A stretch of DNA of 64,000 bases. It comes from an uncultured Pseudomonadales bacterium (GTDB lineage Bacteria > Patescibacteriota > Microgenomatia > UBA1400 > PJMF01). The translations under genes were made by a program, and so were the position numbers. This document shows positions 1-64,000 of the stretch, piece by piece (positions within the stretch are counted from its first letter, which is position 1; every line of letters starts with the position of its first letter). The DNA lies in NCBI GenBank assembly GCA_964443885.1, contig CAYUES010000001.1:4949-68948 (forward strand). Direction: 5' to 3'. Under the pieces are notes generated by a model. It was not told where the DNA came from, ran no database searches, and saw only the letters and a program-made list of their open reading frames with translations.

Positions 1-1905
1 GTTCGGGTCTTTGAACGGGGCGAGGATTTTGTTGCCGGCGCTGACGTCTTGGTTGGACTCATATACTGTGCCATGTTCTGGTAAGGTAATTTTAATCGAA
101 AGTGGTACCGTTTGCATAACAGACCAATTTTTAACGCTCAGCTGAATAGGAATCACTACTGTCTGATACGGTAAAATTGCGCGATTAGGCAATCCTTCAT
201 ACTCTATTAATACTTGAGAATCACTGCTTTCAATTTTTGTATCTATATCGTACCATGCCTGAGCAGTTTTGTTGGTAATTTGTAGTAAGTATGCTCCAGG
301 TAAGCCTACTCCCCCTACTTGGCGTGGACTGAATCCAACTTCTAGCTCAGGTTTGATACTTGGAAAGTTATCGGCAAACTCGACTTCCACATCTTTTGAT
401 TCCCCAACAGCCAAGTTATATGCGCCCGCCGGATATGGAGTGGTACTCGAAGCGCCATTAATTGCAAAAACAATGTGACTCAGGTCAAATTGATGAAAAT
501 AATCAACGCCACCGGTGGTATTCTCCCAGGTAGGATCGACTTGTTGCCAGTGATTACTTTCAGCATTGAAGAATTCGGGCCAGGCATGTAAGACGTCGTC
601 GCTCAAAGCAACTGGACGCAACTGTGAATTTTGAGTGTATGCATAGCCTGTTAAGCGGCGAGCTGGAACACCTGCCGCGCGACTCATTGTCACAAATGCA
701 TCGGTAAATTCTTGGCAGACGGCATCGGTGGGCCGAGCAAACGCAGTTTCAGCTCCTAGGCGGGTTGGTGCGACATTTTGCTCGGCAATTGCATATGAAT
801 AAGAAAAACTATCAACGATGTGATTATAAATTGATTCTGGAGTATTAAATTGTTGAGTTTTTTCTTTGATAAGTGAAGAATGTGTATCCCAAAACTTCAT
901 ACCTTTAACATGTTGTGGCGTGGGTTTGATAACGGGTACTGTGGGATCAGCATCGAGCAACAGTTTAACTCCGGTGGTCAAATAAACTGGGAGCTGAGAC
1001 TGGGGCGGGACGGTATACGTTGCAATCCAGTTGCCATCTTCATCAATCTTAATGTTACTCGTTGAAGGCTCAAGTGAGTAGAAATGCATTCGCTGGAACT
1101 GAGTATCTGGCGGCAACGCAATCTGAGCTACGCCAGGGCTAGAACTTTCGTTTTCCAAGTTATAGCGCAGTGTCATTTTGTAGTACTGCTCTGAACCAAA
1201 AAAAGCGGAAATTGAAGTTTGGGTCGGCTGATCAAAGGTGGTTACAAATGAAGTTCCATTAAAAGTGACGGACGTGTATTCGGGCGTAATACGCGTGGCT
1301 CGTCCGAACTTCAAGGGTGTGTTCAAGACAATTTTACGCGAAGTATACTGCTCACTACTAGTAAAGGGTGGAATGTGCACCTCGAGGACTTTGCCAGCAA
1401 TAGCGGCAATATCGGCACTTTGATACGAAATTGAAAAAGTTCGCTTCTTACCTTGGCCTACTACTTCATCAGGAAATGCAATCTTGATTGAAGTAGTGTT
1501 ACTGTCGGTGCTGATTTGAGGATCAATTGTTTCTTTATTATTTTTGACGACAATGTTTTGAATGCTCGTTGAGTGGAGTTGCAAACCATATTCCTTGAGA
1601 AAAGTGGTCGGTGAGTTGTTGGTGACGGTAAAGGTGTTGGTAACCGTCGTCATACCAGAATCAGCCACGTCGTAGCTAGTTTCAAGACTGGTAGAAAATG
1701 GTTTGCTTGGATCAGCGGGTGGTTCTGGAGTGGGCGTCGGGCGGGGTGTTGCTCGGGCGGAACTAGTGGCGGTTCGGACAGCTGGGCGGGCGCTCCCGGT
1801 GGCAGTTTGGGCTAAAACCTGAGCAGAATCCAAGAATATACTTGCAATAGCTACACTCACAGCAAAACTGAGCGCAATAATAACTTTGTATTTACGCGAA
1901 TACAT
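1..1905 (-). CDS. Transglutaminase-like domain protein with N-terminal TM anchor and Pro-rich linker; partial, C-terminus lies beyond the window start
   Basis: Uninterrupted minus-strand frame from ATG at 1905 to position 1 (hand-translated, spot-checked at 1-60, 601-720, 1441-1500). N-terminus MYSRKYKVIIALSFAVSVAIASIF then PTPTPEPP linker. Core motif AVCQEFTDAFVTMSRAAGVPARRLTGYAY matches the transglutaminase-like Cys-protease core. Not in the ORF track because there is no in-window stop. Confidence 0.6.
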   Translation of the reverse strand, partial: MYSRKYKVIIALSFAVSVAIASIFLDSAQVLAQTATGSARPAVRTATSSARATPRPTPTPEPPADPSKPFSTSLETSYDVADSGMTTVTNTFTVTNNSPTTFLKEYGLQLHSTSIQNIVVKNNKETIDPQISTDSNTTSIKIAFPDEVVGQGKKRTFSISYQSADIAAIAGKVLEVHIPPFTSSEQYTSRKIVLNTPLKFGRATRITPEYTSVTFNGTSFVTTFDQPTQTSISAFFGSEQYYKMTLRYNLENESSSPGVAQIALPPDTQFQRMHFYSLEPSTSNIKIDEDGNWIATYTVPPQSQLPVYLTTGVKLLLDADPTVPVIKPTPQHVKGMKFWDTHSSLIKEKTQQFNTPESIYNHIVDSFSYSYAIAEQNVAPTRLGAETAFARPTDAVCQEFTDAFVTMSRAAGVPARRLTGYAYTQNSQLRPVALSDDVLHAWPEFFNAESNHWQQVDPTWENTTGGVDYFHQFDLSHIVFAINGASSTTPYPAGAYNLAVGESKDVEVEFADNFPSIKPELEVGFSPRQVGGVGLPGAYLLQITNKTAQAWYDIDTKIESSDSQVLIEYEGLPNRAILPYQTVVIPIQLSVKNWSVMQTVPLSIKITLPEHGTVYESNQDVSAGNKILAPFKDPN

Positions 1906-1977
1906 GACTTCATTATACCGTTATTTAAGCGATTTATCTTAGTACTACTTTTAGGCTACAATGGAGAAAATTCCAAT

Positions 1978-3120
1978 ATGCATAATTCTGCTCTGCTCTG
2001 CCCTCAATGTGAACTTCAATTGATTGAAGTTCAATCACCAGATAATTATTACTATCACTACTGTCCTCAATGTCAGGGAGTATTGCTAAAACCAAAGAAC
2101 TTGGCAGATCATGCATTCTTTCTCAATCCTGAAAATACTATTGATGATGCAAAAATTGAGATAAACAAGAAAATCATAAAACCTATCTTTGTTAAAACTC
2201 AAAAGAACTGTCCTATTGATGGGACTGCTTTACAGGTTATTAACTATGGATATGATTCCAATATTTTAATTGAGAAGTGTTCAGCCTGTTCGAGCTTATG
2301 GGTTGAACAGGCTGAGTTTTTGGTATTAGCCAGATATTTCAAAGGCAATCCTAAATTAAAAGCACTTGGTGTATCGATTGCTGAAGATATAGAGCGACAA
2401 AACTCAGTTGAAAGTTACTCTCAGTTTAATGGTGCAGTCCTGACAACAGTTCCAATTCCTGTTGGAGATACAGCTGAGACTGTCGGTTTTCCAGGTGTAA
2501 CAATAGGAATTATTGTGCTTTGTTGTCTCTCATTACTTTTTCAAACGCTATTCTTTGCAGATACAGAATTATTTTTTACTGCATTTGGATTGGTTCCTGC
2601 AAAACTCTGGCAAGGACTTGATTTACATGGTCTTTTTACCTATATGTTTGTTCATTTAAATCTTCAACATCTCATTTCTAATATGCTATATCTTTGGATT
2701 TTTGGAGATAATGTTGAGTTGCGGTTAGGACACGCTAAATTTATGCTATTTTTTCTAGCAGCTGGTGTATTTTCAGCTCTAGTTTATTCTCTAAATCCTA
2801 TTAATCCAGAATTTGCTTTAGTGGGTGCAAGTGGGGCTATTTCTGCAGTAATGGGTGGCTATTTATTGCTGTATCCATCCAAAAATATTAGAATTATGCT
2901 TTGGAACAGTTTTTTTAATATACCTACATGGCTGGCAATTACGAGTTGGATAGTTGTACAGATTTTCTCTTTTATGTTGCAATCTTCACTGTCTGAATCA
3001 GTACAAAATACTGCATTTACTGGTCACATCTCAGGATTTATTTTTGGAGTGGTTGTAGTTTGGATATTAAAAAGTATCCGTGGTGGCTTAATTCAAGAAC
3101 TTAACATCTACCAAAGATAG
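1978..3120 (+). CDS. Rhomboid family intramembrane serine protease with two N-terminal zinc-ribbon modules
   Basis: CPQCELQ...YCPQCQG and CPIDG...CSACSS Cys4 pairs at the N-terminus. C-terminal 6-TM core with GASGAISAVMGGY (GxSG catalytic Ser) and AFTGHISGFIFG (catalytic His HxxGxxxG). ATG at 1978. Confidence 0.8.
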   Translation: MHNSALLCPQCELQLIEVQSPDNYYYHYCPQCQGVLLKPKNLADHAFFLNPENTIDDAKIEINKKIIKPIFVKTQKNCPIDGTALQVINYGYDSNILIEKCSACSSLWVEQAEFLVLARYFKGNPKLKALGVSIAEDIERQNSVESYSQFNGAVLTTVPIPVGDTAETVGFPGVTIGIIVLCCLSLLFQTLFFADTELFFTAFGLVPAKLWQGLDLHGLFTYMFVHLNLQHLISNMLYLWIFGDNVELRLGHAKFMLFFLAAGVFSALVYSLNPINPEFALVGASGAISAVMGGYLLLYPSKNIRIMLWNSFFNIPTWLAITSWIVVQIFSFMLQSSLSESVQNTAFTGHISGFIFGVVVVWILKSIRGGLIQELNIYQR

Positions 3121-3133
3121 TTCGAATTGACAG

Positions 3134-6118
3134 CTACTCACTGCGCTTGGCATCTTGGTGCTCAAATTCCTCTTTGAGGAACTTGCCAGTGTGTGACTTC
3201 TCTTCTTGCGACAGCTGACGAGGCGTGCCAGTCGCGATGATCTCGCCGCCACCATTGCCGCCTTCAGGACCAAGATCAATCACCCAGTCAGCATTTTTGA
3301 TAACATCGAGGTTGTGTTCAATCACGATTACCGTGTTGTTTTGGCCAACTAGTTTTTCTAAAACAGTCAGTAGTTTTTGAACGTCTGCAAAGTGCAACCC
3401 GGTGGTTGGTTCATCGAGTAAGTACACCACATGTTCAAAACTACGAGTCGAAAGTTCTTTAGCCAGCTTCACCCGTTGCGCTTCACCACCAGAAAGTGTC
3501 GGCGCTGGTTGGCCGAGTTTAATGTACCCGAGTCCCACAGCTTGGAGCGTTTCTAGTTTTTTGCCCAAGGTACTGTTGCCCTGGAAAAACTCAGCCGCTT
3601 CATCCACGGTCAGATCTAAAATATCACTGACGTTCTTGCCTTTGTACTGCACTTCCAAAGTTTCTTGGTTGTAACGTTTGCCTTTACAGACATCACACGT
3701 TACGTACACATCTGGTAAAAACTGCATCTCAATCTTGATTTGGCCATCGCCTTGGCACGCTTCACAACGGCCACCTTTGACGTTAAAACTGAAGCGACCT
3801 GATAGAAAACCACGGACTTTGGCATCTTGAGTTTGTGTGAAGAGTGTCCGAATGTAGTCAAAAATTTTAGTGTAGGTGGCGGGGTTAGAACGAGGAGTCT
3901 TGCCAATCGGACTTTGATCAATTAAAGTGACTCGACGAACATCGTCAGGCACACTAATGCTGCTGATTTTTGCACCCATCGTGTCGGTTTTCTTGCCAAT
4001 TTTTTCACTCAAATGATGATATAGCGTTTCGTATAAAAGTGTTGATTTACCAGATCCCGACACCCCTGAAATACAAACGAGTTTGTTGAGCGGAAACTCG
4101 ACATCGATGCCTTTGAGGTTGTGATGAGTTGCGCCAGAAATGCGAATTGATTGGGTCAGGCTGGTGTTAACGTCATCAACGTCAACGTACTTTCGTTTAG
4201 TGAGAATTGGGGTCTCACGCACCACATCTTTTTTGCGACTCAAGTACTTGCCCGTTATTGATTTGCTATTTTTCATTAATTCTTCAGGTGTGCCCATCGC
4301 CACGATCCTGCCACCATGTTGGCCAGCACCTGGTCCAAAGTCCAAAACATAGTCGGCAGCCAGCATCACGTCACGGTCGTGTTCGACGACCACGACGGTG
4401 TTGCCTTTTTCTTGCAAGTTTTTAAGCGTTTCGATCAGGCGGCGGTTGTCGCGTTGGTGCAAGCCAATCGTTGGCTCGTCCAAGATGTATAAAACGCCAG
4501 TCAAGCCAGTTCCGATTTGTGAAGCCAAGCGAATGCGTTGAGCCTCACCACCAGCTAGAGTGGATGCTTCGCGATTTAAAGTTAGGTAGTTAAGCCCGAC
4601 TGAAACCAAGAAGTTCAAACGAATTACAATTTCTTTCAAAATCGAGTCAGCAATCTGGGCTTCTTTTTCAGAAATGATATTTTTCTTTTGCAAGTTCTCA
4701 TGCCAGTGTAAACACTCTTCGATTGGCAGTTGTGTAACTTGGGCAATGTTCGATTCATTAATCTTAACAGCCAGTGGCTCATCTTTGAGCCGATCACCAT
4801 TACAGGTTGGACAGATCTGGCGATTCATGTACTGCTCTACTTCAGATCTGATATACGGCGAGTCGGTTTCACTGTAACGGCGCTCTAAGTTGGTAACAAA
4901 ACCTTCAAACTTTTCTTGAATGCTCGTTTCTTTGCCAAAGCGATTCTCACCACTCACGGTATAGACTTTGTCTGAACCATAGAGCAAAAGTTGTTGGGCG
5001 GCTTCTGGCATTTCCTCATAGACAGTACGACGAAAATCAATCTTGAGATCTTCAGCAACTGTTTGGACCAGACGGGTCCACCAAGAATCTCCGCTCAAGA
5101 CCCGAGCAAACGGAATCACCGCACCTTCACTCAAAGTCAAAGCGGGCGCAATCATTTTATTGACGTCAATTTTGAGTAATGATCCCAGTCCGTTGCAAGT
5201 CTCACAAGCACCCTGCGGTGAGTTGAAAGAAAAAAGCCGAGGCTCGAGCTCACTAAAGGAGCGACCACAGTTGCTACAAGCCAATTTTTCACTAAATACT
5301 AAATCCTCAACATCTTCAGGATTCTCTGGAAACGTCATCGTTTGATCGTTCACAAATGAGATAATCGACATTCCTTCAGCCAGTTTTAATGATTCTTCAA
5401 TTGATTGATTTAAGCGACTACGCAAGGTTTTTTGTTCTTGTTCATCTTTGAGCTGCTCTTTGGAAATGACTACCCGATCAATCACCACATCAACGTCGTG
5501 TTTATTGTTCTTTAATAGACTAAAGTTCTGATTTAAGTCAAACATCTCCCCGTCAATCCGAACACGTGAGTACCCTTTTTTCTGTAAGTTTTGGAATAAA
5601 CCTTGGAACTCCCCTTTTCGACCTTGAACGATTGGTGACAAAATAATTAAACGAGCTGGTCGTTCCATTGCTCGCACTTTAGTATCCGAAAGTACCTTCG
5701 AGACGATCTCATCAATTGATTGAGTTGAAACGGGAATATCACAATCGGGACAGTATTGGCGGCCGACCCGAGCAAACAACAAGCGCAGGTAGTCATAAAT
5801 TTCAGTAATCGTGCCGACTGTTGAGCGAGGGTTGTGAGAAGTGGTTTTTTGGTCAATCGAGATCGCAGGCGACAAGCCTTCAATGTGATCGACTTCGGGT
5901 TTCTGCATCACACCCAAAAATTGGCGAGCATACGAAGATAAACTTTCGACGTAGCGACGCTGGCCTTCTGCATACAAGGTATCAAACGCCAAAGAACTTT
6001 TGCCACTGCCCGAAAGACCGGTGAAAACGATCAGTTTATTCTTGGGAATCTCGACTGAAACATTTTTTAAGTTATGTTCACGGGCGCCGGTGATTGTGAT
6101 CGTATCTTGTGTACTCAT
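3134..6118 (-). CDS. uvrA: Excinuclease ABC subunit A (UvrA)
   Basis: MSTQDTITITGAREHNLKNV...GLSGSGKSSLAFDTLYAEGQRRYVESLS, two ABC ATPase modules, zinc-finger CxxC pairs. Track ORF extends to 6148 but that codon is TTG; the ATG at 6116-6118 is the likely start. Confidence 0.9.
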   Translation of the reverse strand: MSTQDTITITGAREHNLKNVSVEIPKNKLIVFTGLSGSGKSSLAFDTLYAEGQRRYVESLSSYARQFLGVMQKPEVDHIEGLSPAISIDQKTTSHNPRSTVGTITEIYDYLRLLFARVGRQYCPDCDIPVSTQSIDEIVSKVLSDTKVRAMERPARLIILSPIVQGRKGEFQGLFQNLQKKGYSRVRIDGEMFDLNQNFSLLKNNKHDVDVVIDRVVISKEQLKDEQEQKTLRSRLNQSIEESLKLAEGMSIISFVNDQTMTFPENPEDVEDLVFSEKLACSNCGRSFSELEPRLFSFNSPQGACETCNGLGSLLKIDVNKMIAPALTLSEGAVIPFARVLSGDSWWTRLVQTVAEDLKIDFRRTVYEEMPEAAQQLLLYGSDKVYTVSGENRFGKETSIQEKFEGFVTNLERRYSETDSPYIRSEVEQYMNRQICPTCNGDRLKDEPLAVKINESNIAQVTQLPIEECLHWHENLQKKNIISEKEAQIADSILKEIVIRLNFLVSVGLNYLTLNREASTLAGGEAQRIRLASQIGTGLTGVLYILDEPTIGLHQRDNRRLIETLKNLQEKGNTVVVVEHDRDVMLAADYVLDFGPGAGQHGGRIVAMGTPEELMKNSKSITGKYLSRKKDVVRETPILTKRKYVDVDDVNTSLTQSIRISGATHHNLKGIDVEFPLNKLVCISGVSGSGKSTLLYETLYHHLSEKIGKKTDTMGAKISSISVPDDVRRVTLIDQSPIGKTPRSNPATYTKIFDYIRTLFTQTQDAKVRGFLSGRFSFNVKGGRCEACQGDGQIKIEMQFLPDVYVTCDVCKGKRYNQETLEVQYKGKNVSDILDLTVDEAAEFFQGNSTLGKKLETLQAVGLGYIKLGQPAPTLSGGEAQRVKLAKELSTRSFEHVVYLLDEPTTGLHFADVQKLLTVLEKLVGQNNTVIVIEHNLDVIKNADWVIDLGPEGGNGGGEIIATGTPRQLSQEEKSHTGKFLKEEFEHQDAKRSE

Positions 6119-6248
6119 AAATATTTGTTTCGTGTGTTTGCGCGCCAAAAAAGTCCTATGAAGCGCAAAGTCGATAGCTTACTAGTATACCGCACCTTCG
6201 GTTAAATTTCGAGTCTAAAAGACTGGGAAAAACAGTATCAATTGCTAT

Positions 6249-6542
6249 GTGTGCTACACTAGTTTTATGAAATTCTTAAAAATTCTAGGTTCAGTTTATG
6301 GTGCCCTCTTACTTTTGTTTGGTGTGATTAACTTGATAAGTTTTCTTGCTGATTATGCATTTACTGGAATTTCCAAGGATGGTCCACAACTCTTCAGCTT
6401 TATTGTCTTACTGTGGCTGTGTTTCTTTGCGTACGCTTTTATTTTTGGTTGGAAGTTACTCAAACAACAGTATCCAAAGAAACTAGTCTTCTGGCTACTC
6501 TTGCCAATTGGCTTGGTTGTTTTAGGAATGATGTTCAATTAA
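6249..6542 (+). CDS. Small hypothetical membrane protein (about 3 TM) between uvrA and uvrB
   Basis: 97-aa ORF with three hydrophobic helices. No recognisable family. Alternative start MKFLKIL at 6267. Confidence 0.4.
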   Translation: MCYTSFMKFLKILGSVYGALLLLFGVINLISFLADYAFTGISKDGPQLFSFIVLLWLCFFAYAFIFGWKLLKQQYPKKLVFWLLLPIGLVVLGMMFN

Positions 6543-6557
6543 ATTACTAGATTCTAA

Positions 6558-8876
6558 TTACTCTAGTTTCCCAATCGTATCACGCAAGATTGCGGCCAGT
6601 TCAAAGTCCATATCATTGGCAGCCTTGAGCATGCGGCGGCGCAGTTTTGAAGTCAGGTGCTGTTTATCACTTGGTGTCAGCTCTTCAGGTTTAATTTGAT
6701 TAATATCAATTTGCTCGAGCTTGTTTAAGTTGACGATCAATGGTTCAGGTTCACCAGCTTTAGCTTTCTTTCTGCCCTTCTCGTCTACCTCATCTTCTGC
6801 TTGTTTCTCGATCATCCGCTCACGAAATGGTTTGTTAATACCAAGTGGGGTAATTCCATGTTTGGCGTTGTGCTCCAGCTGGATAACTCGGCGGCGCTGG
6901 CTTTCCATGATTGCTTCGCGCATTGATTTAGTCAAAACATCAGCATACAAAATTACTTGACCTTCTTGATGCCGCGCCGCCCGTCCCATGGTTTGAATCA
7001 ACGAAGTCCGCGACCGCAAAAAGCCTTCTTTGTCTGCATCTAAGATTGCCACCAGTGAAACTTCAGGTAAGTCCAAACCTTCCCGCAGCAAGTTAATGCC
7101 AACCACAACGTCATATTCACCACGGCGCAAGTCATCTAAGATATCCGAACGCTCTAAAGTTTCGATATCAGAGTGTAAATAAGCCACTTTAGGGTACTGA
7201 AGTGACTCGAGGTCTGTCGGTAATGGAGTGAGGTGTTGGGTGGCGTGCAACCACTCATCAGGAATTTTACCAATCTCCATCGTCTCAACGGGCAGTAAGC
7301 CTTCTAGTAGCTGAATAGTTTCACTGGTATCTTGTTGTTTGGTGTCAGCGACTTGTTCGAGTCGCTCTTTCACGAGTCGTTTGATTTTCTCTGGATCATT
7401 CAAGTACTCGGTCAAGGCTTCAGCCATCCGCTTTGTCAGGGTAGTCACTAGCGCACGTTGGCCAATATTTTTGCGCGCAATCACTTCCACAACCAAGTCT
7501 TCAATCTGGCGCATCGTGGGCCGAATAATAATCGGTGGATCTACCAGACCAGTCGGCCGAATCAACTGTTCAACAGTCTCGCCACCTGCTAGTGAGATCT
7601 CGTACTCGGTTGGCGTGGCCGAAACATAGACCGCCTGGCGAATCCGCTCCATAAACTCATGGGACTTGAGCGGGCGGTTATCCAGCGCACTGGGTAATCT
7701 AAAACCATACTCAATAAGCGTCGTTTTACGTGAAGAGTCACCAGCATGCATACCACGCACTTGAGGTAAAGTGATGTGACTTTCATCAACAAAAGTGAGG
7801 TACTTTCCATTATTAAAGCGTTCAGCACTCGCCACAAAGTGGTCGAGCAAGGTAAATGGAGCCTGGCCAGGTTGGCGGCCATCGAAGTAGCGAGAGTAGT
7901 TTTCAATACCATTCACAAACCCAAGTTCCTTGAGCATATCGATGTCGTGACCGACTTTTTGTTTCAAGCGGTACGCTTCAACGACTTTGCCTTGGTCGGT
8001 TAAGTCTTTAACACGGGAGTTTAAGTCAGCTTCAATTTGCGCAAACTGAGCTGATTGATCACTTTGACTAATAATGTAGTGCTTGGCTGGATACAAAGTA
8101 AAGCGTTTGCGAGTTGGCGCTGGTGTCGTGGTCGTTGCACCGATTGCCGAAGGCGGAACTGCTTCTGAGCGCGGCGGCATCGTCACACTGCCAGTGACTG
8201 GATCGATCCAGTTAATGCTGGTGATTTTGTTTTCGAGAGTTTCGATCTTGAGAGCAATATCTTCATACGCCGGCCAAACTTGAATGATGTCTCCGCGCAG
8301 CCTGAAGGTACCGCGTTTGAGATCTGCATCTGAGCGTTGGTACTGTAAGTTGGAAAGTTGGAGCAGTAACGTCTCGCGGGAAATAACTTCGCCTTCCATC
8401 ATCTCCATCGTGTTTTGACTGTACTGAACTGGGGATCCTAAGTTATAGATACAAGAAACCGAAGCCACCACGATTGTGTCTGGGCGGGTCAATAAGTTAG
8501 CAGTGGTGGCGAGGCGTAGTTTATCAATCTCATCATTAATAGTCGCCTCTTTTTCAATGTAGGTATCGGAACTGGGAATGTAGGCCTCTGGCTGGTAGTA
8601 GTCGTAGTACGAGACAAAGTAACTGACGGCGTTTTTTGGGAAAAAATCACGGAATTCTTGGTAGAGTTGGGCGGCCAGGGTTTTGTTATGGGCGATAATC
8701 AGTGTCGGCATCTGTGTCTGCTCGATCACGTTGGCCATGGTGTACGTTTTACCCGAGCCAGTTACGCCGAGTAAGACTTGATGATCTTTGCCTTCATTCA
8801 GGCCACTGACTAGTTCTTTGATGGCGGCTGGTTGATCGCCGGTAGGCTGGAATGGTGCTTGGAGTTGGAATTTCAT
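6558..8876 (-). CDS. uvrB: Excinuclease ABC subunit B (UvrB), long form with low-complexity insertion and C-terminal UVR domain
   Basis: MKFQLQAPFQPTGDQPAAIKEL...GVTGSGKTYTMANVIEQ...YFVSYYDYYQPEAYIP. C-terminal DFELAAILRDTIGKLE is the UVR motif. Track start 8909 is TTG; ATG at 8876 preferred, with TATAAT 9 nt upstream. Confidence 0.9.
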   Translation of the reverse strand: MKFQLQAPFQPTGDQPAAIKELVSGLNEGKDHQVLLGVTGSGKTYTMANVIEQTQMPTLIIAHNKTLAAQLYQEFRDFFPKNAVSYFVSYYDYYQPEAYIPSSDTYIEKEATINDEIDKLRLATTANLLTRPDTIVVASVSCIYNLGSPVQYSQNTMEMMEGEVISRETLLLQLSNLQYQRSDADLKRGTFRLRGDIIQVWPAYEDIALKIETLENKITSINWIDPVTGSVTMPPRSEAVPPSAIGATTTTPAPTRKRFTLYPAKHYIISQSDQSAQFAQIEADLNSRVKDLTDQGKVVEAYRLKQKVGHDIDMLKELGFVNGIENYSRYFDGRQPGQAPFTLLDHFVASAERFNNGKYLTFVDESHITLPQVRGMHAGDSSRKTTLIEYGFRLPSALDNRPLKSHEFMERIRQAVYVSATPTEYEISLAGGETVEQLIRPTGLVDPPIIIRPTMRQIEDLVVEVIARKNIGQRALVTTLTKRMAEALTEYLNDPEKIKRLVKERLEQVADTKQQDTSETIQLLEGLLPVETMEIGKIPDEWLHATQHLTPLPTDLESLQYPKVAYLHSDIETLERSDILDDLRRGEYDVVVGINLLREGLDLPEVSLVAILDADKEGFLRSRTSLIQTMGRAARHQEGQVILYADVLTKSMREAIMESQRRRVIQLEHNAKHGITPLGINKPFRERMIEKQAEDEVDEKGRKKAKAGEPEPLIVNLNKLEQIDINQIKPEELTPSDKQHLTSKLRRRMLKAANDMDFELAAILRDTIGKLE

Positions 8877-8996
8877 GGAATGGTCTATTATACAAGAAAA
8901 GCACTGCAAAGTCTTGGGGCTGTAATAGGTATCAAGCAGTAATCTTGCTCAACACCCATCACTTTTGATGCTTCTCGCGGTATACTATGTGCCAAG

Positions 8997-9743
8997 ATGA
9001 AAATTACTCCCGTCAAAACACCAATTGTCCACGTCAACGACAACCTATTTGAGATCGTCAAAGCTGCCTTTCCAACTATTCCTGAAAACTCGGTGATTGC
9101 GGTCACGTCCAAGATCGTGGCTTTGTGTGAAGGCAATGTTGCCCCAGTCGTGACTGGCAGCCGTGAAGAAAAACACGCAATTGTTCGTGAAGAAGCCGAT
9201 GCCTATATCGAAGCCAGTAACTCTAAGTACGATGTAATGCTGGCGATCAAAGATCAAGTCTTGGCGGTCAATGCCGGTGTTGATATGTCCAATGCAGATA
9301 ATCAATACGTGAAGTTGCCTAAAGAGTCCTATAAGAGTGCTGCAGACCTGTGGCAGAGCGTGAAAACACACTATAGGCTTAAAAATCTCGGTATTTTAAT
9401 TACTGATAGCAAAACAATTCCTCTCAAATGGGGCACGATCGGAACCGCTCTCGCCCACTCTGGTTTCAAAGGTGTTCGCAATAGAATTGGTGAAAAAGAT
9501 TTATTTGGGTACGAAATGCAGATGACGCAGATTAATATTGCCGAGGCGCTGGCAGTAGCAGCAGTCTTATCGATGGGTGAAGTGGCAGAACAACAGCCAC
9601 TCTGTTTACTCGAGGAAATTCCGCAGATTGAGTTCCAGAATCAACCACCTACCCCAGAAGAAATCAAAAATCTTGAAATTGCTCTGGAAGACGACGTCTA
9701 TGCGCCAATTCTCCAGACAGCACCCTGGAAAAAGAAAGTATAA
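8997..9743 (+). CDS. CofE-like protein (F420-0:gamma-glutamyl ligase family, PF01996-like), function uncertain
   Basis: IAVTSKIVALCEGN motif and about 250 aa length resemble the CofE/FbiB N-domain family. No other F420 genes in the window. Assigned from memory of family motifs. Confidence 0.45.
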   Translation: MKITPVKTPIVHVNDNLFEIVKAAFPTIPENSVIAVTSKIVALCEGNVAPVVTGSREEKHAIVREEADAYIEASNSKYDVMLAIKDQVLAVNAGVDMSNADNQYVKLPKESYKSAADLWQSVKTHYRLKNLGILITDSKTIPLKWGTIGTALAHSGFKGVRNRIGEKDLFGYEMQMTQINIAEALAVAAVLSMGEVAEQQPLCLLEEIPQIEFQNQPPTPEEIKNLEIALEDDVYAPILQTAPWKKKV

Positions 9744-9762
9744 ATGTACTTCTGATTCTGGT

Positions 9763-10758
9763 TTATAGTTGTATCGTAATATCAAAGACTTCTCGCTTGA
9801 CTCCACCCAGGCGATACTTGTACTCTTCTCCACCTCTTAAAAAGTCATAAATTTGTTTGCCATGTTCGATTGCATGCTTAATTGTGTACGCAGTCAAAGT
9901 TGCTCCAGTCCCGACTTCTTTGTACAAGGCAGGATCAAACCCGGAGTTATACAACTCGTACTCGTTGTTGTAGTCAAACAACAACATGCTGGCCACTCGT
10001 TGGCCTTCGATCTTGAGGAAAAATAACTTGAGCCAGCCTGCACGCGCCATTGCTGGTACAAGTTCTCGGAAAAACACCAGATGTGGCTCGTTCCAGAATT
10101 CACGCTTGGCGGCAGAAGAAGTCTTGTGTAGAGCAATGAACTCATCAAGGGCAGTTCGAGCAGCCGTCTCTTCGGTAATAACTTCAAACTGATGATCTAC
10201 TTCGTCGAGACGGCGCCACTTCCGTTTCACTTCGTGGCGCTGTTTGCGCTCTAAACTCGCCAGGTAGTCCTCCCATGTCTTGGGTAAAAGTATGTAGGGC
10301 GCGACATCTTGGACGGTTTCAGTAGCCTGAGGAAATGAGTCCTTCAAAAATGCTCTAGTCTGGCTAGCTTCCGGCAAACTACACAAATATAGCTGATCAG
10401 CCTGGTTTTGGGCGGTTAGATGGGCATATAACGCCTGATACACCTCGGTTGTAGCAGCTTGATGAACGATAATATCCAAAGTATCAGAAACATTGACACA
10501 CCCTATAAAGCATAGCTCGCTTTTTCCCTCAGCATTTTTAGTCAAGTACAACGGTGCTATTCCCTGCATAATTCCCGCAGAGTCACGGACGACTGTAACC
10601 TGGAGCGTGCCGCTTCCCAAGGTTTTCCACCAGGCTGCTAAGAACTGAGGGGTCTGAAAAATTGTATTAGTTGGTGAGTCTTCGAGCAGTGCCAGCCACT
10701 CGGCTTCCAGGCTATTAAAACAAAGTGGATCGGTCTCGACGGTAACGGTTACTGACAT
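9763..10758 (-). CDS. GNAT-fold acetyltransferase, FemAB/CelD(BioF2-like, Acetyltransf_6) family
   Basis: Two-lobed roughly 330-aa protein, C-terminal EFWNEPHLVFFRELV...GKQIYDFLRGGEEYKYRLGG typical of CelD/FemX-like family. Track start 10863 would overlap the divergent gene; ATG at 10758 chosen. Confidence 0.55.
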   Translation of the reverse strand: MSVTVTVETDPLCFNSLEAEWLALLEDSPTNTIFQTPQFLAAWWKTLGSGTLQVTVVRDSAGIMQGIAPLYLTKNAEGKSELCFIGCVNVSDTLDIIVHQAATTEVYQALYAHLTAQNQADQLYLCSLPEASQTRAFLKDSFPQATETVQDVAPYILLPKTWEDYLASLERKQRHEVKRKWRRLDEVDHQFEVITEETAARTALDEFIALHKTSSAAKREFWNEPHLVFFRELVPAMARAGWLKLFFLKIEGQRVASMLLFDYNNEYELYNSGFDPALYKEVGTGATLTAYTIKHAIEHGKQIYDFLRGGEEYKYRLGGVKREVFDITIQL

Positions 10759-10843
10759 ATCTACAAGGTATTGTATACTCAAAGCTAGATTTTGAGAAAA
10801 GTACTTACTTTTTAGGCCAATTACTAGACCTATAACAAGAAAT

Positions 10844-11443
10844 ATGCTAAAACCCACCCTCATTCAGATCTCAACCAAGACCGGTGACACAGGTGAAAGC
10901 GGTTTGGCCAGTGGTCACCGCTTAGCCAAAGATGCCTTGGTTTTTGAGGTGGTCGGAACCCTCGATGAGCTTAATAGCTGGCTGGGAGTGGTCCTTACTC
11001 AGTATGAACCACTGCATATCACGGCTTTGCACGACAAAAATAATAAAAAGTTGATTGAAAACCTTTATCACATCCAAAACACTCTTTTTTACCTCGGAGC
11101 TGAGATTGCAGGCGCGCCCAAGACCAAGCTCGAAAATACAGAATTAAAGTCACTGGAAGCATGGTCTGACGGTCTTCAACAGCACATGGCAGCCAATTGG
11201 ACGACCCAATTTTTGCTTCCCGGCGGTACACAACTGGGTGCATGGTTGGATGTGACTCGAACGGTCTGTCGACGTTGCGAACGTGTGCTAATTTCGTACA
11301 GTCGCGAGGTCGCGGTACGGCCACTACTTTTGCAGTACCTCAATCGCCTTTCTGACTACTTATATGTGATGCGTTGTTATGTCAATCAAGAGCTCTCGTA
11401 TCAAGAGAAACCTTTTAATTCAGCCCAAAAAGTGGTAAAGTAA
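10844..11443 (+). CDS. PduO-type ATP:cob(I)alamin adenosyltransferase family protein (MMAB-like)
   Basis: ISTKTGDTGESGLASGHRLAKDALVFEVVGTLDELNSWLG matches the PF01923 N-terminal signature (TKTGDxGxT...DEL). Confidence 0.75.
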   Translation: MLKPTLIQISTKTGDTGESGLASGHRLAKDALVFEVVGTLDELNSWLGVVLTQYEPLHITALHDKNNKKLIENLYHIQNTLFYLGAEIAGAPKTKLENTELKSLEAWSDGLQQHMAANWTTQFLLPGGTQLGAWLDVTRTVCRRCERVLISYSREVAVRPLLLQYLNRLSDYLYVMRCYVNQELSYQEKPFNSAQKVVK

Positions 11444-11616
11444 TAAGACTTCTCAAGGGGTGACTGATCACTATTGATACTAATTGATAATATTAGATAC
11501 ATTAAATAAGTAGCTAGAATTGTGTTGATATACCAATACAAATTTTTTTTATTCAAAATTAGCAGTGTTTGTCAATCACTGCTAACTCGAGTAAACTGCA
11601 AATAATAATTAAAATA

Positions 11617-12273
11617 ATGCCTAATGCTCAACAAAAAAACTACTGTCGCCTCTACCTGGTTCGCCATGGTGAGAGTGAAGGTAATGTGTTGGGGGTCATT
11701 CAAGGGCATGCAGACTTCCCTCTTACTGAGCGTGGTAAGCAACAAGCAGCCCAATTGGCAAGTGATTTAGAAGGTGTCGAGTTTGCGGCTGTTTTTGCCT
11801 CAGATTTAGTGCGAGCAAGCCAAACAGCGGCGGTTGTGGCCAGTAATCGCAAGCTGGCGGTCACTACAACTGCGTTACTACGTGAGCGTAGCTTCGGAAA
11901 GTATGAAAAGGAGCTTAGCGTTGAGTCCCAACGAGAGCTTCGAGAGCTCTTACAGCAACATGAAGCAGTCGCCACCAAAGAGCTTTTTCACAAAAAATTG
12001 GGCTCAGATATTGAATCTGACGAGGAAGTGGTCGGTCGATTTATCAACTTTTTGCGGGAAGTAGCGGTGGCCTACGCTGCTAGCAACATTTTAGTCGTTT
12101 CCCACTCAGGAATGCTCAAAAGTCTCTTAATTCACTTAGGCTATGCTACCTATCAGGAGCTAAAACACGGTAGTATACCTAATGCCTCTTATATCGTTAT
12201 TGAGTCCGATGGCGTCGATTTCTTCATCCAAGAGACAGTTGGGATCATCAAAACGCCTGTGGAAAATATATAG
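11617..12273 (+). CDS. Histidine phosphatase superfamily (phosphoglycerate mutase-like, branch 1) protein
   Basis: LYLVRHGESEGN (RHGE catalytic His motif). Track start 11569 is TTG; ATG at 11617. Confidence 0.75.
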   Translation: MPNAQQKNYCRLYLVRHGESEGNVLGVIQGHADFPLTERGKQQAAQLASDLEGVEFAAVFASDLVRASQTAAVVASNRKLAVTTTALLRERSFGKYEKELSVESQRELRELLQQHEAVATKELFHKKLGSDIESDEEVVGRFINFLREVAVAYAASNILVVSHSGMLKSLLIHLGYATYQELKHGSIPNASYIVIESDGVDFFIQETVGIIKTPVENI

Positions 12274-12394
12274 GCCAAACAACTTGAATGTTATAGAATC
12301 TTATTCTCGCTGAAGTACTAGCCTATAGCTATGAAAAATCAGTATACATAGTCTCAATAGTATTTCTATATTCTCTACAGTACTGCCCTAAAAT

Positions 12395-13015
12395 CTAATA
12401 CTGAAATTTACGAATCAGTCCGACTACTCTTCCTTGAATTTGAACATTGGTAGCATAGATGGGACTCATCGTTGCGTTAGCAGGTTCCAACCGAACGCGG
12501 GTCATTTCTTTGTAAAATCGTTTCAAAGTTGCTAAGCCGTTATCCAAAAGTGCTACCACGATATCGCCATCGTGAACTTCTTGGGTTTCTTCAATCACCA
12601 CATAATCCCCATCAGCGATATGATCTTCGATCATTGACTCGCCTTTGACTTGTAAAACATACGAGCGACGTTTGCCACTAATCATTTCTGGTGAAACTTT
12701 GAAAGTTGCGTTTGGATCGTGGTGTGGTTCAATCGGTGAACCAGCAGCAATAAAGCCCATCACTGGCAAGTCGATACTTTCGGCCATCTTCAAAAATGTG
12801 CGATCGAGTAACTCAATACCGCGTACTGAGCCTTCATGCTTGCGAATAACTTTTTTTCGTTGGAGAGCTTGCAGATGCTCATGAACTGTCGCCAATGATG
12901 AGACACCAATTGACTCTGCAATTTCTTTGAGCGTTGGTGAGTAGCCATTTTTTTGTAAATACTGCGCAATAAAGTCAACAATCTGTCGTTGTCGTTTGTA
13001 TAGTGTAACTGCCAT
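12395..13015 (-). CDS. lexA: LexA repressor (SOS regulator, S24 peptidase)
   Basis: N-terminal wHTH (YSPTLKEIAESIGVSSLATVHEHLQALQRKKVI). C-terminal S24 domain with VKGESM (catalytic Ser) and GDIVVALLDNGLATLKRF (Lys). Track start 13075 is GTG; ATG at 13015 with GGAAGG upstream. Confidence 0.9.
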   Translation of the reverse strand: MAVTLYKRQRQIVDFIAQYLQKNGYSPTLKEIAESIGVSSLATVHEHLQALQRKKVIRKHEGSVRGIELLDRTFLKMAESIDLPVMGFIAAGSPIEPHHDPNATFKVSPEMISGKRRSYVLQVKGESMIEDHIADGDYVVIEETQEVHDGDIVVALLDNGLATLKRFYKEMTRVRLEPANATMSPIYATNVQIQGRVVGLIRKFQY

Positions 13016-13048
13016 GGGTTCCTTCCGTATAAAAACTGAGTAATTTGT

Positions 13049-13069
13049 TTCGGGCGTATCTTTCCCGAA
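13049..13069. promoter_or_regulatory. Perfect inverted repeat TTCGGG-N9-CCCGAA 34-54 nt upstream of lexA start; candidate LexA operator
   Basis: Sequence TTCGGGCGTATCTTTCCCGAA read directly. Located in the lexA 5' region. Not matched to a known LexA-box consensus. Confidence 0.3.
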
Positions 13070-13238
13070 GTACACTTAGAATAGCCGAACATGAGGCGAA
13101 TCGACAATTAGATCTTAAGCTGTCTAACTGTATCATCTAATATCCAAGAGGGTCAGTTGGGGAGGAAGAAGTTTCGGTTTTTGAAGTCAGCTCTAATTGA
13201 TACATTTCTGAGGTTGCCTTTTCAAGGTGTAATCTCAC

Positions 13239-14978
13239 TTAAACCAGTGCGCGCCCAGTCATGGAAGATGGCTTTTCAATCCCCATTGCTTTCAGAATTG
13301 TGGGTGCGACATCAGCTAAAATGCCGGTCGGCAGCATATTGGGACGAGTAAACTGTTTGCCAATCACAAAAAACGGCACTGGATAAGAAGAATGCTCGGT
13401 ATCGACTTCACCAGTTTGGTTATTAATCATCTCTTCGACATTACCGTGATCAGCAGTGATAAAGACCATACCACCTAGTAATAGGACTTGATTAACGATC
13501 TTGCCTACCACCTCGTCTACCACCTCACAGGCTTTAATAGCTGCTTCTAAGTTGCCTGTATGGCCAACCATGTCCCCATTACAGATGTTGGCAATGACGA
13601 TATCAAAGGTATTTGTTTTGAGATACTTGATCATCTCATCAGCAATTTCATAGGCACTCATTTCTGGGGCTTGGTCGTATGACTTGACACCTTTGGAAGG
13701 GATGATCACCCGTTTTTCACCAGGGAACATATCTTCTTTTTGGCCGTTCATGTAGTAAGTAACAAAACGCTCCTTCTCTGTTTCGGTGATGCGAAGCTGG
13801 CGCAAACTATTGTCGGCGAAAACTTTTCCAAGCGGATTTTTAATATTTTGGGGTGGGAAACCAATATCGACAGGGAGTCCATCCTCATAGTTGGTCATCG
13901 TCACAAAGTATAAATTACCAACAATTTTTTGTCTTTGAAAAGTTTGAGAAGTTATATCCTGTTGAATATTTGTCTTCTCATATTTCTCAGTATATGGGTC
14001 AAAAGCAACATGCTTCACACCTTTTTCAAAGTCGGGCATCACAAATGCTCGTGTTAACTCACGGGGGCGGTCGATACGATAGTTGAAGAAAATTGCAGCA
14101 TCATTATCAGCAATACTACGGTGAGTGCCATCACTATTACAGACACAGATGGGCTCGATAAATTCATCGGTGATGCCTTGATCATACTGGGTCTGCATGG
14201 CTTGGATAGGATCAAGAATACATTGACGACCATCTCCCAAAGTTAAGGCATTGTAGGCTTTTTCAATACGCTCCCAGCGTTTATCCCGATCCATCGCGAA
14301 GTATCTGCCCATTAACGTGGCAATTTCTCCGACACCAATACTCTTACAGTGATCAATGAGTTGTTGCACGTAACTAATACCAGAAGTTGGAGGTGAGTCA
14401 CGGCCATCAGTAAATCCGTGGATGTACACTTTGCTTACTTCTTGTTGCTTACAAAAGTTTAATAATGCGTAGAGATGTTCAATGTTTGAATGTACGCCAC
14501 CAGCACCAATTAAACCCATCAAGTGCAGTGTCGAGTTATGCGCTTTAACATGGTTAACCGCATTCAAAAAAGCAGTATTTGAGTAAAACGATCCATCAGC
14601 AATTGCCATATTAATACGTGGTAAATCTTGATAGACAATGTGGCCAGCACCAATATTTAGATGGCCTGTTTCGGTATTGCCATTTTCTGCTTGTGGTAAG
14701 CCAACGGCTTGGCCACTGGCTTCAAGTTGAGTATGGGGGTAAGATAGCCAAAACTTGTTGATGTTTGGGGTTTTTGCTCGTTTAATTGCATTTCCAGGGT
14801 TGTCAGGACCAATTCCCCAGCCATCAAGTACGAGGAGTACTACTGGGCGTACTCCTTTATAACTTCCGGTTCGGCTCATGGAGTTGAAGGCGAGCTCACT
14901 TACAATGGGCTCGAACGAAGTTCTAGGGACTTCGGGAGTAATAGAGTCGACGGGTGTGGTGGTTTGATTACTATCCAT
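13239..14978 (-). CDS. gpmI: 2,3-bisphosphoglycerate-independent phosphoglycerate mutase (iPGM)
   Basis: VVLLVLDGWGIGPDNPGNAI signature and full-length alkaline-phosphatase-fold homology. ATG at 14978 has AGGAAG upstream. Alternative internal ATG at 14879 would give a conventional N-terminus. Confidence 0.9.
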   Translation of the reverse strand: MDSNQTTTPVDSITPEVPRTSFEPIVSELAFNSMSRTGSYKGVRPVVLLVLDGWGIGPDNPGNAIKRAKTPNINKFWLSYPHTQLEASGQAVGLPQAENGNTETGHLNIGAGHIVYQDLPRINMAIADGSFYSNTAFLNAVNHVKAHNSTLHLMGLIGAGGVHSNIEHLYALLNFCKQQEVSKVYIHGFTDGRDSPPTSGISYVQQLIDHCKSIGVGEIATLMGRYFAMDRDKRWERIEKAYNALTLGDGRQCILDPIQAMQTQYDQGITDEFIEPICVCNSDGTHRSIADNDAAIFFNYRIDRPRELTRAFVMPDFEKGVKHVAFDPYTEKYEKTNIQQDITSQTFQRQKIVGNLYFVTMTNYEDGLPVDIGFPPQNIKNPLGKVFADNSLRQLRITETEKERFVTYYMNGQKEDMFPGEKRVIIPSKGVKSYDQAPEMSAYEIADEMIKYLKTNTFDIVIANICNGDMVGHTGNLEAAIKACEVVDEVVGKIVNQVLLLGGMVFITADHGNVEEMINNQTGEVDTEHSSYPVPFFVIGKQFTRPNMLPTGILADVAPTILKAMGIEKPSSMTGRALV

Positions 14979-15035
14979 ATACTCTTCCTACTATAACTCT
15001 CTTTTTCTATATCTGGCAGAGGCAGTTATACGCAA

Positions 15036-16328
15036 CTATGCAGTTTGGGTTTGTGCAGGTGTTTGCTGTTGATAGTGTTGGGCGATTTCAAAGTTAATCT
15101 GTGCTAGACGATTATACTTTGCGGTGCGTTCACCTCGATTAGTAGGACCAAACTTGGCGTAGTCAGAACCCACCCCCACTGCAAAATCAGCAATGAAGTC
15201 ATCGTTGGTTTCGCCACTCCGGTGTGACATCACGATCTGCCAGTTAGCAGCCTTCGCAACTTTAATCACCTCGATTGTTTCTGTAATCGTACCGACCTGG
15301 TTTGGTTTGACCAGCAGTGTATTACAAAGTTTATTGGCAATGGCATTTTCTAGCTTTGCTTTATTAGTAGCCAGGAAACTATCGCCGACGATCTTGGTAG
15401 TTTCACCAATCTCGGCTGTCACTGCCTTCCACATATTCGTGTCATCTTCCTGGTAGGGGTCTTCTAGGTAGAATACATTGTACATATCGCGCATTTTTTT
15501 ATAGTATGCCAGTAGTTCCTCGCCAGAATACGGTTGTGAACGATCTTTTATCGTATAACGGCCACCTGAATATAACTGTTCAGCCGCGACATCAACACCA
15601 AAGAACAAATCTTGAGTAAAGGTATACGGCGTGGCTTTGATAGTTTCGACCATGATCTCAAAAACGTCACTATTACTATACAGGTTTGGAGTGAAGCCAC
15701 CGACTAGTCCCACCGAGTGAATTGCTCCTTTTAAAATCAACACTTCTTCGAGTTTTTGAAAAATAGTGACAGCCATGTCGAGTGAGCCTTCATAACTCAA
15801 GTGACTAGCAGGAATAACTTGAAACTCTTGGAAGTCTAAGTTATTTGCTCCATGCTCTCCTCCATTTACCACGGTGTAGATACAGGTTGGAATTGTCAGT
15901 GATTGGGTCAGCTGATACTTTTGCATGATGTAGTAGTACAGAGGGACGTTCTGGGAAAGTGCGCCAGCCTTGAGGGTGGCCTGGGAAACAGCGAGGACGG
16001 CGTTTACCCCGAGCTTTGATTTATTTGGTGTGCCATCTAACTGGATTAAAATATTGTCAATTTCTTCTTGATTAGTGGGATCTTTGCCAATAATTTGTGG
16101 CGCAATATAGGTATTAATATAGTTGACGGCCGTCAAGACACCTTTGCCGAGCATGCGGTTGGGATCTTTGTCCCGTAGCTCTAGTGCTTCATACTTTCCA
16201 ATTGAAGTACCAGTGGGAACACTAGTTGCCACAATACCCCCTGTATCAAGCCAAAGTGTGCACTCAATAGTAGGCCAACCTCGAGAGTCGAGGATTTCAC
16301 GCGCGTATATTCCTTGAATGATTGCCAT
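15036..16328 (-). CDS. eno: Enolase (copy 1, in glycolytic operon)
   Basis: MAIIQGIYAREILDSRGWPTIE...SHRSGETNDDFIADFAVG...RGERTAKYNRL. Full-length enolase. Note ETND in place of canonical ETED and RGER in place of RSER. Confidence 0.9.
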   Translation of the reverse strand: MAIIQGIYAREILDSRGWPTIECTLWLDTGGIVATSVPTGTSIGKYEALELRDKDPNRMLGKGVLTAVNYINTYIAPQIIGKDPTNQEEIDNILIQLDGTPNKSKLGVNAVLAVSQATLKAGALSQNVPLYYYIMQKYQLTQSLTIPTCIYTVVNGGEHGANNLDFQEFQVIPASHLSYEGSLDMAVTIFQKLEEVLILKGAIHSVGLVGGFTPNLYSNSDVFEIMVETIKATPYTFTQDLFFGVDVAAEQLYSGGRYTIKDRSQPYSGEELLAYYKKMRDMYNVFYLEDPYQEDDTNMWKAVTAEIGETTKIVGDSFLATNKAKLENAIANKLCNTLLVKPNQVGTITETIEVIKVAKAANWQIVMSHRSGETNDDFIADFAVGVGSDYAKFGPTNRGERTAKYNRLAQINFEIAQHYQQQTPAQTQTA

Positions 16329-16356
16329 AAGTATTCAATAAGTAACAATACGTAGT

Positions 16357-18207
16357 TTATTGTAAATATGCAAGCTGCTTTTCTTCAATTTCTGAAATTG
16401 TAGTATGAGTAATTTGGGCAGCTGCGGGTTTTACTACTACTCCATGATACCCGAGTTTGACGGCCTGTGCTACTAGGTCGTGTGAGTAATCCTCAAGATG
16501 TAGATTGAGTTGCAAGGGCTGCATCAAGGTTCGCAGCTCTTGCAGCTCCAAGACAGTTTGAGCAAGCTGCTCCAGTAGCTTGGAGACCGCAGTTTGATCC
16601 ATCGTGTAGTGTTGGTAGATTTCAGGATTATCAGGATCGATACCAAGTAGTAAGGCATGCAAACTTTTTGCATTGACTGAAAGTCCCGCCAACTTGTGGG
16701 TGGGGTACGAACGCAGGTTCAAGATATTTTCAGGCGTATTAACTTGCATCCAGATCGAGAAATGAGGATTATTGAAAAGCCCTGCTCGCTCTACTTCACT
16801 AATAATGTACTCAAGTTCATGCGGGGTGCGGACAAACGGCACTAAAAATGCCAGTGAGGACTGCGTTTTATGCAAGGCGGTCTTCAAAACTTCAATCTCA
16901 AACTGCAGTAACTGAGGTTGGCGATTGAGTTGTAGCCCACCTCTGTATCCCAAGTATGGATTGGGCTCGGAAGGTTCGTAGTTTTCACTGTAGCGAAGTT
17001 GACGGAGCTCACTGGAAGTAAAGTTTTGTGAACGGTAGATAACTGGCTTGAGCGGTAACGCTGCTTGATACGTATGAATCGTCTCAACAAGCTCTTTGAG
17101 CAACTGCTGTTTTTGTTTGGACTGAATGACGTGGAGCGGATGAATTCCAAACTTGGCTAGCGTGTACTCACTGCGCAATACCCCAATTCCCTCGACAGCG
17201 GGAAAAAGGTGTGGCAAGTGTTTTTGGGGATTGCCAGTCGAAATCAGTAGCTTTGTCATCGTTTTTTTGAGCGGGGCGGTTTTGAGAGCTTCCTCAAGAT
17301 CTTCGGTAATATCAGTAATAAAGATGCCCTCTTTAGTCAGTTCCCAAGCTACAATTTGCTGCGATAAGCGTTTTTGTTTGATCGCAAAGACAATTTGAGC
17401 AATCGCTTGGACTTGTTCTTCCGTTACTGAACCATGTTTTTGGTACTGTTGCGGGACTGGGAAAGAAATTAATTTGTCAGCTTCGCGACGGTACTGTTTG
17501 GTTTTGGTTGCAATCGTTTGATCAACAATTTGCCAACTGCGCACATCCACCGAAAAAGAGTCACTAGCATCGAGTAGTAACTGTTGGTCAGGACTGCCCC
17601 AGATCGCCTGGATTAAAACCTGACTTTTGGTGGCCTTTTTGGGGTGTGCCGTAAACCCCAATCCAGATACGACCGGCTGATGTTGTGCCTGGATAATAAT
17701 GGGTGTTGGTGCCAGGTGAATTTGACGAAGTTGGTGGTGTTTTTCAACGGCTCTAAAAACCAGTTCTGCCCAGGCTGCTAAAAATGACTCAATCAAGTTA
17801 GCTTCGCCTTGAATGTGCATAAAATCACTGCGATCAAAACCTAAGTAGTGGTTGGCAGGAATAATTGCTACAAAGTGTTCCGAAAAACGACGATGATACT
17901 GTGAAAGTAGCTCTTTTAAAAACCAAGTCGGTAGCTTCTGCTCGGTGAGGGTTTTTGTAATGTGTTTTTTTAACTTTTGCAGCTTGGTAGGATCGAGGTC
18001 ATCAGGACTTTGACTGGACTGTGAAAGAACGCTGAAAAGTTTATTTTCTTGAGCAATACGGTATAACGTTTCTGGTGGGATAAGAAGAGTTTCAGGAAGC
18101 GGAATTCCTTCTGCAAATAACTTGCCAAAGATCACACCCTGTGTTCCGACCTGAGAAGGTCCAAAATGTAAAAATTGTTCCACTGGAATCACCACCGGGC
18201 TAGGCAT
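16357..18207 (-). CDS. PEP-utilizing enzyme-like protein: PPDK/PpsA-type N-terminal ATP-grasp domain plus C-terminal PEP-utilizers TIM-barrel domain, no phosphohistidine domain detected
   Basis: N-terminus VSGLGFTAHPKKATKSQVLIQAIWGSPDQQLL resembles PPDK_N (SGVmFTxxP...wGLGE). C-terminus EGIGVLRSEYTL, NPYLGYRGG resemble PEP-utilizers_C (GIGLxRTEF, NPmLGxRG). No GGxTSHAAI-type central domain found by reading. 616 aa versus about 790-880 for PpsA/PPDK. Confidence 0.6.
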   Translation of the reverse strand: MPSPVVIPVEQFLHFGPSQVGTQGVIFGKLFAEGIPLPETLLIPPETLYRIAQENKLFSVLSQSSQSPDDLDPTKLQKLKKHITKTLTEQKLPTWFLKELLSQYHRRFSEHFVAIIPANHYLGFDRSDFMHIQGEANLIESFLAAWAELVFRAVEKHHQLRQIHLAPTPIIIQAQHQPVVSGLGFTAHPKKATKSQVLIQAIWGSPDQQLLLDASDSFSVDVRSWQIVDQTIATKTKQYRREADKLISFPVPQQYQKHGSVTEEQVQAIAQIVFAIKQKRLSQQIVAWELTKEGIFITDITEDLEEALKTAPLKKTMTKLLISTGNPQKHLPHLFPAVEGIGVLRSEYTLAKFGIHPLHVIQSKQKQQLLKELVETIHTYQAALPLKPVIYRSQNFTSSELRQLRYSENYEPSEPNPYLGYRGGLQLNRQPQLLQFEIEVLKTALHKTQSSLAFLVPFVRTPHELEYIISEVERAGLFNNPHFSIWMQVNTPENILNLRSYPTHKLAGLSVNAKSLHALLLGIDPDNPEIYQHYTMDQTAVSKLLEQLAQTVLELQELRTLMQPLQLNLHLEDYSHDLVAQAVKLGYHGVVVKPAAAQITHTTISEIEEKQLAYLQ

Positions 18208-18299
18208 ATATTCATCATACCCTATTTGATGAGGGAAAATAAAGATGCGACTACAGAGTAGTGATGATACAAGAGTTTTGAGTGAATGTACTGCAGCTT

Positions 18300-19382
18300 T
18301 TACCCACGCTTCTTGAGCTGATCTTTAAACCAGTCCACCCAAGGAATTGGAGCTGGATCAAGATTATGAATCATGGCTAAATAGAATGACGTATATGCGC
18401 CAAAGACGAGCAGCTCAAAGGCTTGTTCTAGCTTGGTTTTGGTAGTGAGTGTTAGGCTGCGATGTTCGATTTTGTTCTGCTCTAAAACATCAGACGTCAA
18501 GGTGGCGCGTAAGCGATTGCTTTGTAAGTACAACTCTGATTCGATAATAAAGAAGATGATCGCATCATCAAGATTAACTGGAAACTTCAAGCCTTCCATC
18601 AAGTGATGATTAAGCTCTGGGATCACTCGATACTCAGAATACGTCTTTGCGTTTTCATTGAGTTGGTTGGCCAAGACGTGTGCGACTCCCTCGAGGTGTC
18701 CAGCCGCTGTAATCACCGGGATACGAGTTGAGAACTCAAATGCAAGTAACTTAGAAGGATTAACTTCATCGGCAATATCAACACCAGAGAGCAAGTGAGC
18801 TTTCGCAATTGCCTCAAGAACCGCCGAAACTTCTGCGTCAGTGACGTTGAGCAGGCCAGCTTGTGCGAATAACGCAATTTGACCAAAAATTGAGTAGCCC
18901 AGTCCCATCCGTGGTTGGTTGGACGGGTTGTAGGTTGGCTCGAAGACTAAGACGGGGAAGTTGTGCTCTTTGAGTAGTTCTGCAAGTTTTCCACCAGACG
19001 TAATACCAGTTACTTTTGCACCTTTGTTAATAGCATCTTGAGTTGCGGCCAGCGTTTCTTCGGTTGAACCAGAGTAACTTGAAGCGATCACCAACGTATT
19101 TTCATTGACAAACTCTGGCAACGTGTAGTCAGGTACAATTATGACCGGGACTTTGAGCTCGTCTTTAAAAACAGTTTGAATTACATGAGTACCAAGCACT
19201 GAGCCACCCATACCAGCGACCACAACATTAGTTACTTGGCGATACGAGTCGTCGAAGTGCAGTGATTTTGCAACTTCCCAAACTTGTTGCACCTGGCTGT
19301 TCATTTGCTCAATCGAGCCAAGCACATTATGTTTGTCAATTTCAGCAATCTGTTCACGTGAGTCCAACAACTTGTCTGCCAT
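18300..19382 (-). CDS. pgi: Bifunctional phosphoglucose/phosphomannose isomerase (archaeal-type SIS-domain PGI/PMI)
   Basis: Two SIS-like halves (VVAGMGGSVLGTHVI...IASSYSGSTEET) and about 360 aa length typical of the TIGR02128-like PGI/PMI family. Strong SD AAAAGGAG upstream. Confidence 0.75.
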   Translation of the reverse strand: MADKLLDSREQIAEIDKHNVLGSIEQMNSQVQQVWEVAKSLHFDDSYRQVTNVVVAGMGGSVLGTHVIQTVFKDELKVPVIIVPDYTLPEFVNENTLVIASSYSGSTEETLAATQDAINKGAKVTGITSGGKLAELLKEHNFPVLVFEPTYNPSNQPRMGLGYSIFGQIALFAQAGLLNVTDAEVSAVLEAIAKAHLLSGVDIADEVNPSKLLAFEFSTRIPVITAAGHLEGVAHVLANQLNENAKTYSEYRVIPELNHHLMEGLKFPVNLDDAIIFFIIESELYLQSNRLRATLTSDVLEQNKIEHRSLTLTTKTKLEQAFELLVFGAYTSFYLAMIHNLDPAPIPWVDWFKDQLKKRG

Positions 19383-19561
19383 ACTGCTCCTTTTCTGATT
19401 TTTACTAATTTTCTAGTGTCTCAGTTTACTGCAGGAGACGTTCGCCAATAGCTCACTGCGTAGTCAGACTATACATAATCACTCAAGTTTCCTCCAGTAA
19501 CAATGACGTCTTCCTAAGCCTCCTTACGCAAACAGACACACTAGTTAATTTCAATATCCGA

Positions 19562-20914
19562 TTACTGTCGAATTACTGCTAAAACTTCGTCTCGCTTCTG
19601 CTCCATCATTTCCTTTGAAGTTGCTTCCAAGTTGAGGCGAACTAACGGCTCGGTGTTGGAAGTACGGACATTGAAGTTCCAGTCTGGATAAATCAATGAC
19701 ACTCCATCAACGTGCAAGACTTCTTGAGCTGAAGGGCCATACATTTCTTCGATTCGAGCCAAAACAGCTTTGCCATCGACCCCTTTGGTGTTAATCTCAC
19801 CAGAGATAAAGTACTTTTGTCCGAGTTCGTCGAGCATTTGATCAAGTGTCTGCCCTGTTTTAGTCAAGAGATCCATCAAGAAAAGCATTGGTGCTAACCC
19901 AGAATCACACAAGAAAAAGTCCTTGAAGTAGTAGTGGCCACTGACTTCACCTGCGAAGACCGCGCCTTCATCGAGCATCCGCTTTTTGATAAACGCATGA
20001 CCGACTCGGTTGTAGAGTGGCGTGCCTCCTGCAGCCGTAATAATATCTGGTACCGCGTGTGAAGCACGAATGTCATAGACAATTGGCGCACCTGGATACT
20101 TGATTAAAAAGTACTTGGCTAGAAGTGCTGTCATGAAGTCACCAGACACAAATCTACCCTTGGCATCAATGCAGAAAAACCGATCGCCATCAGGATCACA
20201 CGCAAAACCAAGATCAGCGCCTTCACTAACGACACGCTCCATTAATTCTTTGCGATTTTCTTCGATCAGGGGATCACCACCATGATTGGGGAATGTGCCA
20301 TCTGGTTCAAAGTACATTGGCGTCATCGTGACTTGCGGAATATGTTTGAAGAGTTCCGTTGCTGAAGGGCCGACCATACCGTTGGCGGTATCGATGATAA
20401 CTTTCATTGGCTTGAGTGTTGTCACGTCAACGAGTGAGAGCATTTTCTCGATGAAGCCGTCCATAATGCTCCACTGCTCGACTGTGCCAGGAGTGGCAGC
20501 AGTGGGAGGAAAATCATCATTTTCGATAAGCTGGCGAATATCTTGAATGCCTTCATCACCTGACAACAGGTAGGGAATTTTTTTGACCATCTTGAAGCCG
20601 TTGTACTCAGCCGGGTTATGACTGGCGGTCACCATGATGCCAGGCAGTTCTTTGGTGGCGCATGCGTAGTAGTACATATCAGTTGAAACCATCCCGACAT
20701 CAATCACATTGACTCCGACACTAGTCAGACCAGCAACAACACCGGCATGCAGCTCTGGGCTAGAAATGCGTGCGTCACGTCCGACAATCACAGTTTCAGG
20801 TTTGAGAACTTGCGCAAAGGCTTTACCGATCGCTGGCGCAGTTTCAGCAAAGAGTTGTTTACCAAAGACACCACGGATGTCGTAAGCCTTAAAAATTGAA
20901 GCATCAACTTGCAT
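19562..20914 (-). CDS. Phosphoglucomutase/phosphomannomutase (alpha-D-phosphohexomutase)
   Basis: YDIRGVFGK...GIMVTASHNPAEYNGFK (TASHNP phosphoserine motif). Four-domain length. Confidence 0.9.
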   Translation of the reverse strand: MQVDASIFKAYDIRGVFGKQLFAETAPAIGKAFAQVLKPETVIVGRDARISSPELHAGVVAGLTSVGVNVIDVGMVSTDMYYYACATKELPGIMVTASHNPAEYNGFKMVKKIPYLLSGDEGIQDIRQLIENDDFPPTAATPGTVEQWSIMDGFIEKMLSLVDVTTLKPMKVIIDTANGMVGPSATELFKHIPQVTMTPMYFEPDGTFPNHGGDPLIEENRKELMERVVSEGADLGFACDPDGDRFFCIDAKGRFVSGDFMTALLAKYFLIKYPGAPIVYDIRASHAVPDIITAAGGTPLYNRVGHAFIKKRMLDEGAVFAGEVSGHYYFKDFFLCDSGLAPMLFLMDLLTKTGQTLDQMLDELGQKYFISGEINTKGVDGKAVLARIEEMYGPSAQEVLHVDGVSLIYPDWNFNVRTSNTEPLVRLNLEATSKEMMEQKRDEVLAVIRQ

Positions 20915-20959
20915 ATGTCCCTTTCGTAAAAGTATGACAAAGTATGAACACGACTAACT

Positions 20960-21685
20960 TTACAGCGTGAGAACCAAAAGGTCAAGTTGCTGTTGGAGTG
21001 TCATTCGTGAGCTCGAAGTTTTCTGATTTTGATCGATTTGAAGGAGTTGTGTGTGGAGTTGTAGAAGTTTGTCCTGAGAAAAGGCGGCGGCCTGTTTCTG
21101 CAGTTTGGCGATTATAAACGGCGCACCTTTGAGTTGGCCATCGTCTTTGGCACTCAACAGCAGGCGAACTTGTCGCGCCAACATCGCAAATAAAAATTCC
21201 GCGCCATCTTGGTCGTAAATCTGGTGAAGTTGTTGTAGCTGGTGAGACTTGTCGGTGCTGGTTCCAAACCCATCTAGCCACCTGAACAGCACCGAGCTGG
21301 ACTTAAACTCTTCTGCCGGTGCTTTCCCAAACTTTTTGAGCATCGTGGGTGTGAGTTGGCGTTTTTCCCAGATCACGAGCTTAGGAATACTGGTGCCAGT
21401 GATCGTGCCGCTCCCTTCTGAAAGTAGCTCGGTGACTTGCGCACTCACCATTTGAATCAGCTGATCTTTTTTAGCGGACTTGGGCAAACTGTGCAGTTCT
21501 TCGATCACGATCACTTTTTCGGTCCCGAATAACGAACTGGCGGCAAACGCCTCTTCCAAAACTGCCAGGGTAAGTTCCTTGCCAAGGAGTCGTTTGAGAT
21601 CAAGCTGGGCATCTCGGGCAGCCTGCAATACGCCAGTCAGCCTGGCACGAGATTTGATAGTATTTTCTCCATGAATGATGAGCAT
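20960..21685 (-). CDS. DNA polymerase III delta subunit (HolA)-like, short form
   Basis: MLIIHGENTIKSR...SSLFGTEKVIVIEELH N-terminal pattern and C-terminal helical region resemble HolA. Shorter than typical. Confidence 0.5.
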   Translation of the reverse strand: MLIIHGENTIKSRARLTGVLQAARDAQLDLKRLLGKELTLAVLEEAFAASSLFGTEKVIVIEELHSLPKSAKKDQLIQMVSAQVTELLSEGSGTITGTSIPKLVIWEKRQLTPTMLKKFGKAPAEEFKSSSVLFRWLDGFGTSTDKSHQLQQLHQIYDQDGAEFLFAMLARQVRLLLSAKDDGQLKGAPFIIAKLQKQAAAFSQDKLLQLHTQLLQIDQNQKTSSSRMTLQQQLDLLVLTL

Positions 21686-21737
21686 CTGAGGTCTAGTATA
21701 CCGTAAAAATATTTTGCTGGATTACAGAGATTTACAA

Positions 21738-22469
21738 CTACGACAGCTCATGGCCTTGTCGCTTCAGCCAACCGCGATGGATTTGGTAGTCAGGATCATA
21801 CTGCGCCACCAAGTTCCAGAAATTCCTCGAGTGGTCCATGTGGGTGCGGTGAGCCAGTTCGTGGATAATCACGTAGTCAATAATTGGAGGTGTAGCATGG
21901 ACGAGCCGCCAGTTAAAGTTTAGATTCCCGAGACTACTGCAACTCCCCCACCTACTTGATTGTTCGCGCAAAGTAATGTGGCCATACTGTATCTTCATTT
22001 TCTTGGCTAGTTGCTCGGTGCGAGTGATCACGTAGGCTTGGGCAGTAGACTTGAGAAACCGCTCCAAGGCTTTTTCTTCCTTTGGACCCCAAGCAATTTG
22101 TGATACTTTTTCTGCTGAAAACTCCACCTCAGGTGTATTAAAAACAATACTCTTGCCACTAATTAAAATACCCAACTTTTGTTTGGGTAAGTATTTTTTA
22201 ACCTTGAGATAATCTTTTCCAAAAATCTGGACGACATCGGTATTAGCATCCCGCTTGGTAAACTTGGAAAGTTTCTCGGTAATCCAATCCGTGTGTTTAG
22301 CGACAAATTGATCTACAACCAGTTTGGGAATAAACCTTGGAGTAACAACAATTACTTGCCCTTTCCGGTCAATTTTGATAGTGAGCCTACGGGCTCGATT
22401 GCTGACGGTATGAGTAAACGGAATTGTGCTAGAAGCTGGACTACCAGAGTCGTTCCCAAAGGGCCACAT
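21738..22469 (-). CDS. DUF45/YgjP-like zinc metallohydrolase (M48/WLM-like HExxH)
   Basis: YVIIHELAHRTHMDHSRNFWNLVAQ matches DUF45 signature (HELaHxxxxNHsxxFW). Confidence 0.75.
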   Translation of the reverse strand: MWPFGNDSGSPASSTIPFTHTVSNRARRLTIKIDRKGQVIVVTPRFIPKLVVDQFVAKHTDWITEKLSKFTKRDANTDVVQIFGKDYLKVKKYLPKQKLGILISGKSIVFNTPEVEFSAEKVSQIAWGPKEEKALERFLKSTAQAYVITRTEQLAKKMKIQYGHITLREQSSRWGSCSSLGNLNFNWRLVHATPPIIDYVIIHELAHRTHMDHSRNFWNLVAQYDPDYQIHRGWLKRQGHELS

Positions 22470-22821
22470 AGTTGATTATTGAGAGCCACTCTATCATGGC
22501 ACGATGCCAAACCACAAGACTAGAACCAGTTATAAACTCAATCATTTCTATGAACTTCGAGTGGCCCTTGAAGACACGCACCGCAAAAAACATATTGATA
22601 CAGGAACTGATCGAGCTAGCGATTGCTTCGGTCGTAACTTCCTGAACTTCATTTGTAGAAAGGGTCTCGAGCTGCAAACTTGCTTCGAGTTCTGGGTACG
22701 TCACCAAAAAAAACCGTCCTGCCTCGAAGAGCTCCCAAGCTGCCAACCCTAATAACAGCACAACCAAGAGTTTACGAAGGTACTTGTACGTTATTTCTGC
22801 ATATTCACGAAAATTTTCCAT
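22441..22821 (-). CDS. Hypothetical small membrane protein
   Basis: 126-aa ORF with 1-2 TM helices. Overlaps downstream gene by 29 nt. No family recognised. Confidence 0.35.
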   Translation of the reverse strand: MENFREYAEITYKYLRKLLVVLLLGLAAWELFEAGRFFLVTYPELEASLQLETLSTNEVQEVTTEAIASSISSCINMFFAVRVFKGHSKFIEMIEFITGSSLVVWHRAMIEWLSIINYVALWERLW

Positions 22822-22945
22822 ATGTACTCCACGCTACAAGAGATTTTTTAGAGAAGCAAGCACAAAAAGATAGTGTAAAATAGCATCAGTACCGCTCAAG
22901 CGTCAGTACCAGCAGATGCTGTAGATGCTAAAGCTCTGAGTACAA

Positions 22946-23031
22946 GCCGAGGTGCTGAAATTGGTAGACAGGCTGGACTTAGAATCCAGTGCCCTTCAAA
23001 CGGCGTGCAGGTTCGATTCCTGTCCTCGGCA
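22946..23031 (+). tRNA. tRNA-Leu (anticodon TAG), type II long variable arm, no encoded CCA
   Basis: Acceptor GCCGAGG/CCTCGGC, anticodon stem CTGGA/TCCAG with loop CTTAGAA, variable arm, TTCGATT T-loop. Confidence 0.85.
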
Positions 23032-23050
23032 CAATCTCATTTTAAGCACT

Positions 23051-23073
23051 AAAAAACCCCGCTTGTGGCGGGG
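23051..23073 (-). terminator. Intrinsic terminator (hairpin CCCCGC-TTGTG-GCGGGG plus U-tract on minus strand), probably bidirectional
   Basis: Perfect 6-bp GC stem at 23057-23073. On the minus strand it is followed by TTTTTT (complement of 23051-23056). Lies downstream of minus gene 23188..23886 and of tRNA-Leu. Confidence 0.7.
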
Positions 23074-23187
23074 TGCTTTAAGTTCAGAACGGCATTCCGG
23101 TGAGGAGTGTCCTTCTGAATTACTACTACTATATCAAATTACTATAAGTCTGTCAATAGTGATCATACTAGAACATAAATATGTCAA

Positions 23188-23886
23188 TTATTGATTATTT
23201 TGAGTACTAGGATTTTCCTCGGTAAACTCAAGTAAATCGGCATCGGTTTTGAGTTCTCTCCCGAGTGCTCGGTCATCGTAGCGCATCTCGGCCATCCATT
23301 GATTGACACTAGCTGCCCAACTGCCATTACTTCCAGGCGTATATTTCCGCATGATCTGCTCTGGAGTGACTAATCCAATATCCAGGTAGTTTTTCTTGAG
23401 AATGCCTGCTGCAGCGGTAAAGTTTTCCCGATATGTTTCGAATCCCCAGGTACCGCGCGCGTGAATTCCTAGACCCAAACAGTTGTGCGACTCTGGTGGG
23501 ATAACTTTACACAAGTTGCTCTCTTGCATTGCAATGGCTGGAAGGAGTCGAAAATCAATGCCTTGTTCGTCAGCCAGCGTCACTAAAAACTGGGCAAACT
23601 CAGGATCTTCGTCTAAAATCGGCGAGTTATGACGCTCCAAAAAATTATGAACCAAGATTACGCGGGCATCCCCTACTTCTGGTTGGGCTTCAATCTGTGG
23701 ATTACTGCTCTCGGCCGGCCGAGTTGGGCCATCAGAAAGTACCATTGCACCGCCTTGCGGCCAGGGAATCGAAAACTTGGTTGACATAAAATATCCGGTG
23801 TCCAAGTAAAATGCCATCGCCACACTTGCAAAGATAGTTGCAGTTGTTCCAAAGAGCCATAAAACTGCTGAAAGAAGCTTTTTCAT
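23188..23886 (-). CDS. Membrane-anchored lytic transglycosylase-like (SLT-domain-like) cell-wall hydrolase
   Basis: N-terminal TM. LLPAIAMQESNLCKVIPPESHNCLGLGIHA resembles SLT family 1 catalytic region (ES...GLMQ). Confidence 0.5.
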   Translation of the reverse strand: MKKLLSAVLWLFGTTATIFASVAMAFYLDTGYFMSTKFSIPWPQGGAMVLSDGPTRPAESSNPQIEAQPEVGDARVILVHNFLERHNSPILDEDPEFAQFLVTLADEQGIDFRLLPAIAMQESNLCKVIPPESHNCLGLGIHARGTWGFETYRENFTAAAGILKKNYLDIGLVTPEQIMRKYTPGSNGSWAASVNQWMAEMRYDDRALGRELKTDADLLEFTEENPSTQNNQ

Positions 23887-23958
23887 AATCTAGAATCTAA
23901 TTGTATCAAATCATTATTTTCCTGGACAAACTCGAGGAAAAATGGTATAATTTAAGTA

Positions 23959-24957
23959 ATGAAATACCTGTCCAAAGTATTATTATCGATTTTCCTTTTT
24001 GTGGTTTCCACAAGTTCGGTTTTTGCGGCTGATGTCTCTAAAATTGGCGTTCATATTTTGAATACGAACGAACTATCTGAGGCTAAATCATTAGTCAAGA
24101 TTGGTCAAGAGGACTCTTGGCAGTACGTCACAGTACCCTTTACTGTAGCTGATATTGAGAAGGAAGCCGAGTGGCAAACCTTCTTTAATGATGCCCGCAA
24201 CCAAAAAATTATTCCCCTGGTTCGTCTCACTACTAGTGTGGAAAATACCGCCTGGAAAGTACCTAATCAGATGGAGATCACCCGAATGCTGGCGGTGTTG
24301 AGCCGCCTCGAGTGGCCAACAGCCGAACGTCACATTATTGTTTTCAATGAAGTGAATCACGCTAAAGAATGGGGTGGTACGATTAATCCGCAGGAATATG
24401 CTGAAGTTTTAAGTTTCACCAAGAACTGGGCTAATACAGAAAGCAAAAACTATGTGGTCTTGCCCGCTGCCATGGACTTGGCTGCCCCAAACGGAAGCCA
24501 AACAAAAGAAGCATTCAATTATTTGCAAGCCATGTACGACTACGACAATGAAGTGTTTACTGGCTTAGGTGGTTGGAACTCTCATTCATATCCAAACCCT
24601 GGCTTTAGTTCAGCTCCTCAACGAACTGGCAAAAACTCACTGCGTGGTTTTCACAATGAGTTGGCTTTTTTAGAGGGAAAAACTGAGAAAGACTTGCAAG
24701 TGTATATTACAGAAACTGGCTGGGAAGATAGTACTGCCACGGGACGGTGGTTAACTAGTTACTATGCATACGCTCTACAACATATTTGGTCTGATGAACG
24801 GGTCAAAGCGGTGACGCCATTTATTCTAAAAGGTGAGCCCGGCCCATTTGCTAAGTTTAGCTTCATTAATGGTGATGGCAGTCAAACTCGTCAATATCAC
24901 GCCTTTCAGGCTGCTTTACAGCAGGTTTACGGCAAACCAACTGCCAGTGTGCAGTAG
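23959..24957 (+). CDS. Secreted clan GH-A (TIM-barrel) glycoside hydrolase, GH5/GH113-like
   Basis: Signal peptide MKYLSKVLLSIFLFVVSTSSVFA. IIVFNEVNH (acid/base NE) and VYITETGW (nucleophile E) spaced as in clan GH-A. TATAAT 7 nt upstream of ATG. Confidence 0.65.
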   Translation: MKYLSKVLLSIFLFVVSTSSVFAADVSKIGVHILNTNELSEAKSLVKIGQEDSWQYVTVPFTVADIEKEAEWQTFFNDARNQKIIPLVRLTTSVENTAWKVPNQMEITRMLAVLSRLEWPTAERHIIVFNEVNHAKEWGGTINPQEYAEVLSFTKNWANTESKNYVVLPAAMDLAAPNGSQTKEAFNYLQAMYDYDNEVFTGLGGWNSHSYPNPGFSSAPQRTGKNSLRGFHNELAFLEGKTEKDLQVYITETGWEDSTATGRWLTSYYAYALQHIWSDERVKAVTPFILKGEPGPFAKFSFINGDGSQTRQYHAFQAALQQVYGKPTASVQ

Positions 24958-24958
24958 G

Positions 24959-25348
24959 CTAGTTGAATGAGCTAGTTTCTTCAATACGATTATTCAAGTA
25001 TCGCGCCATTGCTGCTAAAGCAAATATAATTTGCTGGCGCTCACGCGGTTCCATTGCCTTCAAATCCTTATTAAAATGCTGATATCCTCTTTCTTTAAAG
25101 AAAGCAAGATACTGCAGAATTTCTTTAGTAGTCATTTTTATAATAACACTCTCGTGTGGTTCTACATCTGCGGCAGTGAGGCCAGCGTCAGTACTAGTGA
25201 ACTCTGGGAGAGTATTACCTAGAGTAGCAAGCAAAGGTGCGCCATCGACTGTGAATTCTGTATTACTTGGATCAGGATTAATATGGGGTGATTGTACTTC
25301 ATTGGCTTCTGCGCGGTGCATAGTTTCCTTTCTGCCTAATTTTGGCAA
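24959..25348 (-). CDS. Hypothetical protein (disordered N-terminus, helical C-terminus)
   Basis: 129-aa ORF. No family recognised. Confidence 0.35.
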   Translation of the reverse strand: MPKLGRKETMHRAEANEVQSPHINPDPSNTEFTVDGAPLLATLGNTLPEFTSTDAGLTAADVEPHESVIIKMTTKEILQYLAFFKERGYQHFNKDLKAMEPRERQQIIFALAAMARYLNNRIEETSSFN

Positions 25349-25394
25349 ATCTTCTGATTATAGAACGATCGTATCCAGTGTCAAAGCCACTTAA

Positions 25395-26018
25395 TTACTT
25401 TTTAATGTACAAATACACTTCGTTTAGAGATTTTTCACTCTTCCAGTTGGGGAATGGAAAGCTATTGCAGATCACGCGCGCGCCTGGTTTGAGTTCGTTG
25501 AGTAACTTGGCTTCGAGATCTTTCATAATGTAGGTCATGCCAAAGAGTGTCACGATGTCGTAGTCGCCAAAGTTGGTAGTCCACATGTTTGCCCAGTAAA
25601 ACTCTGGGCGTTTTGCAGCCGGCAGTCCTCTACCCTGCCACTTGGACCACAGTACTAGGATTGGATTAATTTCATAGCCGTAGGCGCGTGCTCCAGCTGC
25701 AGCAAGCGCAAACGGAATTCGACCATCACCCGAGCCAATATCGACTGCTTTTTCGCCTTTTTTAATTTTTGCTAACTGCAGAATTGTCTCGATTTGTTTG
25801 TCTGAACTGGGATAGTAGATTGCGCCTTTGACAGTCGGGAGCAAAAACAGTAAATCAATGATAATGACAATGTATGCCAAGATGATGATGCTAATGCCGC
25901 TGAACCTGAAGAATGCTGGCTGTAACTCTGGGGGGAGCAGAAAGTAAATAATCACTTCAAGGGCAATAATCCCAAGGAAAATAGCTAGTGAACCAAGTAA
26001 GATTTTTTTTGGTGGCAT
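25395..26018 (-). CDS. Membrane-anchored class I SAM-dependent methyltransferase
   Basis: Two N-terminal TM helices then VDIGSGDGRIPFALA (motif I) and Rossmann-fold pattern. Confidence 0.65.
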   Translation of the reverse strand: MPPKKILLGSLAIFLGIIALEVIIYFLLPPELQPAFFRFSGISIIILAYIVIIIDLLFLLPTVKGAIYYPSSDKQIETILQLAKIKKGEKAVDIGSGDGRIPFALAAAGARAYGYEINPILVLWSKWQGRGLPAAKRPEFYWANMWTTNFGDYDIVTLFGMTYIMKDLEAKLLNELKPGARVICNSFPFPNWKSEKSLNEVYLYIKK

Positions 26019-26033
26019 TGAATGATTGTAACA

Positions 26034-26073
26034 AAAAAACCAATCCTTGAGTTTTTAATTCCAAGGATTGGTC
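26034..26073 (-). terminator. Intrinsic terminator for gene 26095..26289 (11-bp perfect hairpin plus U7 on minus strand)
   Basis: ACCAATCCTTG (26040-26050) pairs with CAAGGATTGGT (26063-26073). On the minus strand followed by TTTTTTT (26034-26040). Confidence 0.7.
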
Positions 26074-26094
26074 GTTTAAAGAGTTAAGTACTTA

Positions 26095-26289
26095 TTAAGT
26101 TTTTTTTGTTAATGCCCTGATAGTTTCCGCATCTATTGCTGCTTGTTTTTCATCAGTAAAATGAGGGTTGCCATTACTATCTACATGAACGCCAGCATCA
26201 TTTGTAGTTGGAACTGCTCTTGCCTTGTCAGCAGCTTCTTTAAGCTGTTCCTTAGTCATATTTCGAAAATCAACTAATTCTCCTGCCAT
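26095..26289 (-). CDS. Small hypothetical protein (64 aa, hydrophilic)
   Basis: ORF with downstream intrinsic terminator. No family assigned. Confidence 0.4.
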   Translation of the reverse strand: MAGELVDFRNMTKEQLKEAADKARAVPTTNDAGVHVDSNGNPHFTDEKQAAIDAETIRALTKKT

Positions 26290-26355
26290 ATTTTTCCTTT
26301 GTTATTTATTACTATTTTTCACTATAGCATACCAAGAGTTTTTGTAACAATAATT

Positions 26356-26694
26356 TTACTTACTCACCATACTATTTGTCACACTACCAATTATGGAGAG
26401 TGTGATAGCAAACAGTATCGCAGACATCACGCCTTCGAGTTCAAATCCTGGAACTACTGCATCGACCAAGAACAAAATTATCAAGTTGATCACGAACAAG
26501 AATAATCCAAAGGTGAGAATCGTAATCGGCAAGGTCAACAGTGTCAAAATTGGTTTAACAATTGCGTTCATAAAACCTAGCACTACCGTTACTAAGACAG
26601 CGCTCAAAAATGAGTCCACTCGCGCACCCGGAATTAGGTATGCAGCAAGCATAACTGTTATCGCATTGACGATGATTGAAAAAATAAGTGCCAT
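26356..26694 (-). CDS. DUF360 / phage-holin-4_2 family small membrane protein
   Basis: 112 aa, 4 TM. LIPGARVDSFLSAVLVTVVLGFMNAIVKPIL...FGLFLFVINLII matches PF04020 pattern. Confidence 0.6.
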   Translation of the reverse strand: MALIFSIIVNAITVMLAAYLIPGARVDSFLSAVLVTVVLGFMNAIVKPILTLLTLPITILTFGLFLFVINLIILFLVDAVVPGFELEGVMSAILFAITLSIIGSVTNSMVSK

Positions 26695-26795
26695 ATAATC
26701 TTTCTTCTAATTGTATAAATTTGAGTACAATTTAATGTACTGTAAGTATCATAGCTGAACCAGCAAGACAAAGCATGTGAGTTTTGTAAGAAAAA

Positions 26796-28565
26796 TTAGT
26801 AAATCTCGTAGGATGCAAGTAGTTTCTTGTTACCTTCCACCTGGTAGTTCAAAAGATCTTTGTAAATACCACTCTTTTGAGCCAGTTCAGCCGGTGAACC
26901 ATAGTCAACAATTCTGCCAGTATTGAGTACAATAATTTTCTTGACATTTTGGATCGTTGAGAAGCGGTGGGCAATAATAATTACGAGCTTATTTTTCATT
27001 AAGTTTTCTAATGCGTCTTGGACTTCTTTTTCAGACTTGGCATCCAAGCTGCTGGTTGCTTCATCCAAAATCAAAATTGGTGCATTTTTAAGAATGGCAC
27101 GGGCAATTTGAATACGCTGCTTTTGACCACCAGATAGCCGCACTCCTCGCTCGCCGACTTCAGATTCCAAGCCGTGTGGCAACTTCATCACAAAGTCGTA
27201 GGCATTGGCCAGTTTCAAAGCCTTAATGACATCTTCCTCTGAAGCACTTTCTGTTCCATACGCCACATTGTCTTTGATTGTTGAAGAGAACAACTCATTT
27301 TCCTGGAAAACCAAGGCAATGTTATTGCGCACCACGGTTGCATCAAGCTCACTGTAGCTTTTGTCTTTCATCAAAATATCGCCAGTTGTGGGGATGTAAA
27401 ACTTGAGGATCAAGTTGATGATCGTAGATTTTCCTGCACCACTGTGCCCCACCAGCGCGACACTTTCATTTTTCTTAATTGAAAACGAAACACCATCCAA
27501 GACAGTCGCAGATTCATCGTACTTGAATGAAACATTTTTGAACTCCAGCGTTGGATCAAGAAGTCGCTTTTTCTCGACATTTTTTTTGTAGTTTTCAGTA
27601 GAAGCCAGCTTCATTACTTCAAAGAACTCTTTGGAACCAGCTTCAGCAAACTGAATTTGCGTCAAGATATACGACATCGCAAAGAGTGGCATCCGGGCTT
27701 GATTGACGAGCTGCAGAATCAAAACCATCTCACCGATTGTTAAGTTCCCCGTAAACGTATTATAGAAAACTAAAACGTTAATAATAAATAAAATCACTAT
27801 CAAAGAAAGGCCGCGGAAGAAATCAAAGATATGAAATGTTTGACTTTGGCGGGCATAAATTTTGTTGATCTCAGTTAAGCCTTTTGAGACAACATCAAAC
27901 TCTTTTTTCTCGGTGATAAAACTTTTGACTAAGCGAATGTTAGAGATAACTTCTTGGATGCGGCCGCGGGTGCTGTCTTCAATTTTGTTCTTCTTCTCTT
28001 CTTCTTTACCCCAACGCACTGTTGAGTAGTGACTCAGGGTCAAATAGACAGGAAATAATAAAAAAGTACAGATTGCGATCGGCACATCGTAGTACGCCAG
28101 CACCGCAATCGTGAGGATACTCTGCAAAAAGGTCGGAACAATAAAGTTGGAAGAAGTATTTAGGAAACTATAAATTGAAGAAATGCCGCGATTTAATTGA
28201 TTGACGATTTTACCGGAAATTTCAGAGTCAAAGTAAGATTGTGGAAGTGTCAAAACTTTATCATAAAATTTCTCAGTCAAAAACTTACGAATCCGACCTT
28301 GGAAGTGATCACCAAGGCGTTCGCTGACTACTGTAGAAATTAGTCCGAGCAAGTTCATGACCAGTGAAATAATGATAAGAAATATGAGCCGATCCATGTC
28401 GCCACCAGCGCCAGATGTTTGGGCGACGATCTCATCCACGATAAACTTGGAAATCAAAGGAACAGCCAAAGTGAACAGTGATGAAATAATAATCAGTACC
28501 GCCAATGCTGCTACCAAATGATGCAGAGGCTTGGAGATTTTGATGATCTGTAGAATATTTTTCAT
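26796..28565 (-). CDS. ABC transporter, fused permease/ATP-binding protein (type I exporter, MsbA-like)
   Basis: 6-TM N-terminal domain. NBD with GHSGAGKST (Walker A), LSGGQKQRIQIARA (signature), ILILDEATSSLD (Walker B). Confidence 0.9.
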   Translation of the reverse strand: MKNILQIIKISKPLHHLVAALAVLIIISSLFTLAVPLISKFIVDEIVAQTSGAGGDMDRLIFLIIISLVMNLLGLISTVVSERLGDHFQGRIRKFLTEKFYDKVLTLPQSYFDSEISGKIVNQLNRGISSIYSFLNTSSNFIVPTFLQSILTIAVLAYYDVPIAICTFLLFPVYLTLSHYSTVRWGKEEEKKNKIEDSTRGRIQEVISNIRLVKSFITEKKEFDVVSKGLTEINKIYARQSQTFHIFDFFRGLSLIVILFIINVLVFYNTFTGNLTIGEMVLILQLVNQARMPLFAMSYILTQIQFAEAGSKEFFEVMKLASTENYKKNVEKKRLLDPTLEFKNVSFKYDESATVLDGVSFSIKKNESVALVGHSGAGKSTIINLILKFYIPTTGDILMKDKSYSELDATVVRNNIALVFQENELFSSTIKDNVAYGTESASEEDVIKALKLANAYDFVMKLPHGLESEVGERGVRLSGGQKQRIQIARAILKNAPILILDEATSSLDAKSEKEVQDALENLMKNKLVIIIAHRFSTIQNVKKIIVLNTGRIVDYGSPAELAQKSGIYKDLLNYQVEGNKKLLASYEIY

Positions 28566-28646
28566 GAAGACTATATGATAACTTAAATTAGATTAAATGA
28601 GGATACTTGGTATATAAAAAATTGATCTGTACTTTATAATTTAAGT

Positions 28647-29165
28647 ATGAAAAAGAAAGTACTTATTGGTGTGGGTGTTATTTTTATCATCATAGGGGTT
28701 GTCTACGCTAGCATAGCTGCTGGGTTATTGATTGCTTTAAGTCCCCTTTCCACTCTATACAACTTGCATACTGGTAAAAGCATTTCAGGTGTAGTTGTTA
28801 GTTGTGATACTGGATTACCTATTGCTGCTGCTGAAGTAGCAGTTTATGGAGCAGGTTGGGGAATGAGCAATGGAAAATTAATTTGGGATAAGTCGTATGG
28901 TTCAACCACTCAAACAGATAGCTCTGGCCGATATGACCTTACGTATAAGTTAGGGACTTCACTGCAAACAAAAAAAGAAGGATATCTTACTGCTCAAAAT
29001 CATGTAAAGAATGGCGACACAGTTCAGGTAAAACTACGAGAAATCACAGCTGACGTGGATCCAACTGAACTAACTTTTGACTGCCGTTTATCTTCAGAAT
29101 GTTACAAATTACGCGAAGAAGGTGATGTAATAGTAGGTTGGAATGACTGCACCAATCCTAGGTAG
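28647..29165 (+). CDS. Membrane-anchored carboxypeptidase-regulatory-like (CarboxypepD_reg/prealbumin-fold) domain protein
   Basis: N-terminal TM. ISGVVVSCDTGLPIAAAEVAVYG...TDSSGRYDL matches CarboxypepD_reg motif. TATAAT 6 nt upstream of ATG. Confidence 0.55.
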   Translation: MKKKVLIGVGVIFIIIGVVYASIAAGLLIALSPLSTLYNLHTGKSISGVVVSCDTGLPIAAAEVAVYGAGWGMSNGKLIWDKSYGSTTQTDSSGRYDLTYKLGTSLQTKKEGYLTAQNHVKNGDTVQVKLREITADVDPTELTFDCRLSSECYKLREEGDVIVGWNDCTNPR

Positions 29166-29185
29166 ATACTTCTATTCTTCAAGTA

Positions 29186-29653
29186 CTATACTTCAAACGA
29201 CATCTTGGTGTTCACTGACTTAAAACCTTTGCTTTCAAAAAATGAACAAGCGACGCCGTTGTGGTTGAAAACATCAAGTTCAACGTAGGGTATGTTTTGA
29301 TTTTTTGCGCGCGCCTTTACTTCATCAACGAGCTGTGTGCCGATGCCTTTACCTTGAAATTCTTTACTGACAGTAATGTGGCGAATGTACAGCGATTGGT
29401 ACGCAAAGTTTGTAAAGTTTTCATCGTAGGTGCGGACTTCGTAGACCAGATATCCAGTAGCCTGACAGTCTTCTGTTTCGTCAATCAGAATCACGATGTT
29501 ATCGGTATTAAAAAACTCCAAGAATAAGTTTTTGATTTCTTTTTGATTGTACGGTTTGAATTTATCAGGAAAAAGGCGATGATGCAGATCTTGGACATCT
29601 TTATTCAGTTCTGATAAAACAGGAACATCATTGATTGAGGTAGTACGGATCAT
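29186..29653 (-). CDS. GNAT family N-acetyltransferase
   Basis: ITVSKEFQGKGIGTQLV (acetyl-CoA binding Q/RxxGxG/A motif). ATG at 29653 chosen over longer track ORF (29809). Confidence 0.75.
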   Translation of the reverse strand: MIRTTSINDVPVLSELNKDVQDLHHRLFPDKFKPYNQKEIKNLFLEFFNTDNIVILIDETEDCQATGYLVYEVRTYDENFTNFAYQSLYIRHITVSKEFQGKGIGTQLVDEVKARAKNQNIPYVELDVFNHNGVACSFFESKGFKSVNTKMSFEV

Positions 29654-29798
29654 AAAATTTATTATAGCAATATTGTAGTTTAATCTGGTATTTTGGTATA
29701 CCCTGCAGCACGTAGTGCGATCACAATCCTGAGTAAAAGGGTCGAATTCATTTGGGATAGTATGCGTCAAGATAGTTAGCTCTGAGAAGATATAGCTA

Positions 29799-30434
29799 TC
29801 AAAATACAATATTCTTTACTTCGTTGATCATCTTGGCTTTTATCTCTTCCCAACTCACATCTTTGATCATACGTGGCAGAGGCTGTGCTTCTGCATCTTC
29901 AAAATAAACGAGCGATTTTAAAATGTGAGCTTGATTATAATCTACAGCAGAATACTTGGTTTTTGCCTTTTCAAGTAACTCTGGCAAATGATATATACTA
30001 AACAAAAAGAACAAATCCACAAAGTCTTTTTTACTCCCTCTCATGCTGACTGTTTGCAACTTGGTACAGGCAATATCAAGCACAGAACTAAGCTGTATTT
30101 CTTGCCAGTGACCAAGGGGTTCAAGCAATGGGTAGTGATACTCCAAAAACTGCAGTTTGACACCATCAACATAGGTATTTAATGTCCCTGTAGCAAGCTC
30201 AGTGTTGTTAAGTTGTCCTAATCCAGCAACTTCTTTTTCAAGTTGCAGAGGATTAAATTGCTCTGTACAGAAAAAATCCAAATCTTCAGACTCACGATGC
30301 CCTATCTGTAAAGATAGTCCTGTGCCTCCTGACAAATAAAAAGATTTTAGAAACTCAGGCTGTAATTGATGAATTTTTTCAACAAGTTTTGCAGTTTTGC
30401 TGGGTAGTGTTTCGGGGTAAAATGTTGTGCTCAT
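29799..30434 (-). CDS. AbiEii/AbiGii-family nucleotidyltransferase (type IV toxin-antitoxin toxin, DUF1814/PF08843)
   Basis: YLSGGTGLSLQIGHRESEDLDFF matches the AbiEii signature (GGTaLxxxxxHRxSxDlDf). Track start 30452 is TTG; ATG at 30434 overlaps the upstream gene stop as ATGA. Confidence 0.8.
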   Translation of the reverse strand: MSTTFYPETLPSKTAKLVEKIHQLQPEFLKSFYLSGGTGLSLQIGHRESEDLDFFCTEQFNPLQLEKEVAGLGQLNNTELATGTLNTYVDGVKLQFLEYHYPLLEPLGHWQEIQLSSVLDIACTKLQTVSMRGSKKDFVDLFFLFSIYHLPELLEKAKTKYSAVDYNQAHILKSLVYFEDAEAQPLPRMIKDVSWEEIKAKMINEVKNIVF

Positions 30435-30664
30435 GACAGGTAAATCCGCCAAAAATTACTTGATTTAGGTTGTAATTTTAATTGTGGGAGTAAGTTCTGT
30501 AGCTCTACTCTATTGGTCTGCTTAAAAAGCCAGTTTAGTGCTTCAGTATTGCCTTTATCAAGCAGTGTTTGAATGATGTATTTTTTGTGTTTTGACCAAT
30601 CTAGTTCATCTAAATTATCACCCCAAAAATAGGCTTCTAACTGCGTGGGAATCTGTAATTTCAT
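30431..30664 (-). CDS. Small protein translationally coupled to AbiEii toxin gene; candidate antitoxin/partner (not AbiEi-like)
   Basis: 77-aa ORF from ATG 30664 (TATAAT 7 nt upstream). Stop TGA overlaps AbiEii ATG (ATGA at 30431-30434). No wHTH/AbiEi signature seen. Confidence 0.5.
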   Translation of the reverse strand: MKLQIPTQLEAYFWGDNLDELDWSKHKKYIIQTLLDKGNTEALNWLFKQTNRVELQNLLPQLKLQPKSSNFWRIYLS

Positions 30665-30772
30665 TAAGTGTATTATACTAAATTTGGTACAGATTTTCTT
30701 GTTCAAAAGTAATTTTGAGTTCGATACTAGCAGATATAGCTATCAAGTTATAAATAAACTACAATTTCACTC

Positions 30773-31471
30773 ATGAGAAAACAACAGCAGATTTGGCAAA
30801 ACGAACATCTGACAGCCGCTACTCTCCCTTCAGAAATGACTGCATCTTCCATTCAAGAACCATCGAGTTATGTAGTTGCGTTCTGCGATTTTTTGAAAAC
30901 TCAAAATATATGTAGCGGGACACTTATCGATATTGGTGCTGGCAAAGGTAGAAACAGTATTTTCATGGCCAAACAAGGCTTTACCGTGACAGCAATAGAT
31001 TATATTCAAGAAGCAGTTGCATTTATTGATGCAGCTGCAAAAAAAGAAAAATTGGCCAAGCCCCTACAAGCAGTTTGCGCTGCCGCTGACGAAGATTGGC
31101 CATTTGCTGATAACTATTTTGATGTTGCAATCGATTGTTTTGCTTCTATTGATATTGAGACAAGGGCTGGACGAGAAAAATACCGCAGTGAATTACTGCG
31201 TACGCTCAAACCAGGTGGTTTTGCGCTTGTAGTTGTGGTTTCAAGCGATGATGAAATTGAAAAAGAGCTTATTAAAACAAATCCAGGTTTAGAAAAGAAT
31301 AGCAGTATTTGGCAGGTTAATGGAAAGTTTCAAAAAAATTATGATGAAGCAGAATTGAGAGAATTTTATTCTGATTTTAAAATTGTTGAGTTACAAAAAG
31401 TTTCAAAGCAAGCCCGCAAGTTAGGAAAAGATTTTACAGCTTCAAACTTTTGGGTTGTTTTGCAGAAGTAG
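30773..31471 (+). CDS. Class I SAM-dependent methyltransferase, TehB-like
   Basis: LIDIGAGKGRNSIFMA (motif I, cf. TehB DLGCGNGRNS), Rossmann pattern. Confidence 0.65.
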   Translation: MRKQQQIWQNEHLTAATLPSEMTASSIQEPSSYVVAFCDFLKTQNICSGTLIDIGAGKGRNSIFMAKQGFTVTAIDYIQEAVAFIDAAAKKEKLAKPLQAVCAAADEDWPFADNYFDVAIDCFASIDIETRAGREKYRSELLRTLKPGGFALVVVVSSDDEIEKELIKTNPGLEKNSSIWQVNGKFQKNYDEAELREFYSDFKIVELQKVSKQARKLGKDFTASNFWVVLQK

Positions 31472-31610
31472 AAAAAAGTGGGATAAACCTGGACTCCTCG
31501 AACTGATTGCTGCTGTAGAGTTTCAGCGCTTAAAATATTTGAATTGGATAAAAAGTTTAAGCAATAGTAAAGTTAGTAGTAATATTTTATTTTAATAAAA
31601 AAGGATATCT

Positions 31611-32066
31611 ATGAAATATGTTATGTATGCAATTGTAGGAGTTGTCGTATTATTTATTGGCGTTCCTCTTATTGGTGGAATTATTTCTGGTGTAAAACCA
31701 AGTAAATCAATAGAAATGGCTCAACAAAAGCAAGCTGAAAATCGCGAAGTATATGTCCCAGAAGGCTTCACACTTACAAAAAAAGCTGAAGCTACTGAAT
31801 CTGAGTTTGGCACTTTATACGTTACTGAAATGACAAGTTCAGATAATTCTATCCAGATTATCGAATCCACAAGTGCTGCACCAGATTGCAAAGGTGTGAT
31901 CACAGATATGGATGGAGTTTCAACTTGTTATTTTGCAACTGGCACAGTACCAGGAAATCCTAAAGCTCAATTAGTGATGTGGAGTGCAAATGATAAGAGT
32001 TATCAGTTGCAAACTGTAAGTACTCTTATGGAAGCAGAGTTGAAAAAAATTGTAGCAAGTTTGTAA
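31611..32066 (+). CDS. Hypothetical membrane-anchored protein
   Basis: N-terminal TM MKYVMYAIVGVVVLFIGVPLIGGII. SD AAAAGGA upstream. Intrinsic terminator downstream. Confidence 0.45.
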   Translation: MKYVMYAIVGVVVLFIGVPLIGGIISGVKPSKSIEMAQQKQAENREVYVPEGFTLTKKAEATESEFGTLYVTEMTSSDNSIQIIESTSAAPDCKGVITDMDGVSTCYFATGTVPGNPKAQLVMWSANDKSYQLQTVSTLMEAELKKIVASL

Positions 32067-32091
32067 CTTGAAATAGTTTTTGTAAATTAAA

Positions 32092-32120
32092 ACGGGAGCT
32101 AGTTACTCTCGTTTTTTTTT
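32092..32120 (+). terminator. Intrinsic terminator (ACGGGAG-CTAGTTA-CTCTCGT plus T8)
   Basis: 7-bp stem with one G-U, followed by TTTTTTTT at 32113-32120, directly after the stop of 31611..32066. Confidence 0.65.
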
Positions 32121-32122
32121 CG

Positions 32123-32199
32123 TGGTGAGTCGGGAGGGACTCGAACCCTCGACATTTTGCTTAAGAGGCAAACGCTCTAACCAACTGAGCTACCGACCC
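32123..32199 (-). tRNA. tRNA-Lys (anticodon CTT), CCA encoded
   Basis: Reverse complement folds: acceptor GGGTCGG/CCGACTC, D-arm GCTCAGTTGGTTAGAGC, anticodon stem TTTGC/GCAAA with loop CTCTTAA, T-arm GAGGGTTCGAGTCCCTC, then ACCA. Confidence 0.85.
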
Positions 32200-32241
32200 A
32201 TTTTGTTCAACGTGATATTTTACCACGCGATAATTTTACTG

Positions 32242-32313
32242 TGCACCCAGCGGGAATCGAACCCACACAACTTGTTCCGAAGACAAGTGCCCTATCCGTT
32301 AGGCTATGGGTGC
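32242..32313 (-). tRNA. tRNA-Arg (anticodon TCG), no encoded CCA
   Basis: Reverse complement: acceptor GCACCCA/TGGGTGC, anticodon stem CTTGT/ACAAG with loop CTTCGGA, T-loop TTCGATT. Confidence 0.8.
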
Positions 32314-32516
32314 ATAGTCGCCTGCAAATGATATCACATGAGCAAGCTGTAACTATCCTGGATTATACCAACTTTCCTCAAGTATCGCATCACACAGAAC
32401 ACGAGTCGTACCAAAAGTCAAAATCGCACACAGAACCAAGGATTAAAAAGCACGGTGTTTCCAAGTTTTCTCCTACTCCCAAAATTGATCATAAAGGTCT
32501 ATACTCCAGAGGTAAT

Positions 32517-33206
32517 ATGAGTTCCTATTACGAATTAGTCAACAAAACTTTTAATCTTTCCCACCTTCGCGAGTACTTGCACGACAAATTTTCTGTTAAC
32601 GAGCAATCGTTCATTAATCCATTTATCACCGTGGCGCGTGAGCCAGGCAGTGGTGGCGCACCAATCGCCAAGGCTGTTGCCGAGAAGCTCGGCTTTGAGT
32701 TTATCGATGATCAAATTATCGAGGAAATCGCCCGCTCTACCAAACGTCGCAAGGCAGTCATTAAAGAAATTGATGAAAAAAGCCGCACCCGCATCGAAGA
32801 CGTGGTCCACTCGCTGGTGAATATCGAGTATTTAGACGAAGAAACGTATATTTCCGAGTTGGTACGCAGTATTCTCTCGTATGCGCACAAAGGCCGCTGT
32901 GTGATTCTAGGCCGTGGTGCCAACTTTATTACGCCATTTGCCAAAGGGTTGCATGTCAGTATCACCGCTCCGTATGAAGTTCGCGTCGAGCGGGCGATGC
33001 ACTATGAAGGTCTTTCTGAAGAGCAAGCCAAGGAAGTTATCAAAAAAGTTGAGGATGAACGGACAGACTTTGTAAAACAGTACTTTCGCAAAAATTTAAG
33101 TAAACGTAATGTCTTTGACATGACGTTAAACACCCACTACTTTACGGTACCCCAAGCCCGGGACGTGATCGTTGAAGCATTTCATCAAAAATTTGCGTCG
33201 CGGTAA
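32517..33206 (+). CDS. Cytidylate kinase-like family protein (PF13189-like P-loop protein)
   Basis: ITVAREPGSGGAPIAKAVAEKLGFEFIDDQIIEE resembles cytidylate-kinase-like P-loop region. ATG 32517 with GAGGT SD. The track ORF 5' extension (32241) runs through tRNA-Arg and is rejected. Confidence 0.6.
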   Translation: MSSYYELVNKTFNLSHLREYLHDKFSVNEQSFINPFITVAREPGSGGAPIAKAVAEKLGFEFIDDQIIEEIARSTKRRKAVIKEIDEKSRTRIEDVVHSLVNIEYLDEETYISELVRSILSYAHKGRCVILGRGANFITPFAKGLHVSITAPYEVRVERAMHYEGLSEEQAKEVIKKVEDERTDFVKQYFRKNLSKRNVFDMTLNTHYFTVPQARDVIVEAFHQKFASR

Positions 33207-33319
33207 GCCTGCCGTCAATTTTCATAGAAGAAAAGATTACTTAATTTCTCGCTCTACTAGATCTGCCAGAATTCAGTCTTTTGCGGTACAATAAGCCCTT
33301 ACTGTTTCGATGGTAACGT

Positions 33320-33403
33320 GCCGAAATGGCGGAACTGGTAGACGCGCACGCTTCAGGAGCGTGTGGGAGCAATCCCATGGAGGTTCGAGTCCTCTTTTCG
33401 GCA
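33320..33403 (+). tRNA. tRNA-Leu (anticodon CAG), type II
   Basis: Acceptor GCCGAAA/TTTCGGC, anticodon stem CACGC/GCGTG with loop TTCAGGA, long variable arm. Confidence 0.85.
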
Positions 33404-33428
33404 CAGGCTGGTATAATACAGTCGTAAC

Positions 33429-33510
33429 GCCCGGGTGGTGAAATGGTATACACGTACGCTTGAGGTGCGTATGCCGCAAGGTGTGGAGGTTCAACTCCTC
33501 TCCCGGGCAC
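33429..33510 (+). tRNA. tRNA-Leu (anticodon GAG), type II
   Basis: Acceptor GCCCGGG/CCCGGGC, anticodon stem TACGC/GCGTA with loop TTGAGGT, long variable arm. Confidence 0.85.
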
Positions 33511-33557
33511 AAGTAGTACACTGCGGAAAAATAATTCGCAGTTATAATCACTATATT

Positions 33558-33631
33558 GGACGCTTAGCTCAGTTGGTTAGAGCACTGCGTTTACATCGCA
33601 GGTGTCGGGGGTTCGAGTCCCTCAGCGTCCA
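33558..33631 (+). tRNA. tRNA-Val (anticodon TAC)
   Basis: Acceptor GGACGCT/AGCGTCC, D-arm GCTCAGTTGGTTAGAGC, anticodon stem CTGCG/CGCAG with loop TTTACAT. Confidence 0.85.
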
Positions 33632-33670
33632 CAAGTATTTGAAAATACGCTACAATACTGTAGTATTCGA

Positions 33671-33743
33671 GCCAAGCTAGCCAAGTCGGTCACGGCGCAT
33701 GTCTGAAAAACATGAGATTGAGGTTCGATTCCTCAGCTTGGCA
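33671..33743 (+). tRNA. tRNA-Phe (anticodon GAA)
   Basis: Acceptor GCCAAGC/GCTTGGC, anticodon stem CATGT/ACATG with loop CTGAAAA, T-loop TTCGATT. Confidence 0.8.
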
Positions 33744-33775
33744 CATTCAATATAGGTATCCACTACTTGAATGTG

Positions 33776-36643
33776 TTACTTACCCCAAGAAAAAAGATTC
33801 TTAAAAAACTTCATTAGTTTACCAAGTAGTGAAAGCTCCTCGCCATCTGCCGATGTCTCATCGTCTGCAGTTGTTTGAGTATCGGTAGTATCTGATTTTT
33901 TGTTGGTTGTAGATTTGCTATTGGTAGAAGTACGCTCTGTAAGCGTTTCATCATCAGCATCACTACTTTCATCCAGCTCTTCACCAAAACCATCATCTGC
34001 AGAATTTGACTCAGCATACGAAACCAATTGATTGGTGTGCGAAGTCAGTGTACTGCTCCACTCGCCTGGAGCACAGCCATTTCCAGCCCGAATCGCAAAT
34101 CTATAGGTAGCTTGAGGCTCCAAACTTTTGACAGTGAATTCTTGCACACCGTTGCTAGCAGCAGTAAACTCGACTGCATGCTCACCCAGATTTTCTTTGC
34201 CGTATTCAAGTAAGTAGTGGTCGGCATTGTTGTTGACAGGCACAAAGTAAATCGTTGCTTCACTGCCCTTTCGCTCGATAGAAAAAAGGGTCGGCGCGAC
34301 AGCTGGTTTGAAAAACGAGCAGACTGCCTCGGTAATTTTTTGCGAAACTGAAGAACTCGAGCTTTGGGAAGACGCAGCTGGCGTGGCTGTCGGAGTTGGG
34401 GTTGGTGTTGGAGTTGGGCAGTCCCCTTCTGTGGTAACTGTTCTCACCGACGACTCAGCAGTCGCCTCATAGGCATCGGTGCTGACAACTTGATAGTGAT
34501 ACTCTGTACAAGCAGTGAGGCCGCTCAGTTCTACCGTGTGCGAGGTGACGCGTGGAGCGGTATCAGTTTCAGCAGTGGCCGTGCCAAGCGAGCTGGTTAA
34601 GCCGTAGTTTACCTGGCTAGAAGCAGCGCGGGAAGTTGTCCAGGTAAGTTCTACAGTTGTACCCGTTACGGTAGCGTTTATTTCACTCAGTACTGGATCT
34701 TCACCAGTGGAAAGTTGGGTAGTTGCGGTATTAGAAAGTACAGTGTTATCGCGTGCTAGGAGATAACTATAAATTTCTTCGGGTGAAGCCACCCAAATTA
34801 CGTTGGTACCATCTGCTCCATATTCATCATTTGCGTGTTGGGCCACTTGTAAAAGTGCCGCTTCTTTATTGCCATGAGTTAAGGTGTTGTACCAAAAATT
34901 GCGGGTAGTTGTACTATTGGTATTCATCCAGTCAATAATTGCAATTGAGTCGGCTGGATCAACTTCAATGCCGAGGTCACGGCCGATTTTAACGGTATCT
35001 GAGTCTACTGCATCAGCAGATTGTCCAGCTGCCGAGTAGTTGGCAGCACCAGAATTAATAATCATCAAGCCATTGCCCCCAGACTGATTGAACTGGACTT
35101 CAGTCGTGGTATTGGTGCGGTGACTTACAATGAATGGGTCGTAGTCTGCCAAGAAACAAGGTGCTGCAAAACCAATCAGTTTGTATGTGGGTACGCTTGA
35201 TTCAGCAATAATACTTTTTAATCTATTGTACCCATCTAAAATATCAGTTTCCCAGTCGTCTCCCGGTGGGGCGCAGTTTGAGTACCAACCATGATTTCCA
35301 ATCGCCCAACCCATAGCCAGCAACTCCAGAATCCGTGGCTTATCAGCGATCCAGTCTTCTTGGCGAGTATCATTGACTAACTCAGCGATAATATTAACGC
35401 CCCCTGTCCAGCCAAAGCTAGTCATCAGCGCGATTTGTTCATCTAAATAGACGTTGTCATCCATGCTATGACTCCATGCAAATTTTTTGCCGTCTTTGAG
35501 CGGTGCTTTGCCAACAGCAAAACTACCCACATTTTGTGGATTCTTCACCAAGACACGGGCTGTATCGCCGCTGCCAGCAAAATAAACAATGCCCGTGGCA
35601 ATATTATGTGTATATGAAGTGGCAACTCCATCGATGTAGACATTTACTAAGGTTGAACTACCAATAGTGACTTGATAGGTGACGGTTCGCCAATAAATAT
35701 CGGGAATGCCAGAATCATCAATGTCAAAGTCAATCGCGTAGTAAATCGGATTTTCCACGACATTAACGGTGACGGTACCAGTATCGGTGTTAGCGGCAGG
35801 ATCACTAAGGGTGTAGGTAAAGGTGTCACTGCCCACATAGTCAGCTGTTGGAGTGTAGAGAATTTGATTATCTACAACTTGGGCTGTTCCATGGGCGGGC
35901 GTACCTACCCCAGTAACTGTCAGGGCGCCAGACTCAGGATCTGAGTCATTTAGCAAGACATTAAAAGTGGTGGCTGCATTCGTTTCGAAAGAATCATCTA
36001 CAGCGACCGGTGGTAAGTTAATCTCTTCGTAGGTAATAACTAAAGTGGGCTTGGGTTCACCACCACTATAGTCACCAGTGATGAACTGTCGATTGGAAAA
36101 AACTTCTGATCCATTGTCTCCAATCCAGATCATAATGCTGTCGTTGTAGTCCCAATCTGGGTGATCAACGAGTGCTTGAACTAACGCAGTCAGATCTGGT
36201 GAAACGGCAGTTTCGCCAAAGCCTTGATTAGGAACAGAGTTCCAGTCTACGGTAGTCAGAACGAGGTCGCTGGCTCGGGATACAAATTCAGCATAGTTTG
36301 AAGGAGCGGTAACGTCTGGAGAGTCTACCGCTCCAATCGTAACACTCACGGAGTTGCCTCCACTGCCAAAGTACGTTAACTCAAGGCTGGCATTAGAAAT
36401 AGTGGCACCAGGAGCAATTTCTAAACCTGAAAAAAGCAGTAAGTGTTCAACATCTGGACCACCAAAGACCATCAAACTGTCGTCACTATCAAACGTATCA
36501 GGCGCTTCAGCCCAAGTATCGGCAGTACCGGTGCCAACGATGATCTCTGTCGTCGTTTGTGCTTGGACAGTAGAAACAGCAAAATAAGAGAAAAAAATTG
36601 CTAGTAGGAGGTAGCTGAATAATCGGCGCATGACAAAACTCAA
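33776..36643 (-). CDS. Large secreted/surface protein with cadherin-like Ig domain, fibronectin-III-like domain(s), Pro-Thr linker and acidic Ser/Thr-rich C-terminal tail
   Basis: Signal peptide MRRLFSYLLLAIFFSYFAVSTVQA. VAVDDSFETNAATTFNVLLNDSDPESGALTV...DTFTYTLSD (cadherin-like/VCBS pattern). VELTWTTSRAASSQVNYGLTS...CTEYHYQVVSTD (Fn3-like). PTPTPTPTPTATP linker. D/E/S/T-rich tail ending in amphipathic LLGKLMKFFKNLFSWGK. Confidence 0.6.
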   Translation of the reverse strand: MSFVMRRLFSYLLLAIFFSYFAVSTVQAQTTTEIIVGTGTADTWAEAPDTFDSDDSLMVFGGPDVEHLLLFSGLEIAPGATISNASLELTYFGSGGNSVSVTIGAVDSPDVTAPSNYAEFVSRASDLVLTTVDWNSVPNQGFGETAVSPDLTALVQALVDHPDWDYNDSIMIWIGDNGSEVFSNRQFITGDYSGGEPKPTLVITYEEINLPPVAVDDSFETNAATTFNVLLNDSDPESGALTVTGVGTPAHGTAQVVDNQILYTPTADYVGSDTFTYTLSDPAANTDTGTVTVNVVENPIYYAIDFDIDDSGIPDIYWRTVTYQVTIGSSTLVNVYIDGVATSYTHNIATGIVYFAGSGDTARVLVKNPQNVGSFAVGKAPLKDGKKFAWSHSMDDNVYLDEQIALMTSFGWTGGVNIIAELVNDTRQEDWIADKPRILELLAMGWAIGNHGWYSNCAPPGDDWETDILDGYNRLKSIIAESSVPTYKLIGFAAPCFLADYDPFIVSHRTNTTTEVQFNQSGGNGLMIINSGAANYSAAGQSADAVDSDTVKIGRDLGIEVDPADSIAIIDWMNTNSTTTRNFWYNTLTHGNKEAALLQVAQHANDEYGADGTNVIWVASPEEIYSYLLARDNTVLSNTATTQLSTGEDPVLSEINATVTGTTVELTWTTSRAASSQVNYGLTSSLGTATAETDTAPRVTSHTVELSGLTACTEYHYQVVSTDAYEATAESSVRTVTTEGDCPTPTPTPTPTATPAASSQSSSSSVSQKITEAVCSFFKPAVAPTLFSIERKGSEATIYFVPVNNNADHYLLEYGKENLGEHAVEFTAASNGVQEFTVKSLEPQATYRFAIRAGNGCAPGEWSSTLTSHTNQLVSYAESNSADDGFGEELDESSDADDETLTERTSTNSKSTTNKKSDTTDTQTTADDETSADGEELSLLGKLMKFFKNLFSWGK

Positions 36644-36704
36644 AAAAGTATAGTTAATACCTCACTATACTAGACTGTTTGAAGGGAAGAAAGCACCACT
36701 AACT

Positions 36705-36860
36705 TTACTTGCCAATTATCATCTTAAACATCTGTCCAATAAAACCAAAAACGGCCATTATGGAAATAATCAAATACTTAAAGAAAACCTTTACTCCAGA
36801 ATCTGCAGCAGTCGTGCTGATTCTTTTAAATTCATTACTTTGAAAATAATTATTTGACAT
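36705..36860 (-). CDS. Possible unannotated 51-aa single-TM peptide
   Basis: ATG 36860 to TAA 36705. MSNNYFQSNEFKRISTTAADSGVKVFFKYLIISIMAVFGFIGQMFKMIIGK. Below the 60-aa track cutoff. No homology evidence. Confidence 0.2.
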   Translation of the reverse strand: MSNNYFQSNEFKRISTTAADSGVKVFFKYLIISIMAVFGFIGQMFKMIIGK

Positions 36861-36872
36861 ATATACGGTATT

Positions 36873-37889
36873 TTACTCTATAAAATTCTCATAGGTAGCT
36901 TTGGAAATTTCCTCCACCACTTCTGTTAACTCTTCAAAGTCATCACCGCGTGTCATTACACAGATTAAATAAGGAGTTTGCTTTGTATACACAATTCCAC
37001 AGTCATGGAACTGTCTTTGATCATCTGCCAAAAAGTACCGTTCGCCGTACTTATGGGCCACACCAGTACCAGGGGGGACTCCCGCCGCAATTCCTTCAGA
37101 ATAGGTGGCTTTACTCAGGTAGGAAAGAATTTTTTCAGAATGCGGTTTTGATAGGTACGAAGAATTATATAAAATTCTAAAAAATGATGAGTACTCACGA
37201 ACAGAAATAATGTTTCCGGAAGGATTTACCATAAATGAAGGATCGAGGGTCACTCCCAAATCAAGAAAGATACTATTGAGCTGTGCAGGATACTCTTCTC
37301 TCAAGAGTTGGTCCAAAAGTTCAAAGGCTCTATTATTGGAGTAAACCAACATGTACTCGAGCAGTTCTTCGACAGTATACTCGGTTTGGGCAGTTAATAA
37401 TTTATCAGGCATAATATTTTGATCAACACCCAGGTCTTCAGTAGTGTTTAAAATTTTGCGCTGCAAAAACGTTGGATCTACCTCGGCTTGTTTATAAATA
37501 GCAAACGCAATGGGGAGTTTAATCAAGCTCGCAGGTGAAAAGGCCTCCGTTTCATTTACAGCAAACCAGGGCCCGTTGTTGAGATCACGAAAGTAATAAG
37601 AAATAAACTCAGCTTTGCCCTCTTTTTCTAACTGATCAATCAGCGGTGTAATGACATCTTGGAGTTTGGTAATAGTATTGGAGTACTCAAGGTCTACATT
37701 TTCACATTCGAGCAATGGATTAATAAACGTATAACTACCCTTTGAACGAACTTCTTTAAAATCTTCATCGCGGTCATGAAAAATTACAGTACCGACACTG
37801 CCCAGGAGTAAGCCAAACACTATGCTACCACTAACCAAGACAGCTAGTAGCTTCTTTGCCCCATATTTCGCCAAATACTCATCTATCAT
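36873..37889 (-). CDS. Membrane-anchored serine hydrolase of the beta-lactamase/transpeptidase-like superfamily (class A-like motifs)
   Basis: N-terminal TM. SLIK (SxxK), YSNN (SxN), HKYG (KTG-like) in the correct order. Track start 37949; ATG 37889 (MIDEYLAKYG) preferred. Confidence 0.6.
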   Translation of the reverse strand: MIDEYLAKYGAKKLLAVLVSGSIVFGLLLGSVGTVIFHDRDEDFKEVRSKGSYTFINPLLECENVDLEYSNTITKLQDVITPLIDQLEKEGKAEFISYYFRDLNNGPWFAVNETEAFSPASLIKLPIAFAIYKQAEVDPTFLQRKILNTTEDLGVDQNIMPDKLLTAQTEYTVEELLEYMLVYSNNRAFELLDQLLREEYPAQLNSIFLDLGVTLDPSFMVNPSGNIISVREYSSFFRILYNSSYLSKPHSEKILSYLSKATYSEGIAAGVPPGTGVAHKYGERYFLADDQRQFHDCGIVYTKQTPYLICVMTRGDDFEELTEVVEEISKATYENFIE

Positions 37890-38021
37890 AGGTGTATATC
37901 GTAACACGCTATGTAGCAGGTGCGAGAAGCAAGCTCTCGGAGCAGACACGAGATCACTATATGAGGAGCTTGTTCACAAGATGAGACTTTCTGTGTACAA
38001 TACGCTTCGTATCAATCAGAT

Positions 38022-38094
38022 GCGGAAATAGCTCAGTTGGTAGAGCGTCTCCTTGCCAAGGAGAAGGTCGCGGGTCCGAGTCCCGTTTTCCGCT
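38022..38094 (+). tRNA. tRNA-Gly (anticodon GCC)
   Basis: Acceptor GCGGAAA/TTTCCGC, D-arm GCTCAGTTGGTAGAGC, anticodon stem TCTCC/GGAGA with loop TTGCCAA, discriminator T. Confidence 0.85.
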
Positions 38095-38218
38095 CAGTAG
38101 CAAACAATATATCCTTTCTACATATCCCCGTAACATTGTTTATTTAAAGATTGCTTTATATAATAAATATAGGATTAGGTCTTGAAAATCTCTTTGCTGA
38201 GACCTATAATAATAGTAT

Positions 38219-38851
38219 ATGTCTCTTTTACCAGATTTAGCACGGAATCAACAGGCAAGTATTCGTGTTGGAAGTAATAATCACGAAAAAAACGTATCCG
38301 AAAGCGTCACCCGTGAAAAAATCCTTAAATTTCAAAGATTGAAAGATCTCATAGCTATTGTCCTGGTGGGTGGTATTCTAGCTATTGGGCATGACTTAAG
38401 CCAAGAAAACTCTGTAGTAGCCTCCGCTGCCAAGTTGCTCAATACTCAAGGTACGACGCACCTTTTACATCTAGAATCCCCCCCAATTACCTTGGAAGAA
38501 TATCTAAAAGATGCTCAAATTGACCCTGCTAGAACTGAGTTTAATCAAGAACTTCCTCAGGCTATTTTTGGTAAAAATGCTGCTGGTGAACTCTATGAAT
38601 TAAAACCGGGCAAAGTTGTTTTTATTCAGCTGGATAGTAAAAATGCTGAGGGAAAAAATGAAGTAGCAAAACTACAAGTTATTGCAGTCTTTGGTGATGT
38701 ATATCATGGTACCTTAAATGGAAGACCGATTAGCTATAACTATCCTCAAAGAATTCAAGGAAGAAGGGTGGATAATGAGGATCCATATTTTGAAGAACCT
38801 GGCGAATACATGGATGTAGGTGTCGATACAATCATCGGTCACGAAAAATAA
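38219..38851 (+). CDS. Hypothetical membrane-anchored protein
   Basis: 210-aa ORF, single TM (LIAIVLVGGILAIG). TATAAT 8 nt upstream of ATG. No family recognised. Confidence 0.4.
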   Translation: MSLLPDLARNQQASIRVGSNNHEKNVSESVTREKILKFQRLKDLIAIVLVGGILAIGHDLSQENSVVASAAKLLNTQGTTHLLHLESPPITLEEYLKDAQIDPARTEFNQELPQAIFGKNAAGELYELKPGKVVFIQLDSKNAEGKNEVAKLQVIAVFGDVYHGTLNGRPISYNYPQRIQGRRVDNEDPYFEEPGEYMDVGVDTIIGHEK

Positions 38852-38857
38852 TAGTTT

Positions 38858-39202
38858 CTAGTTCTCAAGGTACAGGCCTTCTCTAGGTATCTTTACCACA
38901 CTCTGGGTACACTCGTTGTTGTGAGTCTCAATCAAGACAGTAACTTTGCTCTTTACTCCCAACGGACTGTATAAAAATGCGGTAATGTTGGATTGCTCTT
39001 GGGCTACGATAATGCAGCGAGCTAGCTCCTCGTACATTTCCCTCTTTAATCCGCAAGTATATCGGGCAAATTCTTCCGGTGAAACAGTGGCTTCATCCAA
39101 ACAAATTTGGTAGGCAGCTTGCGCTCCACCAACCATTTTTTGGTAGCCAAAAAAGACTCCTACTACTAAAATAGCTATGACTAGCATTTTCATATATTCC
39201 AC
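38858..39202 (-). CDS. Small secreted Cys-containing hypothetical protein
   Basis: Signal peptide MKMLVIAILVVGVFFGYQ...AQA, four Cys. No family recognised. Confidence 0.4.
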   Translation of the reverse strand: MEYMKMLVIAILVVGVFFGYQKMVGGAQAAYQICLDEATVSPEEFARYTCGLKREMYEELARCIIVAQEQSNITAFLYSPLGVKSKVTVLIETHNNECTQSVVKIPREGLYLEN

Positions 39203-39232
39203 TATAGCATACAGAAGAAAGAAGTAACTTGT

Positions 39233-40279
39233 ATGCAGACTGCTAATTCTCGTTTACCATGGGCAGATTGGATTCGAGTTCTTTCAATTTTTCTAGTAAT
39301 TATTATTCATGTGAACGCGCTGATTGTTATTCCTTGGGAGTATTCTTTTTCCTTTGCTTGGTGGACTGCACATGTATTTAGCTCAATTGCGGTAGTGGCA
39401 GTGCCTTTTTTAGTAATTTTATCTGGGAGTTTATTACTGGGGAAAACAGAGTCAGCCCAGATTTTTTATCGTAAGCGCGCTCGAAAAATTATTTTACCCT
39501 GGATTTTTTGGTTAGCAGTTACATTTGTGCTTGATTACTATGTTTTGCAGGACCCAGGTTTGCGTGGCCGATCATTGGCTTCACTGATAGGTCAATATTT
39601 GATGACAGGCTACTGGTTCATGCCAGTTTTATTTCAACTATACCTGGTGACTCCTCTGCTCCGTCGTTGGATTCCTCAGATTAGTCGTACTACGCTTGCA
39701 GCTGGAGCAGTGGGACTTGTGTCTGTTATTTCGCTGCAGTATACCTTCTGTGCAACGACTCAAACGTGCGCGGTTTGGCCATTACCACTTGGCTTGCAGT
39801 ACCTAGGATACTTTATTTTGGGCTACATCCTCAGAGACTACACTCCCACACAAAAAGCATTTTCACGATGGGCGTTTGGCTGGGGTTTGGGGGTAAGTGC
39901 GGTTTTTTATGCGACACTCGCACTGAGCAAAAATCAGCAAGGTTTTAGTGGCAGCATCTATCACTACATATCACTACCGGTTGCACTATCGAGCATCAGT
40001 GGTTTTGTGTTACTGCAACGTATTTTTAGAAACTTTGCATTTAAAAAACTGCAGTATCGAAGGTGGCTGGAAAGTATAAGTAAAGAAAGTTTTAGTATCT
40101 TTTTTATGCACACTATTATTTTGAGAGCAATTGTATTTTTAGCGCCGCAGCTGATTGTCCAACCGATTTTATTTTTTGCGCCACTTTTTATACTGCTGAT
40201 TTCGATACTGCTTTTTGTTGTTTCCTACGCCATCGTAGTGGGGTTGAGGAAGCTACCACTCTTCAAGTTTGTCGCATAA
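39233..40279 (+). CDS. Acyltransferase family 3 (OatA-like) integral membrane protein
   Basis: WADWIRVLSIFLVIIIHVN N-terminal signature, about 10 TM, 348 aa. Confidence 0.75.
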   Translation: MQTANSRLPWADWIRVLSIFLVIIIHVNALIVIPWEYSFSFAWWTAHVFSSIAVVAVPFLVILSGSLLLGKTESAQIFYRKRARKIILPWIFWLAVTFVLDYYVLQDPGLRGRSLASLIGQYLMTGYWFMPVLFQLYLVTPLLRRWIPQISRTTLAAGAVGLVSVISLQYTFCATTQTCAVWPLPLGLQYLGYFILGYILRDYTPTQKAFSRWAFGWGLGVSAVFYATLALSKNQQGFSGSIYHYISLPVALSSISGFVLLQRIFRNFAFKKLQYRRWLESISKESFSIFFMHTIILRAIVFLAPQLIVQPILFFAPLFILLISILLFVVSYAIVVGLRKLPLFKFVA

Positions 40280-40306
40280 ATTGCATGGTGTTACTGTAAG
40301 GTGGGC

Positions 40307-41731
40307 TTATTTGTACTGCCACTCCAAATCACTGGGTTTGCTTTCTTGAGAATACAGTTTTTGTAAACTCTGATCAGTCAGGTAGTACCAATTATCACCA
40401 AAATCTACAGGTAAGTTTTTTTGTAAAAAAGAACTTTTAGTTTCGTGGCCAAAAATGACGGGCAGGTATTTTGTGTTGGCCACCGCCCGAGAAAAAATAG
40501 AAAGTAGAGCCACAAACACAACCATTGTTAGCGCAATTTTTTGAATACGTGGTACTTTGATGAGTGAAAGTGGGTAGATAATCAGCACAGAAAACGCCGG
40601 CAAGTATGGCAAGATAAATCGGCCGCCACCGGTTCTGGGAGTAATCAGCCAAAAAGCAAAAACGAGTGCGCAGTAGATACTAAGAGTTTTGAAAAGTGTT
40701 TGTTTTTGAGGAGATTGAGTAGAAATGGAAGAAAAATAACTTCTGAAACTAGGTAGAAAAAATATCAGCAGTATGGGAAATACCATCAGGTAGATTGGTG
40801 AGAGCGGATCAGCACTTTGTAACCAAATTGTAAAAAAATCAAAGACAGAGGTGGTTGATGCTAAGTCATATCCTGAAAAAACTGGAAAGACAGGATTGCC
40901 TGTCTGCAACCAATTGAGGAGTAACCAGGAGGCTGGAAGTAGTAGCGCGAGTAGTGATGTGGTAACAGACGCTCTCAAATTTCTTTGATATATCAATAAA
41001 ATAGCTACGGAAGCGACACTGGTGACGGCAATCAACTTGCTCATAACTGCTAAGCCGAGGAGCAGTCCTGCAATGTAGCGCCAGCGGTTTGAGTTTTGTG
41101 TGGTTGCATATAAAATCGCCAGCAATGCTAATGATTCATAAAACGTTCTGCCTAAATCTATGTAGGCAGTGATCGACTGCCAGCCGACTACCAAGTTGGA
41201 GTAAAACACTAGAGTTGCTACAAGTGAGTACTTTCTCGTAGTAAAGAGGCGTGCTGTGCGGTATGTGACCACCAAGCAAAGCACCCCAAAACCCCAATGG
41301 ATGATCTTGGCGACTAGCTCGTTGGAAAGTGCTAGGGCTGCGACGTAAAACATTTCTAGCAGTTTGGGCAACAGAGAGTATGAAAATGGTCCGTTTTCGA
41401 TATAGAATATTTTTTCTTCCAACAACCAGATTCGCGGGATTGTCAGGTGATACCAAACAGCGTCATAAGCAATTTCTGGACCGACAGCGCCGATCAAATT
41501 TATAATCATTTGGATGACTAGCAGTAGTACTAGGCCACGTTCAAAAAAACTGGTGGTTTTGAGGATCTGCCACTGCTTTCGTAAAGAAAAGCAGCGAGTT
41601 ATCTGCCAGTAGCTGTATATCAAAAAAACAGCTGTACCAATCAAAATATATGGATATTCGAGTTTCCCTAGCAGTCCAAGTAAGAATATATAATTAGCGA
41701 AGAGTCCGCTGCTTATTGCCCAAGCAAACAT
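40307..41731 (-). CDS. GT-C superfamily membrane glycosyltransferase (ArnT/PMT_2-like)
   Basis: 474 aa with about 11-13 TM helices and periplasmic loops typical of ArnT/PMT-like dolichyl/undecaprenyl-phosphate-sugar transferases. Family assignment by topology, not motif. Confidence 0.5.
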   Translation of the reverse strand: MFAWAISSGLFANYIFLLGLLGKLEYPYILIGTAVFLIYSYWQITRCFSLRKQWQILKTTSFFERGLVLLLVIQMIINLIGAVGPEIAYDAVWYHLTIPRIWLLEEKIFYIENGPFSYSLLPKLLEMFYVAALALSNELVAKIIHWGFGVLCLVVTYRTARLFTTRKYSLVATLVFYSNLVVGWQSITAYIDLGRTFYESLALLAILYATTQNSNRWRYIAGLLLGLAVMSKLIAVTSVASVAILLIYQRNLRASVTTSLLALLLPASWLLLNWLQTGNPVFPVFSGYDLASTTSVFDFFTIWLQSADPLSPIYLMVFPILLIFFLPSFRSYFSSISTQSPQKQTLFKTLSIYCALVFAFWLITPRTGGGRFILPYLPAFSVLIIYPLSLIKVPRIQKIALTMVVFVALLSIFSRAVANTKYLPVIFGHETKSSFLQKNLPVDFGDNWYYLTDQSLQKLYSQESKPSDLEWQYK

Positions 41732-41840
41732 ACCAGCCCTCCCCTACAAGCCAAAAAAAATAAGTGGTAGACGAAGATTACTCCTACCCAGATTACAAAA
41801 AATATTTGAAAAAAGTTATTTTTCATGCAATAGTACGACT

Positions 41841-42326
41841 ATGAGTTCTCTCACGTACTATACTATAACTTCTTCTCCTGTTGGTGAGATTTTGTTAACG
41901 GCAACAGAGCGAGGTTTATCGGGGTTGTATCTTTCTACAGAAACCAAGCCGCACAGTATTCCACTGGCGGCGGAGCGGGATGATGCGCGATTTACCGAGG
42001 TTGTTGCGCAGCTTGCTGAGTACTTTGCAGGAACCAGAACTAAGTTTAGTGTCACCTTTGATCTACAAGGAACCGAGTTCCAAAAACTAGTTTGGCAGGA
42101 GCTCTATACAATCCCCTTTGGAAAAGTAATTAGTTATAAAGAGTTGGCGCGCAGGATTGGTAAGCCAGTTGCGTTTCGGGCGGTTGGGACTGCAAATGGC
42201 AAAAATCCAATCTCGATTATTATCCCGTGTCACCGAGTGATTGCAGCTGATGGTACGTTGGGTGGCTACGGCTGGGGTTTGCCTTGTAAAGTACAGCTAC
42301 TTCAGTTGGAAAAAGCTGCTTATTAA
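41841..42326 (+). CDS. ogt: Methylated-DNA--protein-cysteine methyltransferase (Ogt/MGMT)
   Basis: IPCHRVIAADGTLGGYGWGL (PCHRV active-site motif). 161 aa. Confidence 0.9.
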   Translation: MSSLTYYTITSSPVGEILLTATERGLSGLYLSTETKPHSIPLAAERDDARFTEVVAQLAEYFAGTRTKFSVTFDLQGTEFQKLVWQELYTIPFGKVISYKELARRIGKPVAFRAVGTANGKNPISIIIPCHRVIAADGTLGGYGWGLPCKVQLLQLEKAAY

Positions 42327-42417
42327 CAATCATCTATACTTCCTAAATTGAGGCAAAAACAACCGCAATAAAACAAAGTCATGATTCAGCCGCTGATATC
42401 ACTGAGTGCTAGTTTTT

Positions 42418-42753
42418 TCACGCTTTCGCTGCAAGTTCTTTTTTGAGAATCTCTAAGTTTTTGGTATGAGCTCTAAAGAAGAAGTCGATAATGTCACCAA
42501 GAATCGGGATACTTCCCACCACATAGTCAATGATAATGTAGCCAACCATTTTCAAGATAATTGAGTGCTCAACCTTGGATATATATGCGACCCAGACCAA
42601 GTACAGCGACATGATCGCGGGGATTAAGTCACCAACAAATGGGAATAGTCCTAGAATTGGATCAAGCCCAAACTTGAATGGGCCAACTTTAAATTTGTTT
42701 TCCAGTAATTCTACTAGGTCTTCAGCACGCTTAATGTGATGGTTTGTCTTCAT
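42418..42753 (-). CDS. DUF4112 family small membrane protein
   Basis: GLDPILGLFPFVGDLIPA...GSIPILGDIIDFFFRAHTKN repeats match the PF13430 pattern. Confidence 0.6.
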   Translation of the reverse strand: MKTNHHIKRAEDLVELLENKFKVGPFKFGLDPILGLFPFVGDLIPAIMSLYLVWVAYISKVEHSIILKMVGYIIIDYVVGSIPILGDIIDFFFRAHTKNLEILKKELAAKA

Positions 42754-42840
42754 GCCGCTACTATAGCAGGCTTGTGTAAAGATACGGTAATATTTTGTGA
42801 GAGATGAATCTTTAGCTGGCGGTTAGGGATATTTCTAGTG

Positions 42841-42911
42841 ATGCCTCGCTTGGATTCGAACCAAGATTAACGGCTTCAAAGGCCGCTGTCCTGCCATTGG
42901 ACGACGAGGCA
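42841..42911 (-). tRNA. tRNA-Gln (anticodon TTG)
   Basis: Reverse complement: acceptor TGCCTCG/CGAGGCA (U1-A72 as in bacterial tRNA-Gln), D-stem GTCC/GGAC, anticodon stem GCGGC/GCCGT with loop CTTTGAA, T-arm CTTGGTTCGAATCCAAG. Confidence 0.8.
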
Positions 42912-42997
42912 ACTCAAAATCAGAAGGAATTTTCCGACCACCTATTGTAACAAATTTCTCCATTTCTCTCTAGTTTGAATTTTGATATGATGATGAG

Positions 42998-43528
42998 ATG
43001 ACAAAAGAACAACGATCTCGCTTGATAAAAGCTTCAGTACTGGGTGCTAACGACGGAATTATCACAACTTTTGCGGTGGTGGCCGGTGTGGTGGGAGCCA
43101 ATCTTTCGCCAAATATCATCTTAATTTTGGGAATTGCCAACATGATCGCTGATGGCATTAGTATGTCAGTTGGCGACTACTTGGGGGAACGCTCCGCAGC
43201 ACAATATGAAAAATCTCAAGGTGCCGAGGAAAGTGCGGTCGTCTGGAAAAGTAGTGTCGCCACGTTCGTGGCTTTTGTTATAGCTGGCTCGCTGCCCTTA
43301 GCGCCGTATGTTTTGCAGTTTTTGGGCGCACCGATTCCTGCTGAAATAACCTTTACGCTCTCGATTATTAGTACGGCGATTGCCCTCTTTTTGGTGGGTA
43401 GTTTAGGTACGATTGTCACCAAGGGTAATTGGCTCAAGAGTGGACTGGAAATGCTCTCAATTGGTGCAGTTGCTGCGGTAGTTGCATATGCGCTTGGGGC
43501 ATTCATTGAACAGTTGATCTCGAAGTAA
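42998..43528 (+). CDS. VIT1/CCC1 family (DUF125) Fe/Mn transporter, short form
   Basis: ASVLGANDGIITTFAVVAGVVGA...ANMIADGISMSVGDYLGERS matches PF01988. Confidence 0.7.
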   Translation: MTKEQRSRLIKASVLGANDGIITTFAVVAGVVGANLSPNIILILGIANMIADGISMSVGDYLGERSAAQYEKSQGAEESAVVWKSSVATFVAFVIAGSLPLAPYVLQFLGAPIPAEITFTLSIISTAIALFLVGSLGTIVTKGNWLKSGLEMLSIGAVAAVVAYALGAFIEQLISK

Positions 43529-43604
43529 TAGTAACTTCAAAATCCACTTGGATGGTGGCTAGCGCATGCTTTTGGCCATTTCGAGAGATGTAAGTGCCGA
43601 TAGA

Positions 43605-45158
43605 TTAGTCGCGCAAATCGCGGTTAATACTCCCAATCAGTTGTGGACCTTGATAAATCATGCCTGTGATAAGTTGAACTAAGTCTGCTCCCAAGGCTAT
43701 TTTTTGGCGCGCGTCTTCGGCAGAGAAAATGCCCCCAGTCCCAATAATCGTAAAGCGATTTTTATAGTGTTTTTTTGTCAAAGCAATCAATCTATTGGAA
43801 CGCTCAAAAGTAGGCTTGCCACTCAAGTTACCCTTGCGTTTTTGCCATTCTTTGGCGTCTTCGGTAGCGACGGCTGGATTAGTTTTGTCTTTTGTGAGGT
43901 TGCCCAAAATCACGCCAGCAGTTTTGTGTTTTGCGATGACCGCGAGCAGTTGCAGGCTTTCTTTTTCTGATTGATCAATCGGCATTTTGACATAGATCGG
44001 CTTGGTGACTTTCAGTTTATCAAGTGCAGTCAGTAGTATTTCCAACCTGTTTGTCGTGGTGAATGGTTCGCCACCAAACGTATTCGGGCAACTAATATTC
44101 AACTCATAGTAAGAATGACCGACTTTTGATTTCTCAAATAATCGAAAACAAGTAATAATGTCGGTAATCTGCTCTTTGTCAGTTTCGTAGGCAGCATTGG
44201 TGCTCCCGATACTAATTCCAACCGGGATTTTGAACTGTAACGGAGTAAGTTTTTTGATAATTTCCTGTGCGCCGATGTTTTTAAGACCTTTATTAACGAG
44301 CAGTGCTTTGGAGTTCGGGAAACGCCCAAGCATTGGCGAAGTATTGCCGTCATAAGAATGCAGTGTCACCGTACCAACGGTGTGCCAACCAAACCCGACC
44401 GAAGGCAGAATTTGTGTTAAGTCGGCGTTGTAGTCAAAGCCCGCTGATAAGCCAACTGGATTAGGAAAAACAATGCCATCACGTTTGGTGGCGAGCGCAG
44501 GGTCATAGTACGCAAAGAGTGCGCTATTGATGGCTTGAGTTATCGAGAAGTTGCCAAAAAATGCACCCAACTTTGTCATCGTATCGTGAACGAGCTCAGG
44601 ATCGAAAAGAAAGAAAATTGGCTTTAAAACAGTGGTGTACAAAAAACTAATCACCGAGTGAAAGACAGTCTTGGTGCTGTATCCAGATTTTTGGCTGTAG
44701 AGCGCAACGTAGGTTTGGGTAGTGATAAATAACAGCGTGCTGACAGCCGCAGAAATTAAACAGTACGAACACCACGCTTTAATCACCACTCCCATTAGAA
44801 ATACTAAGTAAAATGAAAAAAGTAAGCCACCGATCGTAATTAGTTGCAGTAAATCCAGTGGTGAGGTTTTACGAATGAAGGCAGACTTGGAAGTTTTGAA
44901 AAAAGAACTTTTTTTGAAGTCTAGTTCCAGAAAATGCATAACAGCGAGCACAAAAACAGTTAGGTAGTAACCCAAACCGAGTGCTGAAAGTGGAAGCGGT
45001 CCAATCTGGGCGTACGGACTACTTAAAACAGTTTCGCATTGAAAACCTGGCGTACACGGTGGAATCACCCCCGCAACCTTTTCATAGGTTAAGTAACTGG
45101 CATCGGCAATGCCAATCAAAGATAAAACGATCAGCAGCAAAGACATGAAAACATTCAT
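43605..45158 (-). CDS. pyrD: Fusion protein: N-terminal VKOR (vitamin K epoxide reductase) membrane domain (aa 1 to about 160; nt 44679..45158) plus class-2 dihydroorotate dehydrogenase (PyrD; nt 43605..44678)
   Basis: VKOR half: LTYEKVAGVIPPCTPGFQCETVLSSPYAQIGPLPLSALGLGYY (loop Cys pair plus TVLSSPYA motif) and AWCSYCLISA (TM CxxC). DHODH half: FLFDPELVHDTM (class-2 N-terminal helices, cf. E. coli LFQLDPERAHEFT), FPNPVGLSAGFD, GFGWHTVGTVT, NISCPNT, GNLSGKP, IIGTGGIFS, GADLVQLITG. Single uninterrupted ORF from ATG 45158. Confidence 0.8.
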   Translation of the reverse strand: MNVFMSLLLIVLSLIGIADASYLTYEKVAGVIPPCTPGFQCETVLSSPYAQIGPLPLSALGLGYYLTVFVLAVMHFLELDFKKSSFFKTSKSAFIRKTSPLDLLQLITIGGLLFSFYLVFLMGVVIKAWCSYCLISAAVSTLLFITTQTYVALYSQKSGYSTKTVFHSVISFLYTTVLKPIFFLFDPELVHDTMTKLGAFFGNFSITQAINSALFAYYDPALATKRDGIVFPNPVGLSAGFDYNADLTQILPSVGFGWHTVGTVTLHSYDGNTSPMLGRFPNSKALLVNKGLKNIGAQEIIKKLTPLQFKIPVGISIGSTNAAYETDKEQITDIITCFRLFEKSKVGHSYYELNISCPNTFGGEPFTTTNRLEILLTALDKLKVTKPIYVKMPIDQSEKESLQLLAVIAKHKTAGVILGNLTKDKTNPAVATEDAKEWQKRKGNLSGKPTFERSNRLIALTKKHYKNRFTIIGTGGIFSAEDARQKIALGADLVQLITGMIYQGPQLIGSINRDLRD

Positions 45159-45178
45159 ATAGTGAAGGTATCGTACTG

Positions 45179-45988
45179 CTACTCCTTTTGCAATACAAGG
45201 TAGGTATTGGATGTGCCCTCTTTACCATCGGCTTGGTAGGTTTTCAGTTGTTTTAGGCCTGACATGTGAGCTAGCTCCTCGATCTCACTTTGTGTAAATG
45301 AGTGGCAGTAGCGCGCAAGGTTGGTATGCTCTTTCCAGCCCAGTAGGAAGTCATTTTCTTCGAGTTGATCGGTTGCTACTCCAAACTGTGTAGGATCAAG
45401 CGATTTATGGTGGTACCGTTCAAACTCTGCAAAACGCCAAAAACTTACGGCTAGGATTCCGCCAGCGGAAAGTTTGTCTGCACACTTTTTAATACAGAGC
45501 TGGCGAAGTTCTTGTGTTGGAATATGATGCAACACACCAAACGAAGTAATGAGATCAAAATTATTTTCGTCTATTTGAGAAGAAAAAGTATCGTCTAAAA
45601 GTGAGGTGATGAGATCAAAATATAGAACTTTATTCCCCGCACCCTCTACTTTCACAGACTGAAGTAGCACTTCAGCTTCAGAAAGTAAGGCTTGGTTGCT
45701 ATCAGTACCAAGATATGCCAAGTCGAAGTCGGTACTTTCTTGTAGGAAAGTTAAAAATCTGCCGTTGCCGCAGCCAATGTCTAAAACTGCGATTTCTTTC
45801 TTTTGAAGTTCAGCGGTAATAATTGGAGTCAAGACGTTCCAACCTGCCCAGGACTGTTGGCGTGTTTGGCTAAACGACTCACTTACTTGTGTATAAAAAG
45901 CTTGTGTTAGCTGATTTAGTTTTTGAATAAGACTCTGTTGCATTTTCCTATTGTAACCCAGCGATCTTGGTTTTGTTTGGCTCTTCAA
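45179..45988 (-). CDS. Class I SAM-dependent methyltransferase
   Basis: VLDIGCGNGRFLTFL (motif I). Rossmann pattern with acidic residue at end of beta2. Confidence 0.7.
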   Translation of the reverse strand: MKSQTKPRSLGYNRKMQQSLIQKLNQLTQAFYTQVSESFSQTRQQSWAGWNVLTPIITAELQKKEIAVLDIGCGNGRFLTFLQESTDFDLAYLGTDSNQALLSEAEVLLQSVKVEGAGNKVLYFDLITSLLDDTFSSQIDENNFDLITSFGVLHHIPTQELRQLCIKKCADKLSAGGILAVSFWRFAEFERYHHKSLDPTQFGVATDQLEENDFLLGWKEHTNLARYCHSFTQSEIEELAHMSGLKQLKTYQADGKEGTSNTYLVLQKE

Positions 45989-46055
45989 ATAAGTAGTCAG
46001 ACTTTGGAGATACTTTATGCAGTTTTATCTCGATTTCAAGGTATAATAGCTTGCT

Positions 46056-47873
46056 ATGGTACTTGAAGAACCTCGGACAGAAAATCAAAAACGAATGACG
46101 GAACTGCTGCAAAAAATAGATGCAGTAGCCAGTTTGTCACATACAGAGTACGCCAAACTCGTCAAGAAATTTCCTCAAACAGATGGTGATGTCTACTCAA
46201 AAGAAGATATTATTCGTGCCTACCGCGAGTTACAAACCACTGTTGGTTTCAAAAGTACCCCGGCCGAGTTTATTGCTAAAGTCCGCATGAAACCAATGCG
46301 CACGCAATCTGGAGTGGCGCCAATTACTGTTTTGACCAAACCATTCCCCTGCCCTGGCAAGTGTATTTTTTGTCCAAATGACATCAGAATGCCCAAGAGT
46401 TACTTGAGTGATGAACCAGGTGCGCAGCGCGCTGAGCGAAACTACTTTGATCCATACTTGCAAACATATAATCGCCTGCAGGCGCTGCATAATATTGGCC
46501 ATGAAGTTGATAAGGCAGAGATTATAGTTTTGGGTGGCACTTGGTCGTATTATCCTGAAGCGTATCAGATTTGGTTTATTAAGGAATGTTTTAAAGCGCT
46601 TAATGATTTTGGACTGCGTGATGATCGGCTGGTGGTAGAAAGACGGTATGCCGACATGCAAGCGACATTGGAAAAAAACTTTCAGCATGCACCAACCAAC
46701 AGTCCAACCGAGAACGAACACAACTTGGAAAAGCACAAAATTGACGGCACTGTATTAGATAAAAGTTACAACCAAACTGTTTCGCAGTTGTACGTCGCAC
46801 CCGAGCGACTCGGTGGTTTTGATGAGTATCAACAAGCCAGCTGGGATGAACTTATAGCCGAGCAACTAGTAAACGAAACAGCCCAAGTTCGCAACGTGGG
46901 ACTCGTGATTGAAACTCGGCCTGATAATATTTCTGAAGCTGAAGTGTTGCGTGTTCGCCGCCTGGGTTGTACCAAAACGCAGATTGGGATTCAAAGTTTA
47001 CAAGATGAAGTTTTGACCAAAAACAAACGTGGACATGATGTGGCTGCAACTCGTAAAGCTTTTCGATTACTGCGCCGAGCTGGCTTTAAAATTCATGCGC
47101 ACTGGATGGCAAATTTGTATGGTTCTAGTGTTGAGCTAGATAAAAAAGACTTTAGTGAACTTTTCAGTGATCCTGATTTTATGCCAGATGAACTGAAAGT
47201 CTATCCATGTTCATTAATTGGTAGTGCCGAGTTAATGCAGTACTACAAAAAAGGTTTGTGGAAACCGTACTCACACGAGGAACTCTTGGATGTCGTCACT
47301 TTCGCAATCAAAAGTACGCCTGAGTACTGTCGGTTAACACGCATTATTCGTGACATTCCTTCTACTGACATTGTGGTGGGAAATAAAATGACCAACTTCA
47401 GACAAGTCGCTGAAGAAGCCTTGAAAAAAGATGGTGAACACTCCAACGATATTCGTGAACGTGAAATTAGAGATCAAAAATATACGCGTGAGCAGCTGGT
47501 TCTGAAAGAAACTCACTACGCTACTTCAGTTAGTGAAGAGTATTTTTTGCAGTTTGTGATCCCCGAGACGAATCAAATTATTGGGTTCCTACGCTTGAGC
47601 CTGCCTAAAGAGGCGGCTTTCATCCCTGAACTGGCAACTGCAGCTTTAATTCGAGAAGTCCACGTTTATGGTGACTTGGTGAAACTGGGAACTCGCACCT
47701 CAGATACTGCGCAACATCGTGGGCTTGGCTCAGAGTTATTAGTACGAGCACAGGAAATTGCAAAAGAAGCTGAGTTTAAGAAACTTACAGTCATTTCTGC
47801 GATTGGCACGCGCGAGTACTACCGCAAACGCGGCTTTAGTGATGGTGAGTTGTATCAACACCTCGAGCTGTAG
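46056..47873 (+). CDS. Elp3-family radical SAM/GNAT protein (bacterial homolog of Elongator catalytic subunit; tRNA U34 cm5 modification)
   Basis: FPCPGKCIFCPND (Cys cluster), YFDPYLQTYNRLQALHNIGHEVDKAEIIVLGGTWSYYP (Elp3 signature), C-terminal GNAT IREVHVYGDLVKLG...HRGLGSELL...VISAIGTREYYRKRGF. 605 aa. TATAAT 8 nt upstream of ATG. Confidence 0.8.
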   Translation: MVLEEPRTENQKRMTELLQKIDAVASLSHTEYAKLVKKFPQTDGDVYSKEDIIRAYRELQTTVGFKSTPAEFIAKVRMKPMRTQSGVAPITVLTKPFPCPGKCIFCPNDIRMPKSYLSDEPGAQRAERNYFDPYLQTYNRLQALHNIGHEVDKAEIIVLGGTWSYYPEAYQIWFIKECFKALNDFGLRDDRLVVERRYADMQATLEKNFQHAPTNSPTENEHNLEKHKIDGTVLDKSYNQTVSQLYVAPERLGGFDEYQQASWDELIAEQLVNETAQVRNVGLVIETRPDNISEAEVLRVRRLGCTKTQIGIQSLQDEVLTKNKRGHDVAATRKAFRLLRRAGFKIHAHWMANLYGSSVELDKKDFSELFSDPDFMPDELKVYPCSLIGSAELMQYYKKGLWKPYSHEELLDVVTFAIKSTPEYCRLTRIIRDIPSTDIVVGNKMTNFRQVAEEALKKDGEHSNDIREREIRDQKYTREQLVLKETHYATSVSEEYFLQFVIPETNQIIGFLRLSLPKEAAFIPELATAALIREVHVYGDLVKLGTRTSDTAQHRGLGSELLVRAQEIAKEAEFKKLTVISAIGTREYYRKRGFSDGELYQHLEL

Positions 47874-47937
47874 TTAGTGTGTGTGGTTTTTGTGCTCCGC
47901 TGCAATGTGCAGAGCCACTTTAAATTTCCCATAAAAC

Positions 47938-48600
47938 TTGTACTGTAGTAAGGTGACTAAACAACAACTACAATCTTCTGGTTGGTTTACCATTATTACG
48001 CTGCTGGTTTTGGCCTTGAGTATTTTTACTTCCAATAAAGTCACACAAGCTGATCTCTCGACAGTTTCCAAGGCTTTAGAAGAAGCGAGTGAGCTGCTTC
48101 ATCAGACTGAAGTAGCTACTAATTCTAACTCCAACCTTATTGCGCAACCTCAAACAACAGCTACCAGTAGTGGCAAAATAACTCCGCCTACAGCCAGCCA
48201 ATCGGCTCTTGTGACTCGAATAATTGATGGTGATACGTTTGAGTTGGAAAGTGGCGAAACTGTCAGATACATCGGGATTGATACACCTGAAACCAAACAC
48301 CCGCAGAAAGGTGTTGAGTGTTTTGGCAAGGAAGCAGCCGAGAAAAATACAGCACTTCTCTTAGGAAAAGTAGTCAACTTGGAAAAGGACGTCAACGAAA
48401 CGGATCGCTATGGCAGGTTGCTGCGCTATGTCTGGATTGGTGACACTTTACTCAATGAAAGTCTGGTTTTAGATGGATATGCAGTAGCTTCAGCGTATCC
48501 ACCAGATGTTAAGTATCAGAAGTTCTTAGATGAAGCGGAGACTGTAGCACGCGAAAGTAATCAAGGTTTGTGGCGAGGTTGTGATCAAGTGCAGCCGTAG
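47938..48600 (+). CDS. Secreted thermonuclease (SNase/micrococcal nuclease-like)
   Basis: VTRIIDGDTFELESGETVRYIGIDTPETKHP...GRLLRYVWIGDTLLNESLVLDGYA (SNase catalytic core). N-terminal signal/TM. Track start 47938 is TTG; a GTG 15 nt downstream with SD is an alternative. Confidence 0.8.
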   Translation: MYCSKVTKQQLQSSGWFTIITLLVLALSIFTSNKVTQADLSTVSKALEEASELLHQTEVATNSNSNLIAQPQTTATSSGKITPPTASQSALVTRIIDGDTFELESGETVRYIGIDTPETKHPQKGVECFGKEAAEKNTALLLGKVVNLEKDVNETDRYGRLLRYVWIGDTLLNESLVLDGYAVASAYPPDVKYQKFLDEAETVARESNQGLWRGCDQVQP

Positions 48601-48620
48601 CTGAAAGTTTGTGCAAGTTA

Positions 48621-48974
48621 TTACTCAAGCTCGAGGTCTTTGCTTGGATCATCCATCCCAAAGCGTTCTTTAGTAAGCGCAATTTTTCGCTTCATTACTT
48701 CGGTAATATCAATATCGAGTTCAATCGAAAGCAAAATTAACGAACCTAAAACATCTGCAAACTCGTCAGCAATATTTTGTTGAGAGAACTTAGCAATTTT
48801 AGAGTCGCGCTGTAGATTCATACTAGTGAGGATTTCGTCGGAAAGCTCACCCAGTTCTTCCACAATCTTCATCGTTCGTGCAAAAGTACGATGCTCTTTA
48901 TTTTGCAGTGGCCACTTGGTGTTTAAAGTTGTAGAAATTTTTTTGTACTCAGCGAGTAGTTCTTCAATTGTCAT
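48621..48974 (-). CDS. MazG-like nucleoside triphosphate pyrophosphohydrolase domain protein
   Basis: EELGELSDEILT (EExxE) and DEFADVLGSLILLS motifs of the all-alpha NTP-PPase fold. 117 aa. Confidence 0.65.
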   Translation of the reverse strand: MTIEELLAEYKKISTTLNTKWPLQNKEHRTFARTMKIVEELGELSDEILTSMNLQRDSKIAKFSQQNIADEFADVLGSLILLSIELDIDITEVMKRKIALTKERFGMDDPSKDLELE

Positions 48975-48992
48975 GAAACCTTTACATCTGAT

Positions 48993-50495
48993 TTATACTA
49001 TTATTTTATCACTACCTGGCAGAAAATGGGTAAGCCATTGTTGCTGCCAGCCTAACCCAAAGCCAGGCAACTCCCGTAACGCTTCGGGAGTTTGCGGCTG
49101 AAGTGCCGCAAGCATCAGTAACTGCGCATCTGTCAGCACTTCGGCAACTGATGAAAGCTGGAGTTTTTTCTTGAGATTTTTGCGTTGACTGTCCAAGTTT
49201 TTGATTCTGGTATGTTGCTCAACTGTGCAAAATAATCTCGAAAATAAGGTATTTTTTGCAGCGCTTTCAGGTATTAAAGTAAGCTCACAACTATCACAGT
49301 TCTGACAAAGATCTTGGCTTTCTTCATTAAAGTACTGCAAAATTGTGATCATCCGGCAGTTTGTACTCAACGCATAGTTCTGCATTTTCTTAAGTTTCGC
49401 TCTTTTATTTTTCTTGTCTTCTGCTGATGTTATTTGTTCCGCCAGACCCAGATGAATCCGCTCATTTTTACTATTGAACAGTAGGTAGCAGTAGGCCGCC
49501 TCTCCGCCACGGCCACCGCGCCCGATTTCTTGATAGTATGCTTCAAGACTACTTGGATAGTGATAATGAATGACAAAAGAAATATTGCTTTTATCGACGC
49601 CCATGCCAAATGCCGAAGTAGCGACAACTACGTCCAGATGATTCGACATAAATAACTTTTGAATGTACTGGCGTTGTTGCGGTTTGAGATCACCATGATA
49701 ACAACCTACTTTGATTTTTCCGTGCAGATTTTCTTGGAGTAGTTCGCTAAGATACTCGGCTGCTTTGCGTGTACTGACATAAATTATTCCTGCTTCGTTA
49801 GAATGCTTTTCTAGTAAAAAGTACAACATTATTTCTTGAATTTGCCTGCTTTCTGTCTTGAAAATTCGAATATGCAAGTTTGATCTAAAGAATGACTGTC
49901 TGAAAAATACCGGTTTCACTAACTGTAGTGATTTTTGAATATCCACCAGAGTTTTGGTGGTAGCGGTTGCGGTAAAAGCAGCAATGGTTGGTCGTTTCCC
50001 TACGCTCGCAATACTACTTATAAATCTATGAATTGATAGATACGGCGGCCTAAAATCATGCCCCCACTCACTTATACAGTGTGCTTCATCGATCACGATG
50101 AGTGAAATCGTAAGTTTGCGACAAAGTTTGGTGAAGCGTTTTTGTTGCAAGCGTTCTGGTGAGATATACAGTAATTTATACTTGTTGAGCTTTAAAAGTT
50201 GGATTCGCGCATTCACTTCATCTTGCGAAAGTGTGCTAGAAATATACGTGGCATAGATGCCTTTGCGCAACAGTGTGTCTACTTGATCTTGCATTAACGC
50301 AATCAGTGGCGTGACCACTAGAGTTAGACCCGGGAGTAGTAAGGCTGGAAGTTGAAAACAAATCGATTTACCTGCCCCAGTTGGCAGCAAAGCCACTGTG
50401 TCTTTGCCCTCTAAAATCTTGGAAATTATTTCTTTTTGCTGTCCGCGAAACGCAGAATAGCTGAAGTACTTGTACAAGGCCGATTCGAGTTCCAT
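48993..50495 (-). CDS. recQ: ATP-dependent DNA helicase RecQ
   Basis: LLPTGAGKSICFQLPAL (motif I), VVTPLIALMQDQV, DEAHCISEWGHDFRPPY (DEAH plus RecQ aromatic loop), C-terminal Zn-binding Cys cluster. Confidence 0.9.
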   Translation of the reverse strand: MELESALYKYFSYSAFRGQQKEIISKILEGKDTVALLPTGAGKSICFQLPALLLPGLTLVVTPLIALMQDQVDTLLRKGIYATYISSTLSQDEVNARIQLLKLNKYKLLYISPERLQQKRFTKLCRKLTISLIVIDEAHCISEWGHDFRPPYLSIHRFISSIASVGKRPTIAAFTATATTKTLVDIQKSLQLVKPVFFRQSFFRSNLHIRIFKTESRQIQEIMLYFLLEKHSNEAGIIYVSTRKAAEYLSELLQENLHGKIKVGCYHGDLKPQQRQYIQKLFMSNHLDVVVATSAFGMGVDKSNISFVIHYHYPSSLEAYYQEIGRGGRGGEAAYCYLLFNSKNERIHLGLAEQITSAEDKKNKRAKLKKMQNYALSTNCRMITILQYFNEESQDLCQNCDSCELTLIPESAAKNTLFSRLFCTVEQHTRIKNLDSQRKNLKKKLQLSSVAEVLTDAQLLMLAALQPQTPEALRELPGFGLGWQQQWLTHFLPGSDKIIV

Positions 50496-50545
50496 CGAGA
50501 CATACTACAACCAGTAACTTACATAAAGCGTAGCGTCAAAGTGTA

Positions 50546-51811
50546 CTACTCTTCTTTTTCAGCTTCAGAATTTTCTGATTCTGTCAGCTTTGATGGATCT
50601 GACTTGTGAGTCGCAGTAGCCGTTTTGGGAGTAAAGTATTTTTTCTTTTTCAATTTATCAGGTAGTAATGAAGTATTTTCAGGATACATCTCGTAGCCTT
50701 TACCGTACCCCAGATCTTTCATCAAAGAAGTTGGCGCATTGCGTAGCTCCATCGGAATTGGTAAATTACCAAGCCCTTCAACATCGCGCAGTGCTGCAAA
50801 GTATGCATCATAGGCACTGCGATCTTTTTTACAGCGACATAAATACGCAACGCCGTGTGCCAAGTTAATCTGTGCTTCAGGATATCCCACATGATGAACA
50901 GCTTCAAAAATTGTATTAGCTACGACCAGTGCAGTGGGAGCCGCCAAGCCAATATCTTCACTCGCAAAAATCACCATTCTGCGCGCAATAAATAATGGAT
51001 CTTCTCCGGCATGAACCATCCGTGCCAAGTAGTATAAAGCTCCATCCACATTACTAGCACGCATTGACTTGATGAAAGCACTAATCGTGTCGTAGTGCTC
51101 TTCACCTTTTTTGTCGTACTTAATGAAGTTGGATTGGATCGTTGTTTTTAATGTTTCAATGGTAATTGTTTCGTATAAAGTCAAAGTTTGCTCAACCGCA
51201 TTCAACAGTTTGCGGCCATCTCCAGAGGAATAATTGAGTAACCATTCTTTTGCATCATCGGTGACTGTCGGTGTAACACCCGTTTGTTTTTCCCAGAAAA
51301 GCAACGCTTTTGTAAGTAAAAGTTCTAAATCTTCAGTTTGAAGTTGTTTGAGCGTAAAGACTTTAGTTCGCGAAAGTAATGCTGAGATAACTTCAAAACT
51401 TGGGTTTTCAGTGGTCGCGCCAATCAGAAGAATCGCGCCCGTTTCAACATAGGGAAGCAAAAAATCTTGCTGGGCTTTATTGAATCGATGAATTTCATCC
51501 AAGAAAAGTACGGGTGCAAGATCCATGCTTCCAAGTAAAGAATTTTTGCGTGCAGCTGCTTCATTGACGATCTCGCGGATGTCAGCTTTGCCTGCAGAGA
51601 CTGCCGAGAGTTCATAGAACTCACGATTTTGAGTTTTGGCAATAATTCGTGCTAATGAAGTTTTACCGACGCCCGGTGGTCCCCAAAAAATAATCGAAAA
51701 CAACTGATCTTTTTCTAAAGCAACCCGAATTGGTTTACCAGGGCCAATCAAGTGCTGTTGACCGATATAGTCATCAAGAGAGTGTGGGCGTAGATCTGTG
51801 GCAAGCGACAT
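50546..51811 (-). CDS. rarA: Replication-associated recombination protein A (RarA/MgsA AAA+ ATPase)
   Basis: LRPHSLDDYIGQQHL...FWGPPGVGKTSLARIIA...LFLDEIHRFNKAQQD, C-terminal MgsA helical domain. Confidence 0.9.
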   Translation of the reverse strand: MSLATDLRPHSLDDYIGQQHLIGPGKPIRVALEKDQLFSIIFWGPPGVGKTSLARIIAKTQNREFYELSAVSAGKADIREIVNEAAARKNSLLGSMDLAPVLFLDEIHRFNKAQQDFLLPYVETGAILLIGATTENPSFEVISALLSRTKVFTLKQLQTEDLELLLTKALLFWEKQTGVTPTVTDDAKEWLLNYSSGDGRKLLNAVEQTLTLYETITIETLKTTIQSNFIKYDKKGEEHYDTISAFIKSMRASNVDGALYYLARMVHAGEDPLFIARRMVIFASEDIGLAAPTALVVANTIFEAVHHVGYPEAQINLAHGVAYLCRCKKDRSAYDAYFAALRDVEGLGNLPIPMELRNAPTSLMKDLGYGKGYEMYPENTSLLPDKLKKKKYFTPKTATATHKSDPSKLTESENSEAEKEE

Positions 51812-51922
51812 AGCTACACTCTAACAGGTTTTTTTGTTTTGGAAAAGATTCGGGTTTACTGGTGCTGTGGTCTGCAACTCTGAAAGTCGGAAAATCAAAT
51901 GACTTATGTAGTAATTTACTGG

Positions 51923-52867
51923 TTATATATTCTTAAGTACTGAATAAAAATCATTCTTTATGGTTTCGGTGACTAGTACTTCGACGATTCCCACGTCTGG
52001 CTGGCCGTAGTAAATCAAACTACCGAGCGGCAACAATAAAACTGCTGCTACTGCCGCTAGATCTTCTTCACCCATAACCAGAAGGTGCTGCCATTTTTTT
52101 TCTGAAATTTCTTCAATTTTTGCTACCAACTCCACGGTAATTTCACCTGCAGGATTAGTCGCCCTGACTTGAATCAGATCCAGCAGTTTACTGGAAGGCT
52201 GATACTCTACTCGCTTCTTTTTAAAATCAATGATCGCCGCAGTGTACTGCCAATTATTTGCAAAAAATGTCTCAAAAGTTGAGTCACCGACCAAACAGAT
52301 AATTGCAGATGATTGATTTTCTCTTGGCTCTGTCACAATCGTGCCGTGTGGTTTAGAAAAATAACTGCGCTGTCGCTCAGTCAATTTCAAATTCTTTGCA
52401 AAGATATTTTTATAGACGTTTCCCTCGCGATCGATTTGCCCTTTTCTGATTCTTTTACTCGAGATTATTTCGCCGACTTCATCAAATAAAAGTGGCGCTT
52501 TCTCAACATGAAGTGCAGTCAAACTAAGTGAGATTCTTTTATTATTAATAGCTTCTGCACCTGTCACTGTCTCAGGAGTTACACAAAGTGCTTCGATACG
52601 AGCATCAGAAGTAGTCGGTCCATAGACGTCTGTTAAGGCTGTAATCTCACAAGAAATATTCTGATCCTTACAAAAATCAGCGACTGCTTTTTCACGCACA
52701 TCATAAGGCTCCAGCTGATCATACAAATCTTTATGAAGGGTAATCTCTGGCTTAGTCAGACCGATAACCAGCTGCTCCGCCAGACTGGCAGCGTACTTCA
52801 GAAAAGCCCGATGTCCTGCATGAAAATGATCAAATGTGCCCCCAAGTGCTAGTACTGTATACTTCAT
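51923..52867 (-). CDS. Fusion of archaeal-type phosphopantetheine adenylyltransferase (HxGH cytidylyltransferase) with DUF359 (GTP-dependent dephospho-CoA kinase-like) domain
   Basis: N-terminus LALGGTFDHFHAGH (nucleotidyltransferase HxGH). C-terminal half ICLVGDSTFE...RATNPAGEITVEL...LVMGEEDLAAVAAVLLLPLGSLIYYGQPDVGIV, which I recall as DUF359/PF04019 motifs (GEEDL, YGQP). Confidence 0.6.
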   Translation of the reverse strand: MKYTVLALGGTFDHFHAGHRAFLKYAASLAEQLVIGLTKPEITLHKDLYDQLEPYDVREKAVADFCKDQNISCEITALTDVYGPTTSDARIEALCVTPETVTGAEAINNKRISLSLTALHVEKAPLLFDEVGEIISSKRIRKGQIDREGNVYKNIFAKNLKLTERQRSYFSKPHGTIVTEPRENQSSAIICLVGDSTFETFFANNWQYTAAIIDFKKKRVEYQPSSKLLDLIQVRATNPAGEITVELVAKIEEISEKKWQHLLVMGEEDLAAVAAVLLLPLGSLIYYGQPDVGIVEVLVTETIKNDFYSVLKNI

Positions 52868-52891
52868 AAAATTTTAAGATTACTTATTTAT

Positions 52892-53701
52892 TCACTCAGC
52901 TAACGAAATATATCCAGAATCTTGAACGACCAATTTTTCATCTAGTAACTGATCGAGTGCACTCTTAAAATGCTCCGGGTTTGACCGCAATTTTTCTATT
53001 AATTCGCTAGTATGCTGCCTGTTTTCTTGAGTCAGCAACCGAATAATCTCACCTCGTACTTGGCGCAGTGACCCAGTAAACTTACTTTGCTTAGTATACT
53101 GTTTACTTCGCCGATTTTGGTTGGGCAAAATTTTCTTCAGGTAACTACCATAGTCCATCAACGCCCAGTACCACTCTCGAGGATTTTCTTCATCCACGGT
53201 TTCTTGTATGTGTGCCAGCAGTTCTGTATCCGTAATACTCTCTTGGAGTGGAAAAAAGTGATAGAGATAGATTGTTCGGACGTTTGTCTCGATTAAAACC
53301 ACTGGCTGATCATACGCAAACGCACAGATCGCACTGGCTGTGTATGGGCCAATTCCAGGAAGTTCCAAAAGCTCTTGCTCTGTTTGTGGAAAGTGGCCAG
53401 CGTACGTTTCTTCAACCGCTTTAGCACACTGAAGTGCGTACTTTGCGCGACGGTTGTAGCCCAAGCCTTGCCACATAATTAAAACCTCGCTCAAAGGAGC
53501 TGCTGCTAAAACTTTTGTACTTGGAAACTTTTCAATAAATGCAAGATACTTAGGAATCACCCGCTCGACTTGAGTTTGTTGGAGCATCAACTCAGAAACC
53601 AAAATATGGTATGGATCACGAGTCAAACGCCAAGGCAACGTATGTCGCCCATGGTGAAAGTACCAAGATCTGATGAATTTTTGAAATTTTTGAGTATCCA
53701 T
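52892..53701 (-). CDS. HhH-GPD DNA glycosylase, MutY/Nth-like, apparently lacking the 4Fe-4S cluster loop
   Basis: LPWRLTRDPYHILVSELMLQQTQV, RAKYAL, ELPGIGPYTASAI (HhH-GPD), WALMDYGS (catalytic Asp). No Cx6Cx2Cx5C cluster in the C-terminal region. Confidence 0.7.
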   Translation of the reverse strand: MDTQKFQKFIRSWYFHHGRHTLPWRLTRDPYHILVSELMLQQTQVERVIPKYLAFIEKFPSTKVLAAAPLSEVLIMWQGLGYNRRAKYALQCAKAVEETYAGHFPQTEQELLELPGIGPYTASAICAFAYDQPVVLIETNVRTIYLYHFFPLQESITDTELLAHIQETVDEENPREWYWALMDYGSYLKKILPNQNRRSKQYTKQSKFTGSLRQVRGEIIRLLTQENRQHTSELIEKLRSNPEHFKSALDQLLDEKLVVQDSGYISLAE

Positions 53702-53841
53702 TATCTAACTCTTAATCGGCACGGCAATTCCTAGTTTCTGAGTTAACCACGGAGTGATCGGTGGTTCAACCATCAAAGTCATAAAGATTACCCAAAAACC
53801 ACCACGGGCTGCACTACAAACATAATAAGTAAGAAGTTGCA

Positions 53842-54576
53842 TCACTCATTTTTTGGCAAAACAAACCCCAAGGTCAAGTAGACAGTTTTTCCTCTCATTC
53901 TTTCAAATTGAGGGTTTTCTCCTAAAAACTCTTCAGTAGGAGTGATTTCTTGGTAATTTTGTAGTTGTAATCCTGCCTCTATAAATGGCTGTAAGTAACT
54001 ACGAGTTGGTCTAAAATAAAATGGAAACATTTTTCCTGCCATTTCTATTTCACCTTTTACGTCTTCTCCATAGGTAGTGAGCCCAGAGTATCGTGAATTT
54101 GCACGCAACATTTTTTGTAAATATGGATACATGGGATGCACAACTGTAAAAACAAACTTGCCACCGGGTTTGAGAACACGAGCAACTTCTTTTCCTAAAC
54201 CAGACAAATTTTCAACATACATTAAAACAAAGCGAGAAATCGCAATATCAAAAGACTGATCTGCAAAAGGAAGTGGTTCATTCAAATCAACAAGTTGAGT
54301 TGGTAAATCAGGATGTTTTTCTCTAGCTTTTTCTAGTTGGACCTCAGAGCCGTCTACTGCGGTTACAATAGCACCAGCGCTTATAAGTTGTACTGCTACA
54401 AACCCATCTCCACAACCTAAATCTACAACTGTTCTTCCCGCTACTTCATCAATCAACCTCTTAAAAACAGGTAGTTCTGCAGCTTCTTCAAAGGTCAGAT
54501 CAAATTTTTTTGTTTCTTTTGCTTCGTGAAAATTTTGTGCTCCACCATTCCACTTTTCTGCATCTTTTATTGTCAT
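53842..54576 (-). CDS. Class I SAM-dependent methyltransferase
   Basis: VVDLGCGDGFVAVQL (motif I), AISRFVLMYV, Methyltransf_11-like. Confidence 0.7.
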   Translation of the reverse strand: MTIKDAEKWNGGAQNFHEAKETKKFDLTFEEAAELPVFKRLIDEVAGRTVVDLGCGDGFVAVQLISAGAIVTAVDGSEVQLEKAREKHPDLPTQLVDLNEPLPFADQSFDIAISRFVLMYVENLSGLGKEVARVLKPGGKFVFTVVHPMYPYLQKMLRANSRYSGLTTYGEDVKGEIEMAGKMFPFYFRPTRSYLQPFIEAGLQLQNYQEITPTEEFLGENPQFERMRGKTVYLTLGFVLPKNE

Positions 54577-54644
54577 TGAAAGTATTATACAGGATGTAAA
54601 TCACTGTATCTGCTGATGAAAATGGAAAATTGATGATACAAGTG

Positions 54645-54719
54645 TCGGGGAGACAGGACTCGAACCTGCGACCTCACGCTCCCAAAGCGCGCATTCTAGC
54701 CAACTGAACTACTCCCCGA
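54645..54719 (-). tRNA. tRNA-Pro (anticodon TGG)
   Basis: Reverse complement: acceptor CGGGGAG/CTCCCCG, anticodon stem CGCGC/GCGTG with loop TTTGGGA, T-arm GCAGGTTCGAGTCCTGT. Confidence 0.8.
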
Positions 54720-54793
54720 TTGTTACGATATTCTATCCCAAGTATGTGTCTTGAGCCAGTGATGATTATCACTTTTGGAATTATTGAACAACG

Positions 54794-54878
54794 TGCCTCG
54801 AGAGGGAATCGAACCCACACGACTTTTGAGGTCATCAGATTTTAAGTCTGACGCGTCTACCAATTCCGCCATCGAGGC
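54794..54878 (-). tRNA. tRNA-Leu (anticodon TAA), type II
   Basis: Reverse complement: acceptor GCCTCGA/TCGAGGC, anticodon stem TCAGA/TCTGA with loop CTTAAAA, long variable arm, T-loop TTCGATT. Confidence 0.8.
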
Positions 54879-55000
54879 TTGTGCAACTGTTACATTACAA
54901 CGTATGCAATTATAACACTCTCTTCGCGAAAAATAGTATATAATCTAAGGCTTGGGAAAATGCCCAGACACGTAGAGTCGGCTTTCTACAGAAATTAGTT

Positions 55001-56191
55001 ATGAAGATTGATAAATCAAAGAAAACACTCACCTTTTTGGTGGTCTTAATGTTGGTGAATGCGCTTTCGTATGGCACAATCATTCCACTACTTTATCCCT
55101 TTGCGGAGCGATTTGGGATTGGCCCTGTGGGCTTGAGTTTACTTTTTGCCTCATTTTCATTATTCCAATTTATCGCTACCCCGATAATTGGTCGCCTTTC
55201 CGACCAGTACGGCCGCCGTCCACTGCTCTTACTCAGTTTATTTGGGACAGGAATCTCGTTAATTATGTTTGGATTGGCCACTACAGTCTGGCAACTCTTC
55301 GTTGCCCGCATTTTAGACGGTATTACGGGAGGTAATATTTCAGTAGCACAAGCGGTAATTGCTGACACTACATCTGGCAAAGACCGTGCAAAAGCCTTTG
55401 GTATGCTTGGAGCCTCATTTGGTTTTGGTTTCTTAATTGGGCCAGCAATTGGTGGATTTTTAAGTACATATTCACTCAGTGCGCCATTTATTTTTGCGGG
55501 AGTTTTAGCAATCGTAGCTACTGTCTTTGGCTACTTCTACTTAGAAGAAAGTTTACCAGCTCGAATTAGTACGCACGAACGCAAGGAACCAATCTTTAAT
55601 CTTGGAGAAATGATTTCAACACTAAAAAAACCGGTTGTTGGCACGTTTATTATTGCAAGTTTGTTTGTCTCACTCGCCTTCAACTCTTTTATCCTCGGGA
55701 CTCAGGCACTCACCAATGATGTCTTGAATCTGACGACATTCCAGATTGGACTGTTCTTTAGTTTTACTGGATTGCTCGGCATTATTATGCAAGCCTTTGG
55801 GGTGGGGTACTTACTGAAAATCATACAATCCAAGCAAACCATCATTACCTATAGTTTGCTGTTGGCTGCTCTCACTTCGGCAATCCTCTTCTTTGCCCAT
55901 AGTTTCGAGGTCTTTGCAGCACTTTCGTTCCTGTTCTTTATTACAAATGCGCCTGCGATGCCTTTGTTATCAGGTTTGCTCTCAGAGTCGGTAGATGCTG
56001 ATCAACAAGGGGTGATCTTGGGAATTAATCAGTCGTATGTGGCGCTCGGGCAAATTATTGGCCCACTCTTGGCGGGTTTTATCACTGGTTACTCATTCTC
56101 GGGCGTCTTTTTGGCCACGGGATTATTATTTGCTACTGCATTTGCCACGATGTTCAAACACCAACGTCAAATTGCGCGAATTGAAAAGTAG
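55001..56191 (+). CDS. MFS transporter (12 TM, drug/H+ antiporter-like)
   Basis: GRLSDQYGRRPLLLLS (MFS motif A between TM2 and TM3), 396 aa with 12 predicted helices. Confidence 0.85.
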   Translation: MKIDKSKKTLTFLVVLMLVNALSYGTIIPLLYPFAERFGIGPVGLSLLFASFSLFQFIATPIIGRLSDQYGRRPLLLLSLFGTGISLIMFGLATTVWQLFVARILDGITGGNISVAQAVIADTTSGKDRAKAFGMLGASFGFGFLIGPAIGGFLSTYSLSAPFIFAGVLAIVATVFGYFYLEESLPARISTHERKEPIFNLGEMISTLKKPVVGTFIIASLFVSLAFNSFILGTQALTNDVLNLTTFQIGLFFSFTGLLGIIMQAFGVGYLLKIIQSKQTIITYSLLLAALTSAILFFAHSFEVFAALSFLFFITNAPAMPLLSGLLSESVDADQQGVILGINQSYVALGQIIGPLLAGFITGYSFSGVFLATGLLFATAFATMFKHQRQIARIEK

Positions 56192-56217
56192 CAGTAAAAT
56201 ATGGGATACTAACAAGT

Positions 56218-56290
56218 GCGGGTGTAGCTCAATGGTCAGAGCTCCAGTTTTCCAAACTGGTGACGAGGGTTCGATTCCCTTCACCCGCTC
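56218..56290 (+). tRNA. tRNA-Gly (anticodon TCC)
   Basis: Acceptor GCGGGTG/CACCCGC, anticodon stem CCAGT/ACTGG with loop TTTCCAA, T-loop TTCGATT, discriminator T. Confidence 0.85.
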
Positions 56291-56310
56291 ACTTATAGTA
56301 CAATATTTTT

Positions 56311-58089
56311 ATGAATTCCTTTGTTCCCTCGCTTGTTGCTTTCATAAAACAACACAAAAACACATTGCTTTGCCTCGCACTGCTGGCGCTCGTTTCATTT
56401 ATCTACAGCACCCACTTGAGGGCGGTTATGGTTCCGAAAGGGTACGATCTACTTTTTCATCTAGGAAATATCTTTGCACTTCAAATTAAGTTTGGTTTTG
56501 AACATACATCGCTTGCTTCTTTTAGTATTTCACCGCTGATTATGCATGATTATGGATACGGTTCGCATCTTTTTTATCCACCACTCTCGCATTTTATACC
56601 TGCTTTGATTTCTTTTTCGATGGCACAGGTTGGTATAAACTCAACCATTCTTGCGATACGTCTATTTAGTTTTCTCACGATTTTTGGTAGTGGTGCCACG
56701 ATGTTCTACGCTGCAAAGAAAATCAGCAACAACATGGTGTATGCAAGTTTTGCCAGTTTGTTATATCTCTCTGCTCCGTACCTCCAAATGGACTACTACT
56801 GGCGCGGTGGGATGAGCTCAAGTCTGTGTTTTGTTTTCCTGCCGATTTTGTTACTAAGTTTGTACTACTTCACTAAAGAAAAGTTTGCTCCTTTCTTCTT
56901 CACTTTCGTGATTAGCATGACGCTGATTGCTTGGACACACCTCATCACTGCGTTTTTCAGTTTTATTATTTTTATGTTGGCGCTAGCTGTAAACTTCTTT
57001 TTTGTAAAAAAGAAAAAAGCTGCCTTCCTTAGTACGCTAGCAGCAGGCCTTATGATTGGCGTTATGACCAGCCCTTTCTGGAGCTTATTACTCCAGCAAC
57101 AACTGCTACAGACGCACATCATTTATAGTCCAGACTATCCATTCAATATTGAATCTGTGGGCTTTAATACCATTAGTTTCCGAGCGTTATTTGATATTCA
57201 GTTTGCTGTATGGGAGTTCAAGATCCGAAATCTTTTTGCGCTCTTCAATATAGTTAATCTGGTATTTTTTGTGGTGTTTGTTTTGTTGATAAAACCGATC
57301 AGTAAAACCTTAAAGAAACCACAATTTATGTATACATTGATTGGTTTACTTATCTTACTGCTCGGTATGGTGACGATACGAGCATTTTGGATTTATTTAC
57401 CGCATCAATTTGCATATATTCAGTACCCGCATCGACTGCTTTTGGAGGCAACACCAATTGTATCTTTATTAATTGCGCTACCATTTATATTGATACGAAA
57501 AGTAACACGAAAAACCCTAGTTCTACTGTCTGCGTTGGGTATTTTAATTGTTGCGTACACATATAGATTTAATAACTATGAACTCTATGAACTAGGCACA
57601 ATTGACTACACCACCCACTCGATTATTCAAGCAATGGGAGTTGAAAATGAGTACCTCCCAGTGCGCTCCAAAGACAAGTTTTATGAGTTTGATGCTCGCT
57701 CATATAACCTCTTACCACTGACAAATATTGAAACTGCAACTCCTTCAGCTACGATTCAGACCAACGAAACGCCATATTTACTGGCCAAGATTGAAAATAA
57801 TGAGTCGAAGGAAACTGTTTTTGAGTTGCCACGGCTATTTTATGCTGGATATGAACTGATCTGGCAGGCCGAAGGCGCTACTAACCGAGTGTCACTTCCC
57901 TACTCTCAAGGTGAAAACGGTTTGATCACGACTGTTATTCCAGGCAACGGCACACTTGAAGTGCAGTACACTGGCGGCAAGTGGTATCCAATACTTTGCT
58001 TGGGCGCAGTGGTGGCTTTTGGTTATCTAAGTGTGCTGCTCTATAGATACTCTTTTACTAAAAAATCTATCTGGCTCGAAAAAGTATAG
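56311..58089 (+). CDS. Large polytopic membrane protein, putative GT-C-like glycosyltransferase/YfhO-like
   Basis: 592 aa with more than 12 hydrophobic helices plus C-terminal soluble domain and final TM. Assignment by architecture only. Confidence 0.4.
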   Translation: MNSFVPSLVAFIKQHKNTLLCLALLALVSFIYSTHLRAVMVPKGYDLLFHLGNIFALQIKFGFEHTSLASFSISPLIMHDYGYGSHLFYPPLSHFIPALISFSMAQVGINSTILAIRLFSFLTIFGSGATMFYAAKKISNNMVYASFASLLYLSAPYLQMDYYWRGGMSSSLCFVFLPILLLSLYYFTKEKFAPFFFTFVISMTLIAWTHLITAFFSFIIFMLALAVNFFFVKKKKAAFLSTLAAGLMIGVMTSPFWSLLLQQQLLQTHIIYSPDYPFNIESVGFNTISFRALFDIQFAVWEFKIRNLFALFNIVNLVFFVVFVLLIKPISKTLKKPQFMYTLIGLLILLLGMVTIRAFWIYLPHQFAYIQYPHRLLLEATPIVSLLIALPFILIRKVTRKTLVLLSALGILIVAYTYRFNNYELYELGTIDYTTHSIIQAMGVENEYLPVRSKDKFYEFDARSYNLLPLTNIETATPSATIQTNETPYLLAKIENNESKETVFELPRLFYAGYELIWQAEGATNRVSLPYSQGENGLITTVIPGNGTLEVQYTGGKWYPILCLGAVVAFGYLSVLLYRYSFTKKSIWLEKV

Positions 58090-58120
58090 TCCACGGTAGG
58101 CTGTTAAAGCTTGAGATCTC

Positions 58121-59023
58121 TTACTTATCATCGCCTGCTACATACTTCTCCAAAAACTGTAGCACCTGTTCTTCAAACTCAGTTGGATGAAAGTAGTGAA
58201 TGTCATGGCGACTCTCAATTTCCCAGTACTCTTTTGGTTGGTTGGCTAAGTCGTACAAAGTCTTGGCGTCTGCTCCATTCACGACGTCATCTTGAGTAGC
58301 AGCCATCAAAAGTATGGGCACCTCAGACCCAGTTTTTGCAGAAATTTTAGCAATGTTCTTGGCAGCTGTAAATTCTTGATAGTCTTGGCTAATTTCTGTT
58401 TTGGCTGCTTGTTTCATAATCGGCAAAAATATTGTTGGTGTCAAGTTTTCGTGACGCAGTTGTACGCTAAAAAGTGAATCAAAGTTTGAGTATGGCACCG
58501 ATGCAATCACAAAGTCGCCTTTGCCAGTTTGACCAGCGGTAATAATTGAAGAAACTGCGCCCATTGAAACACCGAGAAAGCCAATCTTTTTGTCTTTGTT
58601 TTCTGGCAAACTGCGCAAGTGATCATAGACGGCTTCAATATCTTTCCATTCGTGTACACCCAAACTAATCCGGTTCCCTTCGCTCTCGCCATAGCCACGT
58701 AGATCAAGTAAAGCTGTTGAGTAGCCAGCTTTTTGCAGGTACTCAACTTGATCGATCATAGCGGTCTTTCCGCCTGGATTACTGTAGCCGTGAACCAAAA
58801 TTACTACTGCTTTCGGTTCTGAAGCAGGAACGTACCAATACGCGATTTTTTTATTGTCGCTCGTGGTTACAAACTCAGTTGTGGGTGAAAAGTTTTCCGT
58901 TTTCTCCCACTTAGAGTTATTATGGTGAGTATGTAAATTGAACTGCAATCGATATCGTAAGTACCAAAAACTACCTAAGTAAAACAGACTGGAAAATAGC
59001 AAAAGTATAAATAGAAACTTCAT
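58121..59023 (-). CDS. Membrane-anchored alpha/beta hydrolase
   Basis: N-terminal TM. VVILVHGYS...LDLRGYGESEG...FLGVSMGAVSS (GxSxG nucleophile elbow). Confidence 0.75.
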   Translation of the reverse strand: MKFLFILLLFSSLFYLGSFWYLRYRLQFNLHTHHNNSKWEKTENFSPTTEFVTTSDNKKIAYWYVPASEPKAVVILVHGYSNPGGKTAMIDQVEYLQKAGYSTALLDLRGYGESEGNRISLGVHEWKDIEAVYDHLRSLPENKDKKIGFLGVSMGAVSSIITAGQTGKGDFVIASVPYSNFDSLFSVQLRHENLTPTIFLPIMKQAAKTEISQDYQEFTAAKNIAKISAKTGSEVPILLMAATQDDVVNGADAKTLYDLANQPKEYWEIESRHDIHYFHPTEFEEQVLQFLEKYVAGDDK

Positions 59024-59061
59024 CTACTGCAGTATAGCAAAGTTCTGGATATCTAGTGGAA

Positions 59062-59772
59062 CTACACACTCAAAAAACCAAGCTCTTTGCGCTCGAGTTC
59101 GCGGTACTGCATTTCGTGCAAATCAGCGATCGTAAAGTGTGCAAACTTAACTCGCACCAACTTCACGACTTCATAGCCAATCCGCTCAAACATGCGGCGC
59201 ACTTGGCGGTTGTAGCCCTGGTGAATCGTCATCGAAAGAATAGTTTTGTTACCAACTTCTTCAAGTACTTCAATCGCATCTGGTTTAGTAAAACCTTCTT
59301 TAAGCTTTACACCTGCGCGCATCAGATTAAGCGCTTTGTAGGTTGGTTGACCATTGACGGTTGCTTCGTAGGTTTTAGGAATTCTAAACTTTGGATGAGT
59401 CAATTTGTAGGCATAGTCGCCATCGTTGGTGAGCAGCATTAGGCCTTCACTTTCGAAGTCCAGACGGCCAACTGGATATAAACGCTCGGAAATTTCTGGC
59501 AGAAGTCGTAAAATTGACCGACGACCTAGTTCATCTGAAGTGGTCGAAACATAGCCGGGTGGTTTATAGACTAGGAAGTAGCGTTTGTGCTCAGGTTCTT
59601 TAATTGGTTTGCCATCGACAAAGACATTGTCCTTCTTTGGCTCGATACGTTGGCCAATATGCGCGACTTCACCGTTGACTCGGACTTTGCCAGTTGCGAT
59701 CAAATCTTCACTAGCCCGACGTGATGCGACGCCTGCGTGTGCCATAAAGACATGTAATTTGATTGATGCCAT
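59062..59772 (-). CDS. Pseudouridine synthase, RsuA/RluB family (S4 RNA-binding plus PseudoU_synth_2)
   Basis: N-terminal S4 (HVFMAHAGVASRRASEDLIATGKVRVNG). Catalytic YPVGRLDFESEGLMLLTNDG (GRLD Asp). Confidence 0.85.
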   Translation of the reverse strand: MASIKLHVFMAHAGVASRRASEDLIATGKVRVNGEVAHIGQRIEPKKDNVFVDGKPIKEPEHKRYFLVYKPPGYVSTTSDELGRRSILRLLPEISERLYPVGRLDFESEGLMLLTNDGDYAYKLTHPKFRIPKTYEATVNGQPTYKALNLMRAGVKLKEGFTKPDAIEVLEEVGNKTILSMTIHQGYNRQVRRMFERIGYEVVKLVRVKFAHFTIADLHEMQYRELERKELGFLSV

Positions 59773-59805
59773 AGATCTTTCTCCAAGTCGTATTATAATC
59801 TATAT

Positions 59806-60486
59806 ATGGCAAAACCGACTGGAGCACTTTTTGATTGCAATGGAGTAATTATTGACGACTACTTATTGCAAAAAGAAGTATGGAAAATTCTCTCTCAAAA
59901 AATACGACAAAAGCCGATTACTGATCAAGAAATGGTTGAGCATGTTTTGAGTATTCCAACATTGGAAGTTTTTCACTGGATAACTGAGGGCAAGCTGAGT
60001 GAAGATGAGCTCCGTCAATTAGATGATGAAAAAAGAGCAATTATTATTGAGCTTTCTAAAGACACATCATTATATCGTTTAATGCCTGGTATTGAGTTGT
60101 TTTTTGATGAGCTGCAAGCTCATGGTGTTCCTATGACTATTGTTACTTCAGCACGCGAAAGTAGCGTTATTAGCTACTTTAAAACCTATCCATTTGAGAA
60201 GTGGTTCGAGTTTGAAAAGGTTATTTATAACGATGGAAAGCATAATAATAAACCAGCTCCAGATCCGTACATCCTGGGTGCTAAAAACTTGGGTCTGGCA
60301 GCAAGTGACTGTGCGGTTTTTGAAGATTCTCCATCTGGAGTTATCTCAGGATTTGCGGCCGGCTCGAGAAATATTATTGGAATCTCTAGCAACTTGCCTG
60401 AAGGGTCACTACAAAAATTGCCAGGTGTAGTCAAAGTAGTACAAGACTTCTTTCAGGTCTCTGTTGCAGATATCTTTGTTGTATAA
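59806..60486 (+). CDS. HAD-superfamily hydrolase (beta-phosphoglucomutase-like subfamily IA) with DxN in motif I
   Basis: ALFDCNGVIIDD (motif I with Asn at Asp+2), TSARES (motif II), KPAPDPY (motif III Lys), FEDSPSG (motif IV). TATAAT 6 nt upstream of ATG. Confidence 0.7.
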   Translation: MAKPTGALFDCNGVIIDDYLLQKEVWKILSQKIRQKPITDQEMVEHVLSIPTLEVFHWITEGKLSEDELRQLDDEKRAIIIELSKDTSLYRLMPGIELFFDELQAHGVPMTIVTSARESSVISYFKTYPFEKWFEFEKVIYNDGKHNNKPAPDPYILGAKNLGLAASDCAVFEDSPSGVISGFAAGSRNIIGISSNLPEGSLQKLPGVVKVVQDFFQVSVADIFVV

Positions 60487-60495
60487 TCCCACGTT

Positions 60496-61560
60496 ATGAA
60501 AGACACATCTAAAGCATTCATGCGCGAGTGGGTAAATGATGGCATTCGTGCATTTTTTAAGTTGCGCGGGTTTAGAGAAGTCGAAACGCCTCTTTTTGTA
60601 GCCAATCCAGATCCAGAGCCAACAATTGAACTTTTCAAAACAATTCACAAAGCTAACGATTACTCAGTTACTGGCTACTTAAATGGCAGTCCTGAGTTTA
60701 TGATGAAGAAGTTACTTGCAGCAGGTTCAGGAAATATTTTCCAGATCTGCAAGAGTTTTCGTAATGGCGAACCTGTCAGTTCCAGACATAATCCTGAGTT
60801 TTCAATCCTAGAGTGGTATCGTGTCGAAGCTGACTACCGCGATATCATGACTGACTGTGAAAACTTATTTATCTTCCTCCACACCTATATTACTGCTCTA
60901 CGTGAGAAGAAACTGGCACATGCATATGATGTAGAGGTTCTGCCTGAAAGTGATCTGCAACTGACTTTCAAAGGTACCACCTACGATCTGCGTGGTCCAT
61001 GGGAGCGACTAAGTGTGCCCGAGGCTTTTGAAAAATATGCTCAGGTGAGCAAAGATGAACTGTTAGACGAAGCACTTTTACTAGCGAAAGCAAAAGAAAA
61101 AGGCTACTCAGTTACCGAAACTACTAGCTACGACGATGCGTTTTATCAAATCATGCTCAATGAAATCGAGCCACACCTGGGTGAAACAAAACCTACATTT
61201 TTGTACGACTATCCTGCTAGCCAAGCCGCACTTTCCAAGAAAAAAGCAGAAGATCCACGACTGGCAGAGCGGTTTGAGTTGTACTTGGGTGGCTTAGAAC
61301 TCGGTAACGCCTTTTCTGAACTTGCTGACTGGCAAGAACAGCAAGAACGTTTTACCAATCAACTAGCGACTCGCCGCGCCAATGCTCAAGATGCATGGCA
61401 GATTGATCAGCAGTTTATTGATGCGCTCAAAACAGGCTTCCCGCGCTGTGGTGGGATTGCGGTGGGTGTGGATCGATTAGTAATGCTTTTTGCAGATGCT
61501 TCAGAAATTTCCGAAGTGCTCTTCTTCCCTGCTGATGATATTTTTGAACTAGCCAAGTAG
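60496..61560 (+). CDS. epmA: Elongation factor P--(R)-beta-lysine ligase (EpmA/PoxA/GenX; class II LysRS paralog)
   Basis: RGFREVETP (motif 1), ICKSFRNGEPVSSRHNPEFSILEWY (motif 2 FRNE...HNPEF), C-terminal GGIAVGVDRLVM (motif 3). About 350 aa, no anticodon-binding domain. Confidence 0.8.
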   Translation: MKDTSKAFMREWVNDGIRAFFKLRGFREVETPLFVANPDPEPTIELFKTIHKANDYSVTGYLNGSPEFMMKKLLAAGSGNIFQICKSFRNGEPVSSRHNPEFSILEWYRVEADYRDIMTDCENLFIFLHTYITALREKKLAHAYDVEVLPESDLQLTFKGTTYDLRGPWERLSVPEAFEKYAQVSKDELLDEALLLAKAKEKGYSVTETTSYDDAFYQIMLNEIEPHLGETKPTFLYDYPASQAALSKKKAEDPRLAERFELYLGGLELGNAFSELADWQEQQERFTNQLATRRANAQDAWQIDQQFIDALKTGFPRCGGIAVGVDRLVMLFADASEISEVLFFPADDIFELAK

Positions 61561-61697
61561 TTGATTCTCTATAAAGTATCAATTCAATTTTTTGTAATGC
61601 TTAACGTGCAAGTGGCACAGATAGCCCTAGATATTTAGCTGTTTTGGAATCTATCTCGATCAGGTACAATATCGCTTGCTTCAATTCAAAAGGATCT

Positions 61698-62261
61698 ATG
61701 ACAATTAACGGCGGCAACATCAAAAAAGGTATGTATCTTCTTTTCAAGAATGAACCATACCAAGTTACCAAAACTGACTTTATGAGTCCTGGCAAAGGCT
61801 CTGCGTTTATGCGCGTCAAAATGCGTAATATCAAAACTGGTAACTCGCTTGAATTCACTTTTAAATCTACTGAATCAGTCGAAGAAATCGACGTGATGAA
61901 TACTGAGATGCAGTTTTTGTATGCTGACGATACCGAAGCGGTCTTCATGGATAACCGCAGCTTTGATCAAATGAGTGTCCCGATCGCTTTAGTTGCAGAA
62001 GATATTCAACTCCTTACTCCAGAAGCATCTGTCTATGTAGTAATTTACGATGACAAAGCAATTGGCGTGCGTCTGCCTCCAAAAGTTACGCTGACTATCA
62101 CCTATGCAGAAGAAGCTGTCGCAGGTAACACTGTTGGTAATGCTCGCAAAGAAGCTGAACTTGAGACAGGAATGAAGATCTTGGTGCCTTTATTTGTAAA
62201 AACAGGCGATAAAATTATTATCGACACCGCTACCCACGAGTACGTTTCACGCGCGAACTAG
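61698..62261 (+). CDS. efp: Elongation factor P
   Basis: KKGMYLLFKNEPYQVTKTDFMSPGKGSAFMRVKMRN (KOW domain with conserved loop Lys in PGKGSA), three-domain length. ATG 61698 with AAAGGA SD. Track start 61644 rejected. Confidence 0.9.
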   Translation: MTINGGNIKKGMYLLFKNEPYQVTKTDFMSPGKGSAFMRVKMRNIKTGNSLEFTFKSTESVEEIDVMNTEMQFLYADDTEAVFMDNRSFDQMSVPIALVAEDIQLLTPEASVYVVIYDDKAIGVRLPPKVTLTITYAEEAVAGNTVGNARKEAELETGMKILVPLFVKTGDKIIIDTATHEYVSRAN

Positions 62262-62363
62262 CCAATATTTAGATTGATATATCAAGGAAAGTAGCCGATA
62301 TGCTATATTGGCAGTCAATTAAGATGTCTGCCAATCGCTCTGATAGTGCAATACAGCCGCACT

Positions 62364-63635
62364 TTACCCATGTTTCTGGATGTGTAACTCACGCTCTATC
62401 TCGAGTAGACGGTTGTATTTAGCTACACGCTCGCCTCTTGTTGGCCCCACCTTTATGTAAATGGCACCAACTGCTACGGCTAGATCAACCAGTGCAGTAT
62501 CGTTTGTTTCCCCACCACCACGATGTGACGGAATCGTACTCATGCCATGTTGCTTCGCCAGCATGCAGGTCTCGATAGTTTCAGATACACTACCGATTTG
62601 ATTGAGCTTAATTAGGATACTCGAGATTGCTTGGAGTTCAATAGCTTTCTGTAGTCTCTCCACACTCGTAACGGTGACGTCATCACCAATCAACGGGACG
62701 TGGTGCGCATCGCACATCTGTTTGCAGACTTGCCAGCTTGCCCAGTCATCTTCATGCAGCGGATCTTCTAAAGTCACAATTGGATATTTTTCTAATAATG
62801 TCTGGAAGTACTCAATCACTTCAGTTGGTGAAAGTGTTCGGTTTTCCAAAGCAAAGTGATACATGCCATCTTTGTAAAACTCATTGGCAGCAGCATCAAT
62901 CGAGAAACCCACGTCTACACCAGCCTGATACCCTGCTCTTTCAATTGCCTGGAGCATATATGAAAATGGTGCTTCGTTGGTAGTAATACCGCTTGGTGCA
63001 AAAGCGCCTTCATTCCCAACATTGGTAGATAAGTTATTTTCTTGCAAGATCTTAGCCAACGCATGGTAACATTCCAACATAATTCGTACACTCTCTGTAC
63101 GGTAACCTTGCTTTAATACACTAAAGCAGTATTCTTGCAGATCAGTTGAGTGGTCAGCATGTTTCCCGCCTTCAATTACGACAGCCATTGGTTGGGGTAG
63201 CACTTCAAATGTTGCGCCGGTCTGAAAGGTGTCACGCAGATGCAGGTACAAGGGTTTTTTCTGTGAGTTGGCGGCGGCACGGGCGGTGGCGACCGAGACA
63301 GCTAAGATGGCATTGCCACCCAAGCGTGATTTTTGCGGTGTCCCATCCAACTCAATCATTGTTTTATCGATTAGTTTCTGATTATTGGCATCCAAACCTA
63401 GCAAATGCGGCGCAATTTCTTCGTGGACGTTTCGAATTGCTTGCAGCATGCCTTTGCCGTTGTATCGTGCTTGATCTCCATCTACCAAGACCGATGCCTC
63501 GTGTGAGCCAGCTGAAGCCCCATATGGTACTGATGCGAGGCCAACACTGCCATCTTCAACCGTGACTTTGACTTCAATTGAAGGATACCCTCCCGAAGCA
63601 ATAATTTCGTAACACTGGATAGCGGTAATCTGCAT
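62364..63635 (-). CDS. Enolase (copy 2, divergent paralog)
   Basis: MQITAIQCYEIIASGGYPSIEVKV...SHRGGGETNDTALVDLAVAVGAIYIKVGPTRGERVAKYNRL. Full-length enolase fold. Shares the ETND/RGER variants with copy 1. Confidence 0.8.
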   Translation of the reverse strand: MQITAIQCYEIIASGGYPSIEVKVTVEDGSVGLASVPYGASAGSHEASVLVDGDQARYNGKGMLQAIRNVHEEIAPHLLGLDANNQKLIDKTMIELDGTPQKSRLGGNAILAVSVATARAAANSQKKPLYLHLRDTFQTGATFEVLPQPMAVVIEGGKHADHSTDLQEYCFSVLKQGYRTESVRIMLECYHALAKILQENNLSTNVGNEGAFAPSGITTNEAPFSYMLQAIERAGYQAGVDVGFSIDAAANEFYKDGMYHFALENRTLSPTEVIEYFQTLLEKYPIVTLEDPLHEDDWASWQVCKQMCDAHHVPLIGDDVTVTSVERLQKAIELQAISSILIKLNQIGSVSETIETCMLAKQHGMSTIPSHRGGGETNDTALVDLAVAVGAIYIKVGPTRGERVAKYNRLLEIERELHIQKHG

Positions 63636-63753
63636 AAAAATCCTTCTCTTAATTTGTATACTTGAGTTTCAGGTGCAGTGCAAGAGCCTTTATAATCAAA
63701 AATATTGACAACCTTACTTCTTTAGATCCTTCAGGTATAATACTGACGTATCC

Positions 63754-63825
63754 GCGCCTATAGTTCAACGGATAGAACAGGGGCCTTCTAAGCCTCAAAT
63801 CTGGGTTCGATTCCCCGTGGGCGCA
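63754..63825 (+). tRNA. tRNA-Arg (anticodon TCT)
   Basis: Acceptor GCGCCTA/TGGGCGC (one G-U), D-arm AGTTCAACGGATAGAAC, anticodon stem GGGGC/GCCTC with loop CTTCTAA, T-loop TTCGATT. T-stem pairing imperfect in my hand-fold. Confidence 0.7.
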
Positions 63826-63891
63826 CAGTTGATTGATAGTTTGTTGATAACGGTGCCGAATAAAACAAAATACGGTATAATTGCAACTCTT

Positions 63892-63970
63892 GGTGGTATT
63901 AGCTCAGTTGGTTTAGAGCGCGTCCCTGTGAAGGACGAGGTCGCCGGTTCGAGCCCGGTATACCACCCCA
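63892..63970 (+). tRNA. tRNA-His (anticodon GTG) with encoded G-1 and CCA
   Basis: G-1 at 63892 opposite discriminator C. Acceptor GTGGTAT/ATACCAC, anticodon stem CGTCC/GGACG with loop CTGTGAA, T-arm GCCGGTTCGAGCCCGGT, CCA at 63968-63970. Confidence 0.85.
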
Positions 63971-64000
63971 AAGTTTCTTAAACTACGGAACTAAGCTACT

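Follow-up and report, generated by a model that had tools for sequence, protein, structure and literature searches.

A PEP synthase-like protein without the phosphohistidine domain and most catalytic residues is encoded next to an enolase paralogue that lacks its catalytic Glu in Microgenomates-type Patescibacteria

The open reading frame considered here, designated X, encodes a PpsA-derived protein and lies on the minus strand of the window (the whole 64-kb stretch of DNA that was analysed), a point left unstated in the first-pass annotation. Its ATG is at 18207, and 616 residues is the longest reading possible. The peptides VSGLGFTAHP, AIWGSPDQ, GIGVLRSEY and NPYLGYRGG are at residues 180–189, 201–208, 340–348 and 416–424, respectively, and the sequence contains no Cys. 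The co-directional order pgm-pgi-X-eno-gpmI that had been read from the letters is confirmed by Pfam calls, all on the minus strand (Table 1). No intergenic terminator was found in this sugar-phosphate block, so that co-transcription of its genes is plausible; a scan of the block for promoters gave promoter-like matches at chance level, and an Rfam scan of the window identified tRNAs only. No PF00391, pyruvate kinase or PPDK was identified in a Pfam survey of the window's remaining ORFs of at least 200 residues. In the gpmI product, Thr takes the place of the Ser nucleophile (GNTETGH, window 14661–14681). The same protein has an N-terminal extension rich in Pro and Thr.

Table 1. Features of the sugar-phosphate block, the second enolase and the domains of X (window positions)
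Feature	Position	Strand	Remarks
Phosphohexomutase, PGM/PMM, four PGM_PMM domains	19562..20914	minus	Pfam; first gene of the sugar-phosphate block
SIS-type PGI (bact-PGI_C)	18300..19382	minus	Pfam; upstream of X, 92-nt gap
X, 616-aa PpsA-derived two-domain ORF	16357..18207	minus	stop codon 16357-16359
X, ATP-grasp (PPDK_N) fold, residues 1-302	17302..18207	minus	nucleotide and Mg ligands unconserved
X, linker, residues 303-316	17260..17301	minus	in place of the ~130-150-residue phosphohistidine swivel domain
X, PEP-utilizers_C TIM barrel, residues 317-593	16429..17259	minus	some sites kept, others remodelled
X, C-terminal helix, residues 594-616	16360..16428	minus	aligned with the PpsA oligomerisation helix
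eno1, enolase paralogue	15036..16328	minus	Pfam; 28 nt downstream of X
gpmI (iPGM)	13239..14978	minus	Pfam; downstream of eno1
eno2, second enolase	62364..63635	minus	all catalytic residues present (VGNEGAFAP)

X contains two Pfam domains, PPDK_N (residues 19–279, E 4e-16, 59.6 bits against a gathering score of 27) and PEP-utilizers_C (residues 313–551, E 2e-17, 63.8 bits against a gathering score of 22.8). Together with the matching folds, these make it by homology a member of the PEP-utilising enzyme superfamily, and its scores are below the cut-offs of both NCBIfam PpsA equivalogs (166.5 bits versus 598 for NF005057 and 138.2 versus 739.75 for TIGR01418). The AlphaFold2 model (pLDDT 89) comprises two domains connected by a linker of about 16 residues, of which 305–311 are disordered (pLDDT<50). 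In Foldseek comparisons, the C-terminal domain matches the TIM barrel of PpsA with a TM-score of 0.84–0.87 and rmsd of 2.2–2.6, and the N-terminal domain matches the ATP-grasp domains of rifampin phosphotransferase (RPH, 5hv6) and HpeI (9goj) with a TM-score of 0.75–0.78. PF00391, the central phosphohistidine domain, has no Pfam match in X even at E≤1. When X is aligned to a solved PpsA, its residue 240 corresponds to chain residue 274 and its residue 315 to chain residue 532, so that approximately 180 residues are absent from X. The Pfam search, the model and the fold matches therefore bear out the initial description of a PPDK_N domain and a PEP-utilizers_C barrel with no His domain between them. 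An HMM for the swivel domain, which in a positive control matches all three-domain relatives, has no match (best E 0.08) when the 64-kb window is translated in all six frames, and it detects only fused copies, with no stand-alone domain, in the flanks of about 36 related loci.

The active-site positions of X were compared in 46 short and 24 three-domain homologues and in five canonical PpsA sequences. In the ATP-grasp domain of X, the Lys of GGK is replaced by Q23, the Arg of RSS by I116, the Mg-binding Glu of DIEW by A287 and the Mg-binding Gln of QxRP by D299; these four positions are variable in the 46 short homologues and invariant in the five canonical proteins. The whole region of the GGxT(S/C)H phosphohistidine motif is missing. 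In the barrel, the Mg-binding Glu is N490 (Asn in 38/46 short homologues), the Asn is K514 (Lys, Arg or Thr across this group), the Mg-binding Asp is S515 (Ser or Thr in 42/46) and one Arg is P525 (Pro in 44/46). The segment equivalent to SIGTNDL, LSVNAKSLHALLLGID at residues 509–524, is degenerate, as had been noticed from the sequence. The CGQ region, with the Cys proton donor, is replaced by N568/L569/H570, and E572 is nearby. As a result of the losses of the ATP-grasp, swivel, Mg, Asn, Arg and Cys sites, X is without the residues for the reaction pyruvate + ATP <-> PEP + AMP + Pi.

Other features of the barrel are retained. R392, R422, R460 and N416 are each present in all 46 short homologues and R345 in 42 of them, and the NPxLGxRG loop is preserved in X (N416–G423, in NPYLGYRGG). 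A check of the catalytic Arg, Cys and Glu of the barrel, which the first-pass annotation had proposed, thus has a divided outcome: three arginines that anchor phosphate or carboxylate are kept, and the Mg-binding Glu, the Cys and one Arg are replaced. The corresponding sites are R296, R332, R358, N454 and R465 in Enzyme I and R561, R617, E745, N768, D769 and C831 in PPDK. The short homologues also have newly conserved barrel residues, namely T491 (46/46), E493 (44/46), N512 (44/46), H570 (37/46) and E572 (40/46), and positions 514, 568 and 573 are variable within the family. By a crude definition of the C-terminal ends of the barrel strands, which form the catalytic face, conserved residues are not significantly enriched there (p=0.49). 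The replacement residues at former active-site positions would suit a binding site and a new catalytic site equally.

At least 46 full-length two-domain homologues of X were found, with identities down to 26%, and every one occupies the equivalent slot in a genome of Microgenomates-type Patescibacteria. When grouped at 50% identity, intact X-like ORFs of about 590–650 residues make up approximately 90 clusters. Three-domain orthologues in this slot keep the swivel domain with a GLSSPxL-type sequence at the His motif, and the His site is occupied by a hydrophobic residue in 23 of 24. The swivel domain was probably lost after the His, and several times over. Patescibacterial PpsA-like proteins exhibit many intermediate states of degeneration; in P0154 and L033/P0121, the barrel is X-like and the ATP site and the His are both intact, and L033 is a canonical-like PpsA in the genomic slot of X, beside eno. 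The dN of X is 0.15–0.27, similar to those of holA and M48. These values show X to be under purifying selection, within the limit that dS is saturated in all pairs and the estimate is confined to the bound dN << dS. Mean identity in the X family is 43% for the TIM barrel versus 28% for the N-domain; in canonical PpsA the two domains are nearly equal (45% versus 43%). X is the fastest-evolving protein in the block, at 66% identity versus 84–92% for its neighbours.

The enolase encoded downstream of X has lost the catalytic acid Glu: VGDEGG is changed to VGLVGG (residues 206–211, window 15687–15713), as seen in comparison with Escherichia coli enolase and confirmed against the solved Bacillus subtilis enolase. 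In the clade of the window, eno1 has lost only the Asp-Glu pair; all Mg ligands, K342 and K393 are kept and the protein is 92% conserved, so that it might still be an enzyme. In some other clades, eno1 additionally lacks the Mg ligands and the catalytic Lys motif. It is nevertheless among the best-conserved proteins of the block, which argues for a non-catalytic constraint. In 33/33 loci with a degenerate X, the gene adjoins an enolase from which the Glu is missing; it is missing also from 120/120 closest eno1 homologues, and is kept in 120/120 homologues of eno2. The latter gene, about 45 kb from the X-eno1 pair and found with this block on two contigs, presumably encodes the working enolase of the genome. 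The proposal that X lies among PEP-producing and PEP-consuming enzymes consequently holds for gene order but needs correction for the adjacent enolase, the canonical one being encoded elsewhere.

In 34 of 36 loci, eno follows immediately downstream of X, at a median distance of about 9 nt. The X-eno junction never contains an insertion, whereas insertions occur at the pmm-pgi and pgi-X junctions, and a search begun from eno1 homologues returns the same pair. The genes upstream of X, for a PMM/PGM and a PGI/PMI-type isomerase, are interspersed with GDP-mannose-type genes in relatives. The region of about 20 kb is wholly syntenic in these genomes, and the adjacency of X and eno1 is therefore by itself weak evidence of function. 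A mirror-tree test gave no signal of specific co-evolution between them (partial r 0.22, below the 0.63 for X and holA). Searches for Rosetta-stone fusions of X with enolase were also negative: long eno1 homologues bear Pro/Thr-rich tails, and the long X-like proteins are without enolase.

The reading that we prefer, and to which we give an even chance of being correct, is that X is the orthologue of the patescibacterial PEP synthase, at the ancestral pps locus beside eno, and that it is now a pseudo-dikinase with a ligand-binding or scaffolding role together with eno1. Judged by the sequences, X would qualify as a pseudoenzyme, being an enzyme homologue that has lost its catalytic residues and is maintained by selection, and among the three options of the first-pass annotation "pseudo-enzyme or regulator" has the best fit. 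Substrate turnover by X would have ceased, and the protein would persist as an oligomer able to bind a phospho-carboxylate, for example PEP, pyruvate or 2-PG. Co-produced with eno1, it may form a module within the sugar-phosphate block that has a sensing or scaffolding role and no catalytic one, and true enolase chemistry would be carried out by eno2. Tentatively, X and the Glu-less eno1 may form an unrecognised two-protein module of Microgenomates-type Patescibacteria, either for sensing or scaffolding or for a new metal-independent phospho-carboxylate chemistry.

The second of these possibilities can be stated as an explanation in its own right, in which the remodelled barrel runs a new metal-independent reaction of a phospho-carboxylate, perhaps in two steps with eno1. 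It would use N490/T491/E493, N512, K/R514, S/T515 and H570/E572 with the three arginines, and eno1 could still enolise a 2-phospho-acid but could not protonate a 3-OH leaving group. The replacement residues are conserved and at former catalytic positions, the barrel equals that of canonical PpsA in conservation, P0154 and L033/P0121 suggest that the barrel changed while phosphotransfer still ran, and eno1 in the clade of the window is short of the Asp-Glu pair only. We nonetheless consider this rather unlikely. Positions 514, 568 and 573 vary in the family, none of the known reactions fits, the ATP-grasp domain is left without a role, and the pair is retained in sister clades although eno1 there has neither the Mg ligands nor the Lys motif, which makes a single conserved two-enzyme chemistry unlikely. 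A loss of function altogether, with pps and eno replaced (e.g. by eno2 and pyruvate kinase) and the old genes drifting and surviving only through chance or polar operon effects, would account for the many intermediate states, the fast evolution of X and the probable repeated losses of the swivel domain. Such slow decay is improbable given full-length intact ORFs at such low identities in streamlined genomes, a dN far under the saturated dS, new residues that are fixed across the family and an eno1 that is one of the best-conserved products of the block.

It had also been suggested that X is a split enzyme with its His domain encoded elsewhere. This would be a split dikinase of the phenylphosphate synthase kind, in which a stand-alone phosphohistidine carrier shuttles phosphate between the two domains retained in X. 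Split PpsA-like systems exist, the stand-alone ATP-grasp protein HpeI is among the fold matches, and the search covered 64 kb of the genome only. However, X has also lost the ligands for ATP and Mg in its ATP-grasp domain, together with the Mg-binding and Cys positions of its barrel, the swivel domains that orthologues keep are without the His, and the HMM, which is able to detect every fused copy, finds none alone in the window or the flanks; this arrangement was rejected as highly improbable. The chance that X is an artefact, a frameshifted or misassembled piece of a normal pps gene, is negligible, and this was rejected also: X aligns colinearly over residues 1–616 with equally long ORFs from dozens of independent assemblies, and the six-frame search found no remnant of the swivel domain.

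Reconstructions of CPR metabolism have assumed that PEP synthase substitutes where pyruvate kinase is missing, the latter being present in about one-third of genomes (PMC7304191), and a complete Microgenomates genome has been described with "PEPS" and "enolase" (PMC7143001). Since the pps-like gene of this clade encodes no His carrier, ATP site or Mg site, and the neighbouring enolase has no catalytic Glu, domain-based pipelines overstate the capacity for lower glycolysis and gluconeogenesis, and metabolic maps that count X as a working enzyme are probably wrong. If the proposed module of X and eno1 is real, it was built from two former glycolytic enzymes, and the annotated "PEPS" and operon "enolase" of the clade are misannotations. 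The X family illustrates how a multi-domain phosphotransfer enzyme can be dismantled while the protein remains under selection, and it offers a graded natural series for the study of enzyme evolution, from canonical to His-less three-domain to swivel-less proteins, the last apparently reached several times. It is also a rare case of two adjoining enzyme genes that both lack key catalytic residues, and X has been conserved with its altered enolase neighbour throughout a group of bacteria with tiny genomes. In the searchable literature, neither a PpsA lacking the His nor an enolase lacking the Glu was found described for these bacteria.

The closest known relatives of X are PEP synthases (PpsA, EC 2.7.9.2) of the archaeal multimeric type. 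Two of these, 8a8e and 9dae, give the best sequence matches to the profile of the X family, with E 4e-75 and 4e-74, and also rank first by fold (TM 0.84–0.87), with a homologous ATP-grasp N-domain and PEP-binding TIM barrel. The C-terminal helix of X, which reads EEKQLA, is aligned to EExKL-M799 in the helix through which the archaeal 24-mer PpsA oligomerises, and the Fe-binding Met799 has no Met counterpart in X. The swivel, catalytic His, barrel Mg-binding Glu and Asp, Asn, one Arg and Cys of PpsA are absent or replaced, and its ATP and Mg ligands show no conservation. X has in common with PPDK and PTS Enzyme I its TIM-barrel superfamily, the arginines of GxGLxRxE and xxRxxD, and the NPxLGxRG loop, but those enzymes need a mobile His domain, Mg2+ bound by Glu and Asp, and a Cys proton donor, all of which are missing from X; substitutions of E431, D455 and C502 in Enzyme I result in strong impairment (PMC13598208). 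Rifampin phosphotransferase and HpeI have an ATP-grasp fold like that of the N-domain of X. In these two proteins, in other kinases with PPDK_N and swivel domains and in phenylphosphate synthase, the ATP site is kept and the His carrier is either fused or separate, whereas X has no ATP site and no detectable carrier. The class of pseudoenzymes derived from metabolic enzymes resembles X in that catalytic motifs are gone and the proteins are conserved under selection (reviewed in PMC10211241). X differs from pseudoenzymes in general in that three active-site modules have been lost together and in its pairing with a Glu-less enolase.

X, the 616-residue two-domain protein derived from PEP synthase (PpsA), is the longest reading of its frame, and its translation contains all of the peptides quoted in the first-pass annotation. 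Pfam assigns residues 19–279 to PPDK_N (E 4e-16) and residues 313–551 to PEP-utilizers_C (E 2e-17) but finds no match in X to the central phosphohistidine domain (PF00391, the swivel), even at E ≤ 1. The absence of this domain, first claimed from the sequence, is therefore borne out, as is the combination of ATP-grasp and TIM barrel, on which Pfam and Foldseek agree; X is a swivel-less two-domain protein. Its scores with the NCBIfam PEP-synthase equivalogs are 166 and 138 bits, as compared with cut-offs of 598 and 740. On alignment with a solved PpsA, residue 240 of X pairs with residue 274 of the chain and residue 315 with residue 532, so that ~180 residues are absent from X. The AlphaFold2 model, for which 31 family members were used, has a mean pLDDT of 89 and comprises two well-folded domains and a disordered joining stretch (residues 305–311); the pTM of 0.52 suggests that the domains have no fixed orientation to each other. 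In Foldseek comparisons the C-terminal domain is the PEP-binding TIM barrel of PpsA (9dae, TM 0.84, rmsd 2.2; 8a8e, TM 0.87), and the N-terminal domain is an ATP-grasp resembling rifampin phosphotransferase and HpeI (TM 0.75–0.78).

Positions of X, the two enolase genes, and other features of the window, and of genes inserted in homologous loci
Feature	Position	Strand	Remark
X	16357-18207	minus	616 aa; ATG at 18207, stop at 16357-16359
eno1 (enolase paralogue)	15036-16328	minus	28 nt downstream of X; motif at 15687-15713
eno1 C-terminal tail	around 15036-15080		short, QHYQQQTPAQTQTA
eno2 (second enolase)	62364-63635	minus	every catalytic residue present, VGNEGAFAP
iPGM	13239-14978	minus	motif at 14661-14681; phospho-accepting Ser replaced by Thr (GNSEVGH to GNTETGH)
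Histidine phosphatase	11569-12273	plus	dPGM-like, His_Phos_1; just past lexA
AbiEii-type toxin	29186-30706	minus	small adjoining ORFs
Four clustered tRNA genes	33320-33744	plus	Leu, Leu, Val, Phe
955-aa protein	33776-36643	minus	Pfam: bacterial Ig, cadherin-like, and fibronectin-III domains; may be a surface protein
517-aa ORF	43605-45158	minus	N-terminal VKOR (vitamin K epoxide reductase family) domain and dihydroorotate dehydrogenase domain; fusion unusual for such an organism
Inserted genes, L038	4632-6700		
Inserted genes, L011	4485-7571 and 8616-9848		
Inserted genes, L014	8817-9947		
Inserted genes, L007	7618-8841		

Residues were compared in an alignment in which 46 proteins without a swivel were set beside 24 relatives with all three domains and 5 canonical PpsA. 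Four ATP-grasp ligands that are invariant in canonical PpsA (n = 5) are unconserved in the X family: in X the lysine of GGK is replaced by Q23, the arginine of RSS by I116, the Mg-binding glutamate of DIEW by A287, and the glutamine of QxRP by D299, and the SFAGQQ segment of this domain is deleted. In the barrel, the Mg-ligand glutamate is replaced by N490 (Asn in 38 of 46), the Asn-Asp pair of GSNDLTQ by Lys, Arg, or Thr followed by Ser or Thr (K514 and S515 in X), the arginine of VDRD by proline (P525; 44 of 46), and the CGQ proton-donor segment by N568-L569-H570-L571-E572; X has no cysteine at all. The SIGTNDL-like segment, described at first reading as degenerate, is indeed so, and the recommended check of the catalytic Arg, Cys, and Glu of the barrel found the Glu, the Cys, and one Arg lost, with the other arginines kept. 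The same substitutions are seen directly against solved PpsA, as WAMAEVP against WMQVNTP and, in a further stretch, FSIGSNDLTQLILGADRD against LSVNAKSLHALLLGIDPD. Enzyme I is strongly impaired by substitutions at the corresponding residues E431, D455, and C502 (PMC13598208). Judged by the alignment, all the catalytic parts of X are gone, the swivel and more. R345 of GIGVLRSE is kept in 42 of the 46 swivel-less proteins, and R392, N416-P417-G420-R422-G423 (NPYLGYRGG), R460 of PFVRT, and D524 are invariant or nearly so. The replacement residues are themselves conserved (T491, 46/46; E493, 44/46; N512, 44/46; H570, 37/46; E572, 40/46), which indicates that the barrel has been remodelled, not randomised. 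Mean identity in the X family is 43% in the barrel versus 28% in the ATP-grasp domain; the two domains of canonical PpsA are about equally conserved (45% against 43%).

The 36 loci analyzed, from species-representative genomes and all of Patescibacteria type, share one syntenic slot: YgjP-like, holA, PMM/PGM, PGI, X, enolase, iPGM, and LexA. Several of the MAGs carry implausible names, e.g. Pseudomonadales; contigs with Patescibacteria synteny (L002, L003, L004, L005, and many others) are named Methylococcaceae, Limisphaerales, or 'uncultured Pseudomonadales', and these labels are probably wrong. Two-domain (596–649 residues) and three-domain (714–771 residues) proteins alike occupy the X position and are therefore orthologues. 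Of the 24 three-domain orthologues, 23 have a hydrophobic residue in the position of the catalytic His (GLSSPMLAK and the like in place of GGRTSHAAI), and the ATP-grasp and barrel motifs of these His-less proteins are already X-like; at one locus, L033, the His is retained (KRSHAAL), and the protein clusters with canonical PpsA. Swivel-less proteins fall into at least three clades, one nested among three-domain forms, in a neighbour-joining tree without support values, and their linkers differ in length between clades (33 versus 48–56 residues). The His-less three-domain orthologues, the tree placement, and the linker lengths together suggest that the swivel was deleted more than once and that the His was lost earlier. 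A wider profile search, in which motif-state counts are approximate because they come from a keep-length alignment, revealed a continuum of partly degenerate PpsA-like proteins: in P0154 and L033/P0121 the ATP site and the His are intact and the barrel is X-like, and P0132 and P0107 are swivel-less with the ATP site still intact. The last two, with P0125 and P0112, form a separate swivel-less set with canonical GGK, RSSATAEDL..SFAGQQ, DIEW, and QTRP motifs and a partly canonical barrel; these are independent swivel losses, and the proteins may have kept ATP binding.

The adjoining enolase is also altered. VGDEGGFAP of solved Bacillus subtilis enolase aligns with VGLVGGFTP in eno1, which has lost the Glu that serves as catalytic acid but still has its Mg ligands and both lysines. 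This Glu is absent from 33 of 33 enolases adjoining a degenerate X (GLVGG, GIVGG, GLDGG, GLNGG, GKVGG, GPLGG, GPIGG, GPTGG, GKAGG, and GSTGG), which share ancestry and so do not represent 33 independent events. In the clades with three-domain X, the Ser loop, His159, an Mg-ligand Asp, and the KxNQIG motif are gone as well. A canonical GDEGG enolase lies beside X only at L033, where X keeps its His; the enolase of L036 is also GDEGG but lies apart from the X-like ORF, on the other strand, and that ORF is partial. In all 120 of eno1's closest relatives in the database the Glu is missing and the Lys and SHRSGET motifs are kept; the Glu is present in all 120 closest relatives of eno2, which lies ~45 kb from the X-eno1 block both in the window and, as an eno2-type gene, on a 222-kb JGI contig. 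eno2 has an SHRGGGET insertion, and its neighbours are EF-P and an EpmA/GenX-like lysyl-tRNA-synthetase paralogue. Many eno1 relatives (e.g. P0199, P0201, P0223, P0248, P0250, and P0264) have low-complexity C-terminal tails of 15 to ~220 residues rich in Pro, Thr, Ala, and Gln. Even in clades where the active site is plainly destroyed, eno1 ranks among the most highly conserved proteins in the block, which points to a non-catalytic constraint. The gap between X and eno1 has a median of ~9 nt and never contains an insertion, whereas extra genes occupy the PMM-PGI and PGI-X intervals in several loci; a search begun from eno1 homologues returns the same pair. Mirror-tree analysis gave no signal of specific X-eno1 co-evolution, and no natural fusions of the two were found.

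The description of the block as a glycolytic operon is only partly apt. Upstream of X are a phosphohexomutase and an SIS-type PGI. Relatives have further genes among PMM, PGI, and X, which encode an NTP transferase similar to GDP-mannose pyrophosphorylase, a HAD phosphatase, and, assigned by motif reading only, a Nudix protein and a type-I phosphomannose-isomerase-like protein, so that the upstream half resembles a set for hexose-phosphate and GDP-mannose metabolism more than one for glycolysis itself. The X block yielded no intergenic terminator, and its promoter-like matches are no more frequent than chance predicts. The window's Ser-to-Thr replacement in iPGM recurs in each of 18 related loci, and the protein has a Pro/Thr-rich N-terminal extension of ~40 residues. 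The histidine-phosphatase gene is syntenic in several relatives; both iPGM and a dPGM-family protein are thus encoded in the region.

Several explanations of X can be weighed against these data. About 30 database proteins of 591–645 residues have the same two-domain architecture, at identities down to 26%, many more turned up when 1.84 billion cluster representatives were searched with a profile, and the swivel is absent from about 90 of the analyzed sequences. A swivel HMM made from canonical and intermediate relatives, which as a positive control finds the domain in every three-domain homologue, detected no swivel in any of the six reading frames of the window (best E 0.08) or in the ±10-kb flanks of related loci. 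A frameshifted swivel remnant inside the X gene is excluded by the six-frame search; this result and the recurrent architecture contradict a reading of X as a frameshifted fragment, and an artefact is scarcely credible. The blank searches of window and flanks also run counter to the proposal of a split enzyme with its phosphohistidine domain encoded apart from X, which we consider very improbable; a Pfam survey of the window's remaining ORFs of at least 200 residues found no pyruvate kinase, PPDK, or PF00391 protein. X evolves faster than the true enzymes around it, with 66% identity to the closest locus versus 84–92% for its neighbours. Synonymous sites are saturated in every available pair; the non-synonymous distance of X (0.15–0.27) is 3–5 times that of the neighbouring enolase and iPGM and about that of holA and the YgjP-like protease. 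X therefore evolves as an ordinary constrained protein, which makes a functionless relic unlikely.

The pseudo-enzyme or regulator proposed at first reading is favored by the lost residues and the conservation of X. By alignment X is without the residues required for dikinase action, and its most constrained part is the remodelled barrel, with three anion-anchoring arginines kept. X would bind a phospho-carboxylate (PEP, pyruvate, or 2-PG) without phosphotransfer and would probably stay oligomeric, given that its C-terminal helix lines up with the helix through which the archaeal 24-mer PpsA oligomerises; the Fe-binding Met799 of that enzyme is absent from X. X and eno1 would form a sensing or scaffolding module, with enolase chemistry left to eno2. 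We view this combined reading as evenly balanced between right and wrong. The main rival, possible but doubtful, takes the same barrel with its conserved replacements to be the seat of a new metal-independent enzymatic activity, possibly coupled to eno1.

In the Candidate Phyla Radiation, where pyruvate kinase is often missing, PEP synthase is assumed to stand in for it (PMC7304191), and 'PEPS' and 'enolase' are both reported for a complete Microgenomates genome (PMC7143001). A literature search found no description of a His-less or swivel-less PpsA or of a Glu-less enolase paralogue in these bacteria. The known proteins closest to X are PpsA, above all the archaeal-type multimeric 8a8e and 9dae, followed by PPDK, Enzyme I, and the ATP-grasp domain of rifampin phosphotransferase. 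None of the functional hallmarks of PpsA that were tested is present in X, which belongs with PpsA by homology alone and which we rate as a pseudoenzyme descended from PpsA, with a partner that is altered too.

Follow-up and report, generated by a model that had tools for sequence, protein, structure and literature searches.

The locus described here raises the question of what a small protein of 77 amino acids (aa) does when its gene directly precedes, and overlaps, that of a short AbiEii-like nucleotidyltransferase (NTase). Toxins of this class (DUF1814; AbiEii/MenT) are widespread and have been studied in M. tuberculosis and in streptococci, and the current proposal holds that very different antitoxins all act by making the toxin phosphorylate itself. 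We have analysed the pair in the window, i.e., the whole stretch of 64,000 nt of DNA, to which all positions below refer. The reading that we favour, with a probability of about 0.78, is that of a two-gene toxin–antitoxin cassette, in which a DUF1814 NTase would be the toxin and a DUF6922 protein the antitoxin that neutralises it by direct binding.

The gene pair and its nucleotidyltransferase

The two genes, their overlap and the catalytic motifs of the larger product all occur on the minus strand:

30431-30664, minus strand: antitoxin candidate gene, encoding a 77-aa DUF6922 protein, a predicted five-helix bundle
29799-30434, minus strand: toxin candidate gene, encoding 211 aa from ATG, a short AbiEii/MenT-type (DUF1814) nucleotidyltransferase
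30431-30434, minus strand: ATGA stop/start overlap (plus-strand TCAT, i.e., ATGA on the coding strand)
30270-30332, minus strand: NTase motifs I and II (SGGTGLSLQIGHRESEDLDFF), with T38, H46, R47, Ser49, D51 and D53
30003-30077, minus strand: NTase motifs III and IV (DIACTKLQTVSMRGSKKDFVDLFFL), with K125, D137 and D140

The stop codon of the small ORF and the start codon of the large one are shared in the ATGA, which implies translational coupling; the initial annotation had located this overlap correctly. The small ORF can also be read from a TTG at 30706, giving 91 aa rather than the 77 aa from ATG. Since 16 of the 19 close homologues of the small protein have this Met as their first residue and are 76-78 aa long, we take the shorter version as the real one. 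When the small ORF is compared with those of three cassettes of ~80% DNA identity, 20-22 of the 29-32 substitutions fall at third codon positions, and the synonymous codon changes (19-21) outnumber the non-synonymous ones (6-9). This third-position bias and the synonymous excess identify a real gene under purifying selection, and the possibility of a spurious ORF was therefore rejected.

The neighbours of the pair encode a GNAT acetyltransferase and a TehB/SAM methyltransferase (Pfam), as had been annotated initially, whereas the two further neighbours then described as hypothetical surface proteins have Pfam matches below threshold only.

The 211-aa protein matches Pfam AbiEii (PF08843; 58.0 bits, E 1.8e-15, cut-off 22.5 bits), as well as several PADLOC AbiEii models, and no model of NCBIfam; it is shorter than the Pfam model, which has 238 positions. 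Its AF2 model (pLDDT 94, pTM 0.89) predicts the Pol-beta-like NTase fold common to the solved DUF1814 proteins. The best matches in a Foldseek search of this model against the PDB were JHP933 of Helicobacter pylori (4OK0/4O8S, E 1.6e-6), MenT4 (6Y56) and MenT1 (8AN5), followed at lower rank by more distant nucleotidyltransferases, including ANT(2'') and CCA-adding enzymes. A PDB sequence search with the single toxin sequence gave no match, and one with the toxin profile gave weak matches to JHP933, which is thus the best match by structure as well as by profile, at 17-18% identity; identity with MenT1 is 15-16% over the structural alignment. These matches bear out the diagnostic AbiEii/DUF1814 motif that the initial annotation had recognised in the downstream gene.

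The catalytic set of MenT1 comprises T39, D41, D43, K137 and D152, with S78, D80, K189 and D211 as the equivalents in MenT3 (PMC10435456). The window toxin has the same set of [S/T]-x-D-x-D, Lys and Asp: S49-E-D51-L-D53, K125 and D137/D140 correspond to the MenT1 residues T39, D41, D43, K137 and D152, and the stretch DIACTKLQTVSMRGSKKDFVDLFFL aligns with the JHP933 motif R..RDLFDLHFL. Amongst 119 distinct relatives, down to 23% identity, S49, R47, H46, T38, K125, D137 and D140 are invariant (119/119), while D51 is kept in 118 and D53 in 116. All catalytic residues, and the position of the Ser phospho-acceptor, are intact in the 211-aa protein; as they are conserved across relatives too, the enzyme looks active, to judge from its sequence. 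The toxin subfamily is large, with more than 4000 clusters at 90% identity.

The DUF6922 partner protein

The 77-aa protein matches Pfam DUF6922 (PF21956) with 40.9 bits against a cut-off of 27 (E 1.4e-10). The match is restricted to residues 11-48, the Pfam model having 52 positions, and the same domain is on record, precomputed, for each of the 19 close homologues; no PADLOC or NCBIfam model matches. The initial annotation had suggested an undescribed antitoxin partner, which is true in part: the protein is catalogued in Pfam, but the DUF6922 entry is without assigned function, every source labels the proteins “hypothetical”, and neither “DUF6922” nor “PF21956” occurs in any paper of the literature searched. 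The AF2 model of the 77-aa protein (pLDDT 81) consists of five helices and has no structural relative in the PDB, and a PDB search with the antitoxin profile returned chance matches only, e.g., pumilio repeats at E 0.015. Neither Pfam nor the PDB fold search detected an HTH or other DNA-binding fold in it. The description of the upstream protein as a non-AbiEi partner without obvious HTH is hence confirmed, DUF6922 being its only match.

Searched with a profile, 1.84 billion cluster representatives yielded 799 members of DUF6922 type at E <= 0.001 (clusters at 50% identity). The family is thus a large one, concentrated in uncultured lineages such as Patescibacteria, and most of the best 150 of the 799 members are stand-alone proteins of 73-125 aa. 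In an alignment of 48 diverse members with the window protein, only F13, W14, G38, W45 and W72 are conserved at 90% or above, and no polar residue is conserved to that extent. The last of these belongs to a strongly conserved C-terminal motif, K-S-x-N-F-W, which lies outside the Pfam DUF6922 model. Conserved residues that are aromatic or Gly suggest a binding protein rather than an enzyme; the small protein of the window, having neither a DNA-binding domain nor conserved polar residues suggestive of catalysis, would likewise act by binding. We also considered a HEPN-MNT module, in which an NTase antitoxin is paired with a HEPN toxin. It was rejected, as DUF6922 without a polar residue conserved at >=90% has no conserved R-x(4-6)-H motif of HEPN, the NTase is of the DUF1814 rather than the MNT type, and the direction of decay (see below) marks the NTase as the harmful partner.

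One family member of 183 aa (P0205) has a weak, sub-threshold HTH_11/DeoR match ahead of its DUF6922 domain; in three contigs, its gene precedes that of a 206-aa AbiEii. The layout of this fusion resembles the plan of AbiEi, where a DNA-binding domain precedes the neutralising domain, and points to DUF6922 as the neutralising module, with the 77-aa form as its minimal version. The same fusion bears on the possibility that the small protein does no more than regulate transcription of the operon, the toxin being controlled otherwise. AbiEi and many other antitoxins do autoregulate their operons, and there are short inverted repeats near the start of the small gene; nevertheless, a mere regulator is very unlikely given that no HTH or DNA-binding fold was detected in the small protein, that the residues conserved in its family are the aromatic ones and the Gly listed above, and that P0205 adds a separate, weak HTH, which suggests that DUF6922 itself is not the DNA-binding part.

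The preferred toxin–antitoxin pair has much in common with two known types of system. Like MenA1–MenT1 (Rv0078B–Rv0078A) of M. tuberculosis, it combines a short DUF1814 toxin with a small upstream antitoxin without DNA-binding domain. The two antitoxins are not homologous, though: MenA1 binds as a single extended helix (PMC11375011), while DUF6922 is predicted to form a five-helix bundle. With AbiEi–AbiEii (S. agalactiae, L. lactis) and MenA3–MenT3, the pair shares the PF08843 toxin superfamily and a bicistronic operon in which the antitoxin comes first and overlaps the toxin. AbiEi/MenA3 is a two-domain COG5340 protein, the N-terminal wHTH of which autoregulates the operon (PMC7319586); the window partner, by contrast, has 77 aa and no HTH.

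In the literature searched, the partners of DUF1814 toxins are COG5340 proteins (AbiEi and related DUFs), COG4861 proteins and MenA1. The last is a small non-AbiEi antitoxin unrelated to DUF6922 (PMC10435456, PMC11375011), so that the concept of such an antitoxin is not new, whereas the antitoxin family proposed here, DUF6922, is. We regard the pair as a known toxin with an antitoxin of a new family because the defining feature of AbiEi is missing and the antitoxin is not MenA1-like. To a specialist, the pairing will be unsurprising in principle, since antitoxin swapping is common.

Conserved pairing, one-sided decay and cassette limits

The association of the two genes was assessed from either side. 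On the toxin side, amongst 80 loci from one-genome-per-species contigs, 68 (narrow HMM) or 73 (broad HMM) have a DUF6922 ORF immediately upstream in the same orientation; the 56 closest loci (L005-L060), whose toxins are 48-83% identical, include no exception (56/56). The small ORF is thus conserved beside homologous toxins in other genomes and no AbiEi adjoins the pair, in keeping with the pairing initially proposed. A canonical AbiE (AbiEi/AbiEii) abortive-infection system, its AbiEi being encoded elsewhere or having been missed, would be in line with the Pfam and PADLOC AbiEii matches of the toxin. It is barely credible, as DUF6922 fills the upstream slot at 73 of 80 loci and neither the small protein nor any of the four nearest neighbours matches AbiEi, COG5340 or a wHTH. 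Moreover, the antitoxin model has no match in the PDB, although the PDB should include AbiEi (6Y8Q, cited in PMC11375011).

On the antitoxin side, 80 metagenomic loci were found with a narrower alignment (A1). A full toxin gene follows directly downstream in 54 of these, a toxin gene cut by the contig end in nine and a fragmented or truncated one in 11, which means that the toxin or its remains are directly downstream in 74 of 80; four loci have no toxin and two have no room for one. Two of the four (L099 and L101) carry an orphan small gene and then a second, divergent pair of small gene and AbiEii. Distant DUF6922 proteins (P0266 and P0254; 25-33% identical) also precede AbiEii proteins of 208-215 aa. 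The same 4-nt ATGA overlap occurs in 27 of the 46 homologous pairs scored. Furthermore, the distance matrices of small protein and toxin are correlated (r 0.67), a value that none of 2000 Mantel permutations reached. Covariation between the two proteins (MI-APC, Neff 75) links W23 of the antitoxin with Q43, Q127, L17 and F28 of the toxin (z 5-6); this signal is weak and was set aside as evidence, because a single clade split in the phylogeny could explain it.

Seven distant toxins have another partner of ~68 aa (alignment A3). A profile–profile comparison of these partners with DUF6922 was negative (probability 3%), and we do not claim homology. According to Dy et al., some DUF1814 genes lack a linked antitoxin. 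The pairing with DUF6922 explains why “orphan” AbiEii genes escape those defence-system finders that require AbiEi.

The two genes differ in how they decay. Broken toxin genes are frequent beside an intact small gene, e.g., the 46-aa toxin remnant in L002/L085, and the opposite case, an intact close toxin lacking its small gene, was not found among the 56 closest loci (L005-L060). Such one-sided decay is what one would expect of a harmful NTase and a small protein that protects against it.

What is conserved around the pair is delimited sharply:

29798-30710, minus strand: conserved cassette (promoter region, antitoxin and toxin), ~0.91 kb, self-contained

In blastn comparisons with L005, L006 and L007 (79-80% identity), similarity ends at 29798 and 30710, and the flanks are unrelated. 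The decay pattern and the cassette limits both bear on a non-toxic two-subunit enzyme, i.e., an NTase that modifies a small molecule or RNA with DUF6922 as its specificity or activating subunit. The resemblance of the toxin model to ANT(2'') and CCA-adding enzymes could be read in that sense, as could the GNAT and methyltransferase neighbours, typical modifiers of small molecules, and the fact that some DUF1814 proteins are non-toxic (PMC10435456). These neighbours are not conserved, however, as similarity ends at the cassette limits. In addition, the antitoxin-first order and the overlap are typical of toxin–antitoxin pairs, and frequent decay of the NTase beside an intact small gene, with the reverse not seen, would be odd for an enzyme and its activator. 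We consider the two-subunit enzyme improbable.

A toxin–antitoxin mechanism is compatible with the further proposal that the pair serves mainly as a phage-defence (abortive infection) module and not as a selfish addiction module. AbiE of L. lactis confers phage resistance, and one distant cassette adjoins Metallophos, AAA_15/AAA_23 and T4SS pilin genes. The neighbours in the window are not defence genes, though, and elsewhere the cassette is found in diverse surroundings, mostly of housekeeping genes. A principal role in defence appears somewhat unlikely.

As a separate observation, a pattern search of viral contigs gave 396 matches, none of which encodes a relative; this absence is neutral as regards a phage-defence role.

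Proposed mechanism, expression and spread

By analogy with MenT1, MenT3 and AbiEii, the toxin would add nucleotides to the 3′-CCA end of tRNAs, and aminoacylation and translation would be blocked as a consequence; extension of tRNA 3′ ends that blocks translation is documented for MenT1 and MenT3. A protein with the DUF1814 fold need not be toxic in all hosts, as MenT2 is non-toxic and MenT1 is non-toxic in E. coli (PMC10435456). The DUF6922 antitoxin, encoded first and presumably coupled in translation to the toxin via the ATGA, would bind the toxin directly and hold it inactive. Neutralisation could occur either by simple occlusion (type II-like) or in the way shown for the unrelated antitoxins MenA1, MenA3 and AbiEi, namely by a push on the active-site loop, upon which the toxin would phosphorylate itself at Ser49 (type VII-like).

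Auto-phosphorylation of the toxin at the equivalent Ser/Thr, induced by the antitoxin, has been described for MenA1–MenT1, MenA3–MenT3 and AbiEi–AbiEii, that is, with two unrelated antitoxin types. Ser49 of the window toxin occupies the position of the MenT1 phospho-acceptor T39, two residues before the first catalytic Asp, and is the residue equivalent to the phospho-acceptor T65/S78 of the AbiEi–AbiEii and MenA3–MenT3 systems. The alternative acceptor T38, in the GGT motif, was rejected, since the MenT1 paper puts the acceptor two residues before the first Asp, i.e., at S49. The invariance of S49 (119/119) fits the auto-phosphorylation option and is no proof of it; its conservation could serve catalysis rather than regulation, and an important part in the catalytic cycle is ascribed to T39 of MenT1. 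Auto-phosphorylation of Ser49 triggered by DUF6922 binding is therefore offered tentatively, by analogy, at rather less than even odds.

If that option is true, the “type VII” control that has been proposed as universal would also cover a minimal partner of 77 aa. DUF6922 would be a third partner of DUF1814 toxins, much smaller than the others and related to them neither in sequence nor in predicted fold, and hence a test case for the auto-phosphorylation proposal; a family of unknown function would thereby gain a proposed one. The full combination, in which DUF6922 is a third, structurally unrelated antitoxin class for DUF1814 toxins that acts via Ser49 auto-phosphorylation, and in which a leaderless cassette of ~0.9 kb crosses phyla by an insertion that duplicates 31-54 nt of target without a recombinase of its own, is doubtful as a whole. 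The conserved, predicted leaderless promoter and the long flanking repeats provide leads on the expression and spread of such minimal cassettes. The elements concerned are:

30672-30677, minus strand: TATAAT, a -10-like hexamer, ending 7 nt before the antitoxin ATG
29774-29809, no strand assigned: left direct-repeat copy, 36 nt, overlapping the toxin stop codon
30718-30753, no strand assigned: right direct-repeat copy, 36 nt, between the cassette and the divergent methyltransferase gene

The pair would be transcribed from its own -10 element. A match to TATAAT of at least five in six, ending 4-10 nt before the antitoxin start, is present in 39 of 41 homologous loci; a perfect TATAAT stands at exactly 6 nt in 22 of the 41, where other offsets account for 0-2 loci, and a TGn extension occurs in 13 loci. 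With the element so near the start, no room is left for a ribosome-binding site, and a leaderless antitoxin mRNA is predicted by standard promoter geometry. A promoter scanner called no promoter at the TATAAT of 30672-30677, as the good -35 hexamer that it requires is missing.

The pair occurs in many lineages of Patescibacteria and in Anaerolineae, and also in metagenome-assembled genomes (MAGs) labelled Pseudomonadales, Gammaproteobacteria, Methylococcaceae, Limisphaerales, Methylomirabilota and others. Its distribution across phyla is patchy and mobile, and the cassette appears to spread between them as a unit of ~0.9 kb.

Direct repeats of 31-54 nt, specific to each locus, flank the cassette in the window and in four other loci, while mismatched upstream/downstream control pairs never have more than 14 nt in common. 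The repeats look like a duplicated target sequence, and a recombinase is absent from the cassette. The two copies in the window are 75% identical and share an exact core of 15 nt (AGATATAGCTATCAA). The repeat measures 31 nt (97% identical) in L030 and 54 nt (89%) in L049, and is weaker in L041. In L039, it measures 36 nt (89%), and the two copies are spaced by 944 nt, which equals the spacing in the window.

Direct repeats and a promoter-like element

The ~0.9-kb cassette, in which the gene of the DUF6922 antitoxin candidate precedes that of the AbiEii-type toxin candidate, is flanked on both sides by direct repeats of 31–54 nt, the sequence of which differs by locus. The copies bracketing the cassette in the window and in three homologous loci from other genomes or metagenomes (L-numbers, with their own coordinates) are the following:

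window 29774-29809 and 30718-30753
L030 2643-2673 and 3615-3645
L049 2615-2668 and 3666-3719
L039 2697-2732 and 3641-3676

These repeats look like long target duplications; despite this resemblance, the cassette itself contains no recombinase gene.

A TATAAT-like -10 hexamer precedes the antitoxin start codon by 6–7 nt and is conserved across many phyla, being present in 39 of 41 loci; besides the window, the loci concerned belong to the set L005-L055, the element sitting just 5′ of each antitoxin start. In the window, it is:

30672-30677, minus strand, TATAAT-like -10 hexamer upstream of the antitoxin start codon

As the hexamer is conserved this near to the start codon, a leaderless antitoxin mRNA is predicted, and the cassette is predicted to carry its own promoter.

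Second copies, decayed toxins and orphan antitoxin genes

At several loci, extra DUF6922-like or AbiEii-like genes directly adjoin the cassette, an arrangement that suggests tandem cassettes:

L016 3651-3851
L043 2431-2640
L063 1478-2029
L065 3972-4541
L099/L101 2727-3633

At many loci, a truncated or frameshifted toxin gene lies beside an intact DUF6922 gene (L002/L085, 2542-2682; further, L056, L059, L060, L071, L098, L107, L110, L113, L114, L116, L130, L140, L143 and L157). L109 and L111 are true orphan DUF6922 genes with a convergent gene immediately 3′.

Alternative partners of short AbiEii proteins

In seven loci (L074, L075, L076, L079, L080, L082 and L083), DUF6922 is replaced by a different partner of ~68 aa, encoded directly upstream of distant short AbiEii genes (~31–33% identical), with the consensus ..IWDYD..EL...G..L.ER.INYG....EKI.L..VKKYW.KL.L.P....LFELLIWG. 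This partner has no Pfam match, and its comparison with DUF6922 by hhalign was negative; the L083 protein has RSNFW in its C-terminal part, which resembles the DUF6922 tail.

The DUF6922-containing protein P0205 (183 aa) combines a weak N-terminal HTH_11/DeoR match with a C-terminal DUF6922, and the gene for a 206-aa AbiEii follows:

L165/L166 3001-3552, P0205 gene
L167 1153-1704, P0205 gene

Its layout is similar to that of AbiEi, but the putative neutralising domain is a different one, DUF6922.

As regards the toxin, its C-terminal helical part comprises residues 147-203 (window about 29826-29996); the corresponding part of the toxin profile weakly matches MJECL15, an uncharacterised M. jannaschii protein (PDB 3H92; E 0.011).

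Genomic surroundings

G+C content is 0.36–0.38 over window 26001-32000, which holds the cassette and its neighbours, versus 0.40–0.48 elsewhere in the window. Of the 14 tRNA genes in the 64 kb, six form two clusters (32123-33744) that lie 1.4–3 kb away from the cassette. A tRNA-Lys gene (2541-2614) ends ~110 nt ahead of the cassette in L006. A 321-aa ORF (32241-33206, plus strand) starts inside opposite-strand tRNA genes, and its N-terminal part is therefore probably spurious, the real start of the gene likely lying further inside the ORF. Past the tRNA cluster, a predicted secreted protein of 955 aa (33776-36643, minus strand) features a TPTPTPTP linker as well as a tail that is acidic and rich in Ser/Thr.

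Follow-up and report, generated by a model that had tools for sequence, protein, structure and literature searches.

A vitamin K epoxide reductase domain fused to a class-2-type dihydroorotate dehydrogenase in Patescibacteria

The fusion gene and its distribution

The window analysed here, a 64-kb stretch of Patescibacteria DNA, encodes on its minus strand (43605..45158) a protein of 517 aa in which a VKOR (vitamin K epoxide reductase) domain runs directly into a dihydroorotate dehydrogenase (DHODH, PyrD) built on the class-2 scaffold. Far from being rare, this fusion is the usual form of PyrD in a large lineage of Patescibacteria. We propose, with about even confidence, that it is a bifunctional integral-membrane protein whose two competent quinone-reducing modules work in parallel and share membrane and quinone.

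The first-pass annotation had claimed a single uninterrupted 517-aa ORF. The frame, opening at an ATG and closed by a TAA, is indeed continuous at exactly these coordinates; the coding strand is the minus strand, and the plus strand carries many stops across 43605-45158. An identical protein (P0001) is present in a public collection. The same annotation had raised the possibility of a missed stop, a frameshift or an assembly join between the two halves. Neither a stop nor a frameshift was present, the reading frame being unbroken in the window. A join at the junction was ruled out, since the same unbroken architecture recurs in independent assemblies: both domains were present in all of the best 120 relatives (90%-identity clusters, 54-100% identity to the query) and were fused in 29 species genomes of GTDB, which belong to Microgenomates-type Patescibacteria. 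Altogether, the fused architecture was found in more than 100 independent assemblies (NCBI, JGI, ENA, Logan), some on contigs of more than 1 Mb. An assembly or annotation artefact, be it an overlooked stop, a frameshift or a chimera of two genes, could draw on the related record L021, in which the halves are in different frames, and on a database member with a garbled C-terminus (P0121). It is already refuted by the continuous frame of the window and the identical architecture in these assemblies, and its probability is negligible.

In public databases these proteins go by no other name than 'dihydroorotate dehydrogenase' or 'DHODH/uncharacterized membrane protein', an annotation that conceals the VKOR half. 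To the first-pass annotation, no described example of the architecture was known. This holds for the searchable literature, where no paper on a VKOR-DHODH architecture was found with searches on VKOR, DHODH/pyrD, CPR/Patescibacteria, quinone and fusion. It does not hold for the databases, in which the fusion is common under its DHODH-only names; that the architecture might prove common and annotated, which the first-pass annotation had listed as a refutation, is thus in part the case.

The fusion is retained in two clades, A and B, which share 42-45% identity and have different gene neighbourhoods. A neighbour-joining tree settled neither the deep order of these two clades and the unfused group nor a single versus a double origin of the fusion. 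Other arrangements were also observed. At L054/L055, VKOR and PyrD are separate genes with an ATGA 4-bp overlap and the same synteny, split at the junction turn. In L021, as mentioned, the two halves lie in different frames. On the P0122 contig, VKOR stands alone at the equivalent locus, and about 20 Parcubacteria-type genomes carry PyrD alone, without VKOR and with the same Cys-type base (see below). As each also exists alone, each module can function without its partner. Finally, in Kerfeldbacteria-type Patescibacteria a VKOR with intact cysteines is fused to RdgB/Ham1 (P0207 and P0281-P0286; 7 clusters). A 455-aa variant (L033) was considered as carrying an alternative anchor and rejected, its N-terminal extension being an Arg/Ser-rich read-through with no TM segment.

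The VKOR and DHODH modules

The N-terminal VKOR domain proposed from the letters of the sequence was recovered as a match to Pfam PF07884 over residues 8-147 (44718..45137, minus strand), at 88 bits (E 7.7e-25) against a gathering cut-off of 27.5 and over profile positions 2-133 of 134. It also aligns to the Synechococcus VKOR structures 4nv6 and 3kp9. The cysteine positions given earlier were correct: C35 and C41 lie in PPCTPGFQCETVLSS and C130/C133 in AWCSYC, and in the Synechococcus VKOR of known structure the two pairs fall on C50/C56 and C130/C133. The loop redox motif (45018..45056, minus strand) comprises C35 (45054-45056), C41 (45036-45038) and the family Ser, S47 (45018-45020), which align to FCTGDGGCDLVLSS of Synechococcus VKOR. 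The active-site CXXC, C130-S-Y-C133 (44760..44771, minus strand), lies at the start of TM4, at its outer end, and aligns to CMYC of 4nv6. The protein is not of the VKOR-thioredoxin type (Synechococcus/plant LTO1), as no thioredoxin-family match was obtained with Pfam or NCBIfam and DHODH helices follow TM4. Judged by its sequence, the VKOR domain appears to be catalytically intact.

One could alternatively regard the VKOR as a degenerate, inactive four-helix bundle retained as an anchor, like the lone TM helix at the N-terminus of the mitochondrial class-2 enzyme. Eukaryotic class-2 DHODHs do have an N-terminal membrane anchor ahead of the tunnel helices (PMC8520639), and hydropathy revealed no TM segment in the unfused Patescibacteria PyrDs. 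However, an inert anchor would not keep extracytoplasmic cysteines, and C35, C41, C130 and C133, together with S47, were invariant in 120 fused homologues, the cysteines being retained also in the divergent clade B. In addition, the nearest relatives of the domain are free-standing VKORs of 140-180 aa (35-55% identity). A dead anchor is therefore highly improbable.

The remainder of the protein had been described as a complete class-2 PyrD. Its TIM-barrel catalytic domain (residues 222-516; 43611..44495, minus strand) matched Pfam DHO_dh PF01180 at 161 bits (E 4.9e-47) and gave Foldseek TM-scores of 0.88-0.90 (normalised to target length) against the DHODHs of E. coli, H. pylori and M. tuberculosis. 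Between VKOR and barrel lies a class-2 N-terminal helical domain (residues 160-215; 44514..44681, minus strand), a putative quinone tunnel with a conserved D186-P-E and an invariant H191, recognised by alignment to E. coli PyrD and by AlphaFold (AF2), which placed helices at residues 160-182, 187-202 and 205-215. The motif likeness claimed for these helices was reproduced: FLFDPELVHDT pairs with LFQLDPERAHEFT of E. coli in the alignment, where query residue 178 corresponds to E. coli residue 6. Y174, F183, H191, R279 and the barrel motifs were invariant in 120 homologues. Two NCBIfam models of quinone-dependent DHODH were matched within residues 173-516, each just above its cut-off (NF003652, 269.5 against 267; TIGR01036, 201.1 against 200).

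The catalytic base departs from this class. Instead of the Ser of class 2 (E. coli S175 in NISSPNT), the codon at 44088..44090 (minus strand) encodes a Cys, Cys357 in NISCPNT, as judged by alignment to 1f76/7t5k, and a Cys base is a class-1 trait. Cys357 was invariant in 120 homologues, and a Cys was also found in 49 of 49 GTDB loci, fused or unfused. Class-1 DHODH models were nevertheless not matched, their NCBIfam scores of 39-59 bits lying below the cut-offs (269-330); the protein carries the N-terminal helical domain that the soluble class-1 enzymes lack, and matches to class-1 DHODHs in the PDB had E values of 1e-8 or weaker versus 1e-37 for class 2. Thus, the class-2 assignment stands as regards the tunnel helices and the class-2 models, whereas the enzyme is not canonical, with Cys357 replacing Ser. 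This defines, among bacteria, a clade of DHODHs that combine the class-2 scaffold with a Cys base, in parallel with respiration-independent fungal enzymes, and throughout this bacterial lineage the class-1/class-2 "Cys versus Ser" rule does not hold. To judge by the conserved tunnel domain, membrane quinone would be the electron acceptor of the DHODH; for Cys-type fungal DHODs, acceptors other than membrane quinone are possible (PMC8520639).

Membrane arrangement and gene neighbourhood

AF2 folded the protein as one confident body (pLDDT 95.5, pTM 0.92), in which four TM helices are followed by the DHODH tunnel helices. TM helix 1 (residues 2-28; 45075..45155) coincides with a hydropathy peak at residues 3-21; TM helix 2 (residues 57-76; 44931..44990) and TM helix 3 (residues 100-126; 44781..44861), the latter preceded by a Lys/Arg-rich loop (residues 77-100), were located by both AF2 and hydropathy, and TM helix 4 (residues 131-154; 44697..44768) by AF2, all on the minus strand. 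The four-TM bundle of the VKOR family is therefore present in the model, with pLDDT mostly above 90 and in agreement with hydropathy. TM4 is connected to the DHODH helices by a five-residue turn, SQKSG (residues 155-159; 44682..44696, minus strand), which is the fusion junction in the AF2 model. The spacing from CXXC to DPE was 56 residues in 70 of the 92 motif-matching sequences (131 examined) and 49 residues in clade B. Such a confident single-body model, together with a fixed linker, could equally well reflect a true functional interface between the modules.

Loop 77-100 contains 6 K/R versus 2 D/E and the segment after TM4 contains 2 versus 0, while the Cys-pair loop is neutral. Because of this excess of K/R over D/E, loop 77-100 and the post-TM4 segment were assigned to the cytoplasm, an orientation in which the active site of VKOR would face outward and PyrD would be cytoplasmic.

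A class-I SAM methyltransferase gene (45179..45988, minus strand) lies 20 bp upstream of the fusion gene and is co-directional with it. Its directly upstream position is conserved in 17 loci, and in L054 and the P0122 locus it shares 4 bp with the start of VKOR; it is probably in the same operon as the fusion gene. The methyltransferase is divergent from Elp3, a pairing seen in 16-17 loci, and its best PDB match was the tRNA methyltransferase Trm9. Methyltransferase and Elp3 probably form a tRNA U34 modification pair, and the former is probably context, outside the redox function. A role as quinone methylase was rejected (NCBIfam, 30 bits with UbiG and 19 bits with UbiE, against cut-offs of 103 and 216). 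Neighbours in clade A are Elp3, the methyltransferase and VIT1; those in clade B are NUDIX, an aminotransferase and a weak, sub-threshold DUF998 match. No pyrimidine, quinone or oxidase genes were conserved beside the fusion among the neighbour clusters of 45 loci. Similarly, no exported thioredoxin-fold partner (DsbA/MdbA/thioredoxin) was found within 10 kb of any fused gene, either by this clustering or by a CXXC-plus-signal motif screen of all loci and the window, and the 64-kb window contained no quinone-synthesis gene or quinol oxidase. A cluster of 162-aa neighbours considered as a redoxin turned out to be DUF4112. A promoter/terminator scan gave no signal above chance.

This lack of conserved redox or pyrimidine genes speaks for a neutral or regulatory fusion, in which adjacent VKOR and PyrD genes were joined by loss of a stop codon, with co-expression as the only consequence and no shared substrate logic. 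Such a fusion would be tolerated because PyrD ends up on its correct, cytoplasmic side, and it is in line with the split form with its 4-bp overlap, with the differing frames of the L021 halves and with the VKOR-Ham1 fusion elsewhere, whose parts are chemically unrelated. It accounts less readily for a fusion kept in the best 120 clusters (90% identity) and 29 species genomes, and across two clades that have diverged to the level given above in different neighbourhoods. The linker, moreover, is nearly invariant, the inter-domain arrangement is confidently predicted by AF2, and both partners are quinone-dependent membrane enzymes. We consider a neutral fusion unlikely, if still a serious candidate.

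Proposed function and comparison with known systems

The invariance of the VKOR cysteines and Ser, of the tunnel residues and of the barrel motifs in 120 homologues argues that both modules are under purifying selection. In the parallel arrangement that we favour, the four-helix VKOR would span the membrane with both termini cytoplasmic and its two Cys pairs facing outward. It would most likely re-oxidise a separate exported thioredoxin-fold oxidoreductase (MdbA/DsbA-like) and pass the electrons to membrane quinone; MdbA-like oxidoreductases have been connected with the VKORs of CPR bacteria (PMC6744442). The five-residue turn after TM4 would lead into the amphipathic N-terminal helices of the class-2-type DHODH, which, at the cytoplasmic face, would use FMN, and Cys357 as base, to oxidise dihydroorotate to orotate and deliver its electrons to quinone entering via the helical tunnel. 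The analysis shows the identities of the domains, their conserved catalytic residues, the charge-based topology, the confidently predicted single body, the retention of the fusion and its split variant; that both modules are active as enzymes, that they use a quinone and which one, what the thiol partner outside is and what re-oxidises the quinol are inferred in this scheme. The fusion would provide a permanent membrane anchor for an otherwise peripheral DHODH and a 1:1 tie of two enzymes that rely on one and the same quinone, probably a scarce and scavenged one. CPR genomes are generally devoid of quinone synthesis and respiratory chains (PMC5113843, PMC8407418), and the host is expected neither to respire nor to make quinones. 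That anchoring, stoichiometry and a shared scarce quinone would be the advantage is a matter of conjecture, since the covalent joining of parallel reducers offers no obvious kinetic benefit.

A more ambitious scheme had been suggested earlier, with thiol/disulfide coupling or quinone recycling between the two halves. We found no support for it. As VKOR and DHODH both reduce quinone, recycling would require VKOR to run in reverse: quinol made by the DHODH would feed VKOR, and electrons would pass to the CXXC, the loop Cys pair and an extracytoplasmic disulfide or oxidant, making pyrimidine synthesis independent of respiration. Several observations speak for such a series. Fused proteins usually act in a shared pathway, and the same gene pair is also found as translationally coupled neighbours; AF2 predicts one rigid body with a linker of fixed length; and the Cys base parallels fungal class-II DHODs working without respiration (PMC8520639). 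In addition, since CPR genomes are without respiratory chains and quinone synthesis, a class-2 DHODH needs another electron sink. With potentials of about -258 mV for dihydroorotate and about -120 mV for a DsbA-type disulfide, the overall reaction would be downhill.

However, in all VKOR/DsbB enzymes characterised to our knowledge, electrons flow from thiols to quinone, the opposite direction, and the step from menaquinol (about -74 mV) to the membrane CXXC (about -200 mV in DsbB) would be uphill. The two quinone sites are also predicted on opposite membrane faces, that of VKOR near the outer face, by homology to Synechococcus VKOR, and the mouth of the DHODH tunnel at the inner face. Related genomes keep VKOR without PyrD (P0122) and, in Parcubacteria, a Cys-type PyrD without VKOR, while VKOR is also fused to the non-redox Ham1. 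Finally, the electron flux of pyrimidine synthesis would, on a rough estimate, far exceed the demand for protein disulfides. Series coupling is thus decidedly unlikely. We regard as quite improbable, too, its self-contained form, in which one scavenged, captive quinone would take electrons from cytoplasmic dihydroorotate oxidation to the VKOR cysteines facing outward, for transfer to a disulfide or oxidant outside the cell. If true, VKOR would act there as a quinol:disulfide oxidoreductase, the first reductive-direction enzyme known in the VKOR/DsbB family; in a broader version, if true, the VKOR of Patescibacteria would serve enzymes of nucleotide metabolism (DHODH, Ham1) as a platform in the membrane.

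To return to the two quinone reducers, Patescibacteria (CPR) are reportedly devoid of quinone synthesis and respiratory chains, yet a large lineage among them encodes two quinone-dependent membrane enzymes as one polypeptide, with the catalytic residues of both all conserved. A single construct can therefore address both the source and the re-oxidation of quinone in these episymbionts.

With Synechococcus VKOR-Trx (3kp9/4nv6) and actinobacterial VKOR, the latter re-oxidising MdbA/DsbA, the fusion shares the four-helix bundle, the loop Cys pair, the Ser and the CXXC at the start of TM4, which can be aligned one residue to one, and probably the outward-facing topology. In contrast to Synechococcus VKOR-Trx, it has no fifth TM helix or Trx-like domain: its cytoplasmic C-terminus continues into the DHODH, and no partner gene is found nearby. 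With E. coli PyrD (1f76, 7t5k) it shares the two-helix tunnel domain and the FMN TIM barrel, at 30% identity and a TM-score of 0.89-0.90 (target-normalised); H191 is the equivalent of E. coli H19, and H191 and R279 are conserved in the fusion. It differs by its base, Cys357 instead of Ser, by an Ile where the E. coli motif VQIYSG has its Tyr, and by being integral via VKOR, not peripheral. Mitochondrial class-2 DHODH likewise has a membrane-spanning segment just N-terminal to the tunnel helices, but this anchor is a single inert helix, whereas that of the fusion is a complete, conserved redox enzyme.

VKOR is similarly tied to a membrane enzyme in giant viruses, where it is adjacent or fused to an epoxidase-desaturase and use of the same vitamin K pool has been proposed (PMC13486548). 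There, however, the partner is proposed to consume VKOR-made quinol, in series; DHODH produces quinol, so the known directions give no VKOR-DHODH series. VKOR-RdgB/Ham1 likewise joins the cytoplasmic end of an N-terminal four-TM VKOR to an enzyme of nucleotide metabolism, although in this small family the passenger is a non-redox NTP pyrophosphatase. SjUra9, ArUra9 and DbUra9 of anaerobic fungi (PMC8520639), finally, also combine a class-2 scaffold with a Cys base in respiration-free pyrimidine synthesis, and ArUra9 has lost its N-terminal domain and uses free flavins (PMC8520639). These fungal enzymes are of independent, eukaryotic origin, whereas Patescibacteria keep the tunnel domain and the fused lineage adds VKOR to it.

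The fused gene and its catalytic base

The VKOR-PyrD gene lies on the minus strand of the window (43605-45158), where it forms a 517-aa ORF with an ATG start and a TAA stop; the plus strand of this interval contains many stops. The first-pass annotation had the exact coordinates but not the strand, and the motifs that it quoted were recovered at the residues it gave. Pfam places VKOR (PF07884) at residues 8-147 with 88 bits (cut-off 27.5) and DHO_dh (PF01180) at residues 222-516 with 161 bits. Residues 173-516 match the quinone-dependent DHODH models of NCBIfam, with narrow passes for NF003652 (269.5 vs cut-off 267) and TIGR01036 (201.1 vs cut-off 200), whereas the class-1 models, whose cut-offs are 269-330, reached just 39-59 bits.

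Alignment A1 comprises the window protein and its 119 best relatives. None of the five VKOR-family hallmark residues (C35, C41, S47, C130 and C133) varies in it. The VKOR half could be aligned directly with the Synechococcus VKOR of known structure (4nv6/3kp9), C35/C41 corresponding to its loop pair and C130/C133 to its CMYC. In the DHODH half, Y174, F183 and H191 of the N-terminal helices were fixed throughout A1, and R279 and the barrel motifs were likewise invariant. E. coli PyrD could be aligned with this half from residue 6 on (30% identity), and the catalytic base S175 (NISSPNT) of the E. coli enzyme is faced by Cys357 (NISCPNT), also invariant in A1. The window DHODH therefore has a class 2 scaffold but a catalytic base of the kind usual in class 1. 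The class 2 base is Ser as a rule, with few exceptions, and in anaerobic fungi, Cys-type class-II DHODs allow pyrimidines to be made without respiration (PMC8520639). Since NISCPN or NVSCPN was present in 49/49 GTDB loci (L005-L053), fused and free, the Cys base is, as judged by these motifs, a trait of the Patescibacteria PyrD clade and not of the fusion. These relatives make up a bacterial clade in which a class-2 DHODH scaffold is combined with a class-1-type base.

Distribution and separable variants

The window protein has 4341 relatives at E<=1e-5. Both Pfam domains were found in all of the best 120 (54-100% identity), which, where source-named, came from Patescibacteria, Pacebacteria or Woesebacteria and are called 'dihydroorotate dehydrogenase', 'quinone-dependent DHODH', 'DHODH/uncharacterized membrane protein' or 'hypothetical'. 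GTDB species genomes contributed 49 related loci. The fused form accounts for 29 of them (Pacebacteria, Woesebacteria, Roizmanbacteria, WWE3, Microgenomates and several MAGs with evidently wrong taxon labels); the other 20, from Parcubacteria-type genomes (Nomurabacteria, Yanofskybacteria, RAAC4_OD1), encode a free PyrD of about 370 aa. The fused genes fall into clade A and the divergent clade B, with 42-45% identity between them and different neighbourhoods: Elp3, a methyltransferase and VIT1 in clade A, a downstream NUDIX gene in clade B. In a phmmer search of 1.84 billion representatives with the VKOR half as query, the nearest relatives, fused proteins and fragments aside, were free-standing VKORs (140-180 aa, 35-55% identity).

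Thirteen records (L005, L007, L010, L013, L014, L016, L018, L021, L026, L028, L031, L037 and L051) are titled Methylococcaceae, Limisphaerales, Pseudomonadales, Gammaproteobacteria or Vitreimonas. All carry a Patescibacteria-type PyrD, in the VKOR-PyrD form except for L037 (free PyrD) and with L021 in two frames; several of those neighbourhood-tested display Patescibacteria synteny, and the GTDB/NCBI taxon labels look wrong. A record titled 'Candidatus Pacearchaeota archaeon' (DPANN) encodes an unfused Cys-type PyrD (L030:2799-3929, 52% identity to the window protein) that the neighbour-joining tree puts next to fused clade A; a CPR-DPANN transfer or mis-binning could account for this.

Several variants depart from the fused form. 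In two independent assemblies of identical sequence, a methyltransferase is followed by separate genes for VKOR (158 aa) and PyrD (360 aa) with an ATGA stop/start overlap (L054:1811-3366; L055:601-2156). Since this split form nests within fused clade A in the neighbour-joining tree, it suggests a secondary fission with translational coupling retained. The contig of protein cluster P0122 (JGI 3300071358) keeps the synteny Elp3, methyltransferase, VKOR, VIT1 and has a lone 169-aa VKOR between methyltransferase and VIT1, with no PyrD at this locus; an AhpC-TSA/Redoxin gene follows VIT1. At L021, the VKOR and PyrD halves occupy two frames. Outside the window, an intact VKOR is fused to the non-redox RdgB/Ham1 non-canonical NTP pyrophosphatase in a small, conserved family of seven clusters (P0207 and P0281-P0286, 57-61% identity to P0207) from Kerfeldbacteria-type genomes, one member being named Candidatus Kerfeldbacteria. 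In P0291, Ham1 is joined to a different membrane domain (PF09900). Judging from the split, lone, two-frame and VKOR-Ham1 forms, the VKOR and PyrD modules can each function alone, their association has nevertheless been kept repeatedly, and the cytoplasmic C-terminus of VKOR accepts other passenger enzymes.

Gene content of the window and quinone supply

The window looks like a Patescibacteria chromosome. It encodes 14 tRNAs, glycolytic enzymes, UvrAB, LexA and Elp3, along with numerous small proteins, either membrane proteins or unknown. The window genes scanned included none for respiration, quinone synthesis, DsbA-like proteins or the pyr pathway. According to published surveys, CPR genomes have neither electron-transport chains nor quinone synthesis, apart from occasional cyo quinol oxidases (PMC5113843, PMC8407418), and CPR VKORs are often encoded next to MdbA-like thiol-disulfide oxidoreductases with a supposed role in pilin folding (PMC6744442). 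The fused genes examined here had no such partner within 10 kb. A 244-aa methyltransferase (53842-54576, minus) scores 34.5 bits with Pfam ubiE/COQ5 (threshold 20.1) and higher, 80 bits, with the generic Methyltransf_11; it is a possible candidate for a quinone methylase, and this genome encodes two quinone-dependent domains.

Next to the fusion, a class-I methyltransferase of 269 aa (45179-45988, minus; best PDB match Yarrowia Trm9, 5cm2, E 1.3e-4) is divergent from an Elp3 radical-SAM/GNAT tRNA U34 enzyme (46056-47873, plus; TIGR01211, 484 bits). Conservation of this pair in 16-17 related loci suggests a putative bacterial Elp3/Trm9-like (m)cm5U pathway; the methyltransferase gene and the VKOR start share 4 bp in some relatives. 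Two full-length enolase paralogues (15036-16328 and 62364-63635, both minus) with only 36% mutual identity share this 64-kb stretch of a small genome. An F420-0:gamma-glutamyl ligase family gene (8997-9743, plus) and a PduO-type cobalamin adenosyltransferase family gene (10844-11443, plus) are cofactor-related and unexpected for a reduced genome. The 14 tRNA genes lie at 22946-23032, 32123-33744 (a cluster of six), 38022-38095, 42840-42911, 54644-54878, 56218-56290 and 63754-63970. Several mechanically listed ORFs (e.g. 32241-33206, 33273-33551, 22952-23194) are probably mis-started or spurious, since they begin within or overlap tRNA genes. A 955-aa protein (33776-36643, minus) combines a signal-like N-terminal segment with domains of the Big_9, cadherin-like and fibronectin-III types, which makes it a candidate episymbiont surface adhesin.

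Predicted architecture, mechanism and known systems

AlphaFold2 prediction on A1 gave a pLDDT of 95.5 and a pTM of 0.92, high for a two-domain protein, which implies a defined mutual arrangement of the modelled domains. VKOR helices were predicted at 2-28, 57-76, 100-126 and 131-154, followed by a five-residue turn, helices 160-182, 187-202 and 205-215, and the barrel. K/R outnumber D/E in loop 77-100 (6 vs 2) and after TM4 (2 vs 0), and the Cys-pair loop is neutral. Given four TM helices, and since the FMN enzyme at the C-terminus has to reside in the cytoplasm, both VKOR termini are placed inside and the redox cysteines outside, the canonical orientation. Among 131 sequences examined, the CXXC-to-DPE distance was 56 residues in 70/92 motif-pattern matches and 49 in the divergent clade, and the tether length is therefore conserved. 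By homology, the VKOR quinone pocket would lie near the outer face, a placement reportedly based on the Synechococcus VKOR of Li et al. (2010), and the DHODH tunnel mouth at the inner face.

Since both known reactions put electrons into quinone, the best-supported reading is a bifunctional protein whose two modules reduce quinone in parallel. VKOR would deliver electrons from exported thiols, and DHODH those from dihydroorotate via FMN. The VKOR half would also provide an integral anchor for an otherwise peripheral DHODH, and the fusion would keep two enzymes that use a probably scavenged quinone together at a 1:1 ratio. The first-pass annotation had proposed redox coupling or quinone recycling; either would need VKOR to run in reverse, from quinol to disulfide. 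The rigid body predicted by the model, the fixed VKOR-DHODH linker length, the gene pairing retained after fission (L054/L055) and the missing respiratory sink are in favour of such a series arrangement, and electrons would run downhill overall between dihydroorotate (about -258 mV) and a DsbA-type disulfide (about -120 mV). However, its quinol-to-disulfide step would be uphill with menaquinone (about -74 mV vs about -200 mV for a DsbB-type CXXC), and the stand-alone variants and the Ham1 fusion speak against an obligatory coupling. We consider this series reading of low probability and high value. Neither the parallel nor the series model accounts for quinol re-oxidation.

Taken together, the VKOR-PyrD fusion is real, conserved and unstudied: public databases contain many proteins of this type, for which both Pfam domains are already precomputed, and no paper on a VKOR-DHODH architecture was found in the literature searched. 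The VKOR and class-2-like DHODH parts are ordinary members of their families; what is unusual is that they are combined, and that the Cys base runs through an entire bacterial clade. As precedents, VKOR-Trx fusions, mitochondrial DHODH with its single-TM anchor, the Cys-type fungal class-II DHODs and the VKOR modules of giant viruses (PMC13486548) come closest.
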